From a virus (Duplodnaviria; Caudoviricetes): DNA of 64,000 nucleotides. The stretch is taken from positions 1-64,000 of IMG/VR virus record IMGVR_UViG_2854395284_000001. One strand, 5' to 3'. How positions within the stretch are numbered: position 1 is the stretch's first letter; each line of letters starts with the position of its first letter. The position numbers and the translations under genes were made by a program. Below the pieces are notes generated by a model, which worked only from the letters and a program-made list of their open reading frames with translations, had not been told where the DNA came from and ran no database searches. Shown here one piece after another: positions 1 to 64,000 of the stretch.

Positions 1-151
1 GGCAGAACCAACAGTTTTGCCCTTTTTAGGCTCAAGGAGGTTGCCTTGAAACATAGTATATTTTTTACTCCATTTTTGGAGATGTGTAATTATAAATATT
101 AAAAAGTCTGGAAACCCGCATAAACACTGGATTTTTTCTTTCCCAGATTTT

Positions 152-262
152 CCCAAAAACAACAGGATTTGGGTACTTATTCTTACACACGCCCAAAAAC
201 AAGCATTTTTGGGTACTTTTCGAAACACACATAATTCATTTTTGGGTAACTTTTTCGACACA
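152..262. repeat. Three imperfect direct repeats (TTTGGGTA(A)CTT..ACACA) upstream of tnsA; candidate TnsB-binding sites of a Tn7-like end
   Basis: Copies at ~168, ~208 and ~241; the first two are preceded by CCCAAAAACAA (40-bp period). Position upstream of tnsA is where Tn7-like elements have an end. Confidence 0.6.
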
Positions 263-283
263 TAAAATCAAAGGAGGTACACT

Positions 284-628
284 ATGTACAAGAAAAACTA
301 CAAAGGACGCTGTGAGAAAAAGTCTCTTTCTAAATGTGACACGATCTGCCGATGCTATAGCACCATCCAATCTGCTTATGCAGACAAACTGGAAACCGAT
401 CCATCTGTTCAATCCTTTCAATGTAACACGCCACTCGAAGATGAAGACTACACAACAGACTTCCTTATTACACGACAGGACGGCACGCAATATGTCCGAG
501 AGTGTGTAGAACGAAGTCATCTGACCAAGCCAAAGCCACTTACAATCAAACTTCTGGACACATCACGTTCCTACTGGCTTGCCCATAACGTTCAAGATTG
601 GGGGATTGTAACAGATGCAGAAAGCTGA
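284..628 (+). CDS. tnsA: TnsA-like endonuclease, N-terminal domain only (114 aa)
   Basis: YTTDFLIT...YVREC motif, 'YW..HNVQDWGIVT' C-terminus, AAGGAGG RBS, upstream of a DDE transposase. Confidence 0.7.
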   Translation: MYKKNYKGRCEKKSLSKCDTICRCYSTIQSAYADKLETDPSVQSFQCNTPLEDEDYTTDFLITRQDGTQYVRECVERSHLTKPKPLTIKLLDTSRSYWLAHNVQDWGIVTDAES

Positions 629-2348
629 TATAGCCTATATCAATAACACGTTCTACAGAATTTTAAAGACATCAGATAACCAAACCCTTGTAATTGACTG
701 TCTCCATCCGAAAATGCCATTCTGGACGCTCAGAACGCAATATACCCCATTGCCAGAGAAGCAATTATATGATGCACTCAACATCGCCCCACCAGCCGAA
801 CAGGAGCTTACATCCGATCAGATGCGCATTGCACATGAGCGGTACACACTGATTGCACCGATCCTATACCACTTAGGAGAAAGCACAGCAACTGCAAACA
901 TCATCTCTTCCATCTCAGAGGAGCATAACATCAGTAAGCAGACTATCCGCCGCTATCTGTATCAGTATCTAATCTTTCAGACCGTCACTGTACTTGCACC
1001 AAAAGTTCATACGAAAGAAAAAGTGCTGACCAAAGATGAGAAAAACATGAGATGGGCATTGAATAAGTTCTTCTATACACGCAGACAAAACAGTCTTGTT
1101 ACAGCATATGAAATGATGTTAAAAGAAAAGTATTGTGACAGCACGGGACAGCTCTTGCCCGATCATCCATCCTTTTACCAGTTCCGATACTTTTACCGGA
1201 AGACTAAGAAGCTCCAAACTTATTATATTTCTCGTGATGGACTGTCAAATTACCAGCGGAACAATCGTCCCTTGCTAGGAGATGGTATCCGTGAGTTTGC
1301 AACCAATATCGGCACTGGTATGTTTGATTCCACAGTATGTGATATCTACCTTATTGACGAAACAGGTACCTTAAAAGGTCGTCCGATCCTAACCACTTGC
1401 ATTGATGCTTACAGTAGTATGTGTTATGGCTATGTTCTCTCATGGAATAACGATACAAAGAGTTTATGCCATCTGCTCCAAAATATACTTACCGACAAAA
1501 CAGAATGGTGTAGAAAGTTCGGTATCCCACTAGACAAATCCCAGTGGAACGTGCAAGAGTTACCGGGCATCTTTGTAACTGATATGGGACGGGAATACAC
1601 ATCAGAATCCTTTGCGCAGATTACAGAAACAGGCGTGACCATGGTAAATCTTCCACCATACAGACCAGAGCTGAAAGGTGCTGTAGAGAAATTCTTTGAC
1701 ATCATTCAATCCATGTATAAACCACTTCTCAAGGGCAAAGGTGTGATTGATCCGGACTTCCAGGAACGAGGTGCAAGAGATTACAGATTAGATGCTTGTC
1801 TTACCATGTATGATTTCGAAAAGATTGTCCTGCGCTGCATCGTTTACTATAACAGTCAACGGCTCATAGAACGATTCCCTTACACACAATCTATGATTCA
1901 TGATGGAATAAAGCCATATGCGGCCAGTATATGGGAATGGGGAAGACGACAACCAGGCGCAAATTTAATTTCATTCCCGCATGATACCGCGAAAATAATC
2001 CTATATCTGCTCCCACGTACCATTGGGACATTCACTAGGCGTGGTCTAGTGGTAAATGGGATGCGGTATAAACGGGATGATTGCGCCGAAAGATTCCTGC
2101 AAGGTGGAGATGTTAAGGTTGCTTACGATCCAGATGATGTATCTGTAGTATGGACAGTAGAGAAGGGCGATTTCATGCCGTTCGTATTGGTTGAAAGCAG
2201 ATATAAAAGCAGAAGATTAGATGAAGTAGAGCAGATCAAAAAACAGAGCAAATCAACACTACGTTCTGAACAAAATAATGCAAGACAGGCGAAAATTGAT
2301 TTGATGAATGAGATCGAGTTGATTGCTAGGGGAGGAGTTAAAAGATGA
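615..2348 (+). CDS. tnsB: TnsB-like DDE transposase
   Basis: HTH 'ISKQTIRRYL'; catalytic segments FDSTVCD, VTDMGREY, KGAVEKFF; Mu-transposase-like C-terminus (VAYDPDDVS). Confidence 0.9.
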   Translation: MQKADIAYINNTFYRILKTSDNQTLVIDCLHPKMPFWTLRTQYTPLPEKQLYDALNIAPPAEQELTSDQMRIAHERYTLIAPILYHLGESTATANIISSISEEHNISKQTIRRYLYQYLIFQTVTVLAPKVHTKEKVLTKDEKNMRWALNKFFYTRRQNSLVTAYEMMLKEKYCDSTGQLLPDHPSFYQFRYFYRKTKKLQTYYISRDGLSNYQRNNRPLLGDGIREFATNIGTGMFDSTVCDIYLIDETGTLKGRPILTTCIDAYSSMCYGYVLSWNNDTKSLCHLLQNILTDKTEWCRKFGIPLDKSQWNVQELPGIFVTDMGREYTSESFAQITETGVTMVNLPPYRPELKGAVEKFFDIIQSMYKPLLKGKGVIDPDFQERGARDYRLDACLTMYDFEKIVLRCIVYYNSQRLIERFPYTQSMIHDGIKPYAASIWEWGRRQPGANLISFPHDTAKIILYLLPRTIGTFTRRGLVVNGMRYKRDDCAERFLQGGDVKVAYDPDDVSVVWTVEKGDFMPFVLVESRYKSRRLDEVEQIKKQSKSTLRSEQNNARQAKIDLMNEIELIARGGVKR

Positions 2349-3553
2349 ACGGTAAATTACTTTCACAATTGCCTGATTTTTTATGTGAAAACGAATTAGT
2401 AGAACGACTGAAGATATTACCAAACTATAATATAAACATTGCCAATGAAACAATGCCAACTCGTCTTCTGGCGTTATCAGAGTTATATGATATTTATATT
2501 CCATCACAATTATCTGTTGATGTATATAATAAATTGTATATGGCATTACTCAGATCGATTAAGAAAAAAGAAAATGATATGATGGTAAAACAGCAAAGAA
2601 TCGAAAATACAACAAACACCATACAAACGTACAATGGTATTATAGGTGGTGCTGATTCGTTTACAATCATTGGAGTTTCTGGCATAGGGAAGAGTAGTGC
2701 TATTACCAGAGCGATCTCATTGATTTTCGGAAATCATTTTATCGAAACAACAGACCCATATCAACGAATTGCTCCTTTTATACTTGTGCAATGCCCATTT
2801 GACTCTTCTGTAAAAAGTCTATTGTTAGAAATCGTTCGTATTCTTGATGCTACATTGGATGGAGATTATTTACAGGTAGCACAACGGTATACTACGGATA
2901 GACTAATCGGTTTTGTTAGCCAAATATGTTTAAATCATGTTGGGGTACTTATTGTTGATGAGATTCAAAATGTAGTTAATAATAAAAACGGTGATAAACT
3001 TATTGGGGCATTAACACAGATTATAAATAGTAGCGGAATTAGTGTATGCATGGTTGGAACACCAGAATGTCTACATTGGTTTGAAAGTGCACCACATCTG
3101 GAACGAAGGACAATAGGCTTGCGATATTTACAAACTGATTATGATGATGATTTTATACATTTTTGCAAAAATCTATTAAAATTTCAATATGTACAACAAT
3201 ACACAGAACCATCAGAAAAATTTATAAATTGGTTGTATGCTCATTCAAACGGAGTGACGTCAACTGTTGTATCATTATTTTATAGAGCACAGGAATTAGC
3301 CATTATGAGTAACACAGAGAAATTAAGTATTGATATTTTTAATGCGTCATACAATGGGCTGATGTCTATGCAAGTAGAAAAAGTGCAAAAGAAAAATAGT
3401 CAAACGGTCAATAAATCACATAAAAAAATAACAATTCATCATTCGAATGGTGTTAATATTGCTGACTTATACAATTATTCACAATCAAATAACTATGATC
3501 TCTTAACTCTTATTAAAAATACTTTTACTGTTGAAGAGGTAGAAATATGTTAA
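2345..3553 (+). CDS. tnsC: TnsC-like AAA+ ATPase
   Basis: Walker A GVSGIGKS, Walker B LIVDEIQ. Confidence 0.9.
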   Translation: MNGKLLSQLPDFLCENELVERLKILPNYNINIANETMPTRLLALSELYDIYIPSQLSVDVYNKLYMALLRSIKKKENDMMVKQQRIENTTNTIQTYNGIIGGADSFTIIGVSGIGKSSAITRAISLIFGNHFIETTDPYQRIAPFILVQCPFDSSVKSLLLEIVRILDATLDGDYLQVAQRYTTDRLIGFVSQICLNHVGVLIVDEIQNVVNNKNGDKLIGALTQIINSSGISVCMVGTPECLHWFESAPHLERRTIGLRYLQTDYDDDFIHFCKNLLKFQYVQQYTEPSEKFINWLYAHSNGVTSTVVSLFYRAQELAIMSNTEKLSIDIFNASYNGLMSMQVEKVQKKNSQTVNKSHKKITIHHSNGVNIADLYNYSQSNNYDLLTLIKNTFTVEEVEIC

Positions 3554-5031
3554 ATTATTTTCCTAAAATATATGACTATGAATTGTTCTATAGCATATAT
3601 TCAAGATTGAAACAAGATATAAATGTACAGAGTAATCAATCTTTTAAAGAAATCGTGTTTAAACGACCGAATGAATACATCGAAATATTTTATATAAACG
3701 AACCAAGTGATGTACTACGTTCTTTTATATCGAAAAATTATATTATTAATGACTTATACTATAACCATACTATGTTTTTTTACTGGTCTGTATTTCTAAA
3801 CGAATCGGATAAAGAAAATGCGTTGAGAAAGCTCATATCAAATGACAAAAGTTTTTTAGAATACCTTTCCCCAAGACCAAAACATAAACATCAAAAAATA
3901 TTTCTAAAATATTGTCCGTTATGTGCAAAAGAAAATCGAGAGCAATATCACGAAACATATTGGAATGCTTTCCATCAAATTCCAGAAATTAATGTTTGTG
4001 TAATTCATGGATGTAAACTCAAAAATTCATCGGTTCATGTTAACAATTCAAGAATAATATATTTTCTAACGGCTGAAAATTGCATTAATGATGATTATTC
4101 ATATGATATGGGAACCATCGGTGAAATCAAGGCTGCAAAATACCTATATCAATTAGTAGTAAGAAAACAGAGTCTTAAGAACGGTATTACGATGTTTGAC
4201 GTATTTTACAGGAAGTTAATTCAAAATAAATATATCAATCAGCTTTCATGGCTCCAACACAAGTCTGTATTTTTAGATAATTTTAAACAATATTTATCTG
4301 ATAATAACATAAAGGAGGCTTGTCAAATAAAAGCAATGAGTAGTATATTCTTAAATAAAGCGAATCCACTTAGAACAATTCATATATTGTTATTTTTAGA
4401 TATACAAATATCTGATATTTTTGTATGCAAAACGGCGAAACAAATTGATTCGGAATTAATTGAAAGAATTCGATCAGAGTATACAAAAGATAATGGTATA
4501 AACAAACTTGCGAAACAATATCATATTTTACCTTATAATGTAAGTAAAATAATTAATGGTCAATATGAAGTTGAAAAACAAAAATTAATAAGCCAAAATT
4601 ATGCGTATAGTAGCAGTAGGAATATACCGCCTAAAGGAAAGAGGTATTCTGAATTAGATAAAAAGTATTATCCTAAAATTGAATATTATATTGGCTTATA
4701 TTTTAAGAATTCTGACAAAGTTAGAAGATTAACTGTAGGAGGATTTAATGTTTTCATGCAACAAATTTGTCAAGACATCAGAAGAAATGATTTTTATTAT
4801 ATGCCACAATGCTATAAGTATATTAAAACAAAAGAAAAACCAATAGAGGATTATTGGGTCGATAAAATAAAATATATTGTCGATCAAATTGACAGCGATT
4901 ATATTTCATATAGCGAATTGAAGGGTATGGTACACATAATAGAAAAAAATATGATAAAAGCCATGGATATACTACAATACAGATATCCTGAAACGTACCT
5001 AAAAATACAGAAAAATAATAAAAAAGCGTAA
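3547..5031 (+). CDS. tniQ: TniQ/TnsD-family target selector
   Basis: N-terminal FPKIYDYELFYS; zinc motif YCPLC...WNAFHQIP..VCVIH; 494 aa is TnsD-like length. Confidence 0.85.
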   Translation: MLNYFPKIYDYELFYSIYSRLKQDINVQSNQSFKEIVFKRPNEYIEIFYINEPSDVLRSFISKNYIINDLYYNHTMFFYWSVFLNESDKENALRKLISNDKSFLEYLSPRPKHKHQKIFLKYCPLCAKENREQYHETYWNAFHQIPEINVCVIHGCKLKNSSVHVNNSRIIYFLTAENCINDDYSYDMGTIGEIKAAKYLYQLVVRKQSLKNGITMFDVFYRKLIQNKYINQLSWLQHKSVFLDNFKQYLSDNNIKEACQIKAMSSIFLNKANPLRTIHILLFLDIQISDIFVCKTAKQIDSELIERIRSEYTKDNGINKLAKQYHILPYNVSKIINGQYEVEKQKLISQNYAYSSSRNIPPKGKRYSELDKKYYPKIEYYIGLYFKNSDKVRRLTVGGFNVFMQQICQDIRRNDFYYMPQCYKYIKTKEKPIEDYWVDKIKYIVDQIDSDYISYSELKGMVHIIEKNMIKAMDILQYRYPETYLKIQKNNKKA

Positions 5032-5035
5032 AAAA

Positions 5036-5069
5036 ATGGGGAATACCAAAATTAATTGATATTCCCCAT
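5036..5069. terminator. Hairpin between convergent tniQ and endolysin, likely terminator
   Basis: ATGGGGAATA/TATTCCCCAT 10-bp inverted repeat flanked by A runs. Confidence 0.65.
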
Positions 5070-5211
5070 AAAATTATTGCATCATTTTATCGTATATGAT
5101 ATACTATTTTTGCACTGATGAAACGGTTGTTTCATATGATGGTGAAAAAAGAAAAATTTCTTTTCTGGCTGCCTGATGAGGGTGGCTTTTCTTATTTCAC
5201 GCATGTATTTA

Positions 5212-6966
5212 TTATAATCTAACACAGCATTCAATTGCTATCCATCCTGCACCAGATTTCAATTTACCCCATGTATATCCATCAGCAGTTTTTGTTTCTG
5301 TGATAGTATATGTTCCAATAGGGCAAGAACCAATAGCAATTCTAGCGCTTAGACCAGCAGAAGCACGAACTCTGATGCCATTTTCCTTAACTGCAATTTG
5401 AAATTCTTTATTTACAACAGTGCTATGCTTATCCAAAACACCGACATAGGTACAAAAATCTTTGTCAATGCAAATCCAACCTGCACCTGATTTTAGCTTA
5501 CCCCAGTATGTATTTTTGATTTCAGTGATATTATAAGTTCCTTTGTCACGAATGCTTCCAGTTGCGCTTGCCTTGCTGGATGCATCGCTTCTAATTGTTA
5601 AAGCATCACAATTAACTTTATATTTTCCTACTTTGTATACAGGTGTAGCTGGCTTTACGGTTGGTTTAGGCACTGGTTTATTTGCAGTGGCTACTACACC
5701 AACATACGTACAATATTCATCCGAAACATTGATCCAGCCAGCTCCAGATTTTAGTTTACCCCAACAATTATTCTTAATCTCTGTTATAGTATACTCGCCA
5801 CGATCTCGAATAGTATTGACAACTTTTGAATTAACAGTTGCATCCGATCTGATATGAAGATCACAATTTACCTTATACATACCAACTTTATATGTTTTTG
5901 TTTGTGCTGGTGTGGACGGTGCAACAGTAGGAGTAGAAGTAGAACCTAGCTTTGCTTTAAATTCGCTCCATGTCCAAGAAGTTTTATATTTATTGTTAGT
6001 AACATATGGAGCAGGACAATATTTGTTAACAACATCATAATGTCTAAGAATGTGATCAGCTCCTACGCCTAATTTATCCATAAGATATTTGACTAACTTC
6101 ACACACGATTCTTGAGTTTCCGTAGTAAAATACCATTTTGGATCTTCAGCTGATTTTCCTGTTCCATCACATTTTGGACACATTTCAATTCCAATTGTAT
6201 TATTGTTTCTAGCATATTTATGTTTTTGTGTATAGTATCCAGCAGTTCCGACTTGCCATAAGATCGCATCAAGACTTGCTGCTTGATAAATTGTTCCATC
6301 CCAGTAAATATAGAAATGCGCACCACAACCATCAGCATCAATTCTATTATTCTGACCAGCAACACCTAAATAGTGTATGCCAATATATTGTTTTGCATTT
6401 CCCCATTGAGGTACATAATTTTTGCTTGCATTAGTCACATCTATAATATTTATACTCATATTTTCCTCCTGTACATCAAAGCGAGTTAAATTCCAACGTT
6501 CAATCAAACTACATAATTTGTCTACATATTTCACATCTGTCGCATAACCACCCTCTTTAATAAGTTGTGCTGCCTTTTTATAATCTTTACATCCAGATAA
6601 TCCCTGATAACGTTTTACAGATCCATTCATCGCACCATTTAGATAACAAGAATGATCTTTGATACTAGATAAAATATCTGGATATTCTCTAAAATCAGCA
6701 GTAACGACATATATTGTTCCGTCTTTTGTTTGTTCATTCGTTTTCTTGGTATATTTACTTTTCCCGTCCCAAACAGATTTCCATGTATTGCCAGAAAGAG
6801 TGGTTTTCATACCAAATAAATTGTTTGCATTTTTAGCGAGTTCAGTAGTTCCATATCCAGATTCCAAACATGCCTGAGCAGTAGTAATAGATGCCAAAAT
6901 GCCACTTGTTTTCATATCTTCTGCTGCAAGTTTTTCGATTTTTTCAACAAATTCTTGTTCTGTCAT
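5212..6966 (-). CDS. Endolysin: GH73 glucosaminidase + Amidase_2 + three SH3-like cell-wall-binding repeats
   Basis: AQACLESGYG..NNLFGMK..GYATD; IHY..AHF..IGIEMC..RHYDV..KYCP; WGKLKSGAGWI x3. Start moved to MTEQEF, which follows an RBS. Confidence 0.9.
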   Translation of the reverse strand: MTEQEFVEKIEKLAAEDMKTSGILASITTAQACLESGYGTTELAKNANNLFGMKTTLSGNTWKSVWDGKSKYTKKTNEQTKDGTIYVVTADFREYPDILSSIKDHSCYLNGAMNGSVKRYQGLSGCKDYKKAAQLIKEGGYATDVKYVDKLCSLIERWNLTRFDVQEENMSINIIDVTNASKNYVPQWGNAKQYIGIHYLGVAGQNNRIDADGCGAHFYIYWDGTIYQAASLDAILWQVGTAGYYTQKHKYARNNNTIGIEMCPKCDGTGKSAEDPKWYFTTETQESCVKLVKYLMDKLGVGADHILRHYDVVNKYCPAPYVTNNKYKTSWTWSEFKAKLGSTSTPTVAPSTPAQTKTYKVGMYKVNCDLHIRSDATVNSKVVNTIRDRGEYTITEIKNNCWGKLKSGAGWINVSDEYCTYVGVVATANKPVPKPTVKPATPVYKVGKYKVNCDALTIRSDASSKASATGSIRDKGTYNITEIKNTYWGKLKSGAGWICIDKDFCTYVGVLDKHSTVVNKEFQIAVKENGIRVRASAGLSARIAIGSCPIGTYTITETKTADGYTWGKLKSGAGWIAIECCVRL

Positions 6967-7039
6967 ATAACACACCTTCTTTCGTTGTAAAAAAAATAAG
7001 AGGTACATTTCTGTTCCTCTTATAAAAAATGATTAATTA

Positions 7040-7365
7040 TTTCATTATAAAAATTGTTTTCCCAAAAATTTTATAATACGGGTTTTCTGCTTCTTTTTCA
7101 TTGCTTTTTATGGTATAATAAGAGCAGTGAAAAAGGAGCAGAAAACATATGGCTGGCAATTCAAAAGATTCAAAAATCCTTGCGTACAAGGACATGATCA
7201 ACCAACTGAATAAGACGATTTCCACACAGACAGAACTGATCCAGTCTTTACAAAAAACATTGGAAGCAGACCGGCTGGAAAAAGAAAACCTTCATCAGCA
7301 GATTGAATATCTCACGAAGAAACTTTTTGGTACTTCCAGTGAAAAACGGAAAGATATCGATGTCC
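7040..7365 (+). pseudogene. IS66-family remnant: N-terminal leucine-zipper fragment of TnpC with its upstream region
   Basis: ORF 7149-7382 'QQIEYLTKKLFGTSSEK' matches the IS66 TnpC N-terminus and stops abruptly. Boundaries approximate. Confidence 0.75.
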
Positions 7366-7542
7366 ACTTGAATCAAATGTAGCAGTAGCAGCATATTTTA
7401 CGGATTTTTCTGCATCTGACGTATTATCTACTTTTGAAAGACCGACTTCTGATTTTGTATGAGAATGTTGTTTTGTAGCAAATATTGACTTCAATTTTAA
7501 CAATAAATGAGATAAACCTTGTTCATTTAACTTTTTGCTCAT
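7366..7542 (-). pseudogene. Truncated tail-fibre-related gene
   Basis: Strong RBS (GGAGG); HSHTKSEVGLSKVDNTSDAEK phage tail repeat; runs into the IS66 fragment after ~55 codons. Confidence 0.6.
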
Positions 7543-7621
7543 TACTCCCTCCTTTCTATTTTATATCATCCCTTGACAATAATTGATAATATGGTAAATT
7601 AATAGTAAGGGAGATGATTGT

Positions 7622-7867
7622 ATGTATAATAAACAAAATCTAATACCAGTACCAGTAATTGCGTCTTTCGATACAGAAGGAAGAGTCATGCCTTTGTATT
7701 TTAGATATAAAGAACATGGCTCTATTCCTGTAACAATGAAGACACAAGTAAAGTATATAACATATATTCAATTTACTTGTGAATGCGAGATAGATTATCA
7801 AATGCACCAAATATATTTAATATATGAATGGGGCGAGCGGAAATGGTATGTAAAGAATATGTATTAA
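7622..7867 (+). CDS. Hypothetical 81-aa protein, antisense moron with own promoter
   Basis: TTGACA at 7573, TG-TAAATT -10 box and GGAGA RBS upstream. Confidence 0.7.
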   Translation: MYNKQNLIPVPVIASFDTEGRVMPLYFRYKEHGSIPVTMKTQVKYITYIQFTCECEIDYQMHQIYLIYEWGERKWYVKNMY

Positions 7868-7868
7868 A

Positions 7869-8144
7869 TTATTTCGATACAGTGTTTGTGTTTTCTGCTT
7901 CTAGCTTTGCAATATATTCATCATATTCAGTCCAGATATCATTTTCAAATTTATCAACAATATCATCAATAGCAGACTTATTTGCTCTATATTTTCTGCC
8001 ATTATTGATGTATCGGTTAATGATCGGTACATCTGGATGTTTTGCGTCCATGTTTGCGTCCATAGATATTACTGTTTCGCCATCTACAGTAATAATACCC
8101 GAATAATGAATATCCTTTGTGTAAGTTGCTTTTACTTCTGCCAT
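7869..8144 (-). CDS. Hypothetical phage protein downstream of tail fibre
   Basis: AGGAGG RBS, co-oriented with the late operon. Confidence 0.75.
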   Translation of the reverse strand: MAEVKATYTKDIHYSGIITVDGETVISMDANMDAKHPDVPIINRYINNGRKYRANKSAIDDIVDKFENDIWTEYDEYIAKLEAENTNTVSK

Positions 8145-8162
8145 AGTTCTGTCCTCCTAAAA

Positions 8163-11100
8163 TTAATTTGTATTCCCAGAGAGATTATCCCTCATGGTTT
8201 CAAGTTCACTTCTTAGATCTGCGACCTCTAACTCAAGATTCGATCTTCTTTGCTTTTCAAGCTGAAGTTCGTGTGTAATAAGCGCGATCAAGTTTGTATA
8301 TACCATCCCATATGTGTCATTGTAGCCATTTTCTGTCACTCGTTGATCGTGATGTACCAAATCCAGCTCGTCTTCACGAATTCCAAGCTCTTTCATAGCA
8401 TCCACGACATCTTGTGCCACAAATCCGAAACGAATTCGTTGATCGTCATTCACCATTTTATATTGTACTGGCTGAAGCCGATCAAAGAGTTCTGAATGAA
8501 TATCCACAGGATTGGCGTTGGAATGTTCCGAGTCGAGGCTCATGGTCGCTATTTGTGATTCCGTATCTGCACCCAATGGCTTAATATCATATTTTGCTTT
8601 TCTATCTGACATTATCTGTGTTGCATTTTTAGCCATCAATCTATCCCATAACTGTCCAGCGCCATTGTCACCAAGCAATACTTTTTCGGTATAACCTTTC
8701 GATGGGGAAAATGATCCCCTATATGTTCCTCCAGACCATCCACCAGCATAAACACCAACAGCACAATCATATCCATTTCGAATAGATGAAAATTCAACAA
8801 CGCCATCTGATATATCAATATCACCTTGCTTTGTCGTTTTTCCAGTGCTATCGGTAGTAGTGGCTGTCGCTCCGAATGTATTTTCTGCCGCCGATACCAT
8901 ACAATTACCGGTTGAAGTACTGCTGGTTAATACTGCTTGGTGAGTACTTCTTAATGCTACATAGTCACTTGACATTTCACATGCTTGATATCCGTAATAC
9001 TGTTTAGATTGTATTTTTCCAAGACCGCCACACAACTCAATAACCGAATCTTTTGTATTTTTTCCGAGCTGGATCAACTTATCACCATAATATGCAAGAG
9101 TTATTCCTGCCTGATTTATTATTTCAAACGCCGATGCCGAAATTTTGGTTCGATAACCAGACCAAGAGCCATCAGTTTTGTTTCCAATTTGTAAACCATT
9201 TCCAGAAGTAAACTCCATAAAGTTGGTTGCTGTTTTTGCTGCATTTTCTGAATTCATACGATATGCCAAATCCTGTAATGTTCCAGTTATTGGCTCGGTA
9301 GTCTGAGTTGTAGATGATGTTTCCCAAGATGTATATTTTCCTGCAATCGTATATGTCCCCCAGCTATATGCCCAAGGTAAATATACCCATACATCACATT
9401 TGTTTGAGGCTGTTGCTCGCACTTGAACTTTCAAGTCATCGCAGTTTTGTCTAGTTACACTAACTCCAAATGCTGAAGTTGTTGAAGCCGATGCTTGCCA
9501 TCCATCTTTGATTACGATTTCGGCTTGAGAGTTCTGTTGTGCATGTCCGTTATATCCGTTTCCGGTATAGATATTAATAATAAAATTACTATTATCCCCT
9601 GCTGATATAAGAGTTCCAAGTTTAGACCATACGAGCTGATTTGCGCCACCCGTCAGCGGGTAACACTTAATATCAGCTTCACCTTTCTCACCTTTCTCAC
9701 CTTTATCTCCTTTACTTCCGGTTGCTCCTTTGCTATTGACATACGCTAATAGTTTAATATTCACTGTGCCACCAGATACGGAAGTTACAAGCCATGTACC
9801 TGTATTTGATGATCCATCTAAACAAATAAATGTATCTCCGGCAAAAGGTGGTCTGTTAAAATCATTAGTACCGCATGTTGTTATTTGTCCAACACTCGTA
9901 TACGTTCCACTAAAGTTTCGCTTAACTTGTAGAGCAGCACTACCTGTTGCTCCTTTATCCCCTTTATCACCTTTGGCTCCAGTAGCACCTTTATCCCCTT
10001 TACTTCCCGTGACGCAAACTGCTGTTGTCGTTGAAGTCGTGTTGTCAGTATAGGTAATCACCGATCTCGTCCAAATATATTTACTGTTCTCCCATCCAGG
10101 ATAAGTCGTGCTCCACGATCCGCCGGACATGGCTGTTGCTGACGTTGATTTGTAATACTGTTCTACAATAGATTTAACGCCTTTACCGGTTGCACCAGTC
10201 CCTCCAGTATCTCCTTTATCACCTTTGGCTCCGGTTGCTCCCTGTGCTCCTGCAATGCAAACTCCATTTTGATTTGGCGAATACGTTCTGTTACCAGCTC
10301 CGTCCGTTGTTACCGTACGACTCCACATATACTTTCCATTAACCCATGTCGGCGCTGTCGTCGACCATGATCCACCAGAAAGTGATGTTGCCGATGTTGA
10401 AAGATAATACTCAACATCAACAAAAGATACATAATCCTCTGGAGCTGGTGTCCAGTCCGTGGCCATATTGCCTTTTTCGATCTTTAGGTTTTTAAACTGA
10501 TAGGAAACACCTGTTCCGCTATTCATTCCAGTGAAATATGTATTCTGTGAAGTTCCTCTAGGCAATGTTGCTGCTGATTTTACAACCCATACCAGTTTTG
10601 TCCATACATTCGCAACTGTTTTGTTGTTTACGGCTTTACATGATTGTATCAACATGTTTGAACTGTCACCATGTCTAAAGCTTGGATCCATCGATGTAGA
10701 AACGCTTGCTTTGACATCTACGGATACGGTATAATTCGTGTCAGCCTCCCATTTTGTGCGTCCAATATAAGAAAACTGTATTACAGACCATCCGGATTGT
10801 TTTACAGAATCTCGTGTAAGTTTACATGTATTAACCCCAGTTTCGGATACAGATTCTTTGGAATAGCCGCCAGTTTGCATTGACCAACTCCATCCGGTTG
10901 TTCCTTTGTTAGTATTCATTGCTAAATTTCGTCCGCCGACGACAATTCCTTCCGGTGTACTACCAACGTTGTAAGCAGTTGAAGTTGTATTATCCGTATA
11001 GGTGATGATCGTACGAGTCCAGAAATATGGTTTGTCCGCACTTGTCGCCGGAGGAGTTGCTGACCATACTCCAGTAGGGATCGTAGTTCCAGACGAACTT

Positions 11101-14100
11101 GCCTGATATGTTACTGCAGTAGATTTAACGCCTTTTCCACTTGCACCAGTATCGCCCTTATCTCCCTTGTCGCCTTTTTCACCTTTCAGATCAGATTCAG
11201 CTGGCGCCCATTTTGTTGCAATAGATCCTTCCTCGATCTTAAAATCACGAATATACAATATTTCACCGACAGCAAATGTCGCATAGAATGTGAATGATGA
11301 ATGTGCGGCATCTATGTATTTCCAAGTCATGAAATATTTCTGCCAAGATGTTGTCAAATCAATTCTCTTTATACCACCACACTCATGTCCGACTGGCACA
11401 GATGACTTATTGGCACTACATTTTGCCCAAAAGCTCCATGTATATGTTTTTCCAACCTTATCCGAAGTTTTACCGAATACTGGATAATGAGGCCCTGATC
11501 CAGCAGTAGTACATTTAACCTCAATATGATAACCGCATAAAGCATCCGGATCTAAAACAACCGTAGTTGTACCGACAAAACCACCTGCGGCACCCCATTG
11601 ATTGTTCATCTTGTATGAATTTGGAACAAGATTCCAATTAAAACTATCAACTTGATCTGCTTTCTTACTAAGTTGTACTTGAAAACCATTCGCTGTTTGT
11701 TGTAAAGTCGATATATCTCCTTCAGCATTAGAAATCCGTGTTTTCATTGTTGTAGCATCTGATTTCATAGTATTAATATCGCCTTGTGCATTAGAAATAC
11801 TCTTTTGTAGCCCAGAAGCTGTCGCTTGTAATGAACTTACGTCTCCTTGTGTATTGCTTAAATCCGCTCTGATGCCTGTTGCTGTTTGTTCCACTTTTGT
11901 GATAGCAGCGCTTGTATCTTCTGGAGCCGGACTCCATTCGGAATGACGATTTCCCTTTTCGACTTTGAACATTTTCCATCGAACAGTTCCACTTCGGACA
12001 TAATCATGTCTTAGATTAACAAACCAATATGAATTTTTTATCTGGTCTGCCGAAACGGTTGTCGTATATAAAAATTCTTTCGTTCCGCTTCCAGAAATAG
12101 CAATGCTTGGACTTGATGGAAATGCTCCAGAACTCCATCCCGTTACATTTCCACTACCTTGTATCCATACTTTGGCAGTTTGCCCAGTAGCAGCAACAAT
12201 ATTTGAATAATTATAATATAGATGAATCGTAATTTCATCACCAGCAGCAAGACCATCTGTTAGAACGGTTGCAACTGATGGGCAGATATTTGCTGCACCA
12301 CTAAAACCAGAAAACTCAGAAGAATAAGAACTGGATGTATTTCGAGCAAGATTTCTGCCTCCAATATAAAGAGAATTGAAATCTGTTTGTTTTGTATATG
12401 TTTTAGATACTTCTTGTGTGATGCTATCTGCTTTCACTTTAATAGCACTATTCATTTCTGTTGTTGTAGAATAATTCTTTAGCTTATTTGCCGTATCTGC
12501 TTTTGCATTTGATTCTGCTTTATTAGCTTTACTTGTAGCATCTGCTTTTGCACTATTTAAAGCATTATCAGCTTTTGTAGTTGCATCTTTCTTTGCATCA
12601 GCAATTCCTTGGTCATATACAGTTTTTTCTGTATATTTTTTACTCACATCCAATGTAATTGAATTTGCAGCTTGATTAATGGCTGAGTTCATTTCTGTTG
12701 TTGTAGAATAATTGGCAAAATTACCATTAATCTCTTTTTTTACTTGATCTAACTGCACATTGGTAGCACGTAAAGAAATATCATTTGTATTTTGCTGGAT
12801 TGCTGTTTCGGCAGAAGATATTCTTGTTTCCATCGCCTTAATACGAGATACAATCACATTGCGAATTTTTAATGTTCCTGAAAAATTTCCCCAACTTTCA
12901 GTTTGAAGGAATACTCGAAAATATCTTGAATTTACTGGAACGCTAACTACAGAACTAATTTTTGTAGCTGTTGCTGCGGCAGTAGCAGTTGTTCTTGCGC
13001 TATAATTAATACCAACGCTTTGTTTTTGAGCATTAAATCCATATAAGCCGATCGCAGTACCTTTATAAGTACTATCTGTTCCTTCATTCGTTGAGTTGCC
13101 TTTTACAGAAGTAGAGATTTCAAACTCTATATTAAATGATTCTCCACCCATACATTCATAATATCCAGAAATAAATTTATCCCTTGACAAAGTTTTTACT
13201 GTATACCATTTACCATCTGCCGTATTATCATATGTAAAACCAAAATAATCTGCAGTGTCTTCTTTTAATTGTGAGTAATTCATTGGATCGCGGCTAAGAA
13301 TATTAATATTAGTATTATTATTTGTTATTTGCGACTGAAGGTTTGTTGACGTCCTTTGTAATTCAGAAATATTGCCTTTTGCATCCGAAATATCTGATTT
13401 CATTGTCTTTGCATCTGCTTTTAAAATGTTAACATCTCCCTGGGCGTTCGTGATTTTTGTCGAAAGACCAGAGGCGTCAGATTTTAAAGTCGTGATATCA
13501 CCCTTAGCAGTTTTCAGTTCTGCTTTAATTTCTGTATCTGTTTGAGATAAGGTAGTAACATTTCCTTGAAGTGTTTTGACATTAGTTTCGATTTTTCCAG
13601 CACGTTGGTCAAAACTTGAATATTTGCTCGTTGCGTCATTTTTAGTTTCATATGTAGATGCAACTGTTTGTTTGAATCCTGTAGCATCTTGTTTTATAGA
13701 AGCAATGTCTTTTTGGACACTTGCTTGATTATTTTTGACTGTGGTTTTAACATCGGATACTTCCGAGGTTATTTCGCCAATCTTAGTTTCTTGCGAACTC
13801 ACTTGATCCCGAAGAGATTTAACGGTTGTGCCATCATAATTATTTACTGCGGTTGTAATATCTGTCTGCCAAACCTTGTTTGTAATTTTCTTGTCGATAC
13901 CATCCACTTTGCTAGATACACCATTAACTCTGGTAGTTACAGTAGTCAAAGCATCCTTCATTTTGTCATCAGATAATACGATAACCGTCTGTCTGTCTAG
14001 CACAACAGATACTTTGTCAGTTTGACTTAATGTACATCGTACACTTTTAATGTTATTTGACGTTGGGGTATAAGTTAAAGATGATTCATTTTTTGAAGAA

Positions 14101-15212
14101 AGATATGTGGATTTGAAATCACTTCCTGTTGTCGATTCTTCTATTGTAAAAAGACCATGATACGGAATTCTATCGCTTCCATCTTTCTGATAATAAGCAT
14201 TAAATGTAATAGAAGCAGGAGAGAGTGTTCCATCATATGTTTTGTTTATTACATATGATGATGGTTCTATGGAGTAGATATAGGACAACCCACCATCTTT
14301 AGATTTTGTCCAGGTAAAGTTTTTAACTAATGTTTTTCCATTTATACTAAATGTTAAGACTATATTTCCAGTTAATGTTAATTCAGTGCCAAGTGTAGCA
14401 TTTTTTACGATATTCAAAATTATCGATCCATCATTAGATATTGTACAATTCTCAGTTGACCCAAGAGTCATTCCAGATGGAAGAGTGCCGACTGCTACGT
14501 TACATGGTGTTCTTGTTAAACCTCGATACCCTACAAATGATATCTCTATTAACATATCATTAATGACATGCCCATCATATGTACATGGAATATTTTGTGA
14601 TTCGTTTCCAAGAGATATACTTAAAGCAGGTTCGCCAGGATTTCCTTGACCACCAACTGCACCTGCTTTTGCAAGCGACCAAGAAACTTCTTTCTTAAAT
14701 ACTAATCCATTTACAGAAATTGGTATGGAGAATTTTCCGTAATCTGCTTCAATTTTATTTCCAGCCTCGACAGAAAATGTGATTGTATTATTTTTTTGTA
14801 TTACCGAAATTCCATTTTTACTTTCAACTGTTCCAATAGTGAAATTACTAACTGCATCTGTACCTTTGAATACCACAACAGAAGTATCAAAAGATTGATC
14901 CATTAAAGCAATATTATTTTGATTAGAAACAGAGAATGTTATATTTTCATTTTGAAGAATAACAGTATATGCCGATTCTCCATCGTTACCTTTGATTCTT
15001 GTCCATGTATAATCGTTAGGATTATCGGATTCATGTTTTTCAGTTTTGTTATAAGCAATGCCTATATAAACTGCATTTGTTGGATCGTCCGTCAAGTCAG
15101 TTCCATTTTTATCTTGTGCATACTTCACCCAGATATATTTGGAATCTGCGGATGTTCCATCTTTTCCATGTTGCAAAATCAACATGTCTAATTCGTTGCT
15201 TGATAGTAACAT
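8163..15212 (-). CDS. Large tail fibre / receptor-binding protein (2349 aa) with collagen-like repeats and C-terminal intramolecular chaperone (peptidase S74-like)
   Basis: G-X-Y runs (GDKGDKGAT), coiled-coil segments, repeated GGRNL-initiated carbohydrate-binding-like modules, C-terminal SDRKAK..LQPVQY..GFVAQDV. Confidence 0.85.
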   Translation of the reverse strand: MLLSSNELDMLILQHGKDGTSADSKYIWVKYAQDKNGTDLTDDPTNAVYIGIAYNKTEKHESDNPNDYTWTRIKGNDGESAYTVILQNENITFSVSNQNNIALMDQSFDTSVVVFKGTDAVSNFTIGTVESKNGISVIQKNNTITFSVEAGNKIEADYGKFSIPISVNGLVFKKEVSWSLAKAGAVGGQGNPGEPALSISLGNESQNIPCTYDGHVINDMLIEISFVGYRGLTRTPCNVAVGTLPSGMTLGSTENCTISNDGSIILNIVKNATLGTELTLTGNIVLTFSINGKTLVKNFTWTKSKDGGLSYIYSIEPSSYVINKTYDGTLSPASITFNAYYQKDGSDRIPYHGLFTIEESTTGSDFKSTYLSSKNESSLTYTPTSNNIKSVRCTLSQTDKVSVVLDRQTVIVLSDDKMKDALTTVTTRVNGVSSKVDGIDKKITNKVWQTDITTAVNNYDGTTVKSLRDQVSSQETKIGEITSEVSDVKTTVKNNQASVQKDIASIKQDATGFKQTVASTYETKNDATSKYSSFDQRAGKIETNVKTLQGNVTTLSQTDTEIKAELKTAKGDITTLKSDASGLSTKITNAQGDVNILKADAKTMKSDISDAKGNISELQRTSTNLQSQITNNNTNINILSRDPMNYSQLKEDTADYFGFTYDNTADGKWYTVKTLSRDKFISGYYECMGGESFNIEFEISTSVKGNSTNEGTDSTYKGTAIGLYGFNAQKQSVGINYSARTTATAAATATKISSVVSVPVNSRYFRVFLQTESWGNFSGTLKIRNVIVSRIKAMETRISSAETAIQQNTNDISLRATNVQLDQVKKEINGNFANYSTTTEMNSAINQAANSITLDVSKKYTEKTVYDQGIADAKKDATTKADNALNSAKADATSKANKAESNAKADTANKLKNYSTTTEMNSAIKVKADSITQEVSKTYTKQTDFNSLYIGGRNLARNTSSSYSSEFSGFSGAANICPSVATVLTDGLAAGDEITIHLYYNYSNIVAATGQTAKVWIQGSGNVTGWSSGAFPSSPSIAISGSGTKEFLYTTTVSADQIKNSYWFVNLRHDYVRSGTVRWKMFKVEKGNRHSEWSPAPEDTSAAITKVEQTATGIRADLSNTQGDVSSLQATASGLQKSISNAQGDINTMKSDATTMKTRISNAEGDISTLQQTANGFQVQLSKKADQVDSFNWNLVPNSYKMNNQWGAAGGFVGTTTVVLDPDALCGYHIEVKCTTAGSGPHYPVFGKTSDKVGKTYTWSFWAKCSANKSSVPVGHECGGIKRIDLTTSWQKYFMTWKYIDAAHSSFTFYATFAVGEILYIRDFKIEEGSIATKWAPAESDLKGEKGDKGDKGDTGASGKGVKSTAVTYQASSSGTTIPTGVWSATPPATSADKPYFWTRTIITYTDNTTSTAYNVGSTPEGIVVGGRNLAMNTNKGTTGWSWSMQTGGYSKESVSETGVNTCKLTRDSVKQSGWSVIQFSYIGRTKWEADTNYTVSVDVKASVSTSMDPSFRHGDSSNMLIQSCKAVNNKTVANVWTKLVWVVKSAATLPRGTSQNTYFTGMNSGTGVSYQFKNLKIEKGNMATDWTPAPEDYVSFVDVEYYLSTSATSLSGGSWSTTAPTWVNGKYMWSRTVTTDGAGNRTYSPNQNGVCIAGAQGATGAKGDKGDTGGTGATGKGVKSIVEQYYKSTSATAMSGGSWSTTYPGWENSKYIWTRSVITYTDNTTSTTTAVCVTGSKGDKGATGAKGDKGDKGATGSAALQVKRNFSGTYTSVGQITTCGTNDFNRPPFAGDTFICLDGSSNTGTWLVTSVSGGTVNIKLLAYVNSKGATGSKGDKGEKGEKGEADIKCYPLTGGANQLVWSKLGTLISAGDNSNFIINIYTGNGYNGHAQQNSQAEIVIKDGWQASASTTSAFGVSVTRQNCDDLKVQVRATASNKCDVWVYLPWAYSWGTYTIAGKYTSWETSSTTQTTEPITGTLQDLAYRMNSENAAKTATNFMEFTSGNGLQIGNKTDGSWSGYRTKISASAFEIINQAGITLAYYGDKLIQLGKNTKDSVIELCGGLGKIQSKQYYGYQACEMSSDYVALRSTHQAVLTSSTSTGNCMVSAAENTFGATATTTDSTGKTTKQGDIDISDGVVEFSSIRNGYDCAVGVYAGGWSGGTYRGSFSPSKGYTEKVLLGDNGAGQLWDRLMAKNATQIMSDRKAKYDIKPLGADTESQIATMSLDSEHSNANPVDIHSELFDRLQPVQYKMVNDDQRIRFGFVAQDVVDAMKELGIREDELDLVHHDQRVTENGYNDTYGMVYTNLIALITHELQLEKQRRSNLELEVADLRSELETMRDNLSGNTN

Positions 15213-15234
15213 TGCTCACCTCCTTTTTTATGTG

Positions 15235-18200
15235 TTACATTTTTTCAATTAATGTATCGATATCTTTATCTGTTAACGTATTCGCATTTTCCTTGATTGC
15301 ATCGATAACATTTGTTCCAATCTTTTCATAAGATTTGCTGAGTAATTTATTTAAAATTGCATCTGCTAATAAATCATAATTTATCTGCTTAAGAGATTTT
15401 CCACTATTGACAAATACGCTATCAGAAGAATCAAGTACTTCAGTTGTATTTACATCAATAATATTTTTGCTCGAAGCAGAAGTATCTGATGCTGCTTCAA
15501 TGGAATATAAACTAATTCCATTTTCATCTTGTAATGTATTTGATTGTTCGTCCGTAATTGACACTTGTGCTACGTCTCCAATATCAACTAGACAACGAAT
15601 TCTCTTACGTATAATTGATTTATCAACATTAATTGTCAATGTTTTATTATTTCCAACCGTTTTCCAATCACCTGACTCGTTATTTATAATTTGCCATTTG
15701 TAAAATATCGGTTCCATAGGCGTAGCACCTTTATATACTTGACATGTACATATAGTACTCGTAATTGTTGTATCATCATCAAACACTACTCCTTTTTCAC
15801 TGGTGATAATTACAGAAATAGAAGGCTGTCCATCGACTCCATTTAAACTATCCAAAATATGTACAGTTAATACATCGTATAATTTTTTTGTGGAATCTTC
15901 GACTTTAATAACTAAAGATTTTTTTGTTGATGGTAATGTTGCAATATAAGAAGATGGTATTATGATTGAAGTTTTATCCGTAGATACATATCTTGTATTT
16001 TCTACATTATCTATATACCATTTACCGATTTTAACATCATTTCTATATTTTGCCGTTATAGTTATATTGTTTGGAGATATAACACCATCTATTTTTCGAA
16101 ATATCTGTTCACCATACAAATCTAGTGTACCAATTTTACCCTCTACATTTTCAATCTGATCAGTAATTTGTTGCTTAATTGAAGTGAACTCTGCATCAAC
16201 TCCATGACCATTAACGATGACTTTCGCTGCGTCAACATTTCCATTCTTATCCGCTTCAATAACATTGAAATTCAGTTTATCTTTAGAAAGAGTTCCATCC
16301 GCAACCATATCGTTTTTAATCAATCCATCAGCGATAGCAGATTCTTTAATGCCTTTAGAATCAATTAATACGCCTTTACCTGTCTCATCATACAAAGTAA
16401 ACGTAAAATTATCCTTTGCATCACGACCAATTTGAATACGTACATTATTATTTTTGTCTTTAAATTGCATTGTGTTACCAACGATAGTAAGTCCACCATC
16501 GTCGGAAGCAATATTAAATTTATCGGCAGAAATAGTACTTGCCTTTAGCATTGCTACAGTAATATTTGCCGCAATCAAATCACGAATGACTGCATCGTCA
16601 ACAACAACATTACTAGCAGTAAGATGAATAAGGTGTCCAAGTTCTGCAGATATATTTCCAGCCAATAAACTATCAATCGCAGCAACAACTGCGGATAATT
16701 CCTTAAAATTACCACTACCTGCGACAATTTTATCAGCAGAAATTAATTTTGACTGTAGATATTCGAAATATCCATTCTCACCATATAGATCAGTAACTTT
16801 AATCAACTTGGCATTTAATTCTTGTAATGATATAGAACCACTACCAAGCATACCGGCGAATTCATTATTTATAATGGAAGAAACTTTATTGCTGAATGCA
16901 CCAGAAGATAAAAGCTTTTGGATTAGCCCAGATGTAAGAGTGACGCCTTCATTATTTAGAAAGTTATTAGACGAGCCAGATGCGGAAGATTTACTGCCAC
17001 CAGATGAATTATCAAGAAGATATGGAAGATCGAAAAATCCGTTTTTTGTTCTTGTCATATTGGAGAAAGTTAATTCAATATTGTTATCCATCATTAATGG
17101 ATTGTATGTCATTTCAATCAGACGAAGTTTAACAACATTATTATCTCCTATTGTCAGATATAAATAATCACCGCGATTTATATTTTTTGTATAATCCTTA
17201 TATTCACTTTTTGCCAAAAAGTTATCCAACGAGGTTATATATTGGTATTGCGGATGAGAAGATATATATAAATCATCAGACGCCGTATTGAATAGCTTTA
17301 GTTGTTCATCAATAGCAGAAACCTGATCGTCAGAATCTGTAAGGAACATATTATCATTCGAATATGTGCCATCGTAATAAACTTTAGATAATTCTAAAAG
17401 ATCTTTTTCGGTAAATGATATAGTGTCGGACGGTGATGCAATTTTTTGATTTTTAGCATCAATAATACAATTTGATTTTTCGTCAACCAAATAATTATTG
17501 TTTTGATGTGTCCACGTTTCTTTATTAACCTTTTTTGTTAATTCAAGTCTTTCTTTGCTATAAGTATTTAAAACATCATTTGCTGCATCAATTTCAGATT
17601 GTCTCTGAGCATATGCTTCCTGGCATCCACCTACATAATTAGAATCTAATTGATTTTGAGCGTCCAGATATTTTGCATACATCTTATCATGAATGTCTTT
17701 AGTGTGAGAAGAATCTTCAGAATAGGGTTTATCGTAACCGCCCTTTTTGCAAGTTTCAACTGTGTTTTTATACTCTTGCAGCTTTACTTTTAATTCGTCT
17801 AATCCGTATAACTTCCAATTGGTCTTATAAGAATCTACATAATCTGCATTGTCATCGTCCGTAGGTAATTGACGATTATTCATTTCGATTTGAATAGATG
17901 GAAGAATTACATCTCGAATTTGATAATAATCATTAGCATCCGAAGACTTTTTTAAAGCATCCTCATCAAAGTTGCCATTGCTATCTACATAGAATTGCTC
18001 ATAACCCTTGAGTTGGGCCTGGTAATTTGCTTGCGCTTCTTTTAATTCATCATCTGTAAATGTACTCCAATTTGTAGAGCAATCATCCAAAGGAACACGA
18101 TCATACAATTCTGTGATAACTTTCATCTGTTGATTATATTTTCTAGTCGCTTCAATATAATCAATCCTACAGTTTTCCGCATCTTGTTTCCATAAATTAT

Positions 18201-19176
18201 ATTTTTGAATAAAAGCAGAAGAGAAATACTTTTCATTTAAGTAATAATCAATATTTTCAATATAGTTCGATCCAAAATTTACATAAGTAATACCAAGATT
18301 ATCTGATCCTTGTACATAATAACGCGTAAACATTTTAGAATCGTCAACAGATATTTCTTGAGACTGCTGCAAATTTTTGAAATTGATATTTATATTTGTA
18401 CTATTCCCGTAATTTTCAGGATGATAAGCGTTGATCTTCATATGAAGAAAATCAAAAACAAATATACATTGGAAATACTGCGCCATATCCTGTGTAAAAA
18501 AAGAATATACATCCTGACTTTCTATATCGAACGATCCAATCTCATCGGATAGAAGAGTGTATGTTTCAACATATTTTCCATCCCTATATGTTCTATATGT
18601 CTTTGGAACAGTATCAATTTCTCCAATCGTCCAGCCATATACATTGCCAGCCCTAAGAACAAGATCTAACAGACTGAGCTGTGGATTGTCTGGGTTATAA
18701 AATTTTATCTGTTCTTTGGCAAATTCTACATCATCTATTTTTTCTACATTATCATCTGCCAACATCTCATACGAGTCAGTAGTTCCTTGATTAATTTTAA
18801 AATTTTTTAAATCATGTTGCTCCATTTCTATCTCTGCTGAGTGGCAGGTAATAGTTTTAGTCTCTTTAATTCCATCATGTGATATTTTAGGTGCATCCAT
18901 GATAAACCATCCAACATTATCGACGTATACTCGCATAAGCCAAGCAACTAAATCATATACGTTGGAATGTACTAATTTCGATAAACCATGTTCATCTTCG
19001 ATTAAAATCTTTTCATTAATATTAAATGTTAATTCATATGTATTAATGAATTTGGAAGTAAGCTGAAATGTACTTTCTTCGATTCCGTTGATAGCACATA
19101 GAATCTTATTGTTTGGTGTACCTAAATACACATGACTTTGTATTGGTTGGTTATAACGATCATAAACAATGTTCAA
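15235..19176 (-). CDS. Tail spike / baseplate hub (Tal-like) protein
   Basis: Position after Dit; beta-repeat region and 'VRIQIG' motif typical of phage minor tail proteins. Confidence 0.7.
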   Translation of the reverse strand: MNIVYDRYNQPIQSHVYLGTPNNKILCAINGIEESTFQLTSKFINTYELTFNINEKILIEDEHGLSKLVHSNVYDLVAWLMRVYVDNVGWFIMDAPKISHDGIKETKTITCHSAEIEMEQHDLKNFKINQGTTDSYEMLADDNVEKIDDVEFAKEQIKFYNPDNPQLSLLDLVLRAGNVYGWTIGEIDTVPKTYRTYRDGKYVETYTLLSDEIGSFDIESQDVYSFFTQDMAQYFQCIFVFDFLHMKINAYHPENYGNSTNININFKNLQQSQEISVDDSKMFTRYYVQGSDNLGITYVNFGSNYIENIDYYLNEKYFSSAFIQKYNLWKQDAENCRIDYIEATRKYNQQMKVITELYDRVPLDDCSTNWSTFTDDELKEAQANYQAQLKGYEQFYVDSNGNFDEDALKKSSDANDYYQIRDVILPSIQIEMNNRQLPTDDDNADYVDSYKTNWKLYGLDELKVKLQEYKNTVETCKKGGYDKPYSEDSSHTKDIHDKMYAKYLDAQNQLDSNYVGGCQEAYAQRQSEIDAANDVLNTYSKERLELTKKVNKETWTHQNNNYLVDEKSNCIIDAKNQKIASPSDTISFTEKDLLELSKVYYDGTYSNDNMFLTDSDDQVSAIDEQLKLFNTASDDLYISSHPQYQYITSLDNFLAKSEYKDYTKNINRGDYLYLTIGDNNVVKLRLIEMTYNPLMMDNNIELTFSNMTRTKNGFFDLPYLLDNSSGGSKSSASGSSNNFLNNEGVTLTSGLIQKLLSSGAFSNKVSSIINNEFAGMLGSGSISLQELNAKLIKVTDLYGENGYFEYLQSKLISADKIVAGSGNFKELSAVVAAIDSLLAGNISAELGHLIHLTASNVVVDDAVIRDLIAANITVAMLKASTISADKFNIASDDGGLTIVGNTMQFKDKNNNVRIQIGRDAKDNFTFTLYDETGKGVLIDSKGIKESAIADGLIKNDMVADGTLSKDKLNFNVIEADKNGNVDAAKVIVNGHGVDAEFTSIKQQITDQIENVEGKIGTLDLYGEQIFRKIDGVISPNNITITAKYRNDVKIGKWYIDNVENTRYVSTDKTSIIIPSSYIATLPSTKKSLVIKVEDSTKKLYDVLTVHILDSLNGVDGQPSISVIITSEKGVVFDDDTTITSTICTCQVYKGATPMEPIFYKWQIINNESGDWKTVGNNKTLTINVDKSIIRKRIRCLVDIGDVAQVSITDEQSNTLQDENGISLYSIEAASDTSASSKNIIDVNTTEVLDSSDSVFVNSGKSLKQINYDLLADAILNKLLSKSYEKIGTNVIDAIKENANTLTDKDIDTLIEKM

Positions 19177-19178
19177 AA

Positions 19179-20267
19179 TTATTCACCAACCTTTCGTGCC
19201 TCAATGTGTTTTATACGAAAATCGCAGTTACCATAGAATAAGAATGAATTATTCCCATGAGCTAGTTGTATCCAATACATATGAGCGACATCATTGATGC
19301 CTAATTTATCATATCTTACCATCCGTCCAAGCTCATCATTAATTGTTAACTTCTGGCAATCCATAGATATATTTAAATCTTTTGAAACAGACAAAACCAT
19401 AATGCCATTTTCGATGATATAATATACTTTTGAATCTGTCCTATAAAAAACCGTACATGCTGTTTCATTTCCATATACATCAATTAATTTAAATTGAGTC
19501 AATGTATTATCGCATCTCCAATTAATATCTTTGGTTTCTTCTGAAATGTCAAATTGTGCAGTACATGCATTTGATTTTGCATATAATTCAACATAAGAAA
19601 TTAATTGTCCCATATAATTTGTATTAGAGGAAGATAGTGTTCCTGTTTCGCGAATCGTACAATCAGACATATTACAAATTACAATATCCCCATTTGCTTT
19701 TGGAAAAATATCAATCGTTGGATACACATAACTATTTAATTCATCACTGTTATTTGCGATTAGAATATTTTTATATGTTGAACATGATACGTTAGTTGTA
19801 ATATCGTCAGTATAACCAAACGGGGTTGTGCATTTAAAATATAATTTTAATCCAAAGGTTTGAGAATTTACCGAATATGATTCAATATTGTTAAACCATC
19901 CAAAATAACGAATTGTATCATCTGCAGAATCATCGGTTCCGGAAAATGTCAGCCATTCTGGAAAATGAGAAGAAGTGAGCCATTTGGTAATTTCTCGACG
20001 CTCAGACTTTGTGATAATAGAATCACTTTGATTTAAATATGTGCATGGGTCTTTGATAATATCTAACTCAAATTCTAATGTGTCATTCCACTTATCATAG
20101 AAATAATTTGGTTCCGTTTTATAGCGATTTGTATCACCTGTCTCCATATCCCTATCCATTGCCATATTTACATCTGATCCACCTTCAAAATCCACGGATA
20201 CATATTTCACACTTAAATCACTTAATCGTTGTCCCATGAACGTAAAATTTTTAAATTCTTTTGCCAT
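19179..20267 (-). CDS. Distal tail protein (Dit-like)
   Basis: Directly after tape measure; 'NFTFMGQRLSD', 'ITKWL', 'FKCTTPFGY'. Confidence 0.75.
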   Translation of the reverse strand: MAKEFKNFTFMGQRLSDLSVKYVSVDFEGGSDVNMAMDRDMETGDTNRYKTEPNYFYDKWNDTLEFELDIIKDPCTYLNQSDSIITKSERREITKWLTSSHFPEWLTFSGTDDSADDTIRYFGWFNNIESYSVNSQTFGLKLYFKCTTPFGYTDDITTNVSCSTYKNILIANNSDELNSYVYPTIDIFPKANGDIVICNMSDCTIRETGTLSSSNTNYMGQLISYVELYAKSNACTAQFDISEETKDINWRCDNTLTQFKLIDVYGNETACTVFYRTDSKVYYIIENGIMVLSVSKDLNISMDCQKLTINDELGRMVRYDKLGINDVAHMYWIQLAHGNNSFLFYGNCDFRIKHIEARKVGE

Positions 20268-20342
20268 TTTGCATCACCTCCAAAAAATTTGTTATAGTTA
20301 TAGAAATAGGAGAGTACCTTTGACAGTACCCTCCCATAAAAA

Positions 20343-21828
20343 TTACATAATTATCTTATGTCCAAGTTTTTTATACTGATCTGCCAGCGTATCGCATGTA
20401 TACTTGCAAGACTGTTTTAATAACTTCTGAATATCAGGAATAGCACTTTTATCCAGATTTCCTTCAACATTTTCGATATTCAGTAACGCATCATAGTGAT
20501 ATGTTACATTCCCGACATTGCTGATGTTCTGAGGAATATTCGTCTGTACCAGATTTGGTGTAGTACTTACATTCATACCGAATTCCCGTGGATCAATTGC
20601 ACTTAATTTAATCAAATTACTTACAAAATCGGCTGGTAGAATAGAATCTCCATCTTGAACAGGTGTAAGGACAGCACCATCTTTCTTGCGATAGATTAAT
20701 TCTGAAACGCCATGATGTTTGGTGTCTTTATTTTCGTTTGTCCATACAAGCTGATCGCCATGAATACGATCCGTACCTTTTTCATAACCACTAATCTGAC
20801 TGAGACGCACCCATCCAAGATCACTATAATTAGGATCATGCGCACTCTTGATATGGATCTTAAAATCACCAGTAGTACGTCCATTGCCGCCATATTCCCT
20901 AGCTGTATAAGAATCAATAACAACAGCACCAGGCTGACCGGAAAATCTACTACCTTTTGGAGACATACCCCAAGAGTCATTGTAGTAAGATCCTGTGAAC
21001 GTTACGACATCGCCAACACGAGGAATTCTATCTCCACCAGTTTTTGCTGGCTGTGGTTTCGGCTGTGGCTTTGGTTTTGCATTGACCTTAATTGATACCT
21101 TTGCAGACAGTCCACTTCCATCGGTAGTGGTAGCAGTAATCGTACAAGAGCCAGGTTTCTTTGCTTTTACCGTACCATTGGATACAGTAGCAATTGATTC
21201 ATTACTTGATTTCCAAGCAAGAGTCTTATTAGCTGCATCGTTCGGTCTGATTGTAGCAGTAATACTTGTGGATTTACCCTCTTCCAGTGTAGTAGAAGTA
21301 GGAGACACCTTTAGTTCCGCAACCTTACGATTCGTTGTATCTTCCGGCTTGACTAATTGATCCGCAAGATCACTGTTTACTTTTGAATTACTGTTGATTG
21401 GATCAGTTTTTGTACCAGATGCGGTACTGGATGGATTTTTATTTGCACTGGACTGAGACTGTGATGCGTTGGAATTTTGATTCTTAACACCTGTCTCTGT
21501 GCTTAGATCAGACTGGGTATTGTTAAAATCCGTACTACCTACCCAGCCAGTATTTTTGATGATAGAGTTGATTTTGCCATATGCTTCTTGATAAGAGGAC
21601 ACGGCTTTGTCAAGCATAGAATTGATGATCTCAAGCTGTTTGTCAGCATTATGACTAATTTCGTACTCGGTATCATCAAGAGAAGTTTTCAGATCTTCAC
21701 TGAGCTTATCGTAACCTTGAGACTGCATATCATTTGCATGGTCACGCTTAGTATCGGCTAAATCTTGCTCTGCTTCTGAAAGCTGCTGCTTCAATTTCTT
21801 AACTTGAGATTGAGCATCGAGGTTATTT
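20343..21828 (-). CDS. Tape measure protein exon 5 (C-terminus with Ig-like Big_2 and SH3-like domains)
   Basis: Joins exon 4 in frame: GGG GT|A AAT AAC (EGVNNLDAQSQVKKLKQQ); Big_2 'WKSSNESIATVSNGTVKAKKPG'. Confidence 0.85.
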
Positions 21829-21971
21829 CATTTTCTTTTCATCCACTCGCTACGTGGACAAGAGCATAACTGCTCCCCATACTTTCGTATGGCATGGGAC
21901 TATATCTTCTATTTGAATTTTATTTGAGGGATTGTAATTAAGATTTGAGGTATAAGAAAAGAGCAGTAGAT

Positions 21972-22490
21972 TTACTGCTCCTGTTGATTGAATGGTATTT
22001 CCTCGTATACATCTAATCCAAATTCTTGATGGAAATTTATTAGACTGGATTTCCGAAAACGTGCAGTTCTCTGTACACGTTGTTTTCTAGCAACATTAAT
22101 ATAAGAACTGATATATTCAATGGCTTCTTTTTCAATGACCGCATAATTATCTTTAATAATTTTTTGCTGAGATTTTGGAATTCTTGGCTCATCACATCTT
22201 ATATATTTATCATCATTTATAACCATTATATATCTATAATCAAGCCCCGCATTTGGCTTATCTTTAGATGGTACAGAAAATCCTATTTTACCAAATGATC
22301 TAACTGGATTTCCTAAGCTTTTACGTAATGGAATTAATATTTTGTTGTCATTATACTGAACTTCCAAACATACATGTGTTCTGATATTATGTTTGGATGC
22401 ATCACTAACATCTAAAATTTGTTCTAAACCAGGATGGTCTATGTAATATTGTTCTAATATATAACAATATGAATATGTTGCAGTTTCCAT
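21972..22490 (-). CDS. Type III toxin-antitoxin toxin, TenpN-like endoribonuclease (172 aa)
   Basis: ILIPLR..GLDYRYIMVI..YI..SSLINFHQEFGL pattern; AAGGAG RBS before ATG 22490; preceded by terminator and pseudoknot units. Confidence 0.7.
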   Translation of the reverse strand: METATYSYCYILEQYYIDHPGLEQILDVSDASKHNIRTHVCLEVQYNDNKILIPLRKSLGNPVRSFGKIGFSVPSKDKPNAGLDYRYIMVINDDKYIRCDEPRIPKSQQKIIKDNYAVIEKEAIEYISSYINVARKQRVQRTARFRKSSLINFHQEFGLDVYEEIPFNQQEQ

Positions 22491-22505
22491 TTTTCTCCTT
22501 AGTAA

Positions 22506-22535
22506 TACAAAAGGAAGCTTAACGCTTCCTTTGTA
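22506..22535 (-). terminator. Intrinsic terminator between antitoxin RNA and toxin
   Basis: AAAGGAAGC-GTTAA-GCTTCCTTTT hairpin; canonical type III TA arrangement. Confidence 0.75.
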
Positions 22536-22541
22536 CAATAA

Positions 22542-22632
22542 TTTTTCGATTTTTTATTAGCCAGGTGACATCGAGAAACCCCTCGCAATATTTTCAGGTC
22601 ATTTTGTGCCGGACACTCCTGAACTATGTCCC
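22542..22632 (-). ncRNA. Putative type III antitoxin RNA, two diverged H-type pseudoknot units
   Basis: Unit 1 GGACA/UGUCC + UUCAGG/CCUGAA; unit 2 AGGGG/CACCU + UCGAU/AUCGA; both have a 12-nt GGC-initiated A-rich loop and end in GAAAA. Confidence 0.65.
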
Positions 22633-23217
22633 ATATAATAAGAAAACTGTTTTGTTTTCTTGATTTTATTATATGCAATTTTCGGAGAAAAATCTATTCA
22701 CAAAATTCACAAACATGCGAACGGTGGTTCGTATAACTTCCACAAACTTGCATAAACTTCTCTATTGTTCTATTTCGTTGTCTTTTCTTTTACTTACTTC
22801 TCGCATACATGTGTTCGAGAGATTCTTTACTCGTATCTACACTGTGTTCTATCTATTCGTCAGTAGCTATAGGAAAGAACACACCTCAAAATTATAATAT
22901 CACTTAATATTCAAATAGTCTATATTTTTTCGACCGCCAATCGCTTGCAGTCTTCCATTAAGGCATTACGCCACCCAATATGGGTTAGTCTCTGAACGTC
23001 TTCCATATCATTTCTGACTTAGGAAGTTCGCTGCGTCTGAGTGACTTGCACACCCGGTTATCCCTAGTTTAATTATTTTTATGGTTTCTATCCAATAACG
23101 GACTGTGAGTTTAAAACTCTACCGCATTCACGCCTATCGTTTCCGGTTACGTTGTAGCCAATTAAACCTTATGGGGACTCCCCGCAATTAAATAGATTTT
23201 ACAGGAGCAAATATTTC

Positions 23218-26200
23218 ACCCCTTCTAAAGCCATGATCTGTGCTTTAATAGCATTAATATCATTGCTCTTTTTGGATATTGATTTATCATAGGAATAATA
23301 GTCAGCTTTTGCTTGAAGCGCCGACTTTCTCTTGCTGATTATTTTATCAAGATAATCAACCTCTGTACTCATAGCGTTCTTATACAGATCAACCAGACTG
23401 TCCTGATATGATTTCACATCTGCAATCGAACCTTGAATACCTTCACGGTAATCTTTTGACTTGTCATTATATTCCGTTAAGGAAATAACCCCATTGTCAT
23501 AAGACTTTTTCAGTTTTTGCAGACCCGTGGTATAATCTGCAATTTTTTGTTTTGCCGTACCAATACTCTGCTGTAAGAGAGCAACTTGTGCCAATCCATC
23601 TTCCGTGATACGTCCTTGCTTATCAAGGAATGCATCATCGTTCAGAAGGTCGCGGAAACTTTTCAGCTCATCTTCAAGGTCACTGTACTTCTGGATAGCA
23701 TCGTCAAGTGGCTTGAATCGTAGCTCATAGATACTATCTTGAAGAGATTCGTTGTCCGTAATCAGTTCCAGAGTATTCTCTTTTAACGTTTGAATCTTTT
23801 CTGCATAATCTTGATACGATTTAGAATTGACATCAAGAACCGCCTGTTTCTTCCGGTATATTTCCATCTGCTTTAGATTCTGCTGTACCTGAGCGTTATT
23901 ATTATCTATACGATCAGTGTATAGATTCTCTGGCACATCACGATTCTGGGATTGCAGGTAAGAAATATATTTCTCCGTAATATCCGAATTACGTTTGATT
24001 CCGGCAATTACATTCTGGATAGTATCAATTTTAATCTGATCCAATTTATCCCGTAGTTCAATTAGACTGGTAGAAGCATCATAAATCTTAGCTGTGAAGT
24101 CTTGGATATTCTTCATAGCAGACTGGTATGCATCGGAACCTTTCTTTAATAAACCACTGGACAGCTGGGAATTGATTTCCTTCTGATACTCATTGAGTTT
24201 CTGCGTAAGCTGTTTGTAAGTATCTTCCTGTGCTTTGATGGATTTATTGATATTGGCATAATTGTCTGGATTGTCAATCGCCACACCCAGCGCATCGTTG
24301 AGAGAAATTTTGGAATCGGCTACGGTTTTTATCGCATCGTTGATGTCTACGATCGTATCATATTCTTTTTCAATGATTTCCAGACGTTTTTCAGCGAGTT
24401 CGGTAATTTTATCTTCGAGTTTGGCTACGTTATCAGCAGCGGATTCATATTTACTGTAGTAGTCCTTATACTCATCAATCTTTTTCTTCAGATCCTCGTT
24501 GGTTACTTTTTCCACATCAAGTGTGCCATTCTGGATTTTAGAGATATAAGAAGGATCAAGCCCCACGTTCGCCGCAAGCTGTAAATACTTGTTGGCTGAC
24601 TGCTGATTTGCAGTTAATTCCTGCTGAACTTTACTGATAGCGTCATATGCTTTTGTCTGCTTCTGCGCCAGACCGATAGCACGATCAATGTTATCAACTG
24701 CAATCTCAGTAGCACGAGACATTTCCTTAAGAAATACTTCTATCCAGTCGAAGGTTTCCTCGGTTGCTTCTTTGGTGGAAGAGCTGCCGGAACTTCCTCC
24801 GGAAGAGCCACCGGATGAGGATCGAGTTGAACCACCAGAAGATGATCCACTGTTTCTACTACTACTGCTACCAGAAGATGAGTTAGGGCTTGTATTATTC
24901 TGTTTCTTTTTTTCTTCCCATGTGGAAGAATCTGCTTTTGTTCCAGAACTTCCAACATTAAATCTTCCCGATCCGCCAGAGAACGCACTACCTAAAGAAT
25001 AACCATCACCTGCAAGCTGTGCATGAGAGCCGGTAACATAACCATGTTCAAGTAACTGCTCCGTTTGATCACCGTTGAATACAACATCATCTTTCTTCAA
25101 ATTTGCAAAAGTAGGATCGCCGCCATTCAAGATAAACGCCTTACCATCCCGAACGATTGCTTCTGGTTTTAACTCATTTACAAGCGCATGTGGTTCATTG
25201 TGAGCAAGCCCCCAATTACGGCTTGCAGTACCTGACGCATGAGCAGTTCCTATAGCGTGTGCCGTACCATTTACTCTTGGAACAGTACCATTTGTCTTAA
25301 TATTGTAAGTCAGACTTCTTGTTTTATTGCCTGGTAAATTTTCAAGTCCGGAAACAACCACACTGTAAGTAACCGTAGCATTTTTGTCTTTCGGATCATA
25401 ACTGTCAATCGCACTATGGTCAACTTTGTATTTGACAGTAGCGTCCTTATCTTTCGGCGTATAATTTACAATCGCTTCTTCGTTTACACCAGCTTTTACA
25501 AGTAATTCTGGCGTAATTCCAGAAATCTTTGCAGAGACGTTGGCAAGAGCATTCGGATCAAGATTTACCCCTATTCCTACATCAATCGGATGAGTAGCAA
25601 TATTAGAAAGTTTCGACTGAAAATCAGTATCGTCAAGACCTAACTTTGCTGTCGTATCAGCATCAAGATTCTGTAGCTGTCCTGCCAACTGTTGTACTTT
25701 CTGCTGTGCATCTGTGGTATCAATGTCGATGCCCTGTGTTTTCATCGTGTTCTGTGCATTCAGAATCTCTACAGCATTCTGATATTCCTGTAATTTTCCG
25801 ATCGCATTGCCTAGTTCTCCGTCAACCTGCGAAGTATCAACCTGTAGAATAGCTGGTGTATTTTCAAGATTCTGTTTCGTAGCGTACAGGGATTGTAAAC
25901 TGTTGACAGCATCCTGTGTGTCAGCATTAACAGGAATCGTACCGTCTTCGTTTCTGAACTGCTCCAACTGACTCTTCAGATCAGAGATCTTTTGATCGAC
26001 AGAACTTGCATCCGCATCAATTACAATGTTATTTTGTCCAGCTTCATGCTGTTTCTGCACCAGATAGTCAAGAATATTATTGGCTTGTTCTAAACGTTCT
26101 GTCCGAACTTCTGGTTCCAAATCAGCGTCATTGACTTGTTGAATATATTCTTTAACCTTGCCAATGTCATCTGTGATTTCACTGAATGAATCTGTGTCCA

Positions 26201-29087
26201 GATTGATGCTATCAAGAGAAGTTTCACCCATTCCATCAAGAGCTTCTTTGGCTGATTGAGCTTCTGTCTTTAGTTGTTCCAGAGATTTAACCGGCTGATC
26301 GAGGTCTATGTCAAAGCCAAAATCATGCAGTTTTCTTAGTACTGATTGCACAGCTTCCACATCAATTCCCAGTGCATCCGCAATTTCTTGATCGTTTCCG
26401 ACACCAAAATTAATTTGCCAGGAACCATCCTCGTTCATATGTGCCCATTCGGAGTTAAGATTGGATATGTCCTGCAAGAATGCTTGACATCCTTCCTGTC
26501 CTTCTGTGAAGTAACGCTCCATCTTCGGATAGGATTCTTCATAGGCAGCCACGATTTCATCCACACTGGCATTGGTCAGATCCTTATTTGACATCAGATC
26601 AACAAACTCTCGGAATTTGTTTTCTCCCACAAGTCCTTTATCGTAGAGATCTTTGATGGATTCCATGTTACCCTGGATGGAATCATACATATTACCTTCT
26701 TCAACACCGGACATAGCATCCTGCCATTGTTGATAAGCAGAAGTAGCAGTTTGATACTGATATGCTAGATCTTCCAGAGAGGAAATATTATTCAAAATAC
26801 CTTCGCGCTGTGCCTGTAAACCGCTGACATCTTGACCTTTTACCATTGCATCGGCAATCTGCTCCTCGACTTGTCTAAGTGCTTCCTGTTGATCTGCAAG
26901 GCCGGAAAGATAATCCGCTTTGTTCATTTCAGATTGTTGTGCCTGTAATTTTGCAAGCTCTTCACGATTGATATGGTAACCGTCTGCGGTTTTCTCCAAA
27001 GCACGCGCAGCATCATCTCCGAACATTTCTTTAAATGCTTTCACATTATCGGCAGAAATACCTGCTCCCGAAACAGATTCAGACATAATCGTCTTGAGCG
27101 TTTCCAGATTTGCTTGTGCTTGCTGAATGGTAGTATTGACTTCTGAGAAGGAATCATCCACTTGATTCATGGATACGGTTGCCGTCATACCCATATCCGT
27201 TAAGAGATCAACAACTTTTGCCACACTTTCAGCAGAATCATCGGAAACAATTCCGAGATCCATTGCTTCATTGACTGCCATTCGCAAAGCATCTTTGCCA
27301 GCTACAACATCACTTGTATCAAGATTGATACTCTTGAGGTCAATATCTGTGTAATTCTTCAACTCTTTGAGCTTTGAAAGTACGGTATTATTTAACTTAT
27401 CTGCACCTCTGCCGGACAGCCGTTCCTTGAACTCATAAGTCTTTTCGGATGCTGTATCAATACCGTCTGCAATCTCATCGAACAACTCCTTGTATTTCTT
27501 ACCGGAATCCGTACTGACAATATTATCCACGGAATCTTTTACGCCATCTAATGCAGTTTTCGCTGATTCGACCTTAGATGTATCTCCACTTTGCAAAGCT
27601 TCGTTATATTTGTCCACTGCATCCGCATATTGCTGATATACAGTTGCTGGTTTATTGTTACCGTAACCTTCTGCAAGCATGGAATTTTTCAGATACTCTT
27701 GATATACTTCTTGATGCTTATCCAAAATATCCTTATAAGAAGATTCTGCATCTTCCGCGGAACTGATGATATTATCAAAGTAATCAGTATTCTTACCCTC
27801 GTCCTCAAACTGCCGTTTCAGCTCTTTAACAGTAGCGAGGAAGGAATTTAATTTTTCATCTGCTCCTGTAACTGTTTCATTTTCAAAACCGAGTTGGAAC
27901 TGACCTGTGCTTGTACTTGTGTACTGTTTTAGTCCAGCTTTTTTTGCCGCTTTCTGGATTTCTTCGATCTGAGTTTTGCTATTTTGGTAACGCTTCAGCG
28001 CATCTTTATATACGTCTGAATTTGTATATTCAGATTTCTGTGGTTCCGAGCCGAGCATAGCTAAAGTAGGTGTATTACCAAAGAATGACTCATAATCATC
28101 TTTGGTCATTTTCTTTTTAGCTTTTTCGTAATTCTTCTCATTATCCGAATCATTCAGCCAACTTTTCGCATTTTCAACTTTGAGCTGCTGCATCTTCTCG
28201 ATCTGCTCATCGAGTTTGCCATTTACAAGATCAATTCCATCCGCCTGTTCTCCATAAGAGTCTGATAATTGACTTTGGATATCTAGCAATTGACTCTTCG
28301 TGTTGTATGCTTCTTGCTCCGTAAGAGTACCAGAATCAAGAGAATCCCTTAGTTCCTGTGCTTTACTAATATTGTCATCAATAGACTTATTACGTTCCTC
28401 TATCTCTGCTATGGAGTCTTTCGTGTGCTGGATGGATTCCTGGACAGATTGATTGTAGCCTTGCCATGCTGCAACGCCTACGGTAACTGCTGTGGTTAAA
28501 AGGAAAATCGGATTTGTAAATGTAGCAAGAAGACCTTTAAAATAGTTTGATAAACCAGAAAATGCGGATTTTGTGGTTTCTACTTTGGGTGCTAATTCAA
28601 CAATTGAGTCACCTAAATCTTGATTATTATCAATGAGATCTTTAACAAACTCATTATATGCCGCGCTGCCTTTTTCACCTGAATTAGCTATCATATCAGC
28701 AATATCGTTATCTTTATATTTTTTTAAGACTTCAGAATTACTACTCATCAAGGCGTCAACTAAATCGCTTGCATTATTTATATTTAATTCTATAGCCTTA
28801 CTAAATGTAAGATTACCTGCCGCAGCTTTTTGATATAAATCAGCGTCATTCGCAAGAGATAATGCTTGTTTTGTCAACGCATCGTTTAAGCCCATGACAG
28901 ATGCTTTAGTTTTAATTTGCTCTGTGGAAAATTCACTAATTCCATTTTTCCCAACTTTAAAAGACTCGTTAAAAGACTGTTGTAGTGTACTGCTTAATGT
29001 GTCAAATGTTGAGTTTTTTCCATATTTATTTCTCAGTAAGTTTAATTCTCCAAAACTACCAAATAAATCACCTAAATTTTTTAACTG
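23218..29087 (-). CDS. Tape measure protein exon 4
   Basis: Long helical ORF with no RBS before its nominal TTG; joins exon 3 in frame (ATA GGT|CAG TTA). Confidence 0.85.
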
Positions 29088-29107
29088 CAAATAAAATTAT
29101 TGTATAA

Positions 29108-29138
29108 TGTTGGATTTATATAATAATTATGATATAAT
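29108..29138 (+). promoter_or_regulatory. Sigma-A-type promoter for intron cargo (TTGGAT-17-TATAAT, extended -10); near-duplicate at 29961-29991
   Basis: tgttggatttatataataattatgatataat versus tgttggatttatataacaattgtggtataat. Confidence 0.7.
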
Positions 29139-29173
29139 GTAATCAATTTGATATATAAGGAGGTATTATCTCT

Positions 29174-29737
29174 ATGGATTTTCAGAATTTAATAATTTGT
29201 CCAGATTGTAATGAGAATGTAAGTATCCACGCAGAAATATGTCCTCATTGTGGACGACCAATAAAAAAATATCTTGAAGAAAATAATATTAATGATTTTA
29301 CTAAAGGTTTTATCTGTCCGAGATGTGGTGACAAAGAAGCTTTGTATTTTACTCCATACAGAAGAGTAAGTTGTGAATATTGTCATATCCCATTTATTCA
29401 AACAAAATATGAGATTGTTGATTTCTTTAATCACCATGGAGAAAGCAAAGAAGATATTCTTCACGATTTAAAAGAACTTGGAGTAGACGATCAATTTGAT
29501 GAAAATGAATATAATAAACGATGTCTAAAAGAAGAAGAATACAGAAAAAATTTAAGGAAACAAGCAAGTCATGAACTTCAACAATCCACTAATCAACACC
29601 ACTGTCCAGTATGCCAATCCACAAATATCGAGAAGATTGGCATGTTTAAGCGTATGCTTTCTACCAGCATGTTTGGAATTGCATCTGATAAAATTGGAAA
29701 ACAGTTTACGTGTAAAAATTGCGGATATAAATTTTAG
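29174..29737 (+). CDS. Multi-zinc-ribbon protein (intron cargo), paralogue of 32188-32775
   Basis: Six CxxC pairs; AAGGAGG RBS; C-terminal CPxC-ST.I.KI...KQF.CKNCGYK. Confidence 0.85.
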   Translation: MDFQNLIICPDCNENVSIHAEICPHCGRPIKKYLEENNINDFTKGFICPRCGDKEALYFTPYRRVSCEYCHIPFIQTKYEIVDFFNHHGESKEDILHDLKELGVDDQFDENEYNKRCLKEEEYRKNLRKQASHELQQSTNQHHCPVCQSTNIEKIGMFKRMLSTSMFGIASDKIGKQFTCKNCGYKF

Positions 29738-29739
29738 AA

Positions 29740-29940
29740 TCATTCCTCATTTACTTTTACCTGTTTCACAAGACATTTCATTTTCTCCTGTAACACACGC
29801 TGCTCTTCAGTAAGAGTAGATGGATCAGTATATATGGAAGGATAATCAGTCTGCGGAAATGGATAATCTATGATTGAATTTGCCATAACATATTTGTGGA
29901 ATTTTTCAAACCCATAATCAATTAAAATACTATCGTACAT
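29740..29940 (-). CDS. Small hypothetical protein (intron cargo)
   Basis: GAGGTG RBS before MYDSIL. Confidence 0.45.
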   Translation of the reverse strand: MYDSILIDYGFEKFHKYVMANSIIDYPFPQTDYPSIYTDPSTLTEEQRVLQEKMKCLVKQVKVNEE

Positions 29941-30032
29941 TTTATATTCACCTCTAGAAATGTTGGATTTATATAACAATTGTGGTATAATTTAAAATTA
30001 TCAAATATATAAATAAGCGGATGGGAAAATAC

Positions 30033-31121
30033 ATGAAAAGAAAACACACAATACGGATAACAGGTCTTTTATGCTTTTCTTTTTTTATTACAAGTTGTGG
30101 ACAATCATCTGCAACATCAGCTTCTAGTGTAATCAAAGAGGCAGTTAATACTGATAGCATCGAACAGATTATTTCAGAAGATAATGAAACGACTGACACA
30201 GCTATAGACGTTTCAGATCAATCAAGCAATTTAACAACAGATAAAGTGTCAAATGTAACATGCTCATGGGAAGATAGTGAAGTACCAATAGAAGTTGGAA
30301 ATGATAATTCAAAAGCACTAATTAAAGATACAAGAATTGTTAATTCTTCATATGGCACATTACTGATTATGGATTTTACATATACCAACAATACTGCGCA
30401 AGCATCAGATTTTATTAATGATAGCAATTGTGATGTAAAACCATATCAAAATGGTATAGAATTAGATAGACCAGGGATAACATCCGAAGCGGGTATTTAT
30501 GATTATAGTGATGCATTTACAAATGTAAAAGATGGAGGAATAATAAATACGCAACTTGTATGGGTTCTTAAAGATACGATGAACCCAGTTGAAATTGATT
30601 TTGGAATAGATTCAAATTACGATCCTGCATATTCAAAGACATTAACTTTAACTGGCGGCAAAGACATTGAAGATAAACAAGATAAATCGCAAGAAACAAA
30701 AGAATCCGATTATAATATATCGTGGCTGAATGACAATGTACCAGAAAAAATTGGAAATGATAATTCGTATGCAATATTAAAAAATACATCTGTTTTGAAA
30801 TCCCCGTCATATGGAATCGTATTAGTAATGGATTTTGAATACACAAATAATCTGGATAAAGCTAGAAATTTTATCAATAACACACCATGCCTTGTAAAGA
30901 TTTATCAGAATGGTGTTGAATTAGATAGTCCTGGAAATACATCGGAACAAGGAATATTCGATTATTCTAATGCGTTTACTGGTGTAAAAAATGGTGGAAC
31001 ATTAAAAACACAGTTGGTTTGGGTTTTACCAGATGATAAAAGTCCCGTAGAAGTCGAATTTGGTTTGGATAATAATTATAAACCACAATATGATTGTACA
31101 TTAAACATTTCTGAAAAATAA
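30033..31121 (+). CDS. Lipoprotein with two tandem DUF5067-like Ig-fold domains (intron cargo)
   Basis: Signal peptide with lipobox-like ITSC; duplicated 'MDF.YTNN...YQNG.ELD.PG.TSE..VK.GG...TQLVWVL'. Confidence 0.8.
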   Translation: MKRKHTIRITGLLCFSFFITSCGQSSATSASSVIKEAVNTDSIEQIISEDNETTDTAIDVSDQSSNLTTDKVSNVTCSWEDSEVPIEVGNDNSKALIKDTRIVNSSYGTLLIMDFTYTNNTAQASDFINDSNCDVKPYQNGIELDRPGITSEAGIYDYSDAFTNVKDGGIINTQLVWVLKDTMNPVEIDFGIDSNYDPAYSKTLTLTGGKDIEDKQDKSQETKESDYNISWLNDNVPEKIGNDNSYAILKNTSVLKSPSYGIVLVMDFEYTNNLDKARNFINNTPCLVKIYQNGVELDSPGNTSEQGIFDYSNAFTGVKNGGTLKTQLVWVLPDDKSPVEVEFGLDNNYKPQYDCTLNISEK

Positions 31122-31164
31122 ATTGGTTCACAATATTTAGTATAATGTGGGGAGGGAAAACTAC

Positions 31165-31782
31165 ATGGCATTAATCAAATGTCCAAAATGTGGTCGTGAA
31201 AATGTTTCTAATTCTGCTGAAAGGTGTCCGTCATGCGGATACAATATTAAGGAATACTATGACAAGTCGCATGAAAAAGACAATGAAAATAAAAGAATTG
31301 TATTAGGTATAGGTATAGTAATATTAGTCTTTGCAGTCCTTTTCCTTAAGAAAGAATCGTTCACTACTCATGACGCTGATCCTTTTAAAAAATATTATTC
31401 GAACTTTGGAAAGGATATTTCGACTGTTAATAAATCTAAAAAATACATAATAAGTTCAACATCTGACCATAAAGGAATGTTGGTAAACAATTCTGTTAAA
31501 ATATGGAATATAGATGGAAAGTTATTATTGATAGCTAACGACCAAGATGATGATGAACTAGGACTTTTAATATGGAGTGCGGAAAATGTTGAATTAGATA
31601 ATACTCAATTAGATCATATAGTTGAAAAAATGGATAAATTATATGGTAAAAACACTTATCATTACGATATTGAAAATGATTTAAAAGTATATGATTGGGA
31701 TGAACTATCCAATATGAAAATTGAATTGTTTTATCGTCCCTGTATTAAAACGATGATGATAAGTTTTTCAACAAATGAATGA
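31165..31782 (+). CDS. Zinc-ribbon, single-TM membrane protein (intron cargo)
   Basis: MALIKCPKCG..CPSCG followed by a hydrophobic helix. Confidence 0.8.
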   Translation: MALIKCPKCGRENVSNSAERCPSCGYNIKEYYDKSHEKDNENKRIVLGIGIVILVFAVLFLKKESFTTHDADPFKKYYSNFGKDISTVNKSKKYIISSTSDHKGMLVNNSVKIWNIDGKLLLIANDQDDDELGLLIWSAENVELDNTQLDHIVEKMDKLYGKNTYHYDIENDLKVYDWDELSNMKIELFYRPCIKTMMISFSTNE

Positions 31783-31799
31783 TAAGGAGATTTAACGTT

Positions 31800-32135
31800 A
31801 TGAAATGTACAGAATGTGGCAAGGAATTAACAGCAGAAGAGCAGAGCCAAGGAACTTGTTCATCTTGCGGGAAAAAGATTGAAACTCCGGCAACATCCAA
31901 TACATCGGAAGAAATTTATACAACGCTTGTTGGACAATCATTGAAGATTGTGGGAATAATTGTTCTAGTAGGTGGTTTTATTGGATCTTTCTTAATAGGA
32001 AAAGATGATTATGGTTATCTTTCTTATTCTAGCTTTTTCTTTTATCTTTTTGTATCTGTTATCGGTGGTTTGCTGATTACAGGTATGGGCGAAATTGTTA
32101 ATTTTCTATATACCATTTGCAAAAAGCTAAAGTGA
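31800..32135 (+). CDS. Zinc-ribbon, two-TM membrane protein (intron cargo)
   Basis: CTECG..CSSCG, two hydrophobic segments, AAGGAG RBS. Confidence 0.8.
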   Translation: MKCTECGKELTAEEQSQGTCSSCGKKIETPATSNTSEEIYTTLVGQSLKIVGIIVLVGGFIGSFLIGKDDYGYLSYSSFFFYLFVSVIGGLLITGMGEIVNFLYTICKKLK

Positions 32136-32187
32136 TGTCGTATAGACTTCAACTCAACTAGGAAATATTTACGGAGGTAATATCTAT

Positions 32188-32775
32188 ATGAGTAAAGTTT
32201 TTTGCCCTGAATGTGGAAAAATTTTAAGTCAATATGCAGAAACTTGTCCTGATTGTAGTTTCCCAATAGCCAAATACGTAAAAGACGCCAATCTTACAGA
32301 CTTTTCAAAAACATTTGTATGCCCTAAATGCGGTTATTGGAGCGACATGAATAGCATTGCTGGCGAAATTATGTGTGAATACTGCCATCTTCCTATGTTT
32401 CAAACAGATGAAGATGGAGATGTAACTCTAAAAGCAACGTTAAATATGAAATCAAATGAAGAAAAAGATTCTTATATTTATTCTCTTTTAGAACGTTGCG
32501 GTAAAACAGATGAATATAGTGAAGAAGCTCATCAAAATTTCCGCCGCAAATTACACGAATGGGCAGAAGAGGAGCGTAAAAAACCGAGCCAACCAGTAGT
32601 TCAGCAGTCCACTACCACACCATCTGCCAACCAACCTCACTGTCCGACTTGCGGTTCTACCGACATCATCAAAATTTCAGCAGCTAAGAAAGCTGTAGGC
32701 GCTGGATTATTCGGATTATTCAGTAAAACCGCTAAGAGTCAGTTTGAATGTAAGAATTGTGGTTATAAGTGGTAA
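32188..32775 (+). CDS. Multi-zinc-ribbon protein (intron cargo)
   Basis: Six CxxC pairs; GGAGG RBS. Confidence 0.85.
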   Translation: MSKVFCPECGKILSQYAETCPDCSFPIAKYVKDANLTDFSKTFVCPKCGYWSDMNSIAGEIMCEYCHLPMFQTDEDGDVTLKATLNMKSNEEKDSYIYSLLERCGKTDEYSEEAHQNFRRKLHEWAEEERKKPSQPVVQQSTTTPSANQPHCPTCGSTDIIKISAAKKAVGAGLFGLFSKTAKSQFECKNCGYKW

Positions 32776-32799
32776 ACTATTCTATGTGAGGTATAAAAC

Positions 32800-33552
32800 A
32801 TGAGTATATTTGAAAAAGACGATTCAATGAATCGATCCGTTAATTTATGCCTAAGTATGTGTGAACAGCTATATAAAATAAAATCTCATAATTTAACCAT
32901 TCTTTTTTCAGACGATATTATGCATGATCGTTTACAATATCAAAATGAAAAAGTTGAATTATCCGAAGAACCAGAGGGATTATATGTTCCTGGCGAAAAT
33001 GGTGCTATTTTTATAAACTATCCTAATTATATAAAAAATCCACCTGCAACGTTAATTACAATAGTGCATGAGCTTATCCATTATTTTGATTCAATGCTAT
33101 TCGTAAATGACTTTTGCGATGGAAACTGGGATAATTTTGAAAATCATGAAATATATAAAACATTCCGTTTGTGGAGTGAATTTCACGCAGTATACCGTTC
33201 TTTATTACTTGGAAGAGAGATATATGCTTATGCAATGCCAGAATATTACTCCAGAGAAGATATTATAGAAGAATTTCAGGACTTTACTAAAATTAATAAT
33301 TATAAAAATTACATAGAATCATTTGACGTAGTTGATTATTATCATATTTTTCGATATTGTGCGGAAGTTATGTTGTGTATAGGAATGAATAATCAAATCA
33401 CATTAGATTATTGTATTACAAATAAATTAGTAAAGGATTTTCCCGCTTTTAAAGAATTATTTTATGATTTGTCAAAGATGACTACGTATGAAAAAGCCAA
33501 GGAACACTTAGACCTGATGCATTGGGAATTGTTCAAACATTTTGAATATTAA
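32800..33552 (+). CDS. Putative HEXXH zinc metallopeptidase (intron cargo)
   Basis: EGLYV..IFIN..TIVHELIHYFD..WSEFHA zincin-like pattern. Confidence 0.7.
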   Translation: MSIFEKDDSMNRSVNLCLSMCEQLYKIKSHNLTILFSDDIMHDRLQYQNEKVELSEEPEGLYVPGENGAIFINYPNYIKNPPATLITIVHELIHYFDSMLFVNDFCDGNWDNFENHEIYKTFRLWSEFHAVYRSLLLGREIYAYAMPEYYSREDIIEEFQDFTKINNYKNYIESFDVVDYYHIFRYCAEVMLCIGMNNQITLDYCITNKLVKDFPAFKELFYDLSKMTTYEKAKEHLDLMHWELFKHFEY

Positions 33553-34790
33553 TTCGATATTAACTTTATCTGATCCCGCAGAAAGTGGTGGTAATTGTTT
33601 GCCATCTTTATCAAGGATTACTTCATAATTCTTTTCGTAATCAACATAAGTGATCGGAGTTGTATGCTTTGAAATTTCTCCGCTATCATATGGTTTACAA
33701 TTTTTTCGATAATATTCCGATGGATCTGTAATTTTTATACTAAAGGAATCCGCTTCTTGTGTTATGTTTTTTATATTGATAATAATCACCTACTTTCATT
33801 TGAACTATTTAAAAAAAGAGGATAAAAGATATGTCATGGAAAATTAGAGTCAGAAGAAGTATGCAGCCATGGCCCTGGTGGGCTATAGCGTTGTTATTCT
33901 TTGTGACATTTTTGTTGAAAATGTTATAGAAGTGGAAGAGGAGAGTATTGGAAAGTTATATTTCCATACTCTCCTCAATTCAATGTTTACTGGCACATTT
34001 CAGCCCACGCACATCCTATAGATGTACTATATTTCGATATGGATATTTTGTATGACTTCCATTTGTCAATCATCTATTTTTACCGTTTTTAGTTTTTCTG
34101 TTCTCAAAACGATTAATAGCATCTATGCTAGATTTTACATTACGAGAGAAAAAATCATTTGCTTTTTAGGATCTAAGATAAATGCTTGATCAGAAGATTC
34201 ATCTTTTACGTCTTTATTTCCAATTATAGTTACACTTGCATCAATAATACCATCAGGATCAGATTTTAATGTTTTAAAAATTAATTCAGATTTAGATTCC
34301 AGGCTTTCACATCCTCCATTGATATTGTAATTTTACGATAAATACCTATATAATTTTCCTATTATTTTCCAACAACGCCAGAAATAGGATAGAAGCTGGC
34401 GTGTGATGAGAAAGCATCACAACTTTCGCGTACCGTGGAACATGCATTCAACGCATATAAACTATGGCATTATATACGCTGGAGGAAGGGTGTTCTCTCT
34501 ACTCCTCCTAACTTTCATATGCTTCGCTCGTCATTATGATATTATCTTTAATTCCATAATTGCTGCTAACATTTCACATATTACTATACGTAGTCAGGTT
34601 GGCTCGTGCGTTCTCGCGGAATTTTCATCCATTTCACTGCATTATTGCAGAATAGCGAATTCGACGAATTAATCCTCTATTTATTTTTTACAAGCACTAA
34701 TCTCCCTACGTTGAAATATCATTCCATTGCTATGATATTCTCCGCATTGATAAGCCAGTTTACGATAAACTATAGCCAGGATTTTGGCTA

Positions 34791-34988
34791 ACCTATGCTT
34801 GATATAAATTTGAAACCACCAAGTGCTGTTAAAGCTGTGCCAAGTGGCCCAAGTGTTTCAGTAATTTTAGTAAGAATTTCTAAGAATTGTGTTCCGCTAT
34901 CTATGACAGCCTTGAAAGTGTCTGATGATAGAACAGAAGTTGAAAATTCTTGGAATGTAGCCTTGAATTTTTCAAGACTGTAATCGAT
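34791..34988 (-). CDS. Tape measure protein exon 3 (66 codons; absent from ORF track)
   Basis: Open frame IDYSLEKFKATFQEFSTSVLSSDTFKAVIDSGTQFLEIL...GGFKFISSIG; in frame with both neighbours. Confidence 0.85.
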
Positions 34989-35531
34989 CGTTATATTAAC
35001 AATAGTCGCTAATTATTGTTTTGTTGTATATTATATATAGAAATAACATACAACAAACTCATACCTTCGCATGAGAGTAGACTATTTCTTAACCACACTC
35101 TAAATAGAAGAGCAGCAGTCACACCTTTTCGATTTAAAGGGATCTCACCTACGTTTATAGCGATTACGCCCTACGAGTATTGAATTAGATATTCGAGATT
35201 TCCACTCTTATTTTTAATATTCTCTACATAAATAAGAATATTTTCTAATTCCCGATATGGCTCTAGTCGTTGAAGATTTTCCCTCGACTTAACTAACATT
35301 TGATCAATGTATAACGTTAGGGAACTTTCCTGCATGAACAGCAATTCCTGATTTATATAAAATCAGTAAACTCGATACTTAGGCTTTTGACCATATATCA
35401 TCCTTACGTTGTTTCTACTTTCGTCCCATCATAATATGATTTCTCCATTATTGTGGTGTAAGGCTTTACGCGTTACCTGCAATTAAATGTGTTCTTTATG
35501 CACATTTCTGTACATACGGGTATACGAATTT
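34989..35531 (-). ncRNA. Group I intron 2 of tape measure gene (543 nt, no ORF)
   Basis: GGT|...G|ATC junction restores frame; P7 CAACGACUAG/AAUAGUCU; long sequence blocks shared with intron 1. Confidence 0.85.
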
Positions 35532-35682
35532 ACCCTTTTGGTAATTAGTTAATTCCTTTTCGGCGGAATCTTCGGAATCGTTCATCGCAGTATTAAGCGC
35601 TTGACGAGCAATGTCAAACTGGGACATAAGTGCGCTCATTACCGCTCCTTGATTTTTTCCTGCGATCAACTCAGTTACACTT
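35532..35682 (-). CDS. Tape measure protein exon 2 (151 nt; absent from ORF track)
   Basis: SVTELIAGKNQGAVMSALMSQFDIARQALNTAMNDSEDSAEKELTNYQKG continues the tape-measure domain. Confidence 0.85.
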
Positions 35683-36121
35683 CATATTTTTTTGTTAATA
35701 TAGCCCTCGCTTGAGACTATACCAATTATTATTGAGTCAGATAATAATTCTTATACTCGCATATAAGATCAGAGTACTTTTTAACCACATTATTCATCTT
35801 AAGAATAATAGCAGTCACACCATTTCAGACTTCATTTAGCGATTAAGCCCTACATTAAGGATTTCTCCCCCCTGACGTTGGGGTACTCGTTTGACACATC
35901 CCTATTCGGGACTTTGCGACCAAGCTACCATTTCTAATTTAAAATAATTAGCAAAATTTCTACTTAGGCTTTTGACCATATAGAATCTCTATCGTTGTTT
36001 TACTTTCGTTACATTCATATCAGCATGTTTCATCCATATTGTAGTGATAGAGCATTAGGTTTTACTGGTTTTAGATGTGTTCTCTTATGCACATTTCTGT
36101 ACATACAGGCAAGTGTAGTCT
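35683..36121 (-). ncRNA. Group I intron 1 of tape measure gene (439 nt, no ORF)
   Basis: IGS UACACUU-G-CCUG pairs exon 2 AAGUGUA and exon 1 CAGGC; P7 GAGUAC/GUACUC; terminal G. Confidence 0.85.
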
Positions 36122-38952
36122 GCCTGCTGGATGTCTGTTAAATCAGACCATTTATTTGCTAACTCATCAAGAATTTGATAAGTAGACTTAAAAGTATCTT
36201 TGTCTTTCAGAATATCTACGCCACTAAGTGCAAGCATTTCTTTTCGAAGCTTGGCAGTAGAAGTTACCATTCCTTCAGTGTCAAGACCGGCTTCTTCAAG
36301 ATCTGTTTCGGCGCTTCTTATGCGCATTGAGATCGTTTTTAGTGCTGTCCCGATTTTTTCCGGATTTTGAATTACACTATTCGCTGCACTGGCAAGCGCA
36401 ACACCCTGTTCATACGTATTGCCAGCGGCTTTTAGAGATGATGCAGATCTTTCAATTGCTTCAAAAATACCTGCTGTATCAATAGGCTGCGTATTGGCTA
36501 CCTCATTTGCCACATCTACGATATGTTGTGCTTGATCTGCTTTTAGTTGAAAACCTTTCAATGCACTAATTAGACCAGAAGAGGATGTTTCCTGGGTCAT
36601 GTTATCTCCGACACGTTGCAGAAGAGTAGTCATGTCAGACAATTCTTTTGCGTCATCAAGAGAAGCTCCGAGACGTTTCCAATCCGCAGTACTGCTAATT
36701 ACATCACTAACTGTAGCACCATATTTCTTGGCACTTTCAGCAGCCTTATCCCAGTACTGACTTAATTGGCTCTCCGATGCATCACTTGCAACTTTTGCTA
36801 ATTCAATTTGAGCATCATTAATTTCCTTTACATTAGAAACAACCTTTGATGGAATTTCCATAACGACATTCTGCAACATGCCGTAAATTCCCGTAAATTG
36901 AGCAATTTGATTAATAGCACGTTTTGTATCTTGCCAAATGTTTGCTCCTGTTAATCCTTCAGCAGAAATTTTTGCCTTCAAATCTCTTGCTTTAGCATCA
37001 ACCTCTAACTTTTGCCCTTCCGTTGTTACATTTTTATAAGCATCACGAACTTCTTCAAGCTGCGCCTTATATTTCTTCCATGCCTTACTATTGTTATTGA
37101 TATAAGATTGCATCTCATTTGACGCACGTAAAGCGACCCCAGGTGCTAGTGTTGCAGTTTCTTCAGCTTTGACCTGTTTTATCGCAGTTTTATATTTTTC
37201 TTCTTCTTCAGTCATCTTTTGAAGATTTTTACTAAGACGCTCAACCTCTTCATCACTAAGATCAGAAACATTCGTATCTTTTAATGATTTTTGAAAATCT
37301 TCACGAATCTCTTTAAACTGCTTAAGACTTTCTCTTGCACGAGTCAGTGACTCAGAAGTTTGCCCCACATACTTAGAAAGAGTATTTTTATATCCAGCTT
37401 CTGTTGCGGAATATGTTCCAGTTTGTAATTCTTTCTGAACTTCTGCTAATTTTTTACGGGCATTAATTTCCTGTTCGATGTTAGAAATGATTTTAGAATT
37501 ATCATAGTTGACCGCTTTTGTAATTCCGGAATCACTATTAGTATAAGAATCTCGTAGAGTCTTTAATTTTTCTAATTGCGATTTGCTTGCAAAACCGTCG
37601 GAATTTTTTACAAGATTATCAATTTTATCAATAGTTCTCTGAAGTGTGGTACCATCTAGATTTTTTGAAAGTGAAGTTCCAAGCGTTTTCGCGGTAGTTT
37701 CAACTTCATTAAGCTTTGCATTCAAAATATCAGCATCCGAAGCAATTTGTGTTAAATTTCCAGAAGATCCTTTTGCTAATTCTGCTTTTATACTAGCCTG
37801 TTTGTCATGTATGGTATTCACTATTTTTTCTAAAGATGATAAAACGTCTGCAGAACCATCTTGTCCAGCGTACTGAGATTTAAGCTTTTCAACTTTTGCG
37901 TCAAATTGTTTCATTGAACTATCTGAGACAAGGTTTTTTGCTTGAGCTACTTTTTTATCAATGGCATTTTGAAGCTTTGCTGCATTTGAATCTCCAATGA
38001 CGGTATCTTTTTTAGATGTTTTCTCCATAGTGCTATTGACTAGAGTCATAACATTTTTAAATTCTTTACCAGCAGAAGTACATTCATCAAATTTTGACTT
38101 AATTTGATCCATTGATGTGCCAGAAGAAACAAGGTTTGATAATTCTTTTTCCAAACCTGTTATAGTTGTATCAAGCGTTCTTGCTCTTTCAATTGCATCT
38201 GTAGATTGTCCAGCATAATTACTTAGTTGTTTCGAACGCTGTCCCTGACGAATAGCAGTATTGTCATCATTTCCATAAGCTTTGATTGTAGCATTTTTCT
38301 CATCGACATACGTGTTGTAGCCATTAGCTTTTCTACGAAAATGATTAAAAGCTTTTTGCTCCAATTCATCATTGTAAAAACCTTGCTTTTTTGCATCTGC
38401 AATATATTTTCGGTTTGCAGACATTTCATTAACTAAATCAGAAATCCGACCTTTAACATACTGTTTATCCTCTGTGGCTACTTTGCCTTTTGCTTCTTTT
38501 GTCTTTAATGAATAATATTCTGTTACGTCTTTATTTAACTGAGAATATGCTTTTTGAAGATCAACGACGGTCTGCTTCTCAGATGTTAACTTACCATTCT
38601 TGTTATAAGATTGTTGTTTTCCATCAGCATACGTATACGAATGAGAAGTAGATGGACGTCCTTTTTTATCATATATTGTTGATTGTACATACTTATCTGC
38701 GTTTTTTGGAGTACTTTGTTCAGTAGCTGTTTTAGTTTTATTTCTTTTTCTAGACGTTTGAGTATGTTTCTTTTGTTCTTTTTCAATCTCATCAGACAGC
38801 TTCTTAACCTGTTTAGATGCTTCATCTGTTTTGATATTAATCTCTTTTGGTTCAGTAATTTTCTTCTCAAAATCATCGATTATTTTTTCGCTATTTTTAT
38901 CCAGTGCAGCTTTTATAACAGCTTCGAGGTTAATTGTATGTTGTTTTGGCAT
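36122..38952 (-). CDS. Tape measure protein exon 1
   Basis: Coiled coil followed by the tape-measure core 'IGTALKTISMRIR..GVDIL..FKSTYQILDELA..W'. Confidence 0.9.
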
Positions 38953-38965
38953 TTTTTCACCACCT

Positions 38966-39433
38966 TTATAATTCTATATTATCAAGCACTTTATGTACTG
39001 AATTATCAATGATTTTATCTAATCTACCATTGACCAGTTCTTGCTCAACATAATCAAATGGTGGAGGAGTAGTATCTACAAGATGCCACTTACCATTACC
39101 ATGTTCACCCTTTAAATACATCAAATCAAACACACCTTCGTTTGTTAGTTCTTGTCCCCAGAATCCGTGATAATTTGGAACGTTTTCTTCTGTATCTTCA
39201 AAAATTATAGATGAACCTTCAGCACTTATATTGCCAGTCATGTTTTCTAATCTACCCTCGCTAAAGTCTCCTTTGTGTGTTGCATAATATTGATTAATTG
39301 ATTCATTAATAATTTTTCTATATTCTGGTTCTGCATCAGTTGCAATTTGACGTGCCATTGTAGGAACAGATTGTAATACTTTTTTATTGTAATCTTTCAG
39401 TAGCTTTTGTAGTTCCTTTGTTATATTACCCAT
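38966..39433 (-). CDS. Hypothetical tail-associated protein
   Basis: GGAGGTG RBS; directly upstream of tape measure. Confidence 0.65.
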   Translation of the reverse strand: MGNITKELQKLLKDYNKKVLQSVPTMARQIATDAEPEYRKIINESINQYYATHKGDFSEGRLENMTGNISAEGSSIIFEDTEENVPNYHGFWGQELTNEGVFDLMYLKGEHGNGKWHLVDTTPPPFDYVEQELVNGRLDKIIDNSVHKVLDNIEL

Positions 39434-39518
39434 TTTTACCACCACCTCCATATTGATAAATTAAAAAATCTCCTGGCATTTGACTGCCAGAAGATTTAAT
39501 GTATTCTTGCTTTATTTA

Positions 39519-40121
39519 TTATTTTCCTGTCATTCTTTTCTGTACATCCATTACGGTATCAACCATCACATCTCGAATTGCTTTTGCGTTAAGCATTTTA
39601 CTTTCATTCATTTTTTTAAGAATATTCATAATCATTCCAATGCTTTCTGGATTTTCAAGAACAGGTTTTGCAGCAATCTGAACATTTCGTCCAATATTTG
39701 CTACAGCATTTGCCATTTCTGCAATTTCCGTATACATTTCATGTTTTTCATCCGTACAATGAATCATTTTTTGTAGTTTAAAATCTACAATCTTTTGTAC
39801 ACTTTCCATCACATGGTTTTTGGTATTGATATACGTAAAATTAATATCATTTTTCTTATCTGATTTATCTACATTATAGAAAAATTTATTTACATGCGCA
39901 TGAAGATTTTGGTCTTGCATAACACAATCATAGATTACATCGTCTTTTTCAAATTCAACACCGTCAATAAAATAAACAGCAATAGCAGTAATAAGTGCAG
40001 CTTCCTTATTCCACGGTGTATACTCACCGCCTTCAAACATATAATCTACAATGAAGTCAATTGCTTTTTTCTCATCTGCAAGTGTAATAACCGGTTTAAT
40101 TTTTACATATTTTGTAATCAT
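39519..40121 (-). CDS. Hypothetical protein, possible tail assembly chaperone
   Basis: AAGGAG RBS; function inferred from position only. Confidence 0.55.
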   Translation of the reverse strand: MITKYVKIKPVITLADEKKAIDFIVDYMFEGGEYTPWNKEAALITAIAVYFIDGVEFEKDDVIYDCVMQDQNLHAHVNKFFYNVDKSDKKNDINFTYINTKNHVMESVQKIVDFKLQKMIHCTDEKHEMYTEIAEMANAVANIGRNVQIAAKPVLENPESIGMIMNILKKMNESKMLNAKAIRDVMVDTVMDVQKRMTGK

Positions 40122-40135
40122 TTATTTTCTCCTTT

Positions 40136-40321
40136 TTATTCCTGATAAACTCTAACTTCCCAATGATATCCGTCATCTGTATGAATACTATATTTATCAG
40201 AATAAGCATCATACTTCACCTGACAAATTTGAGAAGAATTATCTACTATTTTGAAATACAAGTGTGATGGCAAACAATAATTTCTCTTTTTTAAAATATC
40301 ATCTATTTCACTGGAATACAT
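40136..40321 (-). CDS. Small hypothetical protein
   Basis: GAGG RBS; overlaps the upstream stop. Confidence 0.6.
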   Translation of the reverse strand: MYSSEIDDILKKRNYCLPSHLYFKIVDNSSQICQVKYDAYSDKYSIHTDDGYHWEVRVYQE

Positions 40322-40778
40322 TGTTTGCCTCTTGAGTTTCTTTTTTCTTACGTTTTCTTTCTGCCCGATTCTTTTTCACGATCTCGTATTCCTGCCATCC
40401 TCCGTCGATCTTGGAATAACAAATCCATTTATAGTTAACATCTGGATAGCAGTACCAGAATAGTTTTCTTTTAATCAGTGCAACACTGTCAGGGCATCCC
40501 TTAGTGTCAATAACTTCTTCATGTCCATCCTTATAGACAATAAAAAAATCAGCCACATATTTTATTGGCTGAACAGTTTTTCCGTCGTGTTTGAACTTTG
40601 GTTGTAGCTCATATGGCTTCTGTAATTCATAATCCACCACATCGCCACTCTCCACTAATGGGCAAAGCACATCACGATAATATTTCATTTCTAAAATTGA
40701 ATCAAAAGTTATATTATTATAAGTACGTTTGCTTGTGTCCTTATCTACGTTAAATTTAGATCTAGCGATTGTAATCAC
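40308..40778 (-). CDS. DUF1064-like PD-(D/E)xK nuclease
   Basis: FDSILE..LQKPYELQP..YVADF..VIDTKG. Confidence 0.8.
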   Translation of the reverse strand: MITIARSKFNVDKDTSKRTYNNITFDSILEMKYYRDVLCPLVESGDVVDYELQKPYELQPKFKHDGKTVQPIKYVADFFIVYKDGHEEVIDTKGCPDSVALIKRKLFWYCYPDVNYKWICYSKIDGGWQEYEIVKKNRAERKRKKKETQEANNVFQ

Positions 40779-41226
40779 TTCCTTTTAAATATTATAATTA
40801 TTCTTTTATTTTAAGATTTACTTCATTGATACTATCTGTTACAAAATTTACAGCTTTTTCATATGACATATTCTTTTTCCCTAGAAATCTTCTCCGCTGT
40901 TAATTTACATATTACGGATACAAGCGTTAGTATATCTAAGGATTTTTCCAAATCCTAATGTTTTTGCTTTTTCTCCAAATTTTAAGCATATTATAAATCC
41001 AAATATATTGTTTCACCTCTCAAACAGACGGTGATTAATCTTTGATTAACAACTTATCATAATCACTTTTCATGTCTTTATATATTGACTGCTTTGTTTT
41101 TTCGACAATCATACTTATAAATTTGTTGTATAATTTTTTTAACATATAAAGACCTTCTTTCTCTTTTATTGACCGCGAATTTTATTGCGATAATTCGCGG
41201 TCATATTATTGAATGAAACTCATCTT

Positions 41227-41745
41227 TTATTTGATAACTCCGTCTTTGAGCTGTTTATGATAAACTTCTTTGATTACTTCCATACTCTCAGTAACAAGTC
41301 CATTTTCTAAATGATTTTCTTGAAGAATCATTTCATATTTTTCGTACATTCTAAAAATATGTTCAAAAGTTTCACGATTATATTTTCGACCACATGTTAC
41401 AGCAGAAGAGAAGTCTAATATCTCCCAACGAATATCATCAATTTCCTTATCTACATACATCTTTGTCAGGTTTTCAATACATTCTTTCAGCTCTTTATTA
41501 CTACGATGGAGTTCTTTCTCATCATTTTTTTGACTGATTTCCAAATCTTGGATCTTCTGCTGAGTAAAAAGTAGTAACTCATGTTCTTCTTTTTTCTCAC
41601 GCATAGCTTTAGTTTCTATTCCAAAGAATTCAAATAAAAACCAATGTAATACTTGAATAATTGCCTGGAATCCTAGCAACGCTACAAAGATTGTTATTCC
41701 GAACGCCTTCCAGTCTATGCCAAAAAAATCACGTATAGGTTCCAC
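41227..41745 (-). CDS. Membrane/coiled-coil protein, holin-associated
   Basis: N-terminal TM, coiled coil, 'IRWEILDF..YE...ENG' C-terminus; next to holin. Confidence 0.6.
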   Translation of the reverse strand: MEPIRDFFGIDWKAFGITIFVALLGFQAIIQVLHWFLFEFFGIETKAMREKKEEHELLLFTQQKIQDLEISQKNDEKELHRSNKELKECIENLTKMYVDKEIDDIRWEILDFSSAVTCGRKYNRETFEHIFRMYEKYEMILQENHLENGLVTESMEVIKEVYHKQLKDGVIK

Positions 41746-41761
41746 GTTACACCTACACTTT

Positions 41762-42022
41762 CTAAGCCTTTGGCTCTGTATAAGTCATAGCATTCTCTGA
41801 ATCACCAGCACCTGCTGTCGTAGGATCAATTACAATACCTAAAATTGCCAATACTACGAACACTGCATTAACAACGTTAACTAAATTGTCTCCAAACTCG
41901 CTCAAGTCAATTGTGAAACCAAATACTGCAGCAATAGTTTGAATAAGTACGATTACCGCTGGAATTAATGAAATCCAGAACATTTTATTTTTTACTCTAA
42001 CGAGCCAGTTAATATTTCTCAT
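41762..42022 (-). CDS. Holin, phi LC3 family
   Basis: INWLVRVKNKMFW..LAILGIVIDPTTAGAGDS. Confidence 0.9.
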   Translation of the reverse strand: MRNINWLVRVKNKMFWISLIPAVIVLIQTIAAVFGFTIDLSEFGDNLVNVVNAVFVVLAILGIVIDPTTAGAGDSENAMTYTEPKA

Positions 42023-42094
42023 AATTTTGCCCTCCATAATTTTGATATGATAGGAGAGTGATAATACACTTTTACGCCCATAACCATGAGCAAC

Positions 42095-43201
42095 CTATGT
42101 TAAGTTCCTCAATGTCATGACACAATTTTTTATTTGATTACATATGTAATCTAATTCTTCTTTTGTTTCTGATCCGCACAAAGTTAAACGGATGCCATTA
42201 TGAATATATTTTTCTTTCATTCCAATGGCAAGCAAGGTATCAGATGATTTCAAACTTCCAGAATTACAAGCAGATCCAGTAGATACAATTACACCATACT
42301 CATGAAGTAAGGTCATTAATGCTTCACCAGATACTCCTTCAAAACACAAGAATAAATTATATGGCAATCTATTATTATACGAGCCAACAACAAAAAAATT
42401 TGGAACTAATCCTGATAATGTTTTCACGAGATAATCACGTTTTTCTGGTGTACATTGATCATAATTATAATGCTGTACAACGTATCCTAGAGTTAAGATG
42501 CCAAGTGTGTTCTCTGTCCCACCAAAAAGCCCATATTCTTGTGAACCATATATAATAGGAGACAATTGAATATTATCCTTTTTATATAAAACTCCACACC
42601 CTTTTAAAGATCCTAATTTATGCGCAGAAAATCCTGCAATATCAATATCCAATTTCTTGACATCTAGTGGAATTTGACTGATCGATCCAGTGCAATCAAC
42701 ATAAATTCTCCCGTTATAAAAATGGATCAAATCAGTGAGCTTTTTTACATCTTGTATTGTACCGATTTCACTATTAGCATAATCCATAACCACAAAACTT
42801 CTTTTATGATATATAGAAAGAAGAGAATTCAAATCATCAAAATCAATTTCGCCCTGTCCATTGACTTTTAATGGAATAGCATTTCTAACTGTTTTTACAT
42901 AATTTAAAATTGATTTATGCGCAATAGGAGAGTACAGAATGACACAGTCATTTTGGTCTTTATATCCTTTGACTGCTAACGTATTAGACGCCGATCCTCC
43001 AGAAGTAAACAAAATATTACTTTCATCTGCATGAATAAAATCAGCAATATTTTTTCTTGCTTCGTTAATCTTGTTTCGAATATTTCTTCCTTCCTGATAA
43101 GCACTGGATGGATTATAATAATCGTCTAAAATAGATATAATATAATCTTTTGTCTCTTGATTTAATGGAGTAGTGGCAGCATTATCTAAATAAATTTTCA
43201 T
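42095..43201 (-). CDS. iscS: Cysteine desulfurase (IscS/NifS class I)
   Basis: IYLDNAATT, FTSGGS, NSEIGTIQ, PLP lysine SAHK, catalytic STGSAC. Confidence 0.9.
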   Translation of the reverse strand: MKIYLDNAATTPLNQETKDYIISILDDYYNPSSAYQEGRNIRNKINEARKNIADFIHADESNILFTSGGSASNTLAVKGYKDQNDCVILYSPIAHKSILNYVKTVRNAIPLKVNGQGEIDFDDLNSLLSIYHKRSFVVMDYANSEIGTIQDVKKLTDLIHFYNGRIYVDCTGSISQIPLDVKKLDIDIAGFSAHKLGSLKGCGVLYKKDNIQLSPIIYGSQEYGLFGGTENTLGILTLGYVVQHYNYDQCTPEKRDYLVKTLSGLVPNFFVVGSYNNRLPYNLFLCFEGVSGEALMTLLHEYGVIVSTGSACNSGSLKSSDTLLAIGMKEKYIHNGIRLTLCGSETKEELDYICNQIKNCVMTLRNLT

Positions 43202-43212
43202 AATCACACCTG

Positions 43213-43398
43213 CTAATCATAATATTCATTGTTGATGTAAAAATTTTTCAATGCTTCAAATAATTCCGGTGTCTTTTTATATTTCCAAACAGTTTTTCCG
43301 GTATCATCGACCTTTACGAATTCATAACGAATACCGTATTCTTTTAGATATTTATACTCGTCAACAAAAGAAGTCGCGTATTCTTTATCAAACTTCAT
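43213..43398 (-). CDS. Small hypothetical protein
   Basis: MKFDKEY..GIRYEFVK..WKYKKTPELF; co-oriented with neighbours. Confidence 0.6.
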   Translation of the reverse strand: MKFDKEYATSFVDEYKYLKEYGIRYEFVKVDDTGKTVWKYKKTPELFEALKNFYINNEYYD

Positions 43399-43485
43399 TT
43401 TTCCTTTTATTCCTTCCTGACATATAAGCGTAAAAAATAGGGGTGCATATAATTGATATATACGTACCCCTATAATTCTCATATA

Positions 43486-43839
43486 TCAATCAACACTATT
43501 TTTATTCACTTTAGATTTTGGAACAATCTTTACAGCTTGTTCTCTTTTTTTAGTCGCAGTAACTTTTTTGTCATTCTTATTATCAATAATTTCTGATACA
43601 AGTCTTTGGATATTTTCCTTGTATGCAGAAACTTTTGATAAATCACATAATGATAGGTCGGTAACTGCTGTTTCTTTACTTATTGCACCTTGAGCGTAAT
43701 CGCTTACAGTTTCAAAAACATTTTTGCAATTTTCTGTATCAAACAGATTCATCCACATCGGGAGATTCTTGCTCGTAGGACAATATCCGCAATACTCATA
43801 AGCCTTACCACAAGTAAGGCATACTCTGTTATTTGCCAT
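43486..43839 (-). CDS. Zinc-finger-like protein downstream of tail tube
   Basis: CLTCG..CGYC..C; GGGAG RBS. Confidence 0.7.
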   Translation of the reverse strand: MANNRVCLTCGKAYEYCGYCPTSKNLPMWMNLFDTENCKNVFETVSDYAQGAISKETAVTDLSLCDLSKVSAYKENIQRLVSEIIDNKNDKKVTATKKREQAVKIVPKSKVNKNSVD

Positions 43840-43862
43840 TTATTTCTCCCTTCTGATTAGAA

Positions 43863-44657
43863 TCAGTCTTCGTCAACCTCATCAGCATCGTAAACGCTAT
43901 ACAGAATCTTGTCATCTCCACAATATTCGATCTCTAGATCGCCTTTGAAATCCATGGTTGCAGTGTCAGCACTAATTGGAACAGTGGTTTCCGGAGATAC
44001 CTGGAATGATGGCATTACAATGTAATCTGCTTTTAGATCATTTTTCTTACATGGATTGTAGTATGTAGCTTTCATAATTGCGTATACAGATGTTGGGAAT
44101 TTATCTGCTCTGTTGTGGATTACAGCACCTGTCTCTACTTCACGGTCATAGCGAATAAAGAACATTTCTGCATCTTCATCTAATGGAAGAGTTAGTACAG
44201 CACCTTCTTTCGCAATAGAAAATTTATCTGTAGCGGCAGTCGTATCCATAGTATATGTTTTTCCAATAGAACCATCACCAAAATACTGAGCTACTTTTAC
44301 AGAACCTTCTACATATCCGGTAATCGTAACGGTTTTAACACCATTTTTAACATGCATCAGTCTTGGCATTTTAACTTTACCACTTTTAGATGCAAAGATT
44401 GGCTGAGATCCAGAAGATGCAGCAACGATATTGGTGTTAACAAAAGCATTTGTTGCAGAAAAAGTACCTGCTTTAGACTTCCAAATCTTCTTTACAAGAT
44501 TGCCATTTTTATCGGTAACATCTGTAGATTCAGCAGTGATTTCAATATTTGCATCACTTAATTGGGTGAGTACATATTGTGGAATACCAGTACCTTTATC
44601 TTCTGCGTAAAAGTATAGAATCTCTTTATAGATTTTGTCACCTAATTTAAAACTCAT
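43863..44657 (-). CDS. Probable major tail tube protein
   Basis: AAGGAGG RBS before MSFKLG; beta-rich, typical size and position. Confidence 0.7.
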   Translation of the reverse strand: MSFKLGDKIYKEILYFYAEDKGTGIPQYVLTQLSDANIEITAESTDVTDKNGNLVKKIWKSKAGTFSATNAFVNTNIVAASSGSQPIFASKSGKVKMPRLMHVKNGVKTVTITGYVEGSVKVAQYFGDGSIGKTYTMDTTAATDKFSIAKEGAVLTLPLDEDAEMFFIRYDREVETGAVIHNRADKFPTSVYAIMKATYYNPCKKNDLKADYIVMPSFQVSPETTVPISADTATMDFKGDLEIEYCGDDKILYSVYDADEVDED

Positions 44658-44691
44658 TTGTTTTTCCTCCTTAAATTTTTGTATAAAAAAA

Positions 44692-45525
44692 TCATGCAGA
44701 TCCTTTAAGATCTCGCATGAAATTAAATTCATTTTTTGGAATTTTTGATGTATCAACAAATCCAGAATAACTGCCATTAATGACAGCATGTGTTGATTCA
44801 TAAATTTGAAGTCTTTGTACACTATCATAGAATTCCACAATTCCAACATTGCGCAGTTCATTCTTTTTATATTTCGATCCAGGGTGATTCAGATAGAAAG
44901 AAATCATGGATAATAGATTTGGTGGTTTTAAAGAATTGTCTCTTTTCATCGCCAGCAAATTCTGTTTGTCTCTATTAATAAGATCTCTTTTAAGAGTCTT
45001 ACTAGAAGTAAATTCCTCTTCTGGCGGAAATGCATGAAACATATATTGAATATATTTACACATTTTAATTCGTGTTGGTTCGTCAATCTTTATATCTTGA
45101 ATAGGATTATATAAAATAACACTTTCTTTTCCATCTTTTTCTTCGGTAAAGAAAGAAAAACCATGAAAATCAATATCACCAAACATCAGTTTTGAATATT
45201 CCAAATCAATACTTTTGATCAAAATGGAAAACAATTGCTGATTTGTGATATCATTCCAGTCAATTCCATTGTTCCAAAGTTGTAAACGACATTTTGTTGT
45301 ATTTGAAATAAATGGATAAATAACAGATTGTATATTTTCTTCTCCGTATGTTATATAGTCTTGAATTGATGGCTGATGAATTGTGATTTTATCATTCACT
45401 ACATAATCATCTCCAAAATATAGTTGAAGAGGATTAAAATCTAAATATTCTTCTTCATTGTTTTCTTCATTTGCTATCTGTGCTTCAATTGCACTTTGTA
45501 CAAGATCATTATTCGCAAACCCCAT
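44692..45525 (-). CDS. Hypothetical structural/tail protein
   Basis: In operon. Confidence 0.6.
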   Translation of the reverse strand: MGFANNDLVQSAIEAQIANEENNEEEYLDFNPLQLYFGDDYVVNDKITIHQPSIQDYITYGEENIQSVIYPFISNTTKCRLQLWNNGIDWNDITNQQLFSILIKSIDLEYSKLMFGDIDFHGFSFFTEEKDGKESVILYNPIQDIKIDEPTRIKMCKYIQYMFHAFPPEEEFTSSKTLKRDLINRDKQNLLAMKRDNSLKPPNLLSMISFYLNHPGSKYKKNELRNVGIVEFYDSVQRLQIYESTHAVINGSYSGFVDTSKIPKNEFNFMRDLKGSA

Positions 45526-45528
45526 AAT

Positions 45529-46170
45529 TTACCACCTTTTATTACTATAGAAGGATTTACCATTCTCTGTTTTTGTAATATTGTTTGATGTAATAATTTG
45601 ATATTGCAAAGTACGCACAAGATAATTATTATCCATCGTTGATTCTTTATCCAAAGATGGAATCGGATTTTCAACCTCAGTTCCAATCCATGCAAATCTA
45701 TCTCGCAATATTGCAGCAATTAGATCATGTCTTGGTAAACCAGTAAGATCATCTATGACATCTTTTTCATGGATAAATATTGTAAAAGTAAGAAGAAGTG
45801 TTTTTACAGAATTATTATATCTTGCTAAGTCGCTAAAACTTGTTTGATAACATACATAATTCCTAGAATCTGTTTCTGTTTCTGGGAAAAATATGTATGG
45901 ACGGATATGGGCATTTTCACCAAAATAACGATCCCACTCACCTAATGGTTCGCCATCTTCATCAACGTTCAAATTTCCATCATCGTCAAATAATTCGGAT
46001 TCCAACTCTGCATCATGAATTGCATACAGTAATTCTGGACAGTGTAATAATATTTGATATACTTGATTTTTAATACGAATATTATCATCATCTGGATTAT
46101 GTGTATACGCGCGTAATTTATTAAGCATATCATCTTTTGTATGAAAGGAGTATTCATTTATTTTATTCAT
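45529..46170 (-). CDS. Putative tail completion/terminator protein
   Basis: Position; 'RHDLIAAIL'. Confidence 0.55.
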   Translation of the reverse strand: MNKINEYSFHTKDDMLNKLRAYTHNPDDDNIRIKNQVYQILLHCPELLYAIHDAELESELFDDDGNLNVDEDGEPLGEWDRYFGENAHIRPYIFFPETETDSRNYVCYQTSFSDLARYNNSVKTLLLTFTIFIHEKDVIDDLTGLPRHDLIAAILRDRFAWIGTEVENPIPSLDKESTMDNNYLVRTLQYQIITSNNITKTENGKSFYSNKRW

Positions 46171-46181
46171 TCATATACCCC

Positions 46182-47429
46182 CTATACAGTAATTTCAAAA
46201 TTTTCAGCAACTCGAATAATGTTATTATTTAAAGAAACATCACATGATATTAATAATAATTTCCCTAAATAATTTCGATCGTTGATAAATTTCATTTTAA
46301 TTTGATTATATTTACAACCAGATTTTGACCACGATACATAATCAGATAATTCATTATTTTCTACGGAGCATTTCCAAGTAAATTCTCCTCCTTTATATTG
46401 ATCAGATATGTCATTGTGATCCTCGTCTAGTATTTTTATAGTAAACAGTTTGTAACTGCCACCAACTTTTACATTGGTGGAAGATGCTATAATTGTTTTA
46501 TTTATACCGGCAATTTCTCCAGGCGTTGATGGTTCGACAGGGATAACAGACGAATCATAATAATCAGCATACATACCAATAATCTTGCCGTTTTCGTCAC
46601 GTTCAATATAATCTCTATGTTCATCCCAAAAATCTTGATAAATTGTAAGCTTTTGGATTCCGACAGGTTTTGTGTTTTCTATTTTTGTTACAGACCATAC
46701 CAAAGGATGTTCTGTTGGCGCGCTAATAATAAGACGCATTGTTTTGTTAACATCATCGTTATACCAAAACTTTTCAGTAATTTGATTTAATGGGAACCAG
46801 ATTTTATCCTGGTTGTCTGGGTGGGCAAAGTAGTGATCTCTGTATTTTCCAGTTGTGTACGAATTTTGATTTCTAAGAACTCCCCACATTTTTCGTTTGA
46901 TTCTGTTCTGACCAGTTTTTTCAATCCATGTCAAATTATAATCACATGGAAGAATTAAATACTTCCGAAATTGGTTTGCAATTTCTCTTCCAACAATTAA
47001 CCATTTATGATAAATTTTATTATCATCTGGGATATCGACGAATAACCCAATCGGAAAATCGGCTAGATACCGTTCGTGATAATCTGTTTCATAATAATAC
47101 AAATCATCATTCTCGGAAAAAGAATATTTTTGAGACGGACGAAATTGTAGATAATAAGGAACCTGATCCTTATCTATAGACTGATAAGAATTAATAATAA
47201 ACTTTGCATCAATTGGAGTTTTGGTTGTATTGTCATAAGTCATATTCTGATTTTTATCTGGCTGATCATCATGGTAAAAATCATATATATAACACTTTTT
47301 TGCCTGGATGTCATGATCAAATGTTTGTTCCATAAGAAAATCTGAGTTTTCTTTTGTTATTTCACCAATTGTTTTTGCATCATTTAATCGTATGCTTGAT
47401 ATACGTCTAGCTGTTGATAGGTTTGGCAT
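46182..47429 (-). CDS. Putative head-closure protein
   Basis: Position after adaptor; 'KWLIV..YLILPCDY'. Confidence 0.55.
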   Translation of the reverse strand: MPNLSTARRISSIRLNDAKTIGEITKENSDFLMEQTFDHDIQAKKCYIYDFYHDDQPDKNQNMTYDNTTKTPIDAKFIINSYQSIDKDQVPYYLQFRPSQKYSFSENDDLYYYETDYHERYLADFPIGLFVDIPDDNKIYHKWLIVGREIANQFRKYLILPCDYNLTWIEKTGQNRIKRKMWGVLRNQNSYTTGKYRDHYFAHPDNQDKIWFPLNQITEKFWYNDDVNKTMRLIISAPTEHPLVWSVTKIENTKPVGIQKLTIYQDFWDEHRDYIERDENGKIIGMYADYYDSSVIPVEPSTPGEIAGINKTIIASSTNVKVGGSYKLFTIKILDEDHNDISDQYKGGEFTWKCSVENNELSDYVSWSKSGCKYNQIKMKFINDRNYLGKLLLISCDVSLNNNIIRVAENFEITV

Positions 47430-47772
47430 GACTATTTACCTCCTCTAACATAGCTTTAATATATCCATGAGAATCTAGAATAGCTTTTCTAAATATTCTA
47501 TAACTATATTTTGGACTATCTATTAGATCGTATGCCGCCTGTAATGTCGAAATTAAAAGCAGCATATCATTTGGATAACCTAATAATGTATTAAGTCCAC
47601 CGAATTTAAATAGAATATCTTCAAAGTATTTTTTAAAATCATCATCTGAATTAAAAATTCTGTCTGTCACTAGCTTATCTTTATATAAAAGTAATCTATG
47701 AATATTTTTGTGCATTAAACATGCTGCGTTTTTTATTTGCTCGTCAGAAAAAGTTCCATATAAATAATCCAT
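47407..47772 (-). CDS. Hypothetical head-tail region protein
   Basis: Tightly packed in operon. Confidence 0.6.
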   Translation of the reverse strand: MDYLYGTFSDEQIKNAACLMHKNIHRLLLYKDKLVTDRIFNSDDDFKKYFEDILFKFGGLNTLLGYPNDMLLLISTLQAAYDLIDSPKYSYRIFRKAILDSHGYIKAMLEEVNSHAKPINS

Positions 47773-47773
47773 A

Positions 47774-48229
47774 TTATATACCATTATTAATATAAGAGTT
47801 ATAAAGATAACCATGATCTCTAATAGTCTTACTTAATTCCTTCTGTACATTTTCTAATCTTGTCTGAAGCAATCTGTATGGATTGTTTAGCATTTTTTCT
47901 TCTTTTCCACCAACCATCATAATGGTATAATTCAAAGAATCGACTCTTGGACTGAGCCATTCAATTGTAATCCCTAGAACAAATAGTTTACACACATATT
48001 CAATATCAGAACTTTCATCTATTGTATTTACAAGATTAAAAGAAACTTCTTGAAATTCATCGTCCAATACAATAGAAGAGAAGAGTCTTCTGATTCTTGC
48101 ATCTCCAAGTACATTGTGTAGTCTTTCGGTGTAAATCTCATAAAAATCATTAGAGTTTAATGCTAATTCTTTCGGATCATCAATTTTTCCCAATGCCCTT
48201 GAAAAGATAGTTTCATAAGGAAGTATCAT
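47774..48229 (-). CDS. Putative head-tail adaptor
   Basis: AGGAGG RBS; 'PYETIFSR' start; position after capsid genes. Confidence 0.6.
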   Translation of the reverse strand: MILPYETIFSRALGKIDDPKELALNSNDFYEIYTERLHNVLGDARIRRLFSSIVLDDEFQEVSFNLVNTIDESSDIEYVCKLFVLGITIEWLSPRVDSLNYTIMMVGGKEEKMLNNPYRLLQTRLENVQKELSKTIRDHGYLYNSYINNGI

Positions 48230-48240
48230 CTTAACCTCCT

Positions 48241-48819
48241 TTATTTAACAAATAATTCACTTAGAAGATTAAAATCCGAATCAAAGATTTCACTGAGTTT
48301 TCTTACTTTTGCAATACTGTCAAGATGACCATTAGCAATCTCTGTAGCAATCATCTGTTCCAGGATGGTTCTTGTAGCTTCTGGCAGCTCTTTGATTTCC
48401 ATTTCCATCTGTCTTGTAGACATATCAAGAATTTTGAGCAAATCATTTCTTGTATACATTTTCTCATATACTTTTTTTACAGTAGGAAAATCTTCCAGTA
48501 AATCGTCATCCAGGATAACAAATCTTGGTAAGAATACATGGTCTGAACCTTTTCTAATCAAAGAAACCAGGTCACGATAATTGATTTCGCAATCATATCC
48601 ATAATCTTTGAATTCATAAACATTTCCAGATTGAGACGTGATGTTTAATCCACCATAACATACTGATCGACACAGAATATAATCTGAATCTGTAAATACC
48701 TTTTTCTCTTTTTCGATTTTTTCTTCAATTGGTTCTTCTACGGTTGTTTTTGTCTCAACTTTAGTAGCTACTTTTCTAGTTGCAGTAGCGGTTTCCTTTT
48801 TTGCTCGTGCTGTCGGCAT
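48241..48819 (-). CDS. Hypothetical protein downstream of major capsid
   Basis: GGAGG RBS. Confidence 0.7.
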   Translation of the reverse strand: MPTARAKKETATATRKVATKVETKTTVEEPIEEKIEKEKKVFTDSDYILCRSVCYGGLNITSQSGNVYEFKDYGYDCEINYRDLVSLIRKGSDHVFLPRFVILDDDLLEDFPTVKKVYEKMYTRNDLLKILDMSTRQMEMEIKELPEATRTILEQMIATEIANGHLDSIAKVRKLSEIFDSDFNLLSELFVK

Positions 48820-48890
48820 GGCTTTCCCTCCATTAAAAAATAGAAGAGTAGCGGTTAAACTACTCCTCTAATATATTTTTATTACTTAGA

Positions 48891-50000
48891 TTAGTCAGTA
48901 ATGGTCCATGAACCAAAGTAACGACCAATTCTTGTAGATACTCCAAGCTCTCTCTGAACTTCGTATTTCATGATATCAGCGATGTTACTATTAGCTGTTC
49001 CACGCTCTGTGATTTCCTCGATAAGAGTCTCACCAACATCAACCATATCAACAAGTTTGTTGTCACCAGTTGCAAATACGAAAAGAGTGTCATCCTTGTA
49101 CATGGACTTAGTTACATCGTTTCTTGCAAATCTCTGTGGAATTTCAACAAGCGTGTAACGTCCGTAATTTCCAAGGCGACCCATCTTTGCAATATCTTCT
49201 TTCTGAGAATCAGCAACCCATTTAACATCGATAAGGTTTTCAAGCTCCTGAAGTGCAACCATTGTTCCCATGATAACTACATCTGCATTATCATTTGCAA
49301 CAGATACATTTTGAAGAACTTTATTGAATTTCTTTCTATTTGTTGTGTTGAGCGCACCTGTTTGTACGAACTCGGACTGTGCCGGAAGTTTCTTTGGTGC
49401 TTCAAGAATCTCAGCAAAGATAAGCTCTTGAATCTTTACAACAAATGCTTTAGTGATAGCGTCTACAAGTTTTGTCCAATCCTCTTGTCCAATAAGATAT
49501 CTATCAATATCAGCACCAACAGCAGCACCATAAACATCCGTCTCTACAGAATATGTTGTGTTCTCTGGTAATCTCTGAAGCATTGTATCGTGATGTCTCT
49601 TACCCATTCTTGCTATAGAAAGAATTACTTCCTCATGCTCATTAACGAAAAGATTAGTATCTCCCTCTTTAAGGTTTCTGTAATTAACAAGTGCGTTGAA
49701 CCACTCATTTTCTTTAAGTCCTGTAGAAACTGTCCAATCAGTTACTTCTTCAATTACATCGAAATACTGACGAGCATGATCTCTGTAAGCACGTTCTCTT
49801 TCTCTACGAGAAGAGTCTTTGGTAAGACCGAAAATTTTTAGAGATACTTCTCTAAGTTTATCTTCAGCCTCTCTCTTAGAAATTCCATCGTCGAGTTCAT
49901 TTTTATATAAATCGAACATCAGATTTTTTACTTCTTCATAAGAAGTTTTCATTTCATCGAATACATTAAGCACATGTGCGCTAAAATTCATCTTATTCAT
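48891..50000 (-). CDS. Major capsid protein
   Basis: 369 aa, position after protease and decoration genes, strong RBS, hairpin downstream. Confidence 0.8.
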   Translation of the reverse strand: MNKMNFSAHVLNVFDEMKTSYEEVKNLMFDLYKNELDDGISKREAEDKLREVSLKIFGLTKDSSRRERERAYRDHARQYFDVIEEVTDWTVSTGLKENEWFNALVNYRNLKEGDTNLFVNEHEEVILSIARMGKRHHDTMLQRLPENTTYSVETDVYGAAVGADIDRYLIGQEDWTKLVDAITKAFVVKIQELIFAEILEAPKKLPAQSEFVQTGALNTTNRKKFNKVLQNVSVANDNADVVIMGTMVALQELENLIDVKWVADSQKEDIAKMGRLGNYGRYTLVEIPQRFARNDVTKSMYKDDTLFVFATGDNKLVDMVDVGETLIEEITERGTANSNIADIMKYEVQRELGVSTRIGRYFGSWTITD

Positions 50001-50018
50001 TGCTTATTCCTCCCTTCT

Positions 50019-50513
50019 TTATAGTTCTGAAACTTTGTGTTTCTGACTTCCAGCTTCAACAGTTACTTTCTTACCAGCTACAGGTGTTCCGTCAAATGTA
50101 TCTCCACTAAGCTCATAAACGTCTGTTACTGTAAGCACAAGTCCTCTAACTGTTTTTGTTCTTTCGGCTGTTGCTGCGTTGAAGAAGTTAGAAGTTTTGG
50201 TAAATTCACTATTATAGGTTTCTGCAATTTCAGGAACTTCATAAATAAGAATTGCTGGTGCATTTGGATCGACTTTCTTAACCTCTACATACCAGTTTCC
50301 GTCAGCAGCTTGCTCAAGAATTTCTCCTTCAAAACCAGCTGGTGCATCTGCAACCTCATATTGGTCAAAGCTTACATATTTTCCTTTGCCGCAAACTGTA
50401 CCGTTATCCGTATCTTCTTTGATAACCATGTTTAATACACGACCAACTTTGTCAGAAAGGACTTTGGTTGGGAAGCATACATGATGCTGATCAATTTTAT
50501 ATTTAATAGCCAT
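50019..50513 (-). CDS. Putative head decoration protein
   Basis: Between scaffold and capsid genes; 'DTDNG' motif. Confidence 0.6.
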   Translation of the reverse strand: MAIKYKIDQHHVCFPTKVLSDKVGRVLNMVIKEDTDNGTVCGKGKYVSFDQYEVADAPAGFEGEILEQAADGNWYVEVKKVDPNAPAILIYEVPEIAETYNSEFTKTSNFFNAATAERTKTVRGLVLTVTDVYELSGDTFDGTPVAGKKVTVEAGSQKHKVSEL

Positions 50514-50595
50514 TTGATTTTTCCTCCTTTTGTTTTTTTACAAAATAAAAAGACCGCTTGTTGCGATCTTTAAAATTAAAAGTTATTTTGTTTAT

Positions 50596-52293
50596 TTATT
50601 TTTCTTCTTCAGCAAACAGTTTTCCATATCTGCTAGGTTTCGAAGCTTTTTTATTTACATTTACAAATTGTTTCTTTGATGTAGCTGTCTTTTCTTTGTT
50701 ATTAGAAAGTGCAAAGTTACCATGCTCAGAAACATAATCAGAATGAAGAACTTTAATTTCTGTCTCAAGATCAGCGAGAGAGTAGTTATCCATTTCAGAA
50801 ACAAGTTTCTCATAATCTTTATTTACGAATTTTCCTTCTTCATCTTTCTGTGCAAGAATTTCATATTTCTCAGAATCAAGAATTTCTTTCTTTTTTTCAC
50901 GAAGTTCATTTAATTCAATTTCTTCTTTAAATGCTTTTAATTCTGCATAGTTTGAACGCATTTCTTCGATAGAAATCTTCTCAGATTCTGTAAGAAGCAT
51001 TGCAAACATTTCTGTTCTCTCTCCAGCAAGTGCAATATTATCTTCATCTCTTGTATAAGATTGTTTATAATATTTGTCGCTGTCCCAATCTTGCATAATA
51101 AAATACTCATCATACACCTGAGACACATAACACCATTCAGAATCATTTCTATAAATAGAACATAATGCATTTAATGCGTATCTGATATCTTCAAAAGAAA
51201 TGTCAAATAATTTATTGAATAGCTCATCTTTTGAAAAACTTTCTGTTTCAGATTCTGATGCAGTGGTATCTTCGGTTTCCTCTTCGGCAACTTCCTGAGT
51301 TTCCTCTACTTTTTCAGTGGTTTTAGTTTCTTCTTCGGAGGTTTCCTCAACTGTTTCCTCAGATTCTTCTTCTGTGGTAGTCACTTCCTCTTCAGACTCT
51401 TCTGTTTCAGTTACTTCCTCAGTTTCAGTAACTTCCTCTTCAAAGTGTTTCTTATTCAATTCGGTTCCTCCTTTCTTTGATTGTGATTGAACAGCAATCT
51501 GTTCTTTTTTATTGAAATTAGAAAGTGTCTTATTTAGATTTTCTAAAAGTTCAATCAATTTTTCTTCTTTGCTAAATTTAACCGAGTTATTCTCTACACT
51601 GAAATCTACAATATCAGCACGAGAACCTTCCATGCCTTCCTGAATTTCTGTGCCATCATCACGACTCCCTAATAATGTTGAAGCATTCACATAGAAATCA
51701 TTTAATTCAAGATATTTTTCTTTTGCGTTGTAAGATAAATCGTCAATAAAAAGCTCGCAGCTATTTTTTGTGCCTTGCTTAGAACGAATAATTTCACATG
51801 CCTTAGTATATTCTTCGCTTATATAAGCATAAGCACATACATAATCTTTATTTAATCCATCATCATGTTCCCAAAATGCTGGCTCAGATGAGAAAGAACC
51901 AACTTGAGATTCAATGTATCTAAGTTCTTCATTTCCGTTATCATTTTTGATAATTTCCATCTCATGACCTTCAAAGTCCCAAGTTCCATCATCTAGCTGA
52001 TGTATTGCAGCCAATACAGGTCTATCAGCAATTGTATTCATTGCTTTTTCAGCAGACTCTTTTGATACATAACTTTTATTCCTATTAAGTCCTGTATGGA
52101 AAATTCGAAATTTAAGACGCATCATTCCACGATGATTATCATCTACAATATTATCCACTTCAAAAGTAGTTGGCACTTTTAAGGCTAACTGATAGCCAAT
52201 GTCTTTGGAATTAAATCTCGCAAATTTTTTGTCTTGACAAAATTTTAGCAAATCATCTTCAGTTAAAATTTTCTTTTTTATAATTTTTGACAT
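50596..52293 (-). CDS. Prohead protease / scaffold protein
   Basis: HTGLNRNKS..DFEGHE..NSCEL..LLG N-domain and a very acidic C-terminal half. Confidence 0.75.
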   Translation of the reverse strand: MSKIIKKKILTEDDLLKFCQDKKFARFNSKDIGYQLALKVPTTFEVDNIVDDNHRGMMRLKFRIFHTGLNRNKSYVSKESAEKAMNTIADRPVLAAIHQLDDGTWDFEGHEMEIIKNDNGNEELRYIESQVGSFSSEPAFWEHDDGLNKDYVCAYAYISEEYTKACEIIRSKQGTKNSCELFIDDLSYNAKEKYLELNDFYVNASTLLGSRDDGTEIQEGMEGSRADIVDFSVENNSVKFSKEEKLIELLENLNKTLSNFNKKEQIAVQSQSKKGGTELNKKHFEEEVTETEEVTETEESEEEVTTTEEESEETVEETSEEETKTTEKVEETQEVAEEETEDTTASESETESFSKDELFNKLFDISFEDIRYALNALCSIYRNDSEWCYVSQVYDEYFIMQDWDSDKYYKQSYTRDEDNIALAGERTEMFAMLLTESEKISIEEMRSNYAELKAFKEEIELNELREKKKEILDSEKYEILAQKDEEGKFVNKDYEKLVSEMDNYSLADLETEIKVLHSDYVSEHGNFALSNNKEKTATSKKQFVNVNKKASKPSRYGKLFAEEEK

Positions 52294-52363
52294 CTGCTTT
52301 AATTATTTCCTCCTTTCCTAAAAATGGGTATAATAATACCTCATTCAAAAAAGAACGAGGCTA

Positions 52364-53758
52364 CTAAGTAATTATTCTTGTTTTATCTGGCTGATCTAAA
52401 TCATCTGAAAAATACCATTTATAGCCATATCCAGATACTTTCTTTTTTCTACAACATGCCCCAATTAGTATTGAAGAATTTCTATGTCCTATGTATTTTC
52501 CAGCATTAATGCAACTATCGAATGTTCTAATATAAAAACCATCTTTTGTATACATATTAATTCTTTTTGATTTTTTATTTCTAAATTTATTTTCAACTTC
52601 TTGAGGTGTTAATTCTTCATGTGAATATGTATAATTGGAAAATATACTATTAGTTTGTTGATTACACGAATTAATTATCGTTGTGTATGAAACATCCTCT
52701 TCGATACTAGCATCAATAACACTTAAATAAACCTTAATTAAATTTCCATCCCTGTCATATTTAAACACTTTTTTACAATTCCCTTTATGTTGTAAATCTG
52801 GAATGACTAAAGCGTTTTCAACATATTTCCAAATATATCCATAAGCAGTTTTTATTTCATTTCTACAAACTTGTGTAATAACTTGATAGTTTATATTTAA
52901 TTGTCTTCCGGCTTCTCGAACACTTTCATAAACGTTTATAAAATTTCCATTCAAATCATATTGTTCTACAAGTTTAGGCTTTTCTCTATATGTTTTATGA
53001 GATGAAAAGAGTTCATGATGGAATCTAAAAATATTAATTCCTATATAAACACGTTTACCGATACAGCAATCAACAATAAAACTCCTTTTTGTATTTTCTG
53101 CTTTTGCTGCTTCCGTTGTGTTTTTATATACGTGTAATAAATTTCCCCGATAATCATATTTATCAATTTGTAATAAACTATAATACCTTATCAACGCTTC
53201 TTCTTTTTCGTTGTCCGTTGGTAAAGGAAAATCTTCTAATTCATTTTCAATATAACGCCAAATATGACCATACGCATATTTTGATTCACCATTGCAACAA
53301 GAATAGATAACAGATGTCTTTCCAAATATTTCTTTTAATTTGTCAACAGATTCGTATGTGTTTATATAATTACCATTAATATCATATTGTTTAACAGCTC
53401 TCATTTTATTTTCGCTTCCGTCTCTTCCGCCTTTAGTAAGATTAAAACCATTATGAAAAGAATCAAATAATTTAATATAATATTTTTCTCTATCATCTAA
53501 TTTTGAAATCAATTCTTTTTTTGTTGTAGCAGTGCATTTTTCTAATCCATCCATGGCAAAATGTTCAATACCATATTTATTCATTGTATTATGCAATCTG
53601 TCTGTGGACGAATGTTTTTTTACTTGTCCAACATGACTATACCATCTAGTTATTAATTCTTGTGATGTTTGACCAATATATAATTTATTAGGATAAATAT
53701 CATTTGTTATAACATATATGTATCCTTCGTACATACCAGTTTCTCTATTGAAACTCAT
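52364..53758 (-). CDS. Free-standing GIY-YIG homing endonuclease with NUMOD1-like repeats
   Basis: GYIYVITN..YIGQT..RW..E..GFN; five 'QYD..GN.I..Y.S' type repeats. Confidence 0.9.
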   Translation of the reverse strand: MSFNRETGMYEGYIYVITNDIYPNKLYIGQTSQELITRWYSHVGQVKKHSSTDRLHNTMNKYGIEHFAMDGLEKCTATTKKELISKLDDREKYYIKLFDSFHNGFNLTKGGRDGSENKMRAVKQYDINGNYINTYESVDKLKEIFGKTSVIYSCCNGESKYAYGHIWRYIENELEDFPLPTDNEKEEALIRYYSLLQIDKYDYRGNLLHVYKNTTEAAKAENTKRSFIVDCCIGKRVYIGINIFRFHHELFSSHKTYREKPKLVEQYDLNGNFINVYESVREAGRQLNINYQVITQVCRNEIKTAYGYIWKYVENALVIPDLQHKGNCKKVFKYDRDGNLIKVYLSVIDASIEEDVSYTTIINSCNQQTNSIFSNYTYSHEELTPQEVENKFRNKKSKRINMYTKDGFYIRTFDSCINAGKYIGHRNSSILIGACCRKKKVSGYGYKWYFSDDLDQPDKTRIIT

Positions 53759-53899
53759 AAATCACCTCCATAAAAACGGAGGCAGAGATGGGAGAGTGTA
53801 AACCGTCCCGTTAATCTCTTTATCGAATTATCCATTCGACCTCATTTATAAAATCTAAAAATTGGTATAAAAAATACCACTCAAGAAATAGAAGAGTGG

Positions 53900-54076
53900 C
53901 TAAAAAGTAAGTATATTGCTATACTGTATTTTTGATTTATCTATATTTGAAAACTGAAGTTTGTCAGTATTCAAAAATATATATATTCCATTCAATTCAC
54001 TTACTACTTGAAATCCAAGTTTCTTTAAGTTTTCAGAGGTAGTAGTGTCTGTTGTTTTTAAAAACTTTTCTTTCAT
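53900..54076 (-). CDS. Small hypothetical protein (58 aa; absent from ORF track)
   Basis: GAGGTG RBS right after the portal stop; MKEKFLKTTD..LKKLGFQ. Confidence 0.65.
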   Translation of the reverse strand: MKEKFLKTTDTTTSENLKKLGFQVVSELNGIYIFLNTDKLQFSNIDKSKIQYSNILTF

Positions 54077-54088
54077 ATGACCACCTCA

Positions 54089-55636
54089 TTATTTTCTGTC
54101 TCTCGTTTTAGCTCCATCGTCACTTATTTCTGAATCAGAAACCTCTGGTCTGCCACCTTCGTCACTTGCGTTGGATACTGTATTTGCTGATACGAGTGGA
54201 ACAAATTTATTCTTTAAATCTAATACATCATTGGCTAAGAAAGTCATCGAAAGGGTATCAAGTTCACTAATCCCATTTAATGCATTTATTAATATCATTT
54301 TAGAACTATCATATTGCAGATCTTTTTGCATGGCTTCTCTAAGAGTATCTTTTGTATAAGAAGACACTTCAAAAAATTTAACCTTCGCCGCATTTTTGAC
54401 TTGGTATGATAGCATTCTATTTACCCATCCTTGAATCTGACCTAAAAGTGCAGAAATTGCTAATTCAGTATCTGCCTTTGTAGCAGCTCGAAATGCTTCA
54501 GCACCAGAAATACTAGAAGAATTAAGTATTTGCGCTCCACCAGAAGTATTCAACACTTCTTTTGTGGCTTTTTGTACCTTCGTCGTGTCTGTTGTTTGAT
54601 CATCAGAAAAAGATATTGTATTAAGTGGCAATGGAGTTATCACAGAACCAATATAAGGTGGAAGGCTATCAACCAATTTATTATAATAATCTACGGCAAA
54701 ATCAATGTTTACAGCCCATTGATCTGGTTCATCAGCACCAGATAATGTCGGTATAGTAGCTGTAATTAATTTATAAATTTGTTGTTCATCCGCAACAGCT
54801 TGTACATCACCAAGATTTAAAAGACCAATTAAATCAATAAATAATCCACTGTAAATTGGAACAATAGTTTCCCATGTCTCAACTCTTGACTTTGTACACA
54901 AAGCATATTCATCAGGCATAGGTTGCCATTTATTTTGATTATTGCCACCGTATTTTTTATACATTGATAATAATGGATCACCAAGGTATTCAAGCACGTC
55001 TTCGAATTTTTTATATTTACTCATATCTACAGAGAAAGAATAATCGCCAGTAAAATATTTACCAGAAATTCTGCAATAATCTGGTGGAATTTTTAAAATA
55101 AACATTCCGGTTTCGTCCAGCCAACAGCATCCATAGAATACATCTTCTATAAAGTTATTAATTAATACCTGTAAGAAGTTCCCTTGTAAAGACATTCTAT
55201 CTAGCCATACCAAAGTGTCATAATAATCTTTTAATATACTTTCCTTGTCGTTGTCACCAGTTGGATCATATGTAGGAACTACGTACCTTGCATTTAGGTC
55301 AAACATAGTTGCATTATACATAATTAATCTAAAATATATCTGACAACGATAAAATAAGTAACGAGATAAACCACGCAATTCATCTTCATAACTGTCTATA
55401 TTTTGAAGATATTTAATTACATTTCCCTTGTTATATGAACTTATAGGAATTTGTCTTGTCGTTTTTGTAACATCACGAACTTGTTTAAATGCATTCTGCG
55501 TTTCTGCAAATCTCTTTTGCTGACGTTCAAGACTTTGCATATACAATTTTCGTTCTGCAGCTGTTGGTTGTTTTTTACGTGTTGGAGATGTTTCTGCCAT
55601 CTCTTTTTTGGATTGTGTCATTTTTGACGAGAACAC
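54089..55636 (-). CDS. Portal protein
   Basis: ~515 aa after terminase; 'LRGLSRYLF', C-terminal 'GGRP'. Confidence 0.8.
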   Translation of the reverse strand: MFSSKMTQSKKEMAETSPTRKKQPTAAERKLYMQSLERQQKRFAETQNAFKQVRDVTKTTRQIPISSYNKGNVIKYLQNIDSYEDELRGLSRYLFYRCQIYFRLIMYNATMFDLNARYVVPTYDPTGDNDKESILKDYYDTLVWLDRMSLQGNFLQVLINNFIEDVFYGCCWLDETGMFILKIPPDYCRISGKYFTGDYSFSVDMSKYKKFEDVLEYLGDPLLSMYKKYGGNNQNKWQPMPDEYALCTKSRVETWETIVPIYSGLFIDLIGLLNLGDVQAVADEQQIYKLITATIPTLSGADEPDQWAVNIDFAVDYYNKLVDSLPPYIGSVITPLPLNTISFSDDQTTDTTKVQKATKEVLNTSGGAQILNSSSISGAEAFRAATKADTELAISALLGQIQGWVNRMLSYQVKNAAKVKFFEVSSYTKDTLREAMQKDLQYDSSKMILINALNGISELDTLSMTFLANDVLDLKNKFVPLVSANTVSNASDEGGRPEVSDSEISDDGAKTRDRK

Positions 55637-55671
55637 CTCCTTTTCTATTTAGTTGTGTTTTGGATTTTTAT

Positions 55672-55823
55672 TTAGATTGTTTTGGAAAACGAAGAGATAC
55701 GTTTTGGTTGATTGATTGAAAGTTTGGAAAGGAGAGATTGGGTGGACTCTTGTGGGCGTTTTCTCTGTGTGATATTTTTTCGACGTTCGCACATAAGAGA
55801 ATATGAAAGCATACATGCTGTAT
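55672..55823 (-). CDS. Terminase large subunit exon 3
   Basis: T|AT junction restores HDDRAYTACML; stop at 55672. Confidence 0.85.
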
Positions 55824-56097
55824 CATTGTGTTACTACCATTTTTGGCGATTAAGGTACTTCCAAGAGTGTCTTTACACTCGACCTTAATTCTCGTATTTC
55901 ATATTTTAGTTATATTACGAGTTCAGACTATCGCATCTTCATATATAAGTATGTAGAATGAAGTTTTCTCACTTAGTCGTTGCAGCTGCTATTACGCTTG
56001 CTGTGGGTTATCCACTTCTGGACTTTCCCAATTAATCAGAGAAAATTTCCCGTTTGTAACTTATCTACTTTTATTACAAAGTACCCTATACGATTTA
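55824..56097 (-). ncRNA. Group I intron 2 of terminase gene (274 nt)
   Basis: P1 GUGCCU/GGGUAC with U.G; P10 GUAU/AUAC; P7 CAACGACUA/GAUAGUCU; terminal G. Confidence 0.9.
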
Positions 56098-57427
56098 AGG
56101 CACGGTCGTCATGTAGCTTATTTGCCTTTTCTGGAGTTAACTCGAAAGAGTCCTTTCCTGAATCTCTTTTTTTCCTAACCATATTCACAAGCTCCTCCTT
56201 TAGCGCGTCCATATTGGCAAGTGCAATTTTATCCTGCCAGTCAAGTTTAATCATTTTTGTGTTAACAGATTGAATTTTCCCAAGCTCATCATTTAAACGA
56301 CTTTCAAATTCTTTTTCATTTAATTTTTGCTTTTTCAATTCTTGCGATATGCTTTTTCGTGCTTCTTCTAATTTCTTTTCATCAACGTCAAAAACAGTTA
56401 AATAATCTTTGCTGTCATATGGTGCAGTAAAACTTATTTTGTCTTGATTCATTAATTCTATCATCGCTTCATACATTTCTGATTTGTATGCAGAAGGAGA
56501 CATGAGGTGTATTTTATTTACTGCATTTGGAAACTTATTGACATATTCTATAGAATATTCTTTATCAATTAATCCTCTGTGTACAATACCTGCAGAATCA
56601 GTCCAGTCTGGCATTAAATAATCGGCAATATTTACACCGCCACCACCAGATCCTGCATCAATATAAATTCCAACAATGTTTCCATATGCGTCTGCACCGC
56701 CGTTATAAGCAAGAATAACTTTTTTCAAATATTCAATTTGATCTGGTGTTTGCATTGGAGATTTTATTTTTTTTCCAACATCAATAAGATTAATACAGTT
56801 GACTAATCGCATACGAATATCTGTGCTTCCGTCTATTTGCTCGAATTCATATATTTCGCCTACAAGAATAACTGAGTTGTCTCTTGATCTAGCTGGATCA
56901 TATGCTATAACAAATTTTTTATCACCAGTATCATTATATAAAAGTGGTTTTCTGACTTCTTCGTTTCTGGAAATAACGCCACGTCGTATGATTGCGTCAC
57001 TACCTGCATCAGTAGTAAATTCACAATAATATTCTCGCCTAGCTTTTTCTGGATTTGTTCTCATATCAGAATCAATTGTTGATTTTTCAAACAGTGGTGC
57101 CATAACTTGCCCATGAATGGTAGGATGTAATGGAATATCACAAGTAATATTTGCTACAAAATAATCCTTATTTCCCATTAACATCTGTTTGGAAAATTCT
57201 CTATATAAGGAATAATATTTTGTGGATGTATCAGAAGCAGAAGATATGTAAAATTTCTGGTTTGGAATTTCTTTTGGAATTGCTCTTAGACGTATTTCAT
57301 CAATTCTATTTCCATCTCGATCTTTTCCTGATTTAAAACTTTTATTTACAATTGCGAATGCAGAATATACAGACATCATTTCATCTGAAAGAAATCCACA
57401 TTCATCAAAAATTACATTTCCGCGCAT
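56098..57427 (-). CDS. Terminase large subunit exon 2
   Basis: Walker B VIFDE, YISSA coupling motif, nuclease AYDPARSRD, IDAGSGG, HDDR. Confidence 0.9.
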
Positions 57428-57716
57428 CAATTGTTATCCTATAAGCTTTTTATCTTATAGATCTTATAGTTATTGTTTCTATAAGTTCGGCATATCTTTT
57501 TATCTCAAAAATGAGATATCGAGAACTCGTGGAAAGATTATATTCTATTTCTAGGTTCACTTTCTATGCTCTGCCTGTGACTATATTTTTAAATATAGCC
57601 TTCCAGTCTGATTAGCCTTTCAGCTTTCCAGTTTTCTTTCTCGATTAAAAACCATACAAATTATATGGATCTACTTATCACTAAGTAGCGAGGCAAGTGC
57701 GGAAATATCTTGATTT
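57428..57716 (-). ncRNA. Group I intron 1 of terminase gene (289 nt)
   Basis: P1 GAGGU/GCCUC; AUUUCCGC pairs exon-2 GCGGAAAU; P7 G(A)GCAUA/UAUGCC; junction gives KKRG|MRGNVIFDE. Confidence 0.9.
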
Positions 57717-58298
57717 ACCTCTTTTTTTGTCTATATTTGAATTTAATGTTTGAGTAAAACTTCCGTTATAAGTTGAATATGAAAATCCGTTGCTACCATG
57801 GGAAAATCCATCTCCAGCAGCATTTTTTATTTCAATTTCTGCCTTGAAAATGTAACCAGTTGAACCCATCATTGTATCAATGTTGTCATTAGCCAGCCGT
57901 TCCAATGTTGTAAAAGTTTGTTCAGCCTGACTACCAGAGCCACTGGCAATATATGTCCAATAGTTATTAAACAACATGTCCTTTGCCATGATAATAATGT
58001 CGATAAGCGTAGATTTTCCGAATCCTCGACTACAGACAAGCAATACATTCGGACATGTCCAACTTTGCTGAACAATCCAAGCTTGGGCATCAAGAAGTTC
58101 TATATTGAACATAATATTTATAAAGGAAACGGGATTGCATTGAAAATATTTTTGTAGATACGCAATTTTAATTAAAGATTCAATTTTTCTAGAAGACATT
58201 GCATATACTCCAGGTTTTACATATATAACGTCCTCTTGAACACACTGATCTTTATATTGAATTAGATCAATAGTATTATCTATTTCTTTAAATTTCAT
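57717..58298 (-). CDS. Terminase large subunit exon 1
   Basis: LLDAQ adenine-binding motif, Walker A SRGFGKS. Start at MKFKE assumed (alternative 58328). Confidence 0.9.
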
Positions 58299-59592
58299 TT
58301 GTATTTTCCTGCTTTTCGTCATTTTCATCTGGCGAACCGGATTCTTGTTCAGAAAAACAAGAAAATAATTCGTTTAAATTTACCAGATTCATGTTTAAAG
58401 AAATATCATTGTCCTTTAGATAATCCTTAATATCCAAATTTTCTCTAAGTAAGATACGAGATATTTCAATATACTTATCCAGATCTCTTTGCAAATCTAC
58501 AATTTTTTGTCGTTGCTCTGCAACCATATCAGACCATTCTGATTCATCTAAATTTAAAGTTTTCATGATGGAAGCGTTACTAAGATCCATAACTTGCTTC
58601 ATGGCCTTGCATGTCTCCATATCAAATCCGTTAACTTCGCCTTCTCGAAGATTAAGTTCTTTTATTTTTTTGATTTTACCAGTCCATGTGTTTTCACCCT
58701 TTTTTGCGTTTTTATTATGCTTTAATGAAATACAACTATCCTGGGCCAAACTTGTTATAACAGAAGTTATTTTTCCTTTACTTTCTTGCAGAGATTTTAT
58801 TGTCGCAGAATTGCGCTCGATTTGCGAAATATCAGACATTAATTTTGCTACAGTATCATCGATCTTTGACTGCTGTAAAAAACCACGTACAATAGAAATG
58901 GCAGAAGAAGTTCTCATCATATCTTCATTTGCATCTTCACTTGAATCAAGAATTCCCAATAATTGAGAATATAAAAATGGCTGATCTGCAACATCTTCCT
59001 TTTCAAATGGATCATAACTTAACAATCGAATTACATCATTTTTGTTTTTTAAAAAGCTGTCATATGTATCCAAACCAGCATGAGTTTCAATTAACTGTTC
59101 TTCAGTTATTTTCTCTTTTGAAGAATCGACTGAAACAGTAGATTTAAATATATCCGAATCTTTGAAAGTATCACCATTATATTGACCCATAGCAACGTTT
59201 TTTACATATGATAAGTATCCATTAGAACGAACCTTACCTGACGCAAGATTATCAGATTCTTGAACACTGGCATCCCATAACTTTGTATAAAAAGGTTTAT
59301 TAAGATATCGCATAGCTTCAATTACTGAAGTTTTATCCGGTTCATGTTCGACTTTATCCTTACCGATTTTAAGAGCAATCTTGCGAGCACAATCCTTACA
59401 AATAGGTGTAAGACCACTTTTATTTAGTGGATCTGTACTAACATAAAATTTATCTCGTGCTTTATGTGTGTCACACATATAACACCAAGCACCATCTTTT
59501 AAAATTTGTACCTTATCTTCAAGTGTTTCTATTTTCTTTCTCATTTGTGCAACCGTTAATTTCGTTTCAGTTGCTTTACTTTTTATAGCCAA
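58288..59592 (-). CDS. Zinc-finger protein upstream of terminase, possible small terminase
   Basis: CYMC..CKDC; overlaps the terL start. Confidence 0.6.
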   Translation of the reverse strand: MAIKSKATETKLTVAQMRKKIETLEDKVQILKDGAWCYMCDTHKARDKFYVSTDPLNKSGLTPICKDCARKIALKIGKDKVEHEPDKTSVIEAMRYLNKPFYTKLWDASVQESDNLASGKVRSNGYLSYVKNVAMGQYNGDTFKDSDIFKSTVSVDSSKEKITEEQLIETHAGLDTYDSFLKNKNDVIRLLSYDPFEKEDVADQPFLYSQLLGILDSSEDANEDMMRTSSAISIVRGFLQQSKIDDTVAKLMSDISQIERNSATIKSLQESKGKITSVITSLAQDSCISLKHNKNAKKGENTWTGKIKKIKELNLREGEVNGFDMETCKAMKQVMDLSNASIMKTLNLDESEWSDMVAEQRQKIVDLQRDLDKYIEISRILLRENLDIKDYLKDNDISLNMNLVNLNELFSCFSEQESGSPDENDEKQENTNEI

Positions 59593-59632
59593 TCAACAGT
59601 CACCTCCCTTTTCGTTCCAATATAAAAGAGTA

Positions 59633-60640
59633 TCAGGCATTAATTGCTAGATACTCTTTTTCAAATAACCATATATAATTCTCATATTTTTCAGTTTCGT
59701 GTTTACAACATTTTGAAACTAAATACTTGCTAAAACCATTTCTTTCTACTTCTCTAAGTGATTTAAATATTTTTATCAAATTATTATTATCATCAAGTTG
59801 GTATATTTTTGATACTTTGACTAAATTTGCCTTTCGCTTTGCTTCATCACAGTATACTTTATTGATTATTCTTGTAGTATCATCTACAAACTTCCAAATA
59901 TAACCATAAGCAGACATGCTATTATGGTGACAACAACTATTAATTCTACTAGGACTAAAATTATTTTCTTTTACTTGGCAACCATGTTCCCATATTTTTA
60001 TTAAATTACCATCCATATCATATTGTTCAATAGGCTTCTTTTGTTTTCTGCTTAAATAATAATCTAAATCGAATGTATTATAATCTTTTTTGTATATCCA
60101 AATATATCCATTTGAAGTTTTACTAAGTCCCATATTGCAACATGAATAAATACCTCTGCTATCATAACCATTTTGTTTTGATGCTTGAGCAACGCTCCAA
60201 TATTCATTAACAATATTTCCATCAAAATCAAGTTGTAATACAGGTTCTGGATTCCTAATACTGCTAAAATATTTCTTATCTTTTTCAGACCAATTAGGTA
60301 CACTAAAATTCTTTTGACCGCCTGATGTCATATTATAGCCATTTTTATGTGAATCATAATATGTAATCCAATAAACCTCTCTTTTGTCTAATTGATTTTC
60401 TAAGCATTTTTCTAATAGTTCAAAATCAAAACATCCTTTACCGTATTTTTCCCATGCAGAAACAAGTCCAGTATTTTCAGATTTGTTTTGACTAATACAG
60501 CATTCTAAATGTTCTCTAAGCCGTTTCCTAACATCTTTTGATTGACCAATATAAATATTCCCACTATAAATATTTTCTATTTTATAAATACCAGAAATAT
60601 TCCAATCAAGAGTTCTTAAATTTTCTAAATTTAATTTCAT
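59633..60640 (-). CDS. Free-standing GIY-YIG homing endonuclease with NUMOD1-like repeats
   Basis: SGIYKIEN..YIGQS..R..H..RE.YWI..GYN; three repeats. Confidence 0.9.
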   Translation of the reverse strand: MKLNLENLRTLDWNISGIYKIENIYSGNIYIGQSKDVRKRLREHLECCISQNKSENTGLVSAWEKYGKGCFDFELLEKCLENQLDKREVYWITYYDSHKNGYNMTSGGQKNFSVPNWSEKDKKYFSSIRNPEPVLQLDFDGNIVNEYWSVAQASKQNGYDSRGIYSCCNMGLSKTSNGYIWIYKKDYNTFDLDYYLSRKQKKPIEQYDMDGNLIKIWEHGCQVKENNFSPSRINSCCHHNSMSAYGYIWKFVDDTTRIINKVYCDEAKRKANLVKVSKIYQLDDNNNLIKIFKSLREVERNGFSKYLVSKCCKHETEKYENYIWLFEKEYLAINA

Positions 60641-60873
60641 AACATTTTCACTCGCTTTCCACTCGCAATTATCATTAGTAAAAGAGTAGGAGAGTAGTGC
60701 GAGTGTCTACTATGCCAAAGCTCATGACTTCTCTGGTTTCCTACTCCAAAAAATTAATCACGCTCCACTGACAGAGCAATAAGCACCAAACTGCTTATGA
60801 TTACTTATTCTCCAATAAATTTAAAGAGAATAAAAATATAAAACATGAAACAAAATAAAGAAAGGTGATTTAA

Positions 60874-61398
60874 ATGTGTAAAACTATAACAACACCAGAT
60901 GGAAAAGTATTGGAACCAGTAACTCTATCTGAAGATCTCCAAAAACTACAGGAATTTTCTGAAAAACTAATATCAGATGCAAGCTATCAGCAAATGCTGA
61001 ACAATAATGCCAGCATGAATATATTTGATTACATGCCAAAATTCCCATCTCCAGAAGAACGATTGAAATTTCTTACTGATAAAATGGATTCCATGCAGTC
61101 AGAGCTTGAAAATCAAACAGAAGCCATGAGAAAAATTCAGTACGAAAATATAAAATTGAATGCACAAATTGAGATACAGAACAAAACGTTAGATTCTAAT
61201 TTAGAAGAATTGAATGAACTAAGAACCGTGAATGCAGAATTGAAAGCAGTAAATCAAAACCTCATAAACAATAACAAACACTATTGGCGAAATACTTTAT
61301 TAATTTCTGTTGGTGTTGCAATATTGTCCTATATATTAGGATTATATTCTACAGAGGTAAAAGCATTGTTACTATTAATTCTACGAATAATGCCATGA
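60874..61398 (+). CDS. Coiled-coil protein with C-terminal TM helix (antisense moron)
   Basis: AAAGGTG RBS; heptad region then a hydrophobic helix. Confidence 0.7.
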   Translation: MCKTITTPDGKVLEPVTLSEDLQKLQEFSEKLISDASYQQMLNNNASMNIFDYMPKFPSPEERLKFLTDKMDSMQSELENQTEAMRKIQYENIKLNAQIEIQNKTLDSNLEELNELRTVNAELKAVNQNLINNNKHYWRNTLLISVGVAILSYILGLYSTEVKALLLLILRIMP

Positions 61399-61479
61399 TT
61401 CCACCAAACAACGCAGGATTAATCCTGTAAATTCCAGTCATACCTTTCATATGTATGTCTCCTTTTATAAAAAAAATAA

Positions 61480-61562
61480 TACCGGCAGCGAGACTCGAAC
61501 TCGCACTGCTCATAACAATCTGGGCTTAAACCAGATGTGTCTACCAATTCCACCATACCGGC
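61480..61562 (-). tRNA. tRNA-Leu(TAA)
   Basis: Cloverleaf with long variable arm, anticodon loop TTTAAGC, GTTCGAG T-loop; no encoded CCA. Confidence 0.85.
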
Positions 61563-61597
61563 ATACGGAGGCACTGCCTCCATTCGCTAATTATATA

Positions 61598-61687
61598 CGG
61601 AGCCTGTAGGATTCGAACCCACGCGCCGTTGTTAGCGGCCTGTCAGTTTTCAGGACTGATCTCTTCATCCAACTTGAGTAAAGCTCC
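61598..61687 (-). tRNA. tRNA-Ser(TGA)
   Basis: Long variable arm, G discriminator, anticodon loop CCTGAAA. Confidence 0.85.
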
Positions 61688-61697
61688 AAAATAAAAA

Positions 61698-61781
61698 TGA
61701 GCAGAGTAGGAGTCGAACCTACGGTGTTTCTAATGTGACGGATTTACAGTCCGTTGCTATCGCCACTAAGCACATCTGCCC
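61698..61781 (-). tRNA. tRNA-Tyr(GTA)
   Basis: Anticodon loop CTGTAAA, GTTCGAC T-loop. Confidence 0.9.
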
Positions 61782-61860
61782 ATACAAAAATAGGAGAGTG
61801 AACCCAGTATCTCGATTCACTCTCCATAATAAAAATCACATTAAATTATTTCACAAAAAA

Positions 61861-62838
61861 TTATAAATTATCTACGACGTTATTCCAATACTGTAAACGA
61901 GCTTTAACGCCAGCAGAAGCAGTAGTTCCAGACTGTACGAGCTGTTTATATGCTTCGTTAGAATCATAATTCTCAACAAACTCATTTACCGCAGCTTCGA
62001 ATTTTCTAAAATCTTTTCCGTCTTTAATACATTTATAACCGCCATACAGGATCATTGGGATAGAAGTAGATTTTACCTTGATTACTTCATCGCCTGTATT
62101 GAAAGCATCTAATACATCTGTTAATATACTGATATCAGTAGCATTGATATTTTCATCATACCAAACAACAAAACTGTCAATATCTTTCGCTCTAAATGAT
62201 GTAAAATCATTTTCTTCATTTGTATTAATCAGCATAAGGGTTTCGCGGATCAGATCACGCTGAACATCTTTCTTATATTGTGCATCAGTAAGGACTTTCT
62301 CAAAGAACTCATGATCTGCAAAATTAAAGATAACGTCACTTACTTTTTCACTCTCGATTGCTGTACGTTTTTGAGTATTGTTTAATGGTTTACCATTATT
62401 CTGACGAGTAAACATTTCTCGAATATCTTCTCCAGTACAATCAGTAAACACATAGATTGTCATCTCATAATCATTCAGCTTATCTTGTACGGCTTCATCG
62501 AGCTGTGCATATTTTTTACCAGCAATTTCATATACCTCGCCATCAACTGTAACTGGTTTTAAATTTTTAGCCAATCTAAAACCATCTTTTTTAAAAAAGT
62601 CTCTTACTGTGGTAGCTCGCTGAACGCCATCAAAAATTCTTCTTACATCATCAGATCCGACTTCGCATCTAATTGGATCGATTGGATACGGACGAAGCAT
62701 AGAGTCAATCAGTAAACTTTTCTGACGATTACCCCACTGATTTTCTTGACGTTGAAACTTGTGTTTCATACTGTATTTTCCTTTTGCAATATCTTTAGTA
62801 AAATTCTTTGCGCTCTGTCTTTTTACTACATAGTCCAT
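61861..62838 (-). CDS. DUF262 (ParB/GmrSD-like) domain protein
   Basis: FQR..W..KSLLIDSM..IFDGVQR..MFTRQNNGKPL. Confidence 0.8.
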   Translation of the reverse strand: MDYVVKRQSAKNFTKDIAKGKYSMKHKFQRQENQWGNRQKSLLIDSMLRPYPIDPIRCEVGSDDVRRIFDGVQRATTVRDFFKKDGFRLAKNLKPVTVDGEVYEIAGKKYAQLDEAVQDKLNDYEMTIYVFTDCTGEDIREMFTRQNNGKPLNNTQKRTAIESEKVSDVIFNFADHEFFEKVLTDAQYKKDVQRDLIRETLMLINTNEENDFTSFRAKDIDSFVVWYDENINATDISILTDVLDAFNTGDEVIKVKSTSIPMILYGGYKCIKDGKDFRKFEAAVNEFVENYDSNEAYKQLVQSGTTASAGVKARLQYWNNVVDNL

Positions 62839-63216
62839 ACAAAACTACCTCCTGTATTTGATAATTTCACATTATCACAATAGGAAAATTTTGTAAAGGT
62901 ATAGCACGTCCTTTTATAAATATTTTTGCGATTTTTTGTATTTTTTGACGTCGCACATTTTCTCAGGTTTGTGCCAATACCGATTCCTAGACGTCGGTCG
63001 GAGATTGCAGTTTACGTGTTGCTACACGATCTATCTATAGATTGTCCACATGTTATGGTTGACAGATTTTCTTGTTGACATATAATCTATATGTAGGAAT
63101 TCACCCAGGCGTTCATTTACGGCTGGATGCAATGCTAAGGATTTTTTCAGAGTCGCATCGAAGCAGCGATGCTTCGTTATATAGATACCCTTGCTACGAA
63201 AGGAGGGTGATGCGAT

Positions 63217-63348
63217 ATAGATACGTTTCTAAGATTCTTCAAAGATACATACACAATTGTGAATGATAGTAATTTACTATCTACAATTGTTGCCGGGACA
63301 GTTCTAATGTTTTTACAGAATATTGTCCAAACGAAAAAAGACCGCTAA
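63217..63348 (+). CDS. Putative type I toxin peptide (43 aa, AUA start)
   Basis: AAAGGAGG RBS; hydrophobic LLSTIVAGTVLMFL then basic tail TKKDR; inside a self-paired transcript. Confidence 0.5.
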   Translation: MDTFLRFFKDTYTIVNDSNLLSTIVAGTVLMFLQNIVQTKKDR

Positions 63349-63679
63349 TTAAGCGATCCTTTTCCTGACTATCAATCAGCCGATACCCCTTCGGCTCTGA
63401 GAAATCCACTTGGGTGAATATCCCATTCTATATTCAATTTATTGAAAGCCACTTGATTAGCAAGTGGTTATTTTATTTATTTAAATAATTATGTAGACTA
63501 CTAGATCACTCTACATTGTTCTACTTCTACTTACTTTGTCTTACTTACAAATGTAATATACCCTAATTTTTGAGGAATGTCAAGTCAAGTCTTGACAAAT
63601 GACAAATTTGTAGTAGAATAAAACAGCTTCCGCATAAGTCAATATATGATCTATATTGTATTATTCTCCGGATGGAATG

Positions 63680-64000
63680 TTAAATTCCAAACATAGAATT
63701 AATTGTATCTTCTGAATGATCCTTTAAATATCCCTGTGTCGTACTTGGATCAGAGTGATGTGCAAATACTTGTACTTGTTCCAAAGGAAACTTTTTAGGA
63801 TTTCCATTTTTATCAAGAAGACGTAAATCGGTTCCCTGAGATAAACATTCAAGTCTGCTATGTCGCATTGTATGTGTAAAAATATTACATGGTTCTCCAC
63901 GTACTTCTGATAATATTTTTGAAATACTTACAATTCTATCATATAAAACATTCGAATCAGATAATGGCTGTTTATTATCTCCGCAACCCTTAATCCAAAG
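63680..64000 (-). CDS. Tyrosine recombinase, C-terminal part (start outside window)
   Basis: Frame open to window edge; HTMRH..AHHSD.STT.GY catalytic motifs. Confidence 0.85.
   Translation of the reverse strand, partial: LWIKGCGDNKQPLSDSNVLYDRIVSISKILSEVRGEPCNIFTHTMRHSRLECLSQGTDLRLLDKNGNPKKFPLEQVQVFAHHSDPSTTQGYLKDHSEDTINSMFGI

Follow-up and report, generated by a model that had tools for sequence, protein, structure and literature searches.

What is a toxin-like gene doing in the middle of the tape-measure gene of an uncultivated gut phage? The 64,000-nt stretch of DNA analysed here (the window) comes from a 91-kb record with an estimated completeness of 38%. A sequence-only reading had proposed that a 1.4-kb insert in it is a group I intron that carries a type III toxin-antitoxin module in its P8 loop, in place of a homing endonuclease, the classical group I intron cargo. 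Our analysis very probably answers the question along these lines: the tape-measure gene is interrupted by a group I intron whose P8 loop houses a self-contained type III cassette of the TenpIN kind. The interrupted gene is laid out as follows, with PHROGs tape-measure matches falling on an earlier exon at 36088-38952:

23218..29090, minus strand: upstream tape-measure exon, a 1963-aa open frame that extends 6 codons past the exon end into the intron.
21829..23217, minus strand: group I intron in the tape-measure gene, 1389 nt, IA-like core with P7.1/P7.2.
20343..21828, minus strand: downstream tape-measure exon, which starts A|AAT AAC CTC GAT and includes an Ig-like domain.

The 5′ splice site lies directly after U23218 and the terminal G of the intron is 21829. 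Joining the exons at GAAGGGGT|AAATAACC preserves the reading frame, and the predicted spliced junction reads GAAGGGGU|AAAUAACC. In two intron-less alleles from related phages (L043 and L045), the homologues of exon 2 and exon 3 adjoin, with a single codon at the junction, and this join coincides exactly with the one proposed for the window. Between the splice sites, the following parts of a group I core could be assigned:

23203..23223, minus strand: P1, exon AGGGGU (23223..23218) with guide GCUCCU (23208..23203), a U.G pair at the splice site; read from sequence.
23213..23209 with 21828..21824, minus strand: possible P10, UAUUU with AAAUA of exon 3; read from sequence.
22986..22990, minus strand: P7 5′ strand GACUA, after J6/7 GUUCAGA, pairing with UAGUC at 21902..21898.
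22919..22923, minus strand: P3′ AUAGA, proposed partner UCUAU at 23196..23192; assigned by eye.
22909..22918, minus strand: P8 5′ arm CUAUUUGAAU, the final conserved bases ahead of the variable cargo in all sister introns.
21909..21918, minus strand: P8 3′ arm AUUCAAAUAG, then J8/7 AAGAUA and P7′ UAGUC (21908..21898).
21891..21878, 21875..21862 and 21859..21841, minus strand: hairpins P9, P9.1 and P9.2, upstream of the terminal G at 21829.

Comparison with related introns bears out this fold. The 57 pairs of the 5′ half are 99.3% paired, versus at most 44% when slid, and nine are changed on both sides; the 17 pairs of the 3′ half (P9, P9.1 and P9.2) are 98.8% paired, again with nine changed on both sides. 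For the ribozyme as a whole, this amounts to 74 pairs, about 99% paired, 18 of them with compensatory changes. P1 covaries with the exon (GGUGU/GCACC in L044, UCGGU/GCCGA in the type-2 intron). RNAalifold, run on an alignment with the cargo deleted, predicted P7, and J6/7-P7 and J8/7-P7′ agree with the Rfam consensus GUUCAaAGACUA / AAGAUAUAGUC, which at the P3′ region (auCuGuCgAAUUGCGG) is similar to AUCUAUUUAAUUGCGG. All five pairs of P3 are invariant across eight variants; P3 and P8 are without covariation support because neither ever varies. A first reading of P2 as GGGG/CCCC was dropped in favour of P3 = UCUAU/AUAGA and P4 = UGCG/CGCA after comparison with the Rfam consensus and RNAalifold; the same comparison spoke against reading AAAAAUAUAGACU, a stretch resembling J8/7, as a second copy of a core strand. 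The fine assignment within the P4-P5 region is tentative. While a gathering-level Rfam scan of the window returned just three tRNAs, elsewhere in the window, the Intron_gpI model partially matched both the 3′ half (21876-22084, 33.1 bits, E 3.3e-6) and the 5′ half (22895-23227, 16-19 bits). Together, partial Rfam matches, intron-less alleles and covarying helices support, at the level of sequence, the proposed identification of the insert as a group I intron.

The cargo is held by a single helix of 10 bp (22918..22909 with 21918..21909), which encloses a loop of 990 nt and thus corresponds to the helix around ~1 kb of cargo in the sequence-only reading. Sitting between P3′ and J8/7, it is called P8 because of its position adjoining J8/7, so that the placement of the cargo in the P8 loop likewise holds. 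In nine sister introns, the conserved core stops exactly at the P8 arms and all sequence between them varies. The invariant P8 could keep the two halves of the ribozyme together over 1 kb, and the cargo should be harmless to the essential gene, because it lies within a ribozyme loop and would be spliced out. A pattern search of viral contigs for a cargo-free intron copy (P8 arms 1-30 nt apart) found none. In transcriptional order, the loop contains:

22674..22908, minus strand: non-coding cargo leader, common to the ToxIN variant L025 and partly to the PBECR4 variant L030.
22640..22679, minus strand: predicted cargo promoter TTGCATATAAT and 5′ hairpin (22661..22640), TATAAT -10 box at 22673..22668.
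22587..22633, minus strand: TenpI-like unit 1, ~47 nt, two interleaved stems and an A-rich 3′ tail.
22631..22627 with 22615..22611, minus strand: unit 1 stem S1, GGACA/UGUCC.
22623..22618 with 22598..22593, minus strand: unit 1 stem S2, UUCAGG/CCUGAA.
22540..22586, minus strand: TenpI-like unit 2, ~47 nt, A-rich loop and tail.
22583..22581 with 22565..22563, minus strand: unit 2 stem S1, AGG/CCU.
22574..22570 with 22550..22546, minus strand: unit 2 stem S2, UCGAU/AUCGA.
22510..22532, minus strand: predicted terminator 1, hairpin AAAGGAAGC-GUUA-GCUUCCUUU and U-rich tail, between the RNA and the toxin gene.
21972..22490, minus strand: predicted TenpN-like endoribonuclease toxin gene, 172 aa, ribosome-binding site (RBS) AAGGAG at 22500..22495.
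21959..21982, minus strand: predicted terminator 2, whose 5′ stem encodes the final residues and stop of the toxin (..QEQ*).

The TATAAT box, two pseudoknot units, terminator, 172-aa ORF and second terminator were thus all found on the minus strand where they had been placed from the letters. The leader region (22642-22908) has no unusual structure (z -0.81). A 74-aa ORF antisense to it (22673..22897, plus strand) was rejected as a gene: it shows 14 non-synonymous versus 5 synonymous codon changes, and is taken as not coding because the changes spread over all codon positions. In unit 1, S1 and S2 are interleaved and would therefore form an H-type pseudoknot; S1 is 99% paired and S2 82%, and both sides have changed in three pairs of S1 and two of S2. 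Across 20 homologous RNAs, the 19 proposed pairs are 88.9% paired, versus at most 43% with the partner slid, and 7/19 are changed on both sides, a pattern that speaks for two interleaved stems in each unit. Being non-identical, the two units escaped Tandem Repeats Finder; in L023 (Clostridium tagluense), the homologous unit occurs in two tandem copies with a one-base difference, and the window holds no further copy of the TenpI motif.

Terminator 1 was read by eye and is absent from the list of a consensus terminator scan, which returned four terminator-like sites versus 1.1 expected. A hairpin occupies its position at every family locus examined, with a stem sequence that differs in each. The two sense-strand terminators, lying within the pre-mRNA of an essential gene, should reduce tape-measure expression. 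Outside introns, the arrangement of -10 box, hairpin, two RNA units, terminator, RBS and toxin recurs in the same order at the 21 loci examined that carry toxin homologues, as expected of the canonical type III layout that the loop was said to hold.

The toxin has 111 homologues. Over profile positions 3-140 of 141, it matches NCBIfam NF047358 (TenpIN) with an E-value of 1.4e-19 and 70.7 bits, below the curated cut-off of 90; all 35 aligned family members match this model alone. By sequence, the protein is thus a predicted relative of the TenpIN model and no equivalog. There was no match to it in Pfam (including ToxN_toxin) or PADLOC, a PHROGs search returned only a family of unknown function, and no relevant match came from searching PDB sequences with a profile. 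An AlphaFold2 (AF2) model (pLDDT 86, pTM 0.85), compared by Foldseek, best matched ToxN (2xd0, 4ato, 7d8o), AbiQ (4glk) and CptN (4rmo), with MazF next; the 2xd0 match has an E-value of 6.8e-4 and a TM-score of 0.57-0.60, and the five best match families of the model are type III toxins. The modelled protein hence adopts a ToxN/TenpN endoribonuclease fold, and both profile and fold uphold the assignment of the ORF as TenpN-like.

In E. coli TenpN, the active-site strand reads P53-L54-R55, with R55 and S56 acting as a pair, and R55A abolishes toxicity (PMC13682666). The corresponding P54-L55-R56 of the window protein is invariant in 35 sequences, and the toxin keeps all family-invariant residues. 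After R56 follow K57 (K, N, T or S across the family) and S58; where the E. coli protein has a serine next to its catalytic arginine, the window toxin thus has a lysine. Distant members read PLRS (P0107) or PLRSH (L023). The reading frame is intact, and several metagenomes contain it at 97-100% identity.

The cassette is not the only occupant of this position. In sister phages with exons 94-100% identical, these two helix arms flank different cargo: ToxIN, a drum RNA with a PBECR4 nuclease, an NYN nuclease or a MazF-like toxin. Two of these phages (L025 and L039) carry a genuine ToxIN in the slot (PF13958, E 6e-43, 34-nt x 2.9 repeats). The promoter and hairpin recur ahead of the ToxI repeats of L025 and of the drum RNA of L030, and terminator 2 also closes the ToxN and PBECR4 cargo ORFs, with a close variant closing the NYN ORF of L031; all four ORFs, including the TenpN-like one, terminate in EQ*. 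TenpIN, ToxIN and drum RNA-PBECR4 thus interchange between a promoter and a downstream terminator that both stay constant, whereas the NYN and MazF-like cargo, which lies between the same arms, retains one of these two elements at most. A related intron at this tape-measure site encodes an HNH homing endonuclease (427-499 aa, E 3.5e-48), and two composite introns hold both endonuclease and toxin cassette, in agreement with the proposal that the cargo stands in place of an endonuclease. Two DNA sequencing runs (X5 and X7) contain the cassette, X7 in the composite context of endonuclease plus TenpIN, and the same intron is present in many phage lineages with different toxins. With other RNase toxins or a homing nuclease occupying it in sister phages, the loop can be viewed as an exchangeable slot for conflict genes. 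In the literature, no description of toxin-antitoxin cargo in group I introns was found.

How might such a cassette work? The promoter and 5′ hairpin would drive an RNA of two non-identical ~47-nt H-type pseudoknot units. By analogy with the characterised TenpIN, ToxIN and CptIN systems, terminator 1 would stop most transcripts, so that RNA would be produced in surplus; the toxin would cleave the precursor in its A-rich linkers and be kept inactive in a closed RNA-protein complex, and a falling RNA supply would release it. The most likely role is that of a conflict module directed against competing phages or host defence. A broader picture is possible, and we offer it tentatively: the P8 loop may be a standardised expression slot, into which units of RNA antidote and RNase toxin are swapped by recombination between the fixed promoter/hairpin and terminator, and other toxins between the same arms. 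Endonucleases such as that of the related same-site intron could spread introns of this kind and, with them, the slot. The intron would then be a mobile weapon rack against co-infecting phages or host toxin-based defence, which replaces or supplements homing.

Alternatively, the cassette could be chiefly an antitoxin supply, its TenpI-like RNA neutralising the TenpN abortive-infection toxin of a host, and the linked toxin being secondary or merely inherited. Phage antitoxin mimicry was reportedly described for ToxI by Blower and colleagues in 2012. Comparison of this phage with bacterial or phage relatives shows far stronger conservation in the RNA, at about 87-92% DNA identity, than in the toxin, at about 60-75% protein identity, and four Enterocloster phages have the RNA without the toxin; no TenpN homologue was found in the complete 107-kb CB473P3 genome. 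However, the near-identity of the intact toxin ORF across metagenomes, its retention of all family-invariant residues and the intact toxins in the sister slots speak against a dispensable toxin and make this account improbable.

Somewhat more doubtful still is that the cassette acts as an addiction module or toxin-antidote drive for the intron itself. In mixed infections or following recombination, any genome or cell losing the intron would also lose the RNA antidote, which is labile, but not the stable toxin; an intron whose endonuclease is gone would thereby be favoured to persist and spread. The window intron is without an endonuclease gene, yet the same intron occurs in many lineages with different toxins, and type III systems stabilise plasmids, according to a family survey (PMC12283969). 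Against this, all genomes in one infected cell share both toxin and antitoxin, and a cis advantage for the intron is therefore hard to see.

It is very unlikely that the insert is not a working intron, but a mobile-element insertion or a decayed intron, with the tape-measure gene made as separately translated pieces. Such a state would fit the two terminators on the sense strand, the failure of both intron halves to reach the RF00028 gathering score of 50 (33.1 and 16-19 bits) and the outcome of a search of four sequencing runs, which held no exon-exon joint across the intron and small RNA contigs only: one of 211 nt (22897-23107) from a possible RNA library and one of 163 nt (21904-22066) from a fish-gut metatranscriptome, neither of which shows transcription or splicing. 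A low Rfam score is expected, however, because the model cannot span the 990-nt loop. The exact one-codon junction relative to the intron-less alleles, the 18 compensated ribozyme pairs and the covariation of P1 with the exon all argue for an intron, and the first start codon of the downstream exon has no convincing RBS. Lastly, its position within an intron loop might suggest that the 172-aa ORF encodes a homing endonuclease or other DNA-directed nuclease, but this is barely credible, given that the ORF matched no endonuclease family, that its fold matches exclusively RNase toxins and that the real homing endonuclease of this site is the different HNH protein.

Our preferred reading, a TenpIN-kind cassette in an intron loop, sets the locus apart from its known counterparts. 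Phage morons are promoter-gene-terminator units inserted between essential genes; the window cassette likewise forms an autonomous unit of transcription, with promoter and terminator of its own, and varies between close relatives, but it lies within an intron of an essential gene, not between genes. T4 td with I-TevI is a phage intron with a homing endonuclease ORF in a peripheral loop. Prophages of the Bacillus cereus group carry group I introns in tape-measure genes (Tourasse and Kolsto 2008, PMC2504315). Such introns share with ours the type of host gene, an IA-like core, an ORF in a peripheral loop, different introns fitted to one site and intron-less alleles. They hold a homing endonuclease gene or nothing, whereas the loop in the window contains an RNase toxin and an RNA antitoxin under their own promoter, a cargo exchanged between sister phages.

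Among toxin-antitoxin systems, the closest is TenpIN, a plasmid system of E. coli, Klebsiella and Salmonella with a 2026 cryo-EM structure (PMC13682666). The characterised TenpI has two non-identical pseudoknot repeats (PMC13682666), and the window cassette resembles that system in its order of promoter, RNA, terminator and toxin, in two non-identical repeats that each form an H-type pseudoknot with an A-rich loop, and in a ToxN-like fold with a P-L-R active-site strand. TenpN genes in viral genomes have been reported before (PMC13682666 and the family survey PMC12283969). Unlike TenpIN, the window toxin represents a divergent subfamily (70.7 bits against 90, lysine for serine after the catalytic arginine), its module lies on the sense strand in the ribozyme loop of an essential phage gene, and its C-terminal codons are fused to a terminator common to unrelated toxins. 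ToxIN (Pectobacterium, Bacillus, E. coli), AbiQ and CptIN (Eubacterium rectale) supply the best structural matches to the toxin model; in contrast to these, the window protein has no Pfam ToxN_toxin match, and its repeats are longer and non-identical.

Interrupted as it is, this tape-measure gene will be annotated as several unrelated ORFs. If the modules work, introns would be safe harbours and vehicles for phage conflict genes, the sister phages would provide natural near-isogenic variants in which to test how a type III system benefits a phage, and the role of the drum RNA, a function orphan that the slot puts exactly where known RNA antitoxins sit, would become testable.

Within the source viral record (91 kb; completeness estimate 38%), the tape-measure gene is very long and split into several open frames on the minus strand. 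The 1389-nt gap between the last two of these pieces is the insert under study; the relevant features are:

38952..36085, minus strand: first tape-measure piece, matching tape-measure PHROGs
29090..23199, minus strand: tape-measure piece upstream of the insert
23217..21829, minus strand: group I intron
22490..21972, minus strand: cargo ORF of 172 aa
21959-21982: terminator common to several cargo types
21794..20343, minus strand: last tape-measure piece, with an Ig-like domain

The same gene holds a ~7 kb insert at 29090-36085, with plus-strand ORFs at 29174-33552 (zinc-ribbon proteins and others), which the sequence-only reading took for further introns with antisense cargo. Three consecutive tRNA genes lie at 61480-61781 (minus strand).

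The upstream frame ends in ...GCU UUA GAA GGG GU, followed by GAAAUAUUUGCUCCU. In P1, exon AGGGGU pairs with GCUCCU, which places a U.G pair at the splice site; UAUUU is able to pair with AAAUA, with which the following exon begins, and the intron ends in a G (21829). A junction of U23218 with A21828 preserves the reading frame (..ALEG V NNLDAQ..). In a standard scan of the window, the intron did not reach the gathering score of the Rfam group I model. Re-running the model at relaxed thresholds matched both halves, namely the 3′ half with 33.1 bits (E 3.3e-6), including the consensus J8/7-P7′ (GAAGAUAUAGUCC) and the P9 GAAA hairpin, and the 5′ half with 16-19 bits, covering P1, the P6 region and GUUCAGAGACUA. 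A 67-nt stretch of the 5′ region (23123-23189) shares ~81% identity with sequence that is unannotated or labelled 'hypothetical' in phiKZ-like Pseudomonas phages (EL and its relatives), and ~39 nt share 95% identity with Serratia phage Yaphecito; the matching stretches probably represent related intron cores.

The decisive part of the intron case is comparative. With residues 1-143 of the downstream exon as query, we retrieved 22 viral loci and mapped where the upstream exon ends in each. In two of them (L043 and L045), the exons are contiguous and a single codon stands in place of the insert; these intron-less alleles fix the exact junction. The same ribozyme is present at nine loci. In the 5′-half alignment, the 57 proposed pairs were 99.3% paired, compared to ≤44% with the partner slid, and nine pairs were altered on both sides, among them one P1 pair that uses an exon base. 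The 17 pairs of the 3′ half (P9, P9.1, P9.2) were 98.8% paired, with compensatory changes in nine. A second, related intron type occupies the same site and pairs exon UCGGU with the guide GCCGA. From these comparisons, the window ribozyme is evidently under structural selection, and its predicted removal falls exactly at the junction of the intron-less alleles.

For the cargo-deleted alignment, RNAalifold predicted P1, P4, P6/6a/6b, P7, two post-P7 hairpins, a further hairpin, a 10-bp helix and P9-P9.2; the two hairpins after P7 are reminiscent of IA introns. We propose P3 to form between UCUAU (23196..23192) and AUAGA (22923..22919), a pairing that is invariant and hence gave no covariation test. 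With P3 so placed, the elements flanking the cargo run P3′, 10-bp helix, J8/7 and P7′, which makes the cargo-enclosing helix P8, in line with the sequence-only reading of a type III toxin-antitoxin module nested in a P8 loop.

That reading had also called the cargo ORF TenpN-like, and profile and structure searches agreed. The ORF had no match in Pfam or PADLOC. It matched almost the full length of the NCBIfam model NF047358 (TenpIN family toxin; E 1.4e-19; 70.7 bits, below the cut-off of 90), which was also the sole model matched by 35/35 aligned homologues. An AlphaFold model built from the homologue alignment (pLDDT 86) had its best solved matches in ToxN (2xd0, 4ato, 7d8o), AbiQ (4glk) and CptN (4rmo), followed by MazF/Kid. 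P54-L55-R56, invariant in the family, is the counterpart of P53-L54-R55 in E. coli TenpN, whose toxicity is abolished by R55A and by S56A (PMC13682666). In contrast to E. coli TenpN, the window toxin has a Lys directly after the Arg and a Ser one residue further on; its catalytic set is therefore not identical.

Upstream of the toxin, the order was invariable across 21 homologous loci (bacterial MAGs, isolates and viral contigs): -10 box, short hairpin, two ~47-nt units, terminator hairpin, RBS, toxin. Every unit comprises two interleaved stems. Across 20 RNAs, the 19 pairs were 88.9% paired versus ≤43% when slid, and seven pairs were altered on both sides. The two units are tandem repeats with a single-base difference in Clostridium tagluense; within the window's subfamily the two have drifted apart, yet each remains conserved between loci. 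Published TenpI matches this picture: it has two non-identical repeats, both of them functional, in a complex of 2:2 stoichiometry, and each repeat is an H-type pseudoknot whose loop is A-rich (PMC13682666; PMC12283969). The alignments and fold prediction thus demonstrate a type III layout with a predicted ToxN-fold toxin and covarying pseudoknot units.

Enterocloster phage CB473P3 (OP172757.1; L001 2994-3097, minus strand) also carries a TenpI-like RNA of two units together with its promoter motif (87% identity to window 22538-22641), as do CB473P1, CB473P2 and CB457P2. In CB473P3, no toxin ORF follows the RNA and no TenpN homologue was found in the complete 107-kb genome. The RNA is a candidate antitoxin mimic carried by the phage, and immediately downstream of it lies a skipping-rope RNA (RF02924; L001 2891-2970).

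In sister introns, which carry the same ribozyme at the same site, conservation ends at CUAUUUGAAU (22918..22909) and restarts at AUUCAAAUAG (21918..21909), and everything between varies by cargo type (990 nt between the helix arms in the window). Sister phages with 94-100% identical flanking exons hold different cargo between the same arms.

Alternative cargo between the P8 arms in related loci
ToxN (PF13958, E 6e-43); L025, L039; 2.9 copies of a 34-nt repeat and a terminator before the toxin
PBECR4 nuclease; L030, L032-L038, L044; drum RNA (RF02958) and a terminator before the nuclease
NYN-domain protein; L028, L031, L040
MazF/PemK-like toxin; L046; upstream small ORF, two drum RNAs, skipping-rope RNA

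The TenpIN, ToxIN and PBECR4 (L030) units have in common the promoter TTGCATATAAT with its 5′ hairpin and one downstream terminator (in L025 and L030 around 3830-3880), so that cargo exchange took place between two fixed flanks. The 5′ stem of this terminator encodes the last residues of the three unrelated toxins; a close variant closes the L031 NYN ORF (around 3830-3880), and all four ORFs end EQ*, which marks the right-hand recombination junction of the slot. Judged from these alignments, cargo has clearly been exchanged within one loop.

The function-orphan drum RNA, with its own terminator, occupies the exact ToxI/TenpI position upstream of the PBECR4 nuclease (L030 3095-3201, behind the same promoter as the window cassette and followed by an ORF at 3258-3857; L044 3034-3142) or the MazF-like toxin (L046 2640-2747 and 2817-2918). 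This placement would fit drum being an RNA antidote. In L028 and L031 (about 3047-3192), the promoter of the NYN cargo differs (TTGCAT .. TATACT), and a ~100-nt leader with a hairpin at its end precedes the ORF.

The second intron type encodes an HNH homing endonuclease of 427-499 aa (phrog_559, E 3.5e-48 to 1.4e-58). Two composites (L029, 1037-4000; L046, 664-4000) consist of this intron, including its own J8/7-P7′-P9, followed by a second P3′-P8-cargo-3′ core, and hold two alternative 3′ ribozyme halves. The composite form was found independently in a pig-gut DNA run.

Tape-measure genes with group I introns are on record (PMC2504315), and TenpIN modules are likewise known, also from viruses, in whose genomes TenpN genes have been reported (PMC13682666; PMC12283969). 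Searching the full-text literature for group I introns with toxin-antitoxin cargo, type III or other, yielded nothing relevant. The parts of the find are ordinary, their arrangement is undescribed, and the natural exchange series is unusually clear.

By analogy to characterized type III systems, terminator 1 would ensure an excess of RNA, the toxin would process the precursor in its A-rich linkers and be inhibited in the resulting RNA-protein complex, and a drop in transcription would release it. The pre-mRNA of this essential gene contains two sense-strand terminators, which might be passed by read-through, by antitermination, or by assembling the ribozyme from two transcripts joined by the 10-bp helix. 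As to the benefit for the phage, we rank first a role in conflict, either with competing phages or in countering host TenpIN-type defence. The cassette may instead serve as an antitoxin donor, as suggested by the lone RNA copies in Enterocloster phages, or in addiction or drive on behalf of an intron without a homing endonuclease.

Follow-up and report, generated by a model that had tools for sequence, protein, structure and literature searches.

Positions 29088–34790 of the DNA analysed here, a 64,000-nucleotide stretch (the window) of a 91-kb contig with an estimated completeness of 38%, very probably form one group I intron in the tape-measure protein (TMP) gene of an SPbeta-like gut phage, as judged from comparative sequence analysis. 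The host of the phage is probably a member of the Lachnospiraceae. The minus-strand TMP frame ends in ATA GGT and is followed directly by TAG (34790–34788), and the downstream minus-strand frame (23199–29096; stop-to-stop length 1965 codons) opens merely three codons before CAG (29087). Both the break at GGT|TAG (34791/34790) and the in-frame resumption at G|CAG (29088/29087), as proposed in a first-pass annotation, agree in coordinates and frame. Exon 3 (34791–34988, minus strand; 66 codons, defined by frame and translation) is 97–100% conserved among relatives and its last base is the U of the 5' splice site; its junction with exon 2 was set by comparison with relatives that lack intron 2. 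Exon 4 (23199–29087, minus strand; 1962 codons) begins CAG UUA and has no start codon equipped with a ribosome-binding site, and the predicted ligated junction reads ...AGCAUAGGU|CAGUUAAAA.... The same gene holds two further introns, one of which (intron 2) is precisely missing from seven relatives.

The insertion site is shared well beyond this phage. An identical codon-boundary break is present in eight lineages (this phage, L029, L031, L023, L024, L027, L028 and L030) whose TMPs are 30–45% identical, with KNLD|QFK at the junction in the homologues and SSIG|QLK in this phage, and 34 cluster representatives of TMP homologues (≤50% identical pairwise; counted from the homologue table) start within 11 residues of it. 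Two distant intron-less homologues, P0085 (locus L025) and P0107, are joined exactly at the predicted junction, each with one ORF that is contiguous at KNLD-S/T-L. In L014, the exon 4 frame and a TMP N-terminal module form one ORF, encoding a single 2740-aa TMP whose C-terminal 1785 residues are 97% identical to exon 4. An insert-free allele was not found among close relatives, the ligated junction sequence was absent from the viral contigs searched, and six 18-mer junction matches in metagenome contigs are all attributable to chance. The missing ribosome-binding site, noted earlier for this phage, proved general: a Shine-Dalgarno-like motif precedes exon 4 in none of the eight lineages, compared with 21 of 41 long ORFs and a background of 4.6%. 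Most lineages have ATG or TTG immediately ahead of exon 4, from which weak or leaderless-like initiation would be possible; the close relative L004 has TCG, a non-start codon, at this position.

The two distant exon ends are linked by the internal guide sequence (34750–34760, minus strand), which consists of a P10 strand, AACUG, and a P1 strand, GCUUAU. In agreement with the 11-nt pairing initially proposed, the guide matches both exon ends over 11 contiguous positions: GCUUAU pairs with exon 3 AUAGGU (6 bp, with the U.G wobble at the cut) and AACUG with exon 4 CAGUU (5 bp). Random exon flanks did as well as those of this phage in 124 of 20,000 trials, and across seven lineages equalled the observed guide score in 6 to 597 of 20,000, the pairing in L028 being weak by this measure. 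P1 and P10 together provide 8–13 contiguous pairs across the eight lineages (P10 being 2–8 bp long outside this phage), and all eight have U at position -1 and a terminal G; this terminal G (omega G) is also kept in 12 close relatives. The guide changes together with the exons that it contacts: P1, with one compensatory pair, is AUAGGU/GCUUAU in this phage and UAGAU/GUCUA in other lineages, while P10 shows two compensatory changes in L030 (UCGUU/AGCGA, against CAGUUU/AAACUG elsewhere). A guide that was not conserved in homologues had been named beforehand as evidence against an intron; the guide is instead both conserved and covarying.

The ribozyme part, from P1 to P9.1 (34355–34790, minus strand; 436 nt), opens with the in-frame stop TAG, has an MFE z-score of -2.3 and contains no conserved ORF. 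It is 98–99.5% identical in 11 of the 12 close relatives and 93.8% identical in the remaining one (L010), while the cargo downstream of it diverges among these relatives. Our helix model, built by hand and checked by script, has the order of a group I core: P3, P4-AA-P5...AA-P4', P6 arm, P7, P3', P8, J8/7, P7' and P9 (all minus strand), with P3 and P7 forming a pseudoknot. The 5' strand of P3, GAGGA (34673–34677), pairs with UCCUC (34486–34482); L031, L023 and L027 have this strand unchanged at the corresponding place, and in L024 the helix is replaced by the compensatory GAAGAU/AUCUUC. The P4–P5 domain (34603–34668) comprises P4 (34668–34662/34610–34603, with one bulged C), an AA at J4/5, P5 (34659–34655/34617–34613), an AA at J5/4 and a P5a hairpin (34650–34637). 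L031 repeats the P4-AA-P5...P5'-AA-P4' layout with an entirely different P5 (CCGUA/UACGG), and its two P4 mismatches make P4 the weakest helix of the model. A long P6-type arm (34506–34602, from an RNAalifold consensus) precedes P7 and contains 9 of the 13 compensatory pairs that RNAalifold detects among this phage, L010, L005, L013 and L031.

Within the catalytic core (34437–34497; P7, P3', P8, J8/7 and P7'), P7 is formed by G(A)GAACA (34497–34491) and UGUUCC (34442–34437). The P7 types GAACA/UGUUC, GACUA/UAGUC and GAUCA/UGACC (the last with one mismatch) occur among the lineages; in five of these lineages neither the bulged A nor the neighbouring G-C pair varies, while the two distal pairs covary. 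In the Tetrahymena and Twort ribozymes, the P7 G-C pair beside a bulged nucleotide is the guanosine-binding site. The P8 hairpin (34481–34449), with GAAUGCA as J8/7, and the P9 hairpin (34420–34403) likewise covary across lineages. The P9.1 hairpin (stem 34388–34383/34363–34358), whose loop holds UGUUGGA (34374–34368), marks the exact end of the block conserved in close relatives, and its stem, paired in every case, differs in sequence among all five lineages compared. Of the helices in the first-pass annotation, P7 and the 12-bp P8 were thus retained, both covarying in relatives, whereas its 5' strands of P3 (AGGGAG, intron positions 84–89) and P4 (GUGC, 94–97) were probably misassigned, as homology with seven other lineages places them at 114–118 and 123–129, respectively.

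A comparison with the Rfam group I models, suggested at the outset, gave no covariance-model match for the intron region, an outcome that had likewise been named beforehand as counting against an intron: the search of RF00028 against 34230–34830 (601 nt) returned nothing at the gathering score or at E ≤ 10. Intron 2 matches this model weakly (24 bits, with a cut-off of 50), and the control L023, an intron with classical-looking core motifs, also gives nothing. Introns of the L023 type, at the same site, carry AAUUGCUGGGAAGCC, CCUAAGUG, UCAGAGACUACA and AUGUAUAGUCC, which by eye resemble the P, Q, R and S consensus motifs. Since L023 is missed and intron 2 stays well below the cut-off, RF00028 is insensitive to this group of introns.

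The other end of the element is a short 3' tail (29088–29173, minus strand; 86 nt) in which 19 nt separate UCCAACA (29114–29108) from the terminal G (29088). All 12 close relatives share the tail sequence, save for a C as the penultimate intron base in L004. UCCAACA is complementary to the UGUUGGA of the P9.1 loop; as 298 of 500 shuffled tails score as well in an open search, this pairing does not exceed chance expectation. On the plus strand opposite the tail lies a promoter-like site for the adjoining cargo gene (the anchor gene), and its -35-like box overlaps the loop-tail pairing site; promoter-like sites as such are not enriched (28 found, 37 expected).

Between the tail and the ribozyme part, the intron carries an antisense cassette (29174–33552, plus strand; defined by ORFs and Pfam), in which all six of the plus-strand genes initially listed are present as ORFs. 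The anchor gene (29174–29737), which adjoins the 3' splice site, encodes a 187-aa triple zinc-ribbon protein, and is followed by a gene for a protein with two DUF5067 domains and a lipobox-like N-terminus (30021–31121), two genes for zinc-ribbon proteins with a hydrophobic segment (31147–31782 and 31779–32135), a multi zinc-ribbon paralogue of the anchor gene (32188–32775; 36% identical when aligned) and a HELIH-bearing gene (32800–33552). The spacer that follows (33553–34354) is variable and has no convincing gene in this phage; relatives have sense-strand cargo genes here. At 5.7 kb, and up to 9 kb in relatives, with convergent transcription, the insert is far longer than described phage group I introns. 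The reported lack of a homing endonuclease was borne out, as Pfam detected no such family in the six cargo ORFs or in the minus-strand ORFs at 33508–33789 and 34135–34332, and no LAGLIDADG, GIY-YIG, HNH, His-Cys box or related ORF in the scanned cargo of relatives. Neither Pfam nor the protein atlas identified a nuclease motif in the anchor protein, none of the six genes matched Y1_Tnp or OrfB_IS605, and PADLOC returned nothing for them beyond a marginal TniQ_IF hit (31779–32135; E=0.0084, 13.3 bits).

Comparison with related phages, suggested at the first pass, revealed hypervariable genes between identical intron ends. In the 12 close relatives (TMP 95–100% identical) the insert measures 3534–9052 nt and the gene sets differ; the cassette of this phage is 93–96% identical in seven relatives and missing or replaced in the rest. 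Across close relatives and distant lineages the cargo includes HTH plus M78, SocA/Panacea, PemK/MazF, trypsin-like, DUF3800, ToxN and HipA plus HTH genes, as well as IS200/IS605 TnpA and TnpB, a pair that in L008, L009 and L015 is an extra insertion, a passenger within the cargo. The anchor gene is the constant element: it has orthologues in 9 of 9 lineages examined (30–37% identical, with 12 invariant cysteines), always antisense and nearest to the 3' splice site. The locus thus combines conserved flanks with fast gene exchange among close relatives, as in an accessory-gene hot spot, and the earlier idea of a landing pad for accessory genes holds at the level of gene content, given the hypervariable cargo and the toxin-antitoxin and abortive-infection-type genes of relatives.

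Taken together, the shared break, the contiguous homologues, the covariation, the invariant U and G and the missing exon 4 Shine-Dalgarno sequence agree with the initial proposal of a group I intron with a distal 3' splice site. Late operon transcription would run in cis through the entire element, and the TAG that opens the intron would stop ribosomes. P1, with its U.G wobble at the cut, would anchor exon 3 to the guide and P10 would anchor exon 4, while pairing of the tail with the P9.1 loop over 7 bp probably draws the remote 3' splice site towards the core. Joining of ...AUAGGU to CAGUUA... by two transesterifications would then yield a single TMP at least about 3000 residues long. The cargo, mostly antisense, with its own promoters and in relatives often of toxin-antitoxin or abortive-infection type, is presumably expressed from the prophage. 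We infer that, as splicing makes the insert harmless, the slot after P9.1 became a hot spot for the exchange of accessory genes.

A more elaborate version, which we consider rather unlikely, is that the intron has evolved into a 'cargo bay' with a dock, a promoter overlapping this dock, antisense masking and an interlock on the TMP mRNA. The P9.1 hairpin would capture the tail at a point 24 nt upstream of the 3' splice site, antisense transcription of the anchor gene in the lysogen would mask both the dock and the splice site, and the TMP mRNA would be completed (in one variant, from two halves joined in trans) only once cargo transcription drops after induction. If true, the expression of prophage accessory genes and the assembly of virions would be interlocked at the RNA level.

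Three alternatives do without a conventional cis-spliced intron. The gene could be a split tape measure, in which exons 1–3 and exon 4 are separately translated; 29088–34790 would then be an intergenic hot spot for accessory genes, with the 436-nt element representing either the remains of a decayed intron or a regulatory RNA. Gene callers indeed start exon 4 at the ATG or TTG found before CAG in most homologues, no intron-less close allele was found, Rfam gives no match, and the insert is very long, with most of its genes antisense. However, exon 4 is devoid of a ribosome-binding site in all eight lineages and preceded by TCG in L004, the ribozyme part is highly conserved in close relatives with covarying helices, and P0085, P0107 and L014 are contiguous; the compensatory guide changes track both exon ends, the 3' exon kilobases away, for which two separate genes would have no use. 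We regard a split gene as improbable.

Splicing in trans, with one RNA comprising exons 1–3 and the ribozyme and a second, starting inside or beside the cargo, comprising the tail and exon 4, would spare the polymerase from ever crossing the antisense cassette; P10 and the loop-tail helix would hold the two RNAs together. The first 436 nt contain every catalytic helix, a 7–9-bp dock, P10 and the terminal G are all that the 3' part requires, and the convergent cargo genes, together with the sense-strand ones of relatives, could terminate read-through; the giant group I introns of corallimorph mitochondria, with their back-splicing, are also unconventional (PMC6545197). Against this stand the short dock, statistically weak alone, and the promoter analysis, which identified no sense-strand promoter for a second transcript and no enrichment of promoter-like sites. 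No group I intron of bacteria or phages is known to us to be spliced in trans, and we consider this arrangement somewhat less probable still. Least credible is a dead gene, a TMP inactivated by an accessory island inserted into an old intron of a decaying prophage remnant: although the contig is an incomplete fragment, the exon 4 frame is unbroken in this phage as well as in dozens of lineages as distant as ~30% identity, the intron ends are visibly constrained, and the relatives are 130–230-kb viral contigs with complete tail modules.

We found no published description of such a cargo-carrying TMP intron, and regard the cis-spliced element as a variant of known group I introns. Its closest counterparts are TMP-IVS1, IVS2 and IVS3 in prophage TMP genes of the Bacillus cereus group (Tourasse and Kolsto 2008, PMC2504315), which share the host gene class, in-frame insertion, a site-adapted P1/P10, several introns per TMP, often an opening stop codon and, mostly, the lack of a working homing endonuclease. 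The only intron ORFs reported in that survey, however, are homing endonuclease genes or their remnants, whereas the present introns carry 2.5–9 kb of unrelated, mostly antisense genes and, at their 3' end, a conserved zinc-ribbon gene. IStrons (CdISt1, BcISt1, CbISt), in which a group I ribozyme is fused to an IS200/IS605 or IS607 element, also have a 5' ribozyme, downstream protein genes and a 3' splice site distant from the core, and in some a pairing is predicted between a post-ribozyme motif and the 3' end (PMC4227781); here, by contrast, the window contains no transposase and its intron none of the IS200/IS605 or IS607 transposase genes of an IStron, the cargo is antisense and heterogeneous, and insertion is confined to one codon boundary of one gene instead of T-rich or GG targets scattered over the genome.

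Among phage group I introns, those with homing endonucleases include T4 td, nrdB and sunY, SPbeta bnrdE/F and Twort orf142; they too are of the self-splicing type, interrupt essential phage genes and keep their ORF outside the catalytic core, but the present intron has many opposite-strand genes and no detected endonuclease family. Many kilobases of functional genes are likewise tolerated in a peripheral element, P8, of the 18–19-kb ND5-717 intron of hexacoral and corallimorph mitochondria (PMC6545197), an organellar case in which back-splicing removes a cargo made up of the core mitochondrial genes, while the cargo here follows P9.1, is accessory and turns over rapidly. Finally, prophage hot spots for accessory and defence genes, for example those of P2 and P4 (PMC9122126), resemble this locus in their conserved flanks, hypervariable content and enrichment in toxin-antitoxin and abortive-infection-type genes (here in relatives); the present slot differs in its location within the coding part of a structural gene, where its harmlessness would depend on RNA splicing. 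In this phage family, an essential virion gene would thus double as a store for ~5 kb of swappable accessory and toxin-antitoxin genes.

The tail tape-measure protein (TMP) of this SPbeta-like phage is encoded on the minus strand in four exons (38952 to about 36103, about 35681 to 35532, 34988 to 34791, and 29087 to 23199). As described in the first-pass annotation, exon 3 terminates with ATA GGT followed directly by TAG, and coding resumes at CAG (29087); the frame of exon 4 opens three codons ahead of this CAG. By our analysis, the intervening segment (29088-34790) is a genuine group I intron that houses a hypervariable bay of accessory genes, and it very probably splices as was originally proposed. 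Eight lineages were compared, and in each of them U is the last base of the 5’ exon and G that of the insert. A guide located 18-60 nt inside the insert forms contiguous pairs with both exons, covering the final 3-6 nt of the 5’ exon and the initial 2-8 nt of the 3’ exon, with a G.U pair at the cut. The guide noted earlier in the window (34760-34750) indeed forms six and five pairs with the ends of exons 3 and 4, respectively, a total of 11 that random exon flanks ending in U attained in 124 of 20000 trials. The observed pairing was reached in 6-17 of 20000 trials each for L029, L031, L023 and L027, in 75 for L030 and in 597 for L024; for L028 it was weak (2885 of 20000).

The guide is also conserved and tracks the exons across homologues, as expected from the first-pass annotation (AUAGGU opposite GCUUAU in window-type phages, UAGAU opposite GUCUA in the others). 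In lineage L030 the 3’ exon starts with UCGUU, not CAGUU, and the guide reads AGCGA, not AACUG. This change ties the start of the insert to an exon that is several kilobases distant, and it is the strongest single argument against the reading in which exons 3 and 4 are two genes, the second translated from its own start. Bearing on that reading, 103 cluster representatives were matched by exon 4 residues 1-250 in an exhaustive HMMER search, 34 of which (counted by hand from the table) start at most 11 residues from the exon 4 start, and most of these read M + QFK(D/E)LG; most lineages have ATG or TTG as the codon preceding CAG, and L004 has TCG. A Shine-Dalgarno-like motif is present in the 20 nt upstream of exon 4 in none of the eight lineages, compared with 21 of the 41 long ORFs in the window and a background of 4.6%. 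The predicted ligated junction (...AGCAUAGGU|CAGUUAAAAAAU...) was absent from viral contigs, and metagenome contigs gave six chance 18-mer matches. Two homologous TMPs, P0085 (encoded at locus L025) and P0107, are each encoded by a single ORF that spans the junction site (...FFKNLD-SLKDVGNLF... and ...LFKNRD-TLTDIGSVF...), and the DNA of seven further lineages shows that the upstream exon terminates exactly at KNLD, or at SSIG in window-type phages, which argues for an old break, located at a single codon boundary, with counterparts that lack the intron. In L014 (7136-15358) the TMP is a single, intron-free ORF of 2740 aa that matches residues 179-1962 of window exon 4 at 97% identity over its C-terminal 1785 residues. 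The N-terminal module of this protein is ~28% identical to exon 1, with the exon 4-type C-terminus attached at residue 179, an arrangement that we interpret as module shuffling inside the TMP gene. Two other explanations for the interruption were rejected: a group II intron, for which there is no GUGYG start and no domain V match in Rfam, and excision at the DNA level by a skin-like element or transposon, since the conserved parts include no recombinase and the ends carry no repeats.

The ribozyme of the group I intron occupies its first 436 nt (34790-34355), where 12 close relatives show 94-99.5% identity; conservation collapses beyond this point. The ribozyme of L031 is a diverged version of the same type, and a second type is found at the same site in L023, L024 and L027, with motifs that, compared by eye with the consensus, we take to be P-, Q-, R- and S-like. 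Because the MAFFT alignment had P8 and P9.1 one column out of register, the helix model was verified by script, sequence by sequence. On the minus strand of the window it comprises P3 (34677-34673/34486-34482), P4 (34668-34662/34610-34603, with one bulged C), P5 (34659-34655/34617-34613) flanked by J4/5 and J5/4 (both AA), a P6-type arm (34602-34506), P7 (34497-34491, with a bulged A, /34442-34437), the P8 (34481-34449) and P9 (34420-34403) hairpins, and P9.1 (34388-34383/34363-34358). The helices drawn in the first-pass annotation stand for P7, P8, the guide and the P3’ strand, while the 5’ strands of P3 and P4 were probably wrong, as the script-checked model places them elsewhere. P4 is the weakest helix of the model, with two mismatches in L031. 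Covariation is found in P7 (GAACA/UGUUC, GACUA/UAGUC and, with one mismatch, GAUCA/UGACC), where the bulged A and the adjoining G-C pair are invariant, in P3 (GAGGA/UCCUC versus GAAGAU/AUCUUC), and in P5, P8 and P9, and P9.1 occurs as five different stems; nine of the 13 compensatory pairs in the alignment fall within the P6 arm. An 88-aa ORF antisense to the ribozyme (34406-34672) was rejected as a candidate gene, being broken in four relatives.

The match to a group I covariance model that had been expected was not obtained: RF00028 returned nothing for the whole window at the gathering score or for 7.7 kb and 601 nt around the intron at E<=10, nor for L001 (7.9 kb) or L023 (621 nt). We read this as low sensitivity of the model for these phage introns, and not as evidence against the fold, because L023 was also missed and because intron 2 of the same gene (about 542 nt; 34989-35531, minus strand) gives only a weak match of 24 bits against a cut-off of 50. 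By comparison of the sequences, intron 2 is certainly an intron, since it is missing precisely and in frame in seven relatives (L004, L006, L007, L008, L012, L013 and L015).

How such a ribozyme might find a distant 3’ splice site is suggested by the loop of P9.1, which in five lineages could pair over 7-9 nt with a stretch lying 25-27 nt upstream of the intron end (UGUUGGA/UCCAACA in the window, the latter at 29114-29108; UAUUGGC/GCCAAUA in L023 and L027; longer in L024 and L031). L028 has a distinct 9-bp pair involving the equivalent loop, and between the window and L023 types two positions are altered on both strands. In an open search for a loop-tail helix, shuffled tails matched its quality in 25-60% and most lineages did not exceed the shuffles; long-range pairing of the 5’ element with the last 90 nt (RNAduplex) was likewise not above shuffles. 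We therefore regard the dock as a good, positionally conserved candidate with two compensatory changes. A promoter-like element of roughly 31 bp (TTGGAT, 17 nt, TATAAT) occurs twice on the plus strand, ahead of the anchor gene that adjoins the 3’ splice site (29108-29140) and ahead of the lipoprotein gene (29961-29993); in the window, the tail strand of the dock overlaps the -35-like box of the first of these antisense copies.

ORF and Pfam analysis bore out the earlier description of six plus-strand genes (29174-33552): two triple zinc-ribbon paralogues, a DUF5067 lipoprotein-like protein, two zinc-ribbon proteins with a hydrophobic segment and a HELIH protein, with no endonuclease family among them. 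PADLOC gave a single marginal TniQ_IF match in the window (31779-32135; E=0.0084, 13.3 bits; no stretch passing alone), and lysogen expression and a role in exclusion or defence are for these six genes inferred only. The cargo varies in related phages, as had been anticipated: 12 close relatives share identical intron ends around inserts of 3534-9052 nt with differing gene sets, in which Pfam recognizes an HTH + Peptidase_M78 protein, SocA/Panacea, a PemK/MazF-like toxin, DUF6864, a trypsin-like peptidase and an IS200/IS605 TnpA + TnpB pair; distant lineages carry DUF3800, ToxN, HTH + HipA, Spo0A_C-like and other proteins. The IS200/IS605 element (Y1 transposase TnpA plus TnpB) lies in sense orientation within the cargo at L008 4427-5942, and likewise in L009 and L015. 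The one constant gene is antisense and encodes a triple zinc-ribbon protein (178-196 aa; 29174-29737 in the window). It directly adjoins the 3’ tail in nine of nine lineages, and its product retains 12 invariant cysteines at 30-37% identity and matches only phage zinc-ribbon clusters in the protein atlas. In L001 (MT835469.1, a 176-kb phage from human faeces; 12273-15743), a comparable 3.5-kb gap separates an exon 2-3 homologue from a frame of 2729 codons and contains a DUF3800 gene plus a 304-aa ORF in antisense orientation; the position of the break may differ slightly.

The TMP gene as a whole is a mosaic of optional introns. Intron 1 (about 35682-36102, minus strand) has long blocks in common with intron 2, and both start near ...GUAUGUACAGAAAUGUGCAUAA; in the best P1 that can be drawn for intron 2 (GGGU/ACCC), the 5’ splice-site U seems to lie opposite A, not G. 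Three relatives carry ~1.8 kb more at window position 35658 (L006 4247-6079, L007 2988-4820, L012 837-2669), and L005 has an extra insertion of 310 bp at window position 36499 (L005 1676-1987). Relatives that share 98-99.5% identity with the window in exon 3 and the ribozyme are only 87-90% identical in exon 2 and 76-79% in the anchor gene, a pattern that fits recombination or co-conversion around the intron 5’ end; in L010 the identity of exon 3 and ribozyme is lower (93-94%).

The window derives from a 91-kb IMG/VR viral contig with an estimated completeness of 38%, a fragment in which no resolvase was found, a negative that says little at this completeness; the viral contigs of its close relatives measure 130-216 kb. 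More distant relatives encode SPbeta-type virion proteins (YomU, YomV, YomW, YonB), a Bariatricus (Lachnospiraceae) MAG contains one relative, and exon 3 protein clusters are found on 500-574-kb contigs, suggesting integrated prophages. BLAST of the region or ribozyme against GenBank phages gave no near match, the sole distant one being a chance 52 nt in a Vibrio phage. Three consecutive tRNA genes lie at 61480-61781 of the window (minus strand; Rfam, 47-55 bits).

Phage group I introns are textbook selfish elements, either empty or with one homing endonuclease. In the Bacillus cereus group, prophage TMP genes contain several group I introns each, often with the stop codon first (PMC2504315), and the IStrons likewise combine a 5’ ribozyme, downstream genes and a distal 3’ splice site (PMC4227781); gene-filled group I introns of 18-19 kb are known from corallimorph mitochondria (PMC6545197). 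In the limited collection of literature searched, we found no description of a phage intron serving as a multi-gene accessory island. If splicing is confirmed, the known size of bacterial and phage group I introns would grow several-fold, a whole group of phage introns would prove to have been missed by the Rfam group I model, and these phages would offer a tractable system for a ribozyme that reaches a 3’ splice site 5-9 kb away. Where the exons are left unjoined, these phages are assigned too short a TMP and hence too short a predicted tail. What is apparently new is that a broad family of large gut phages uses a single conserved intron site, within an essential structural gene, to house kilobases of exchangeable accessory genes, including those of toxin-antitoxin and abortive-infection type; confirmed splicing would make this site a new kind of accessory or defence hot spot, annotated until now as a broken tape-measure gene and a set of ‘hypothetical’ genes.
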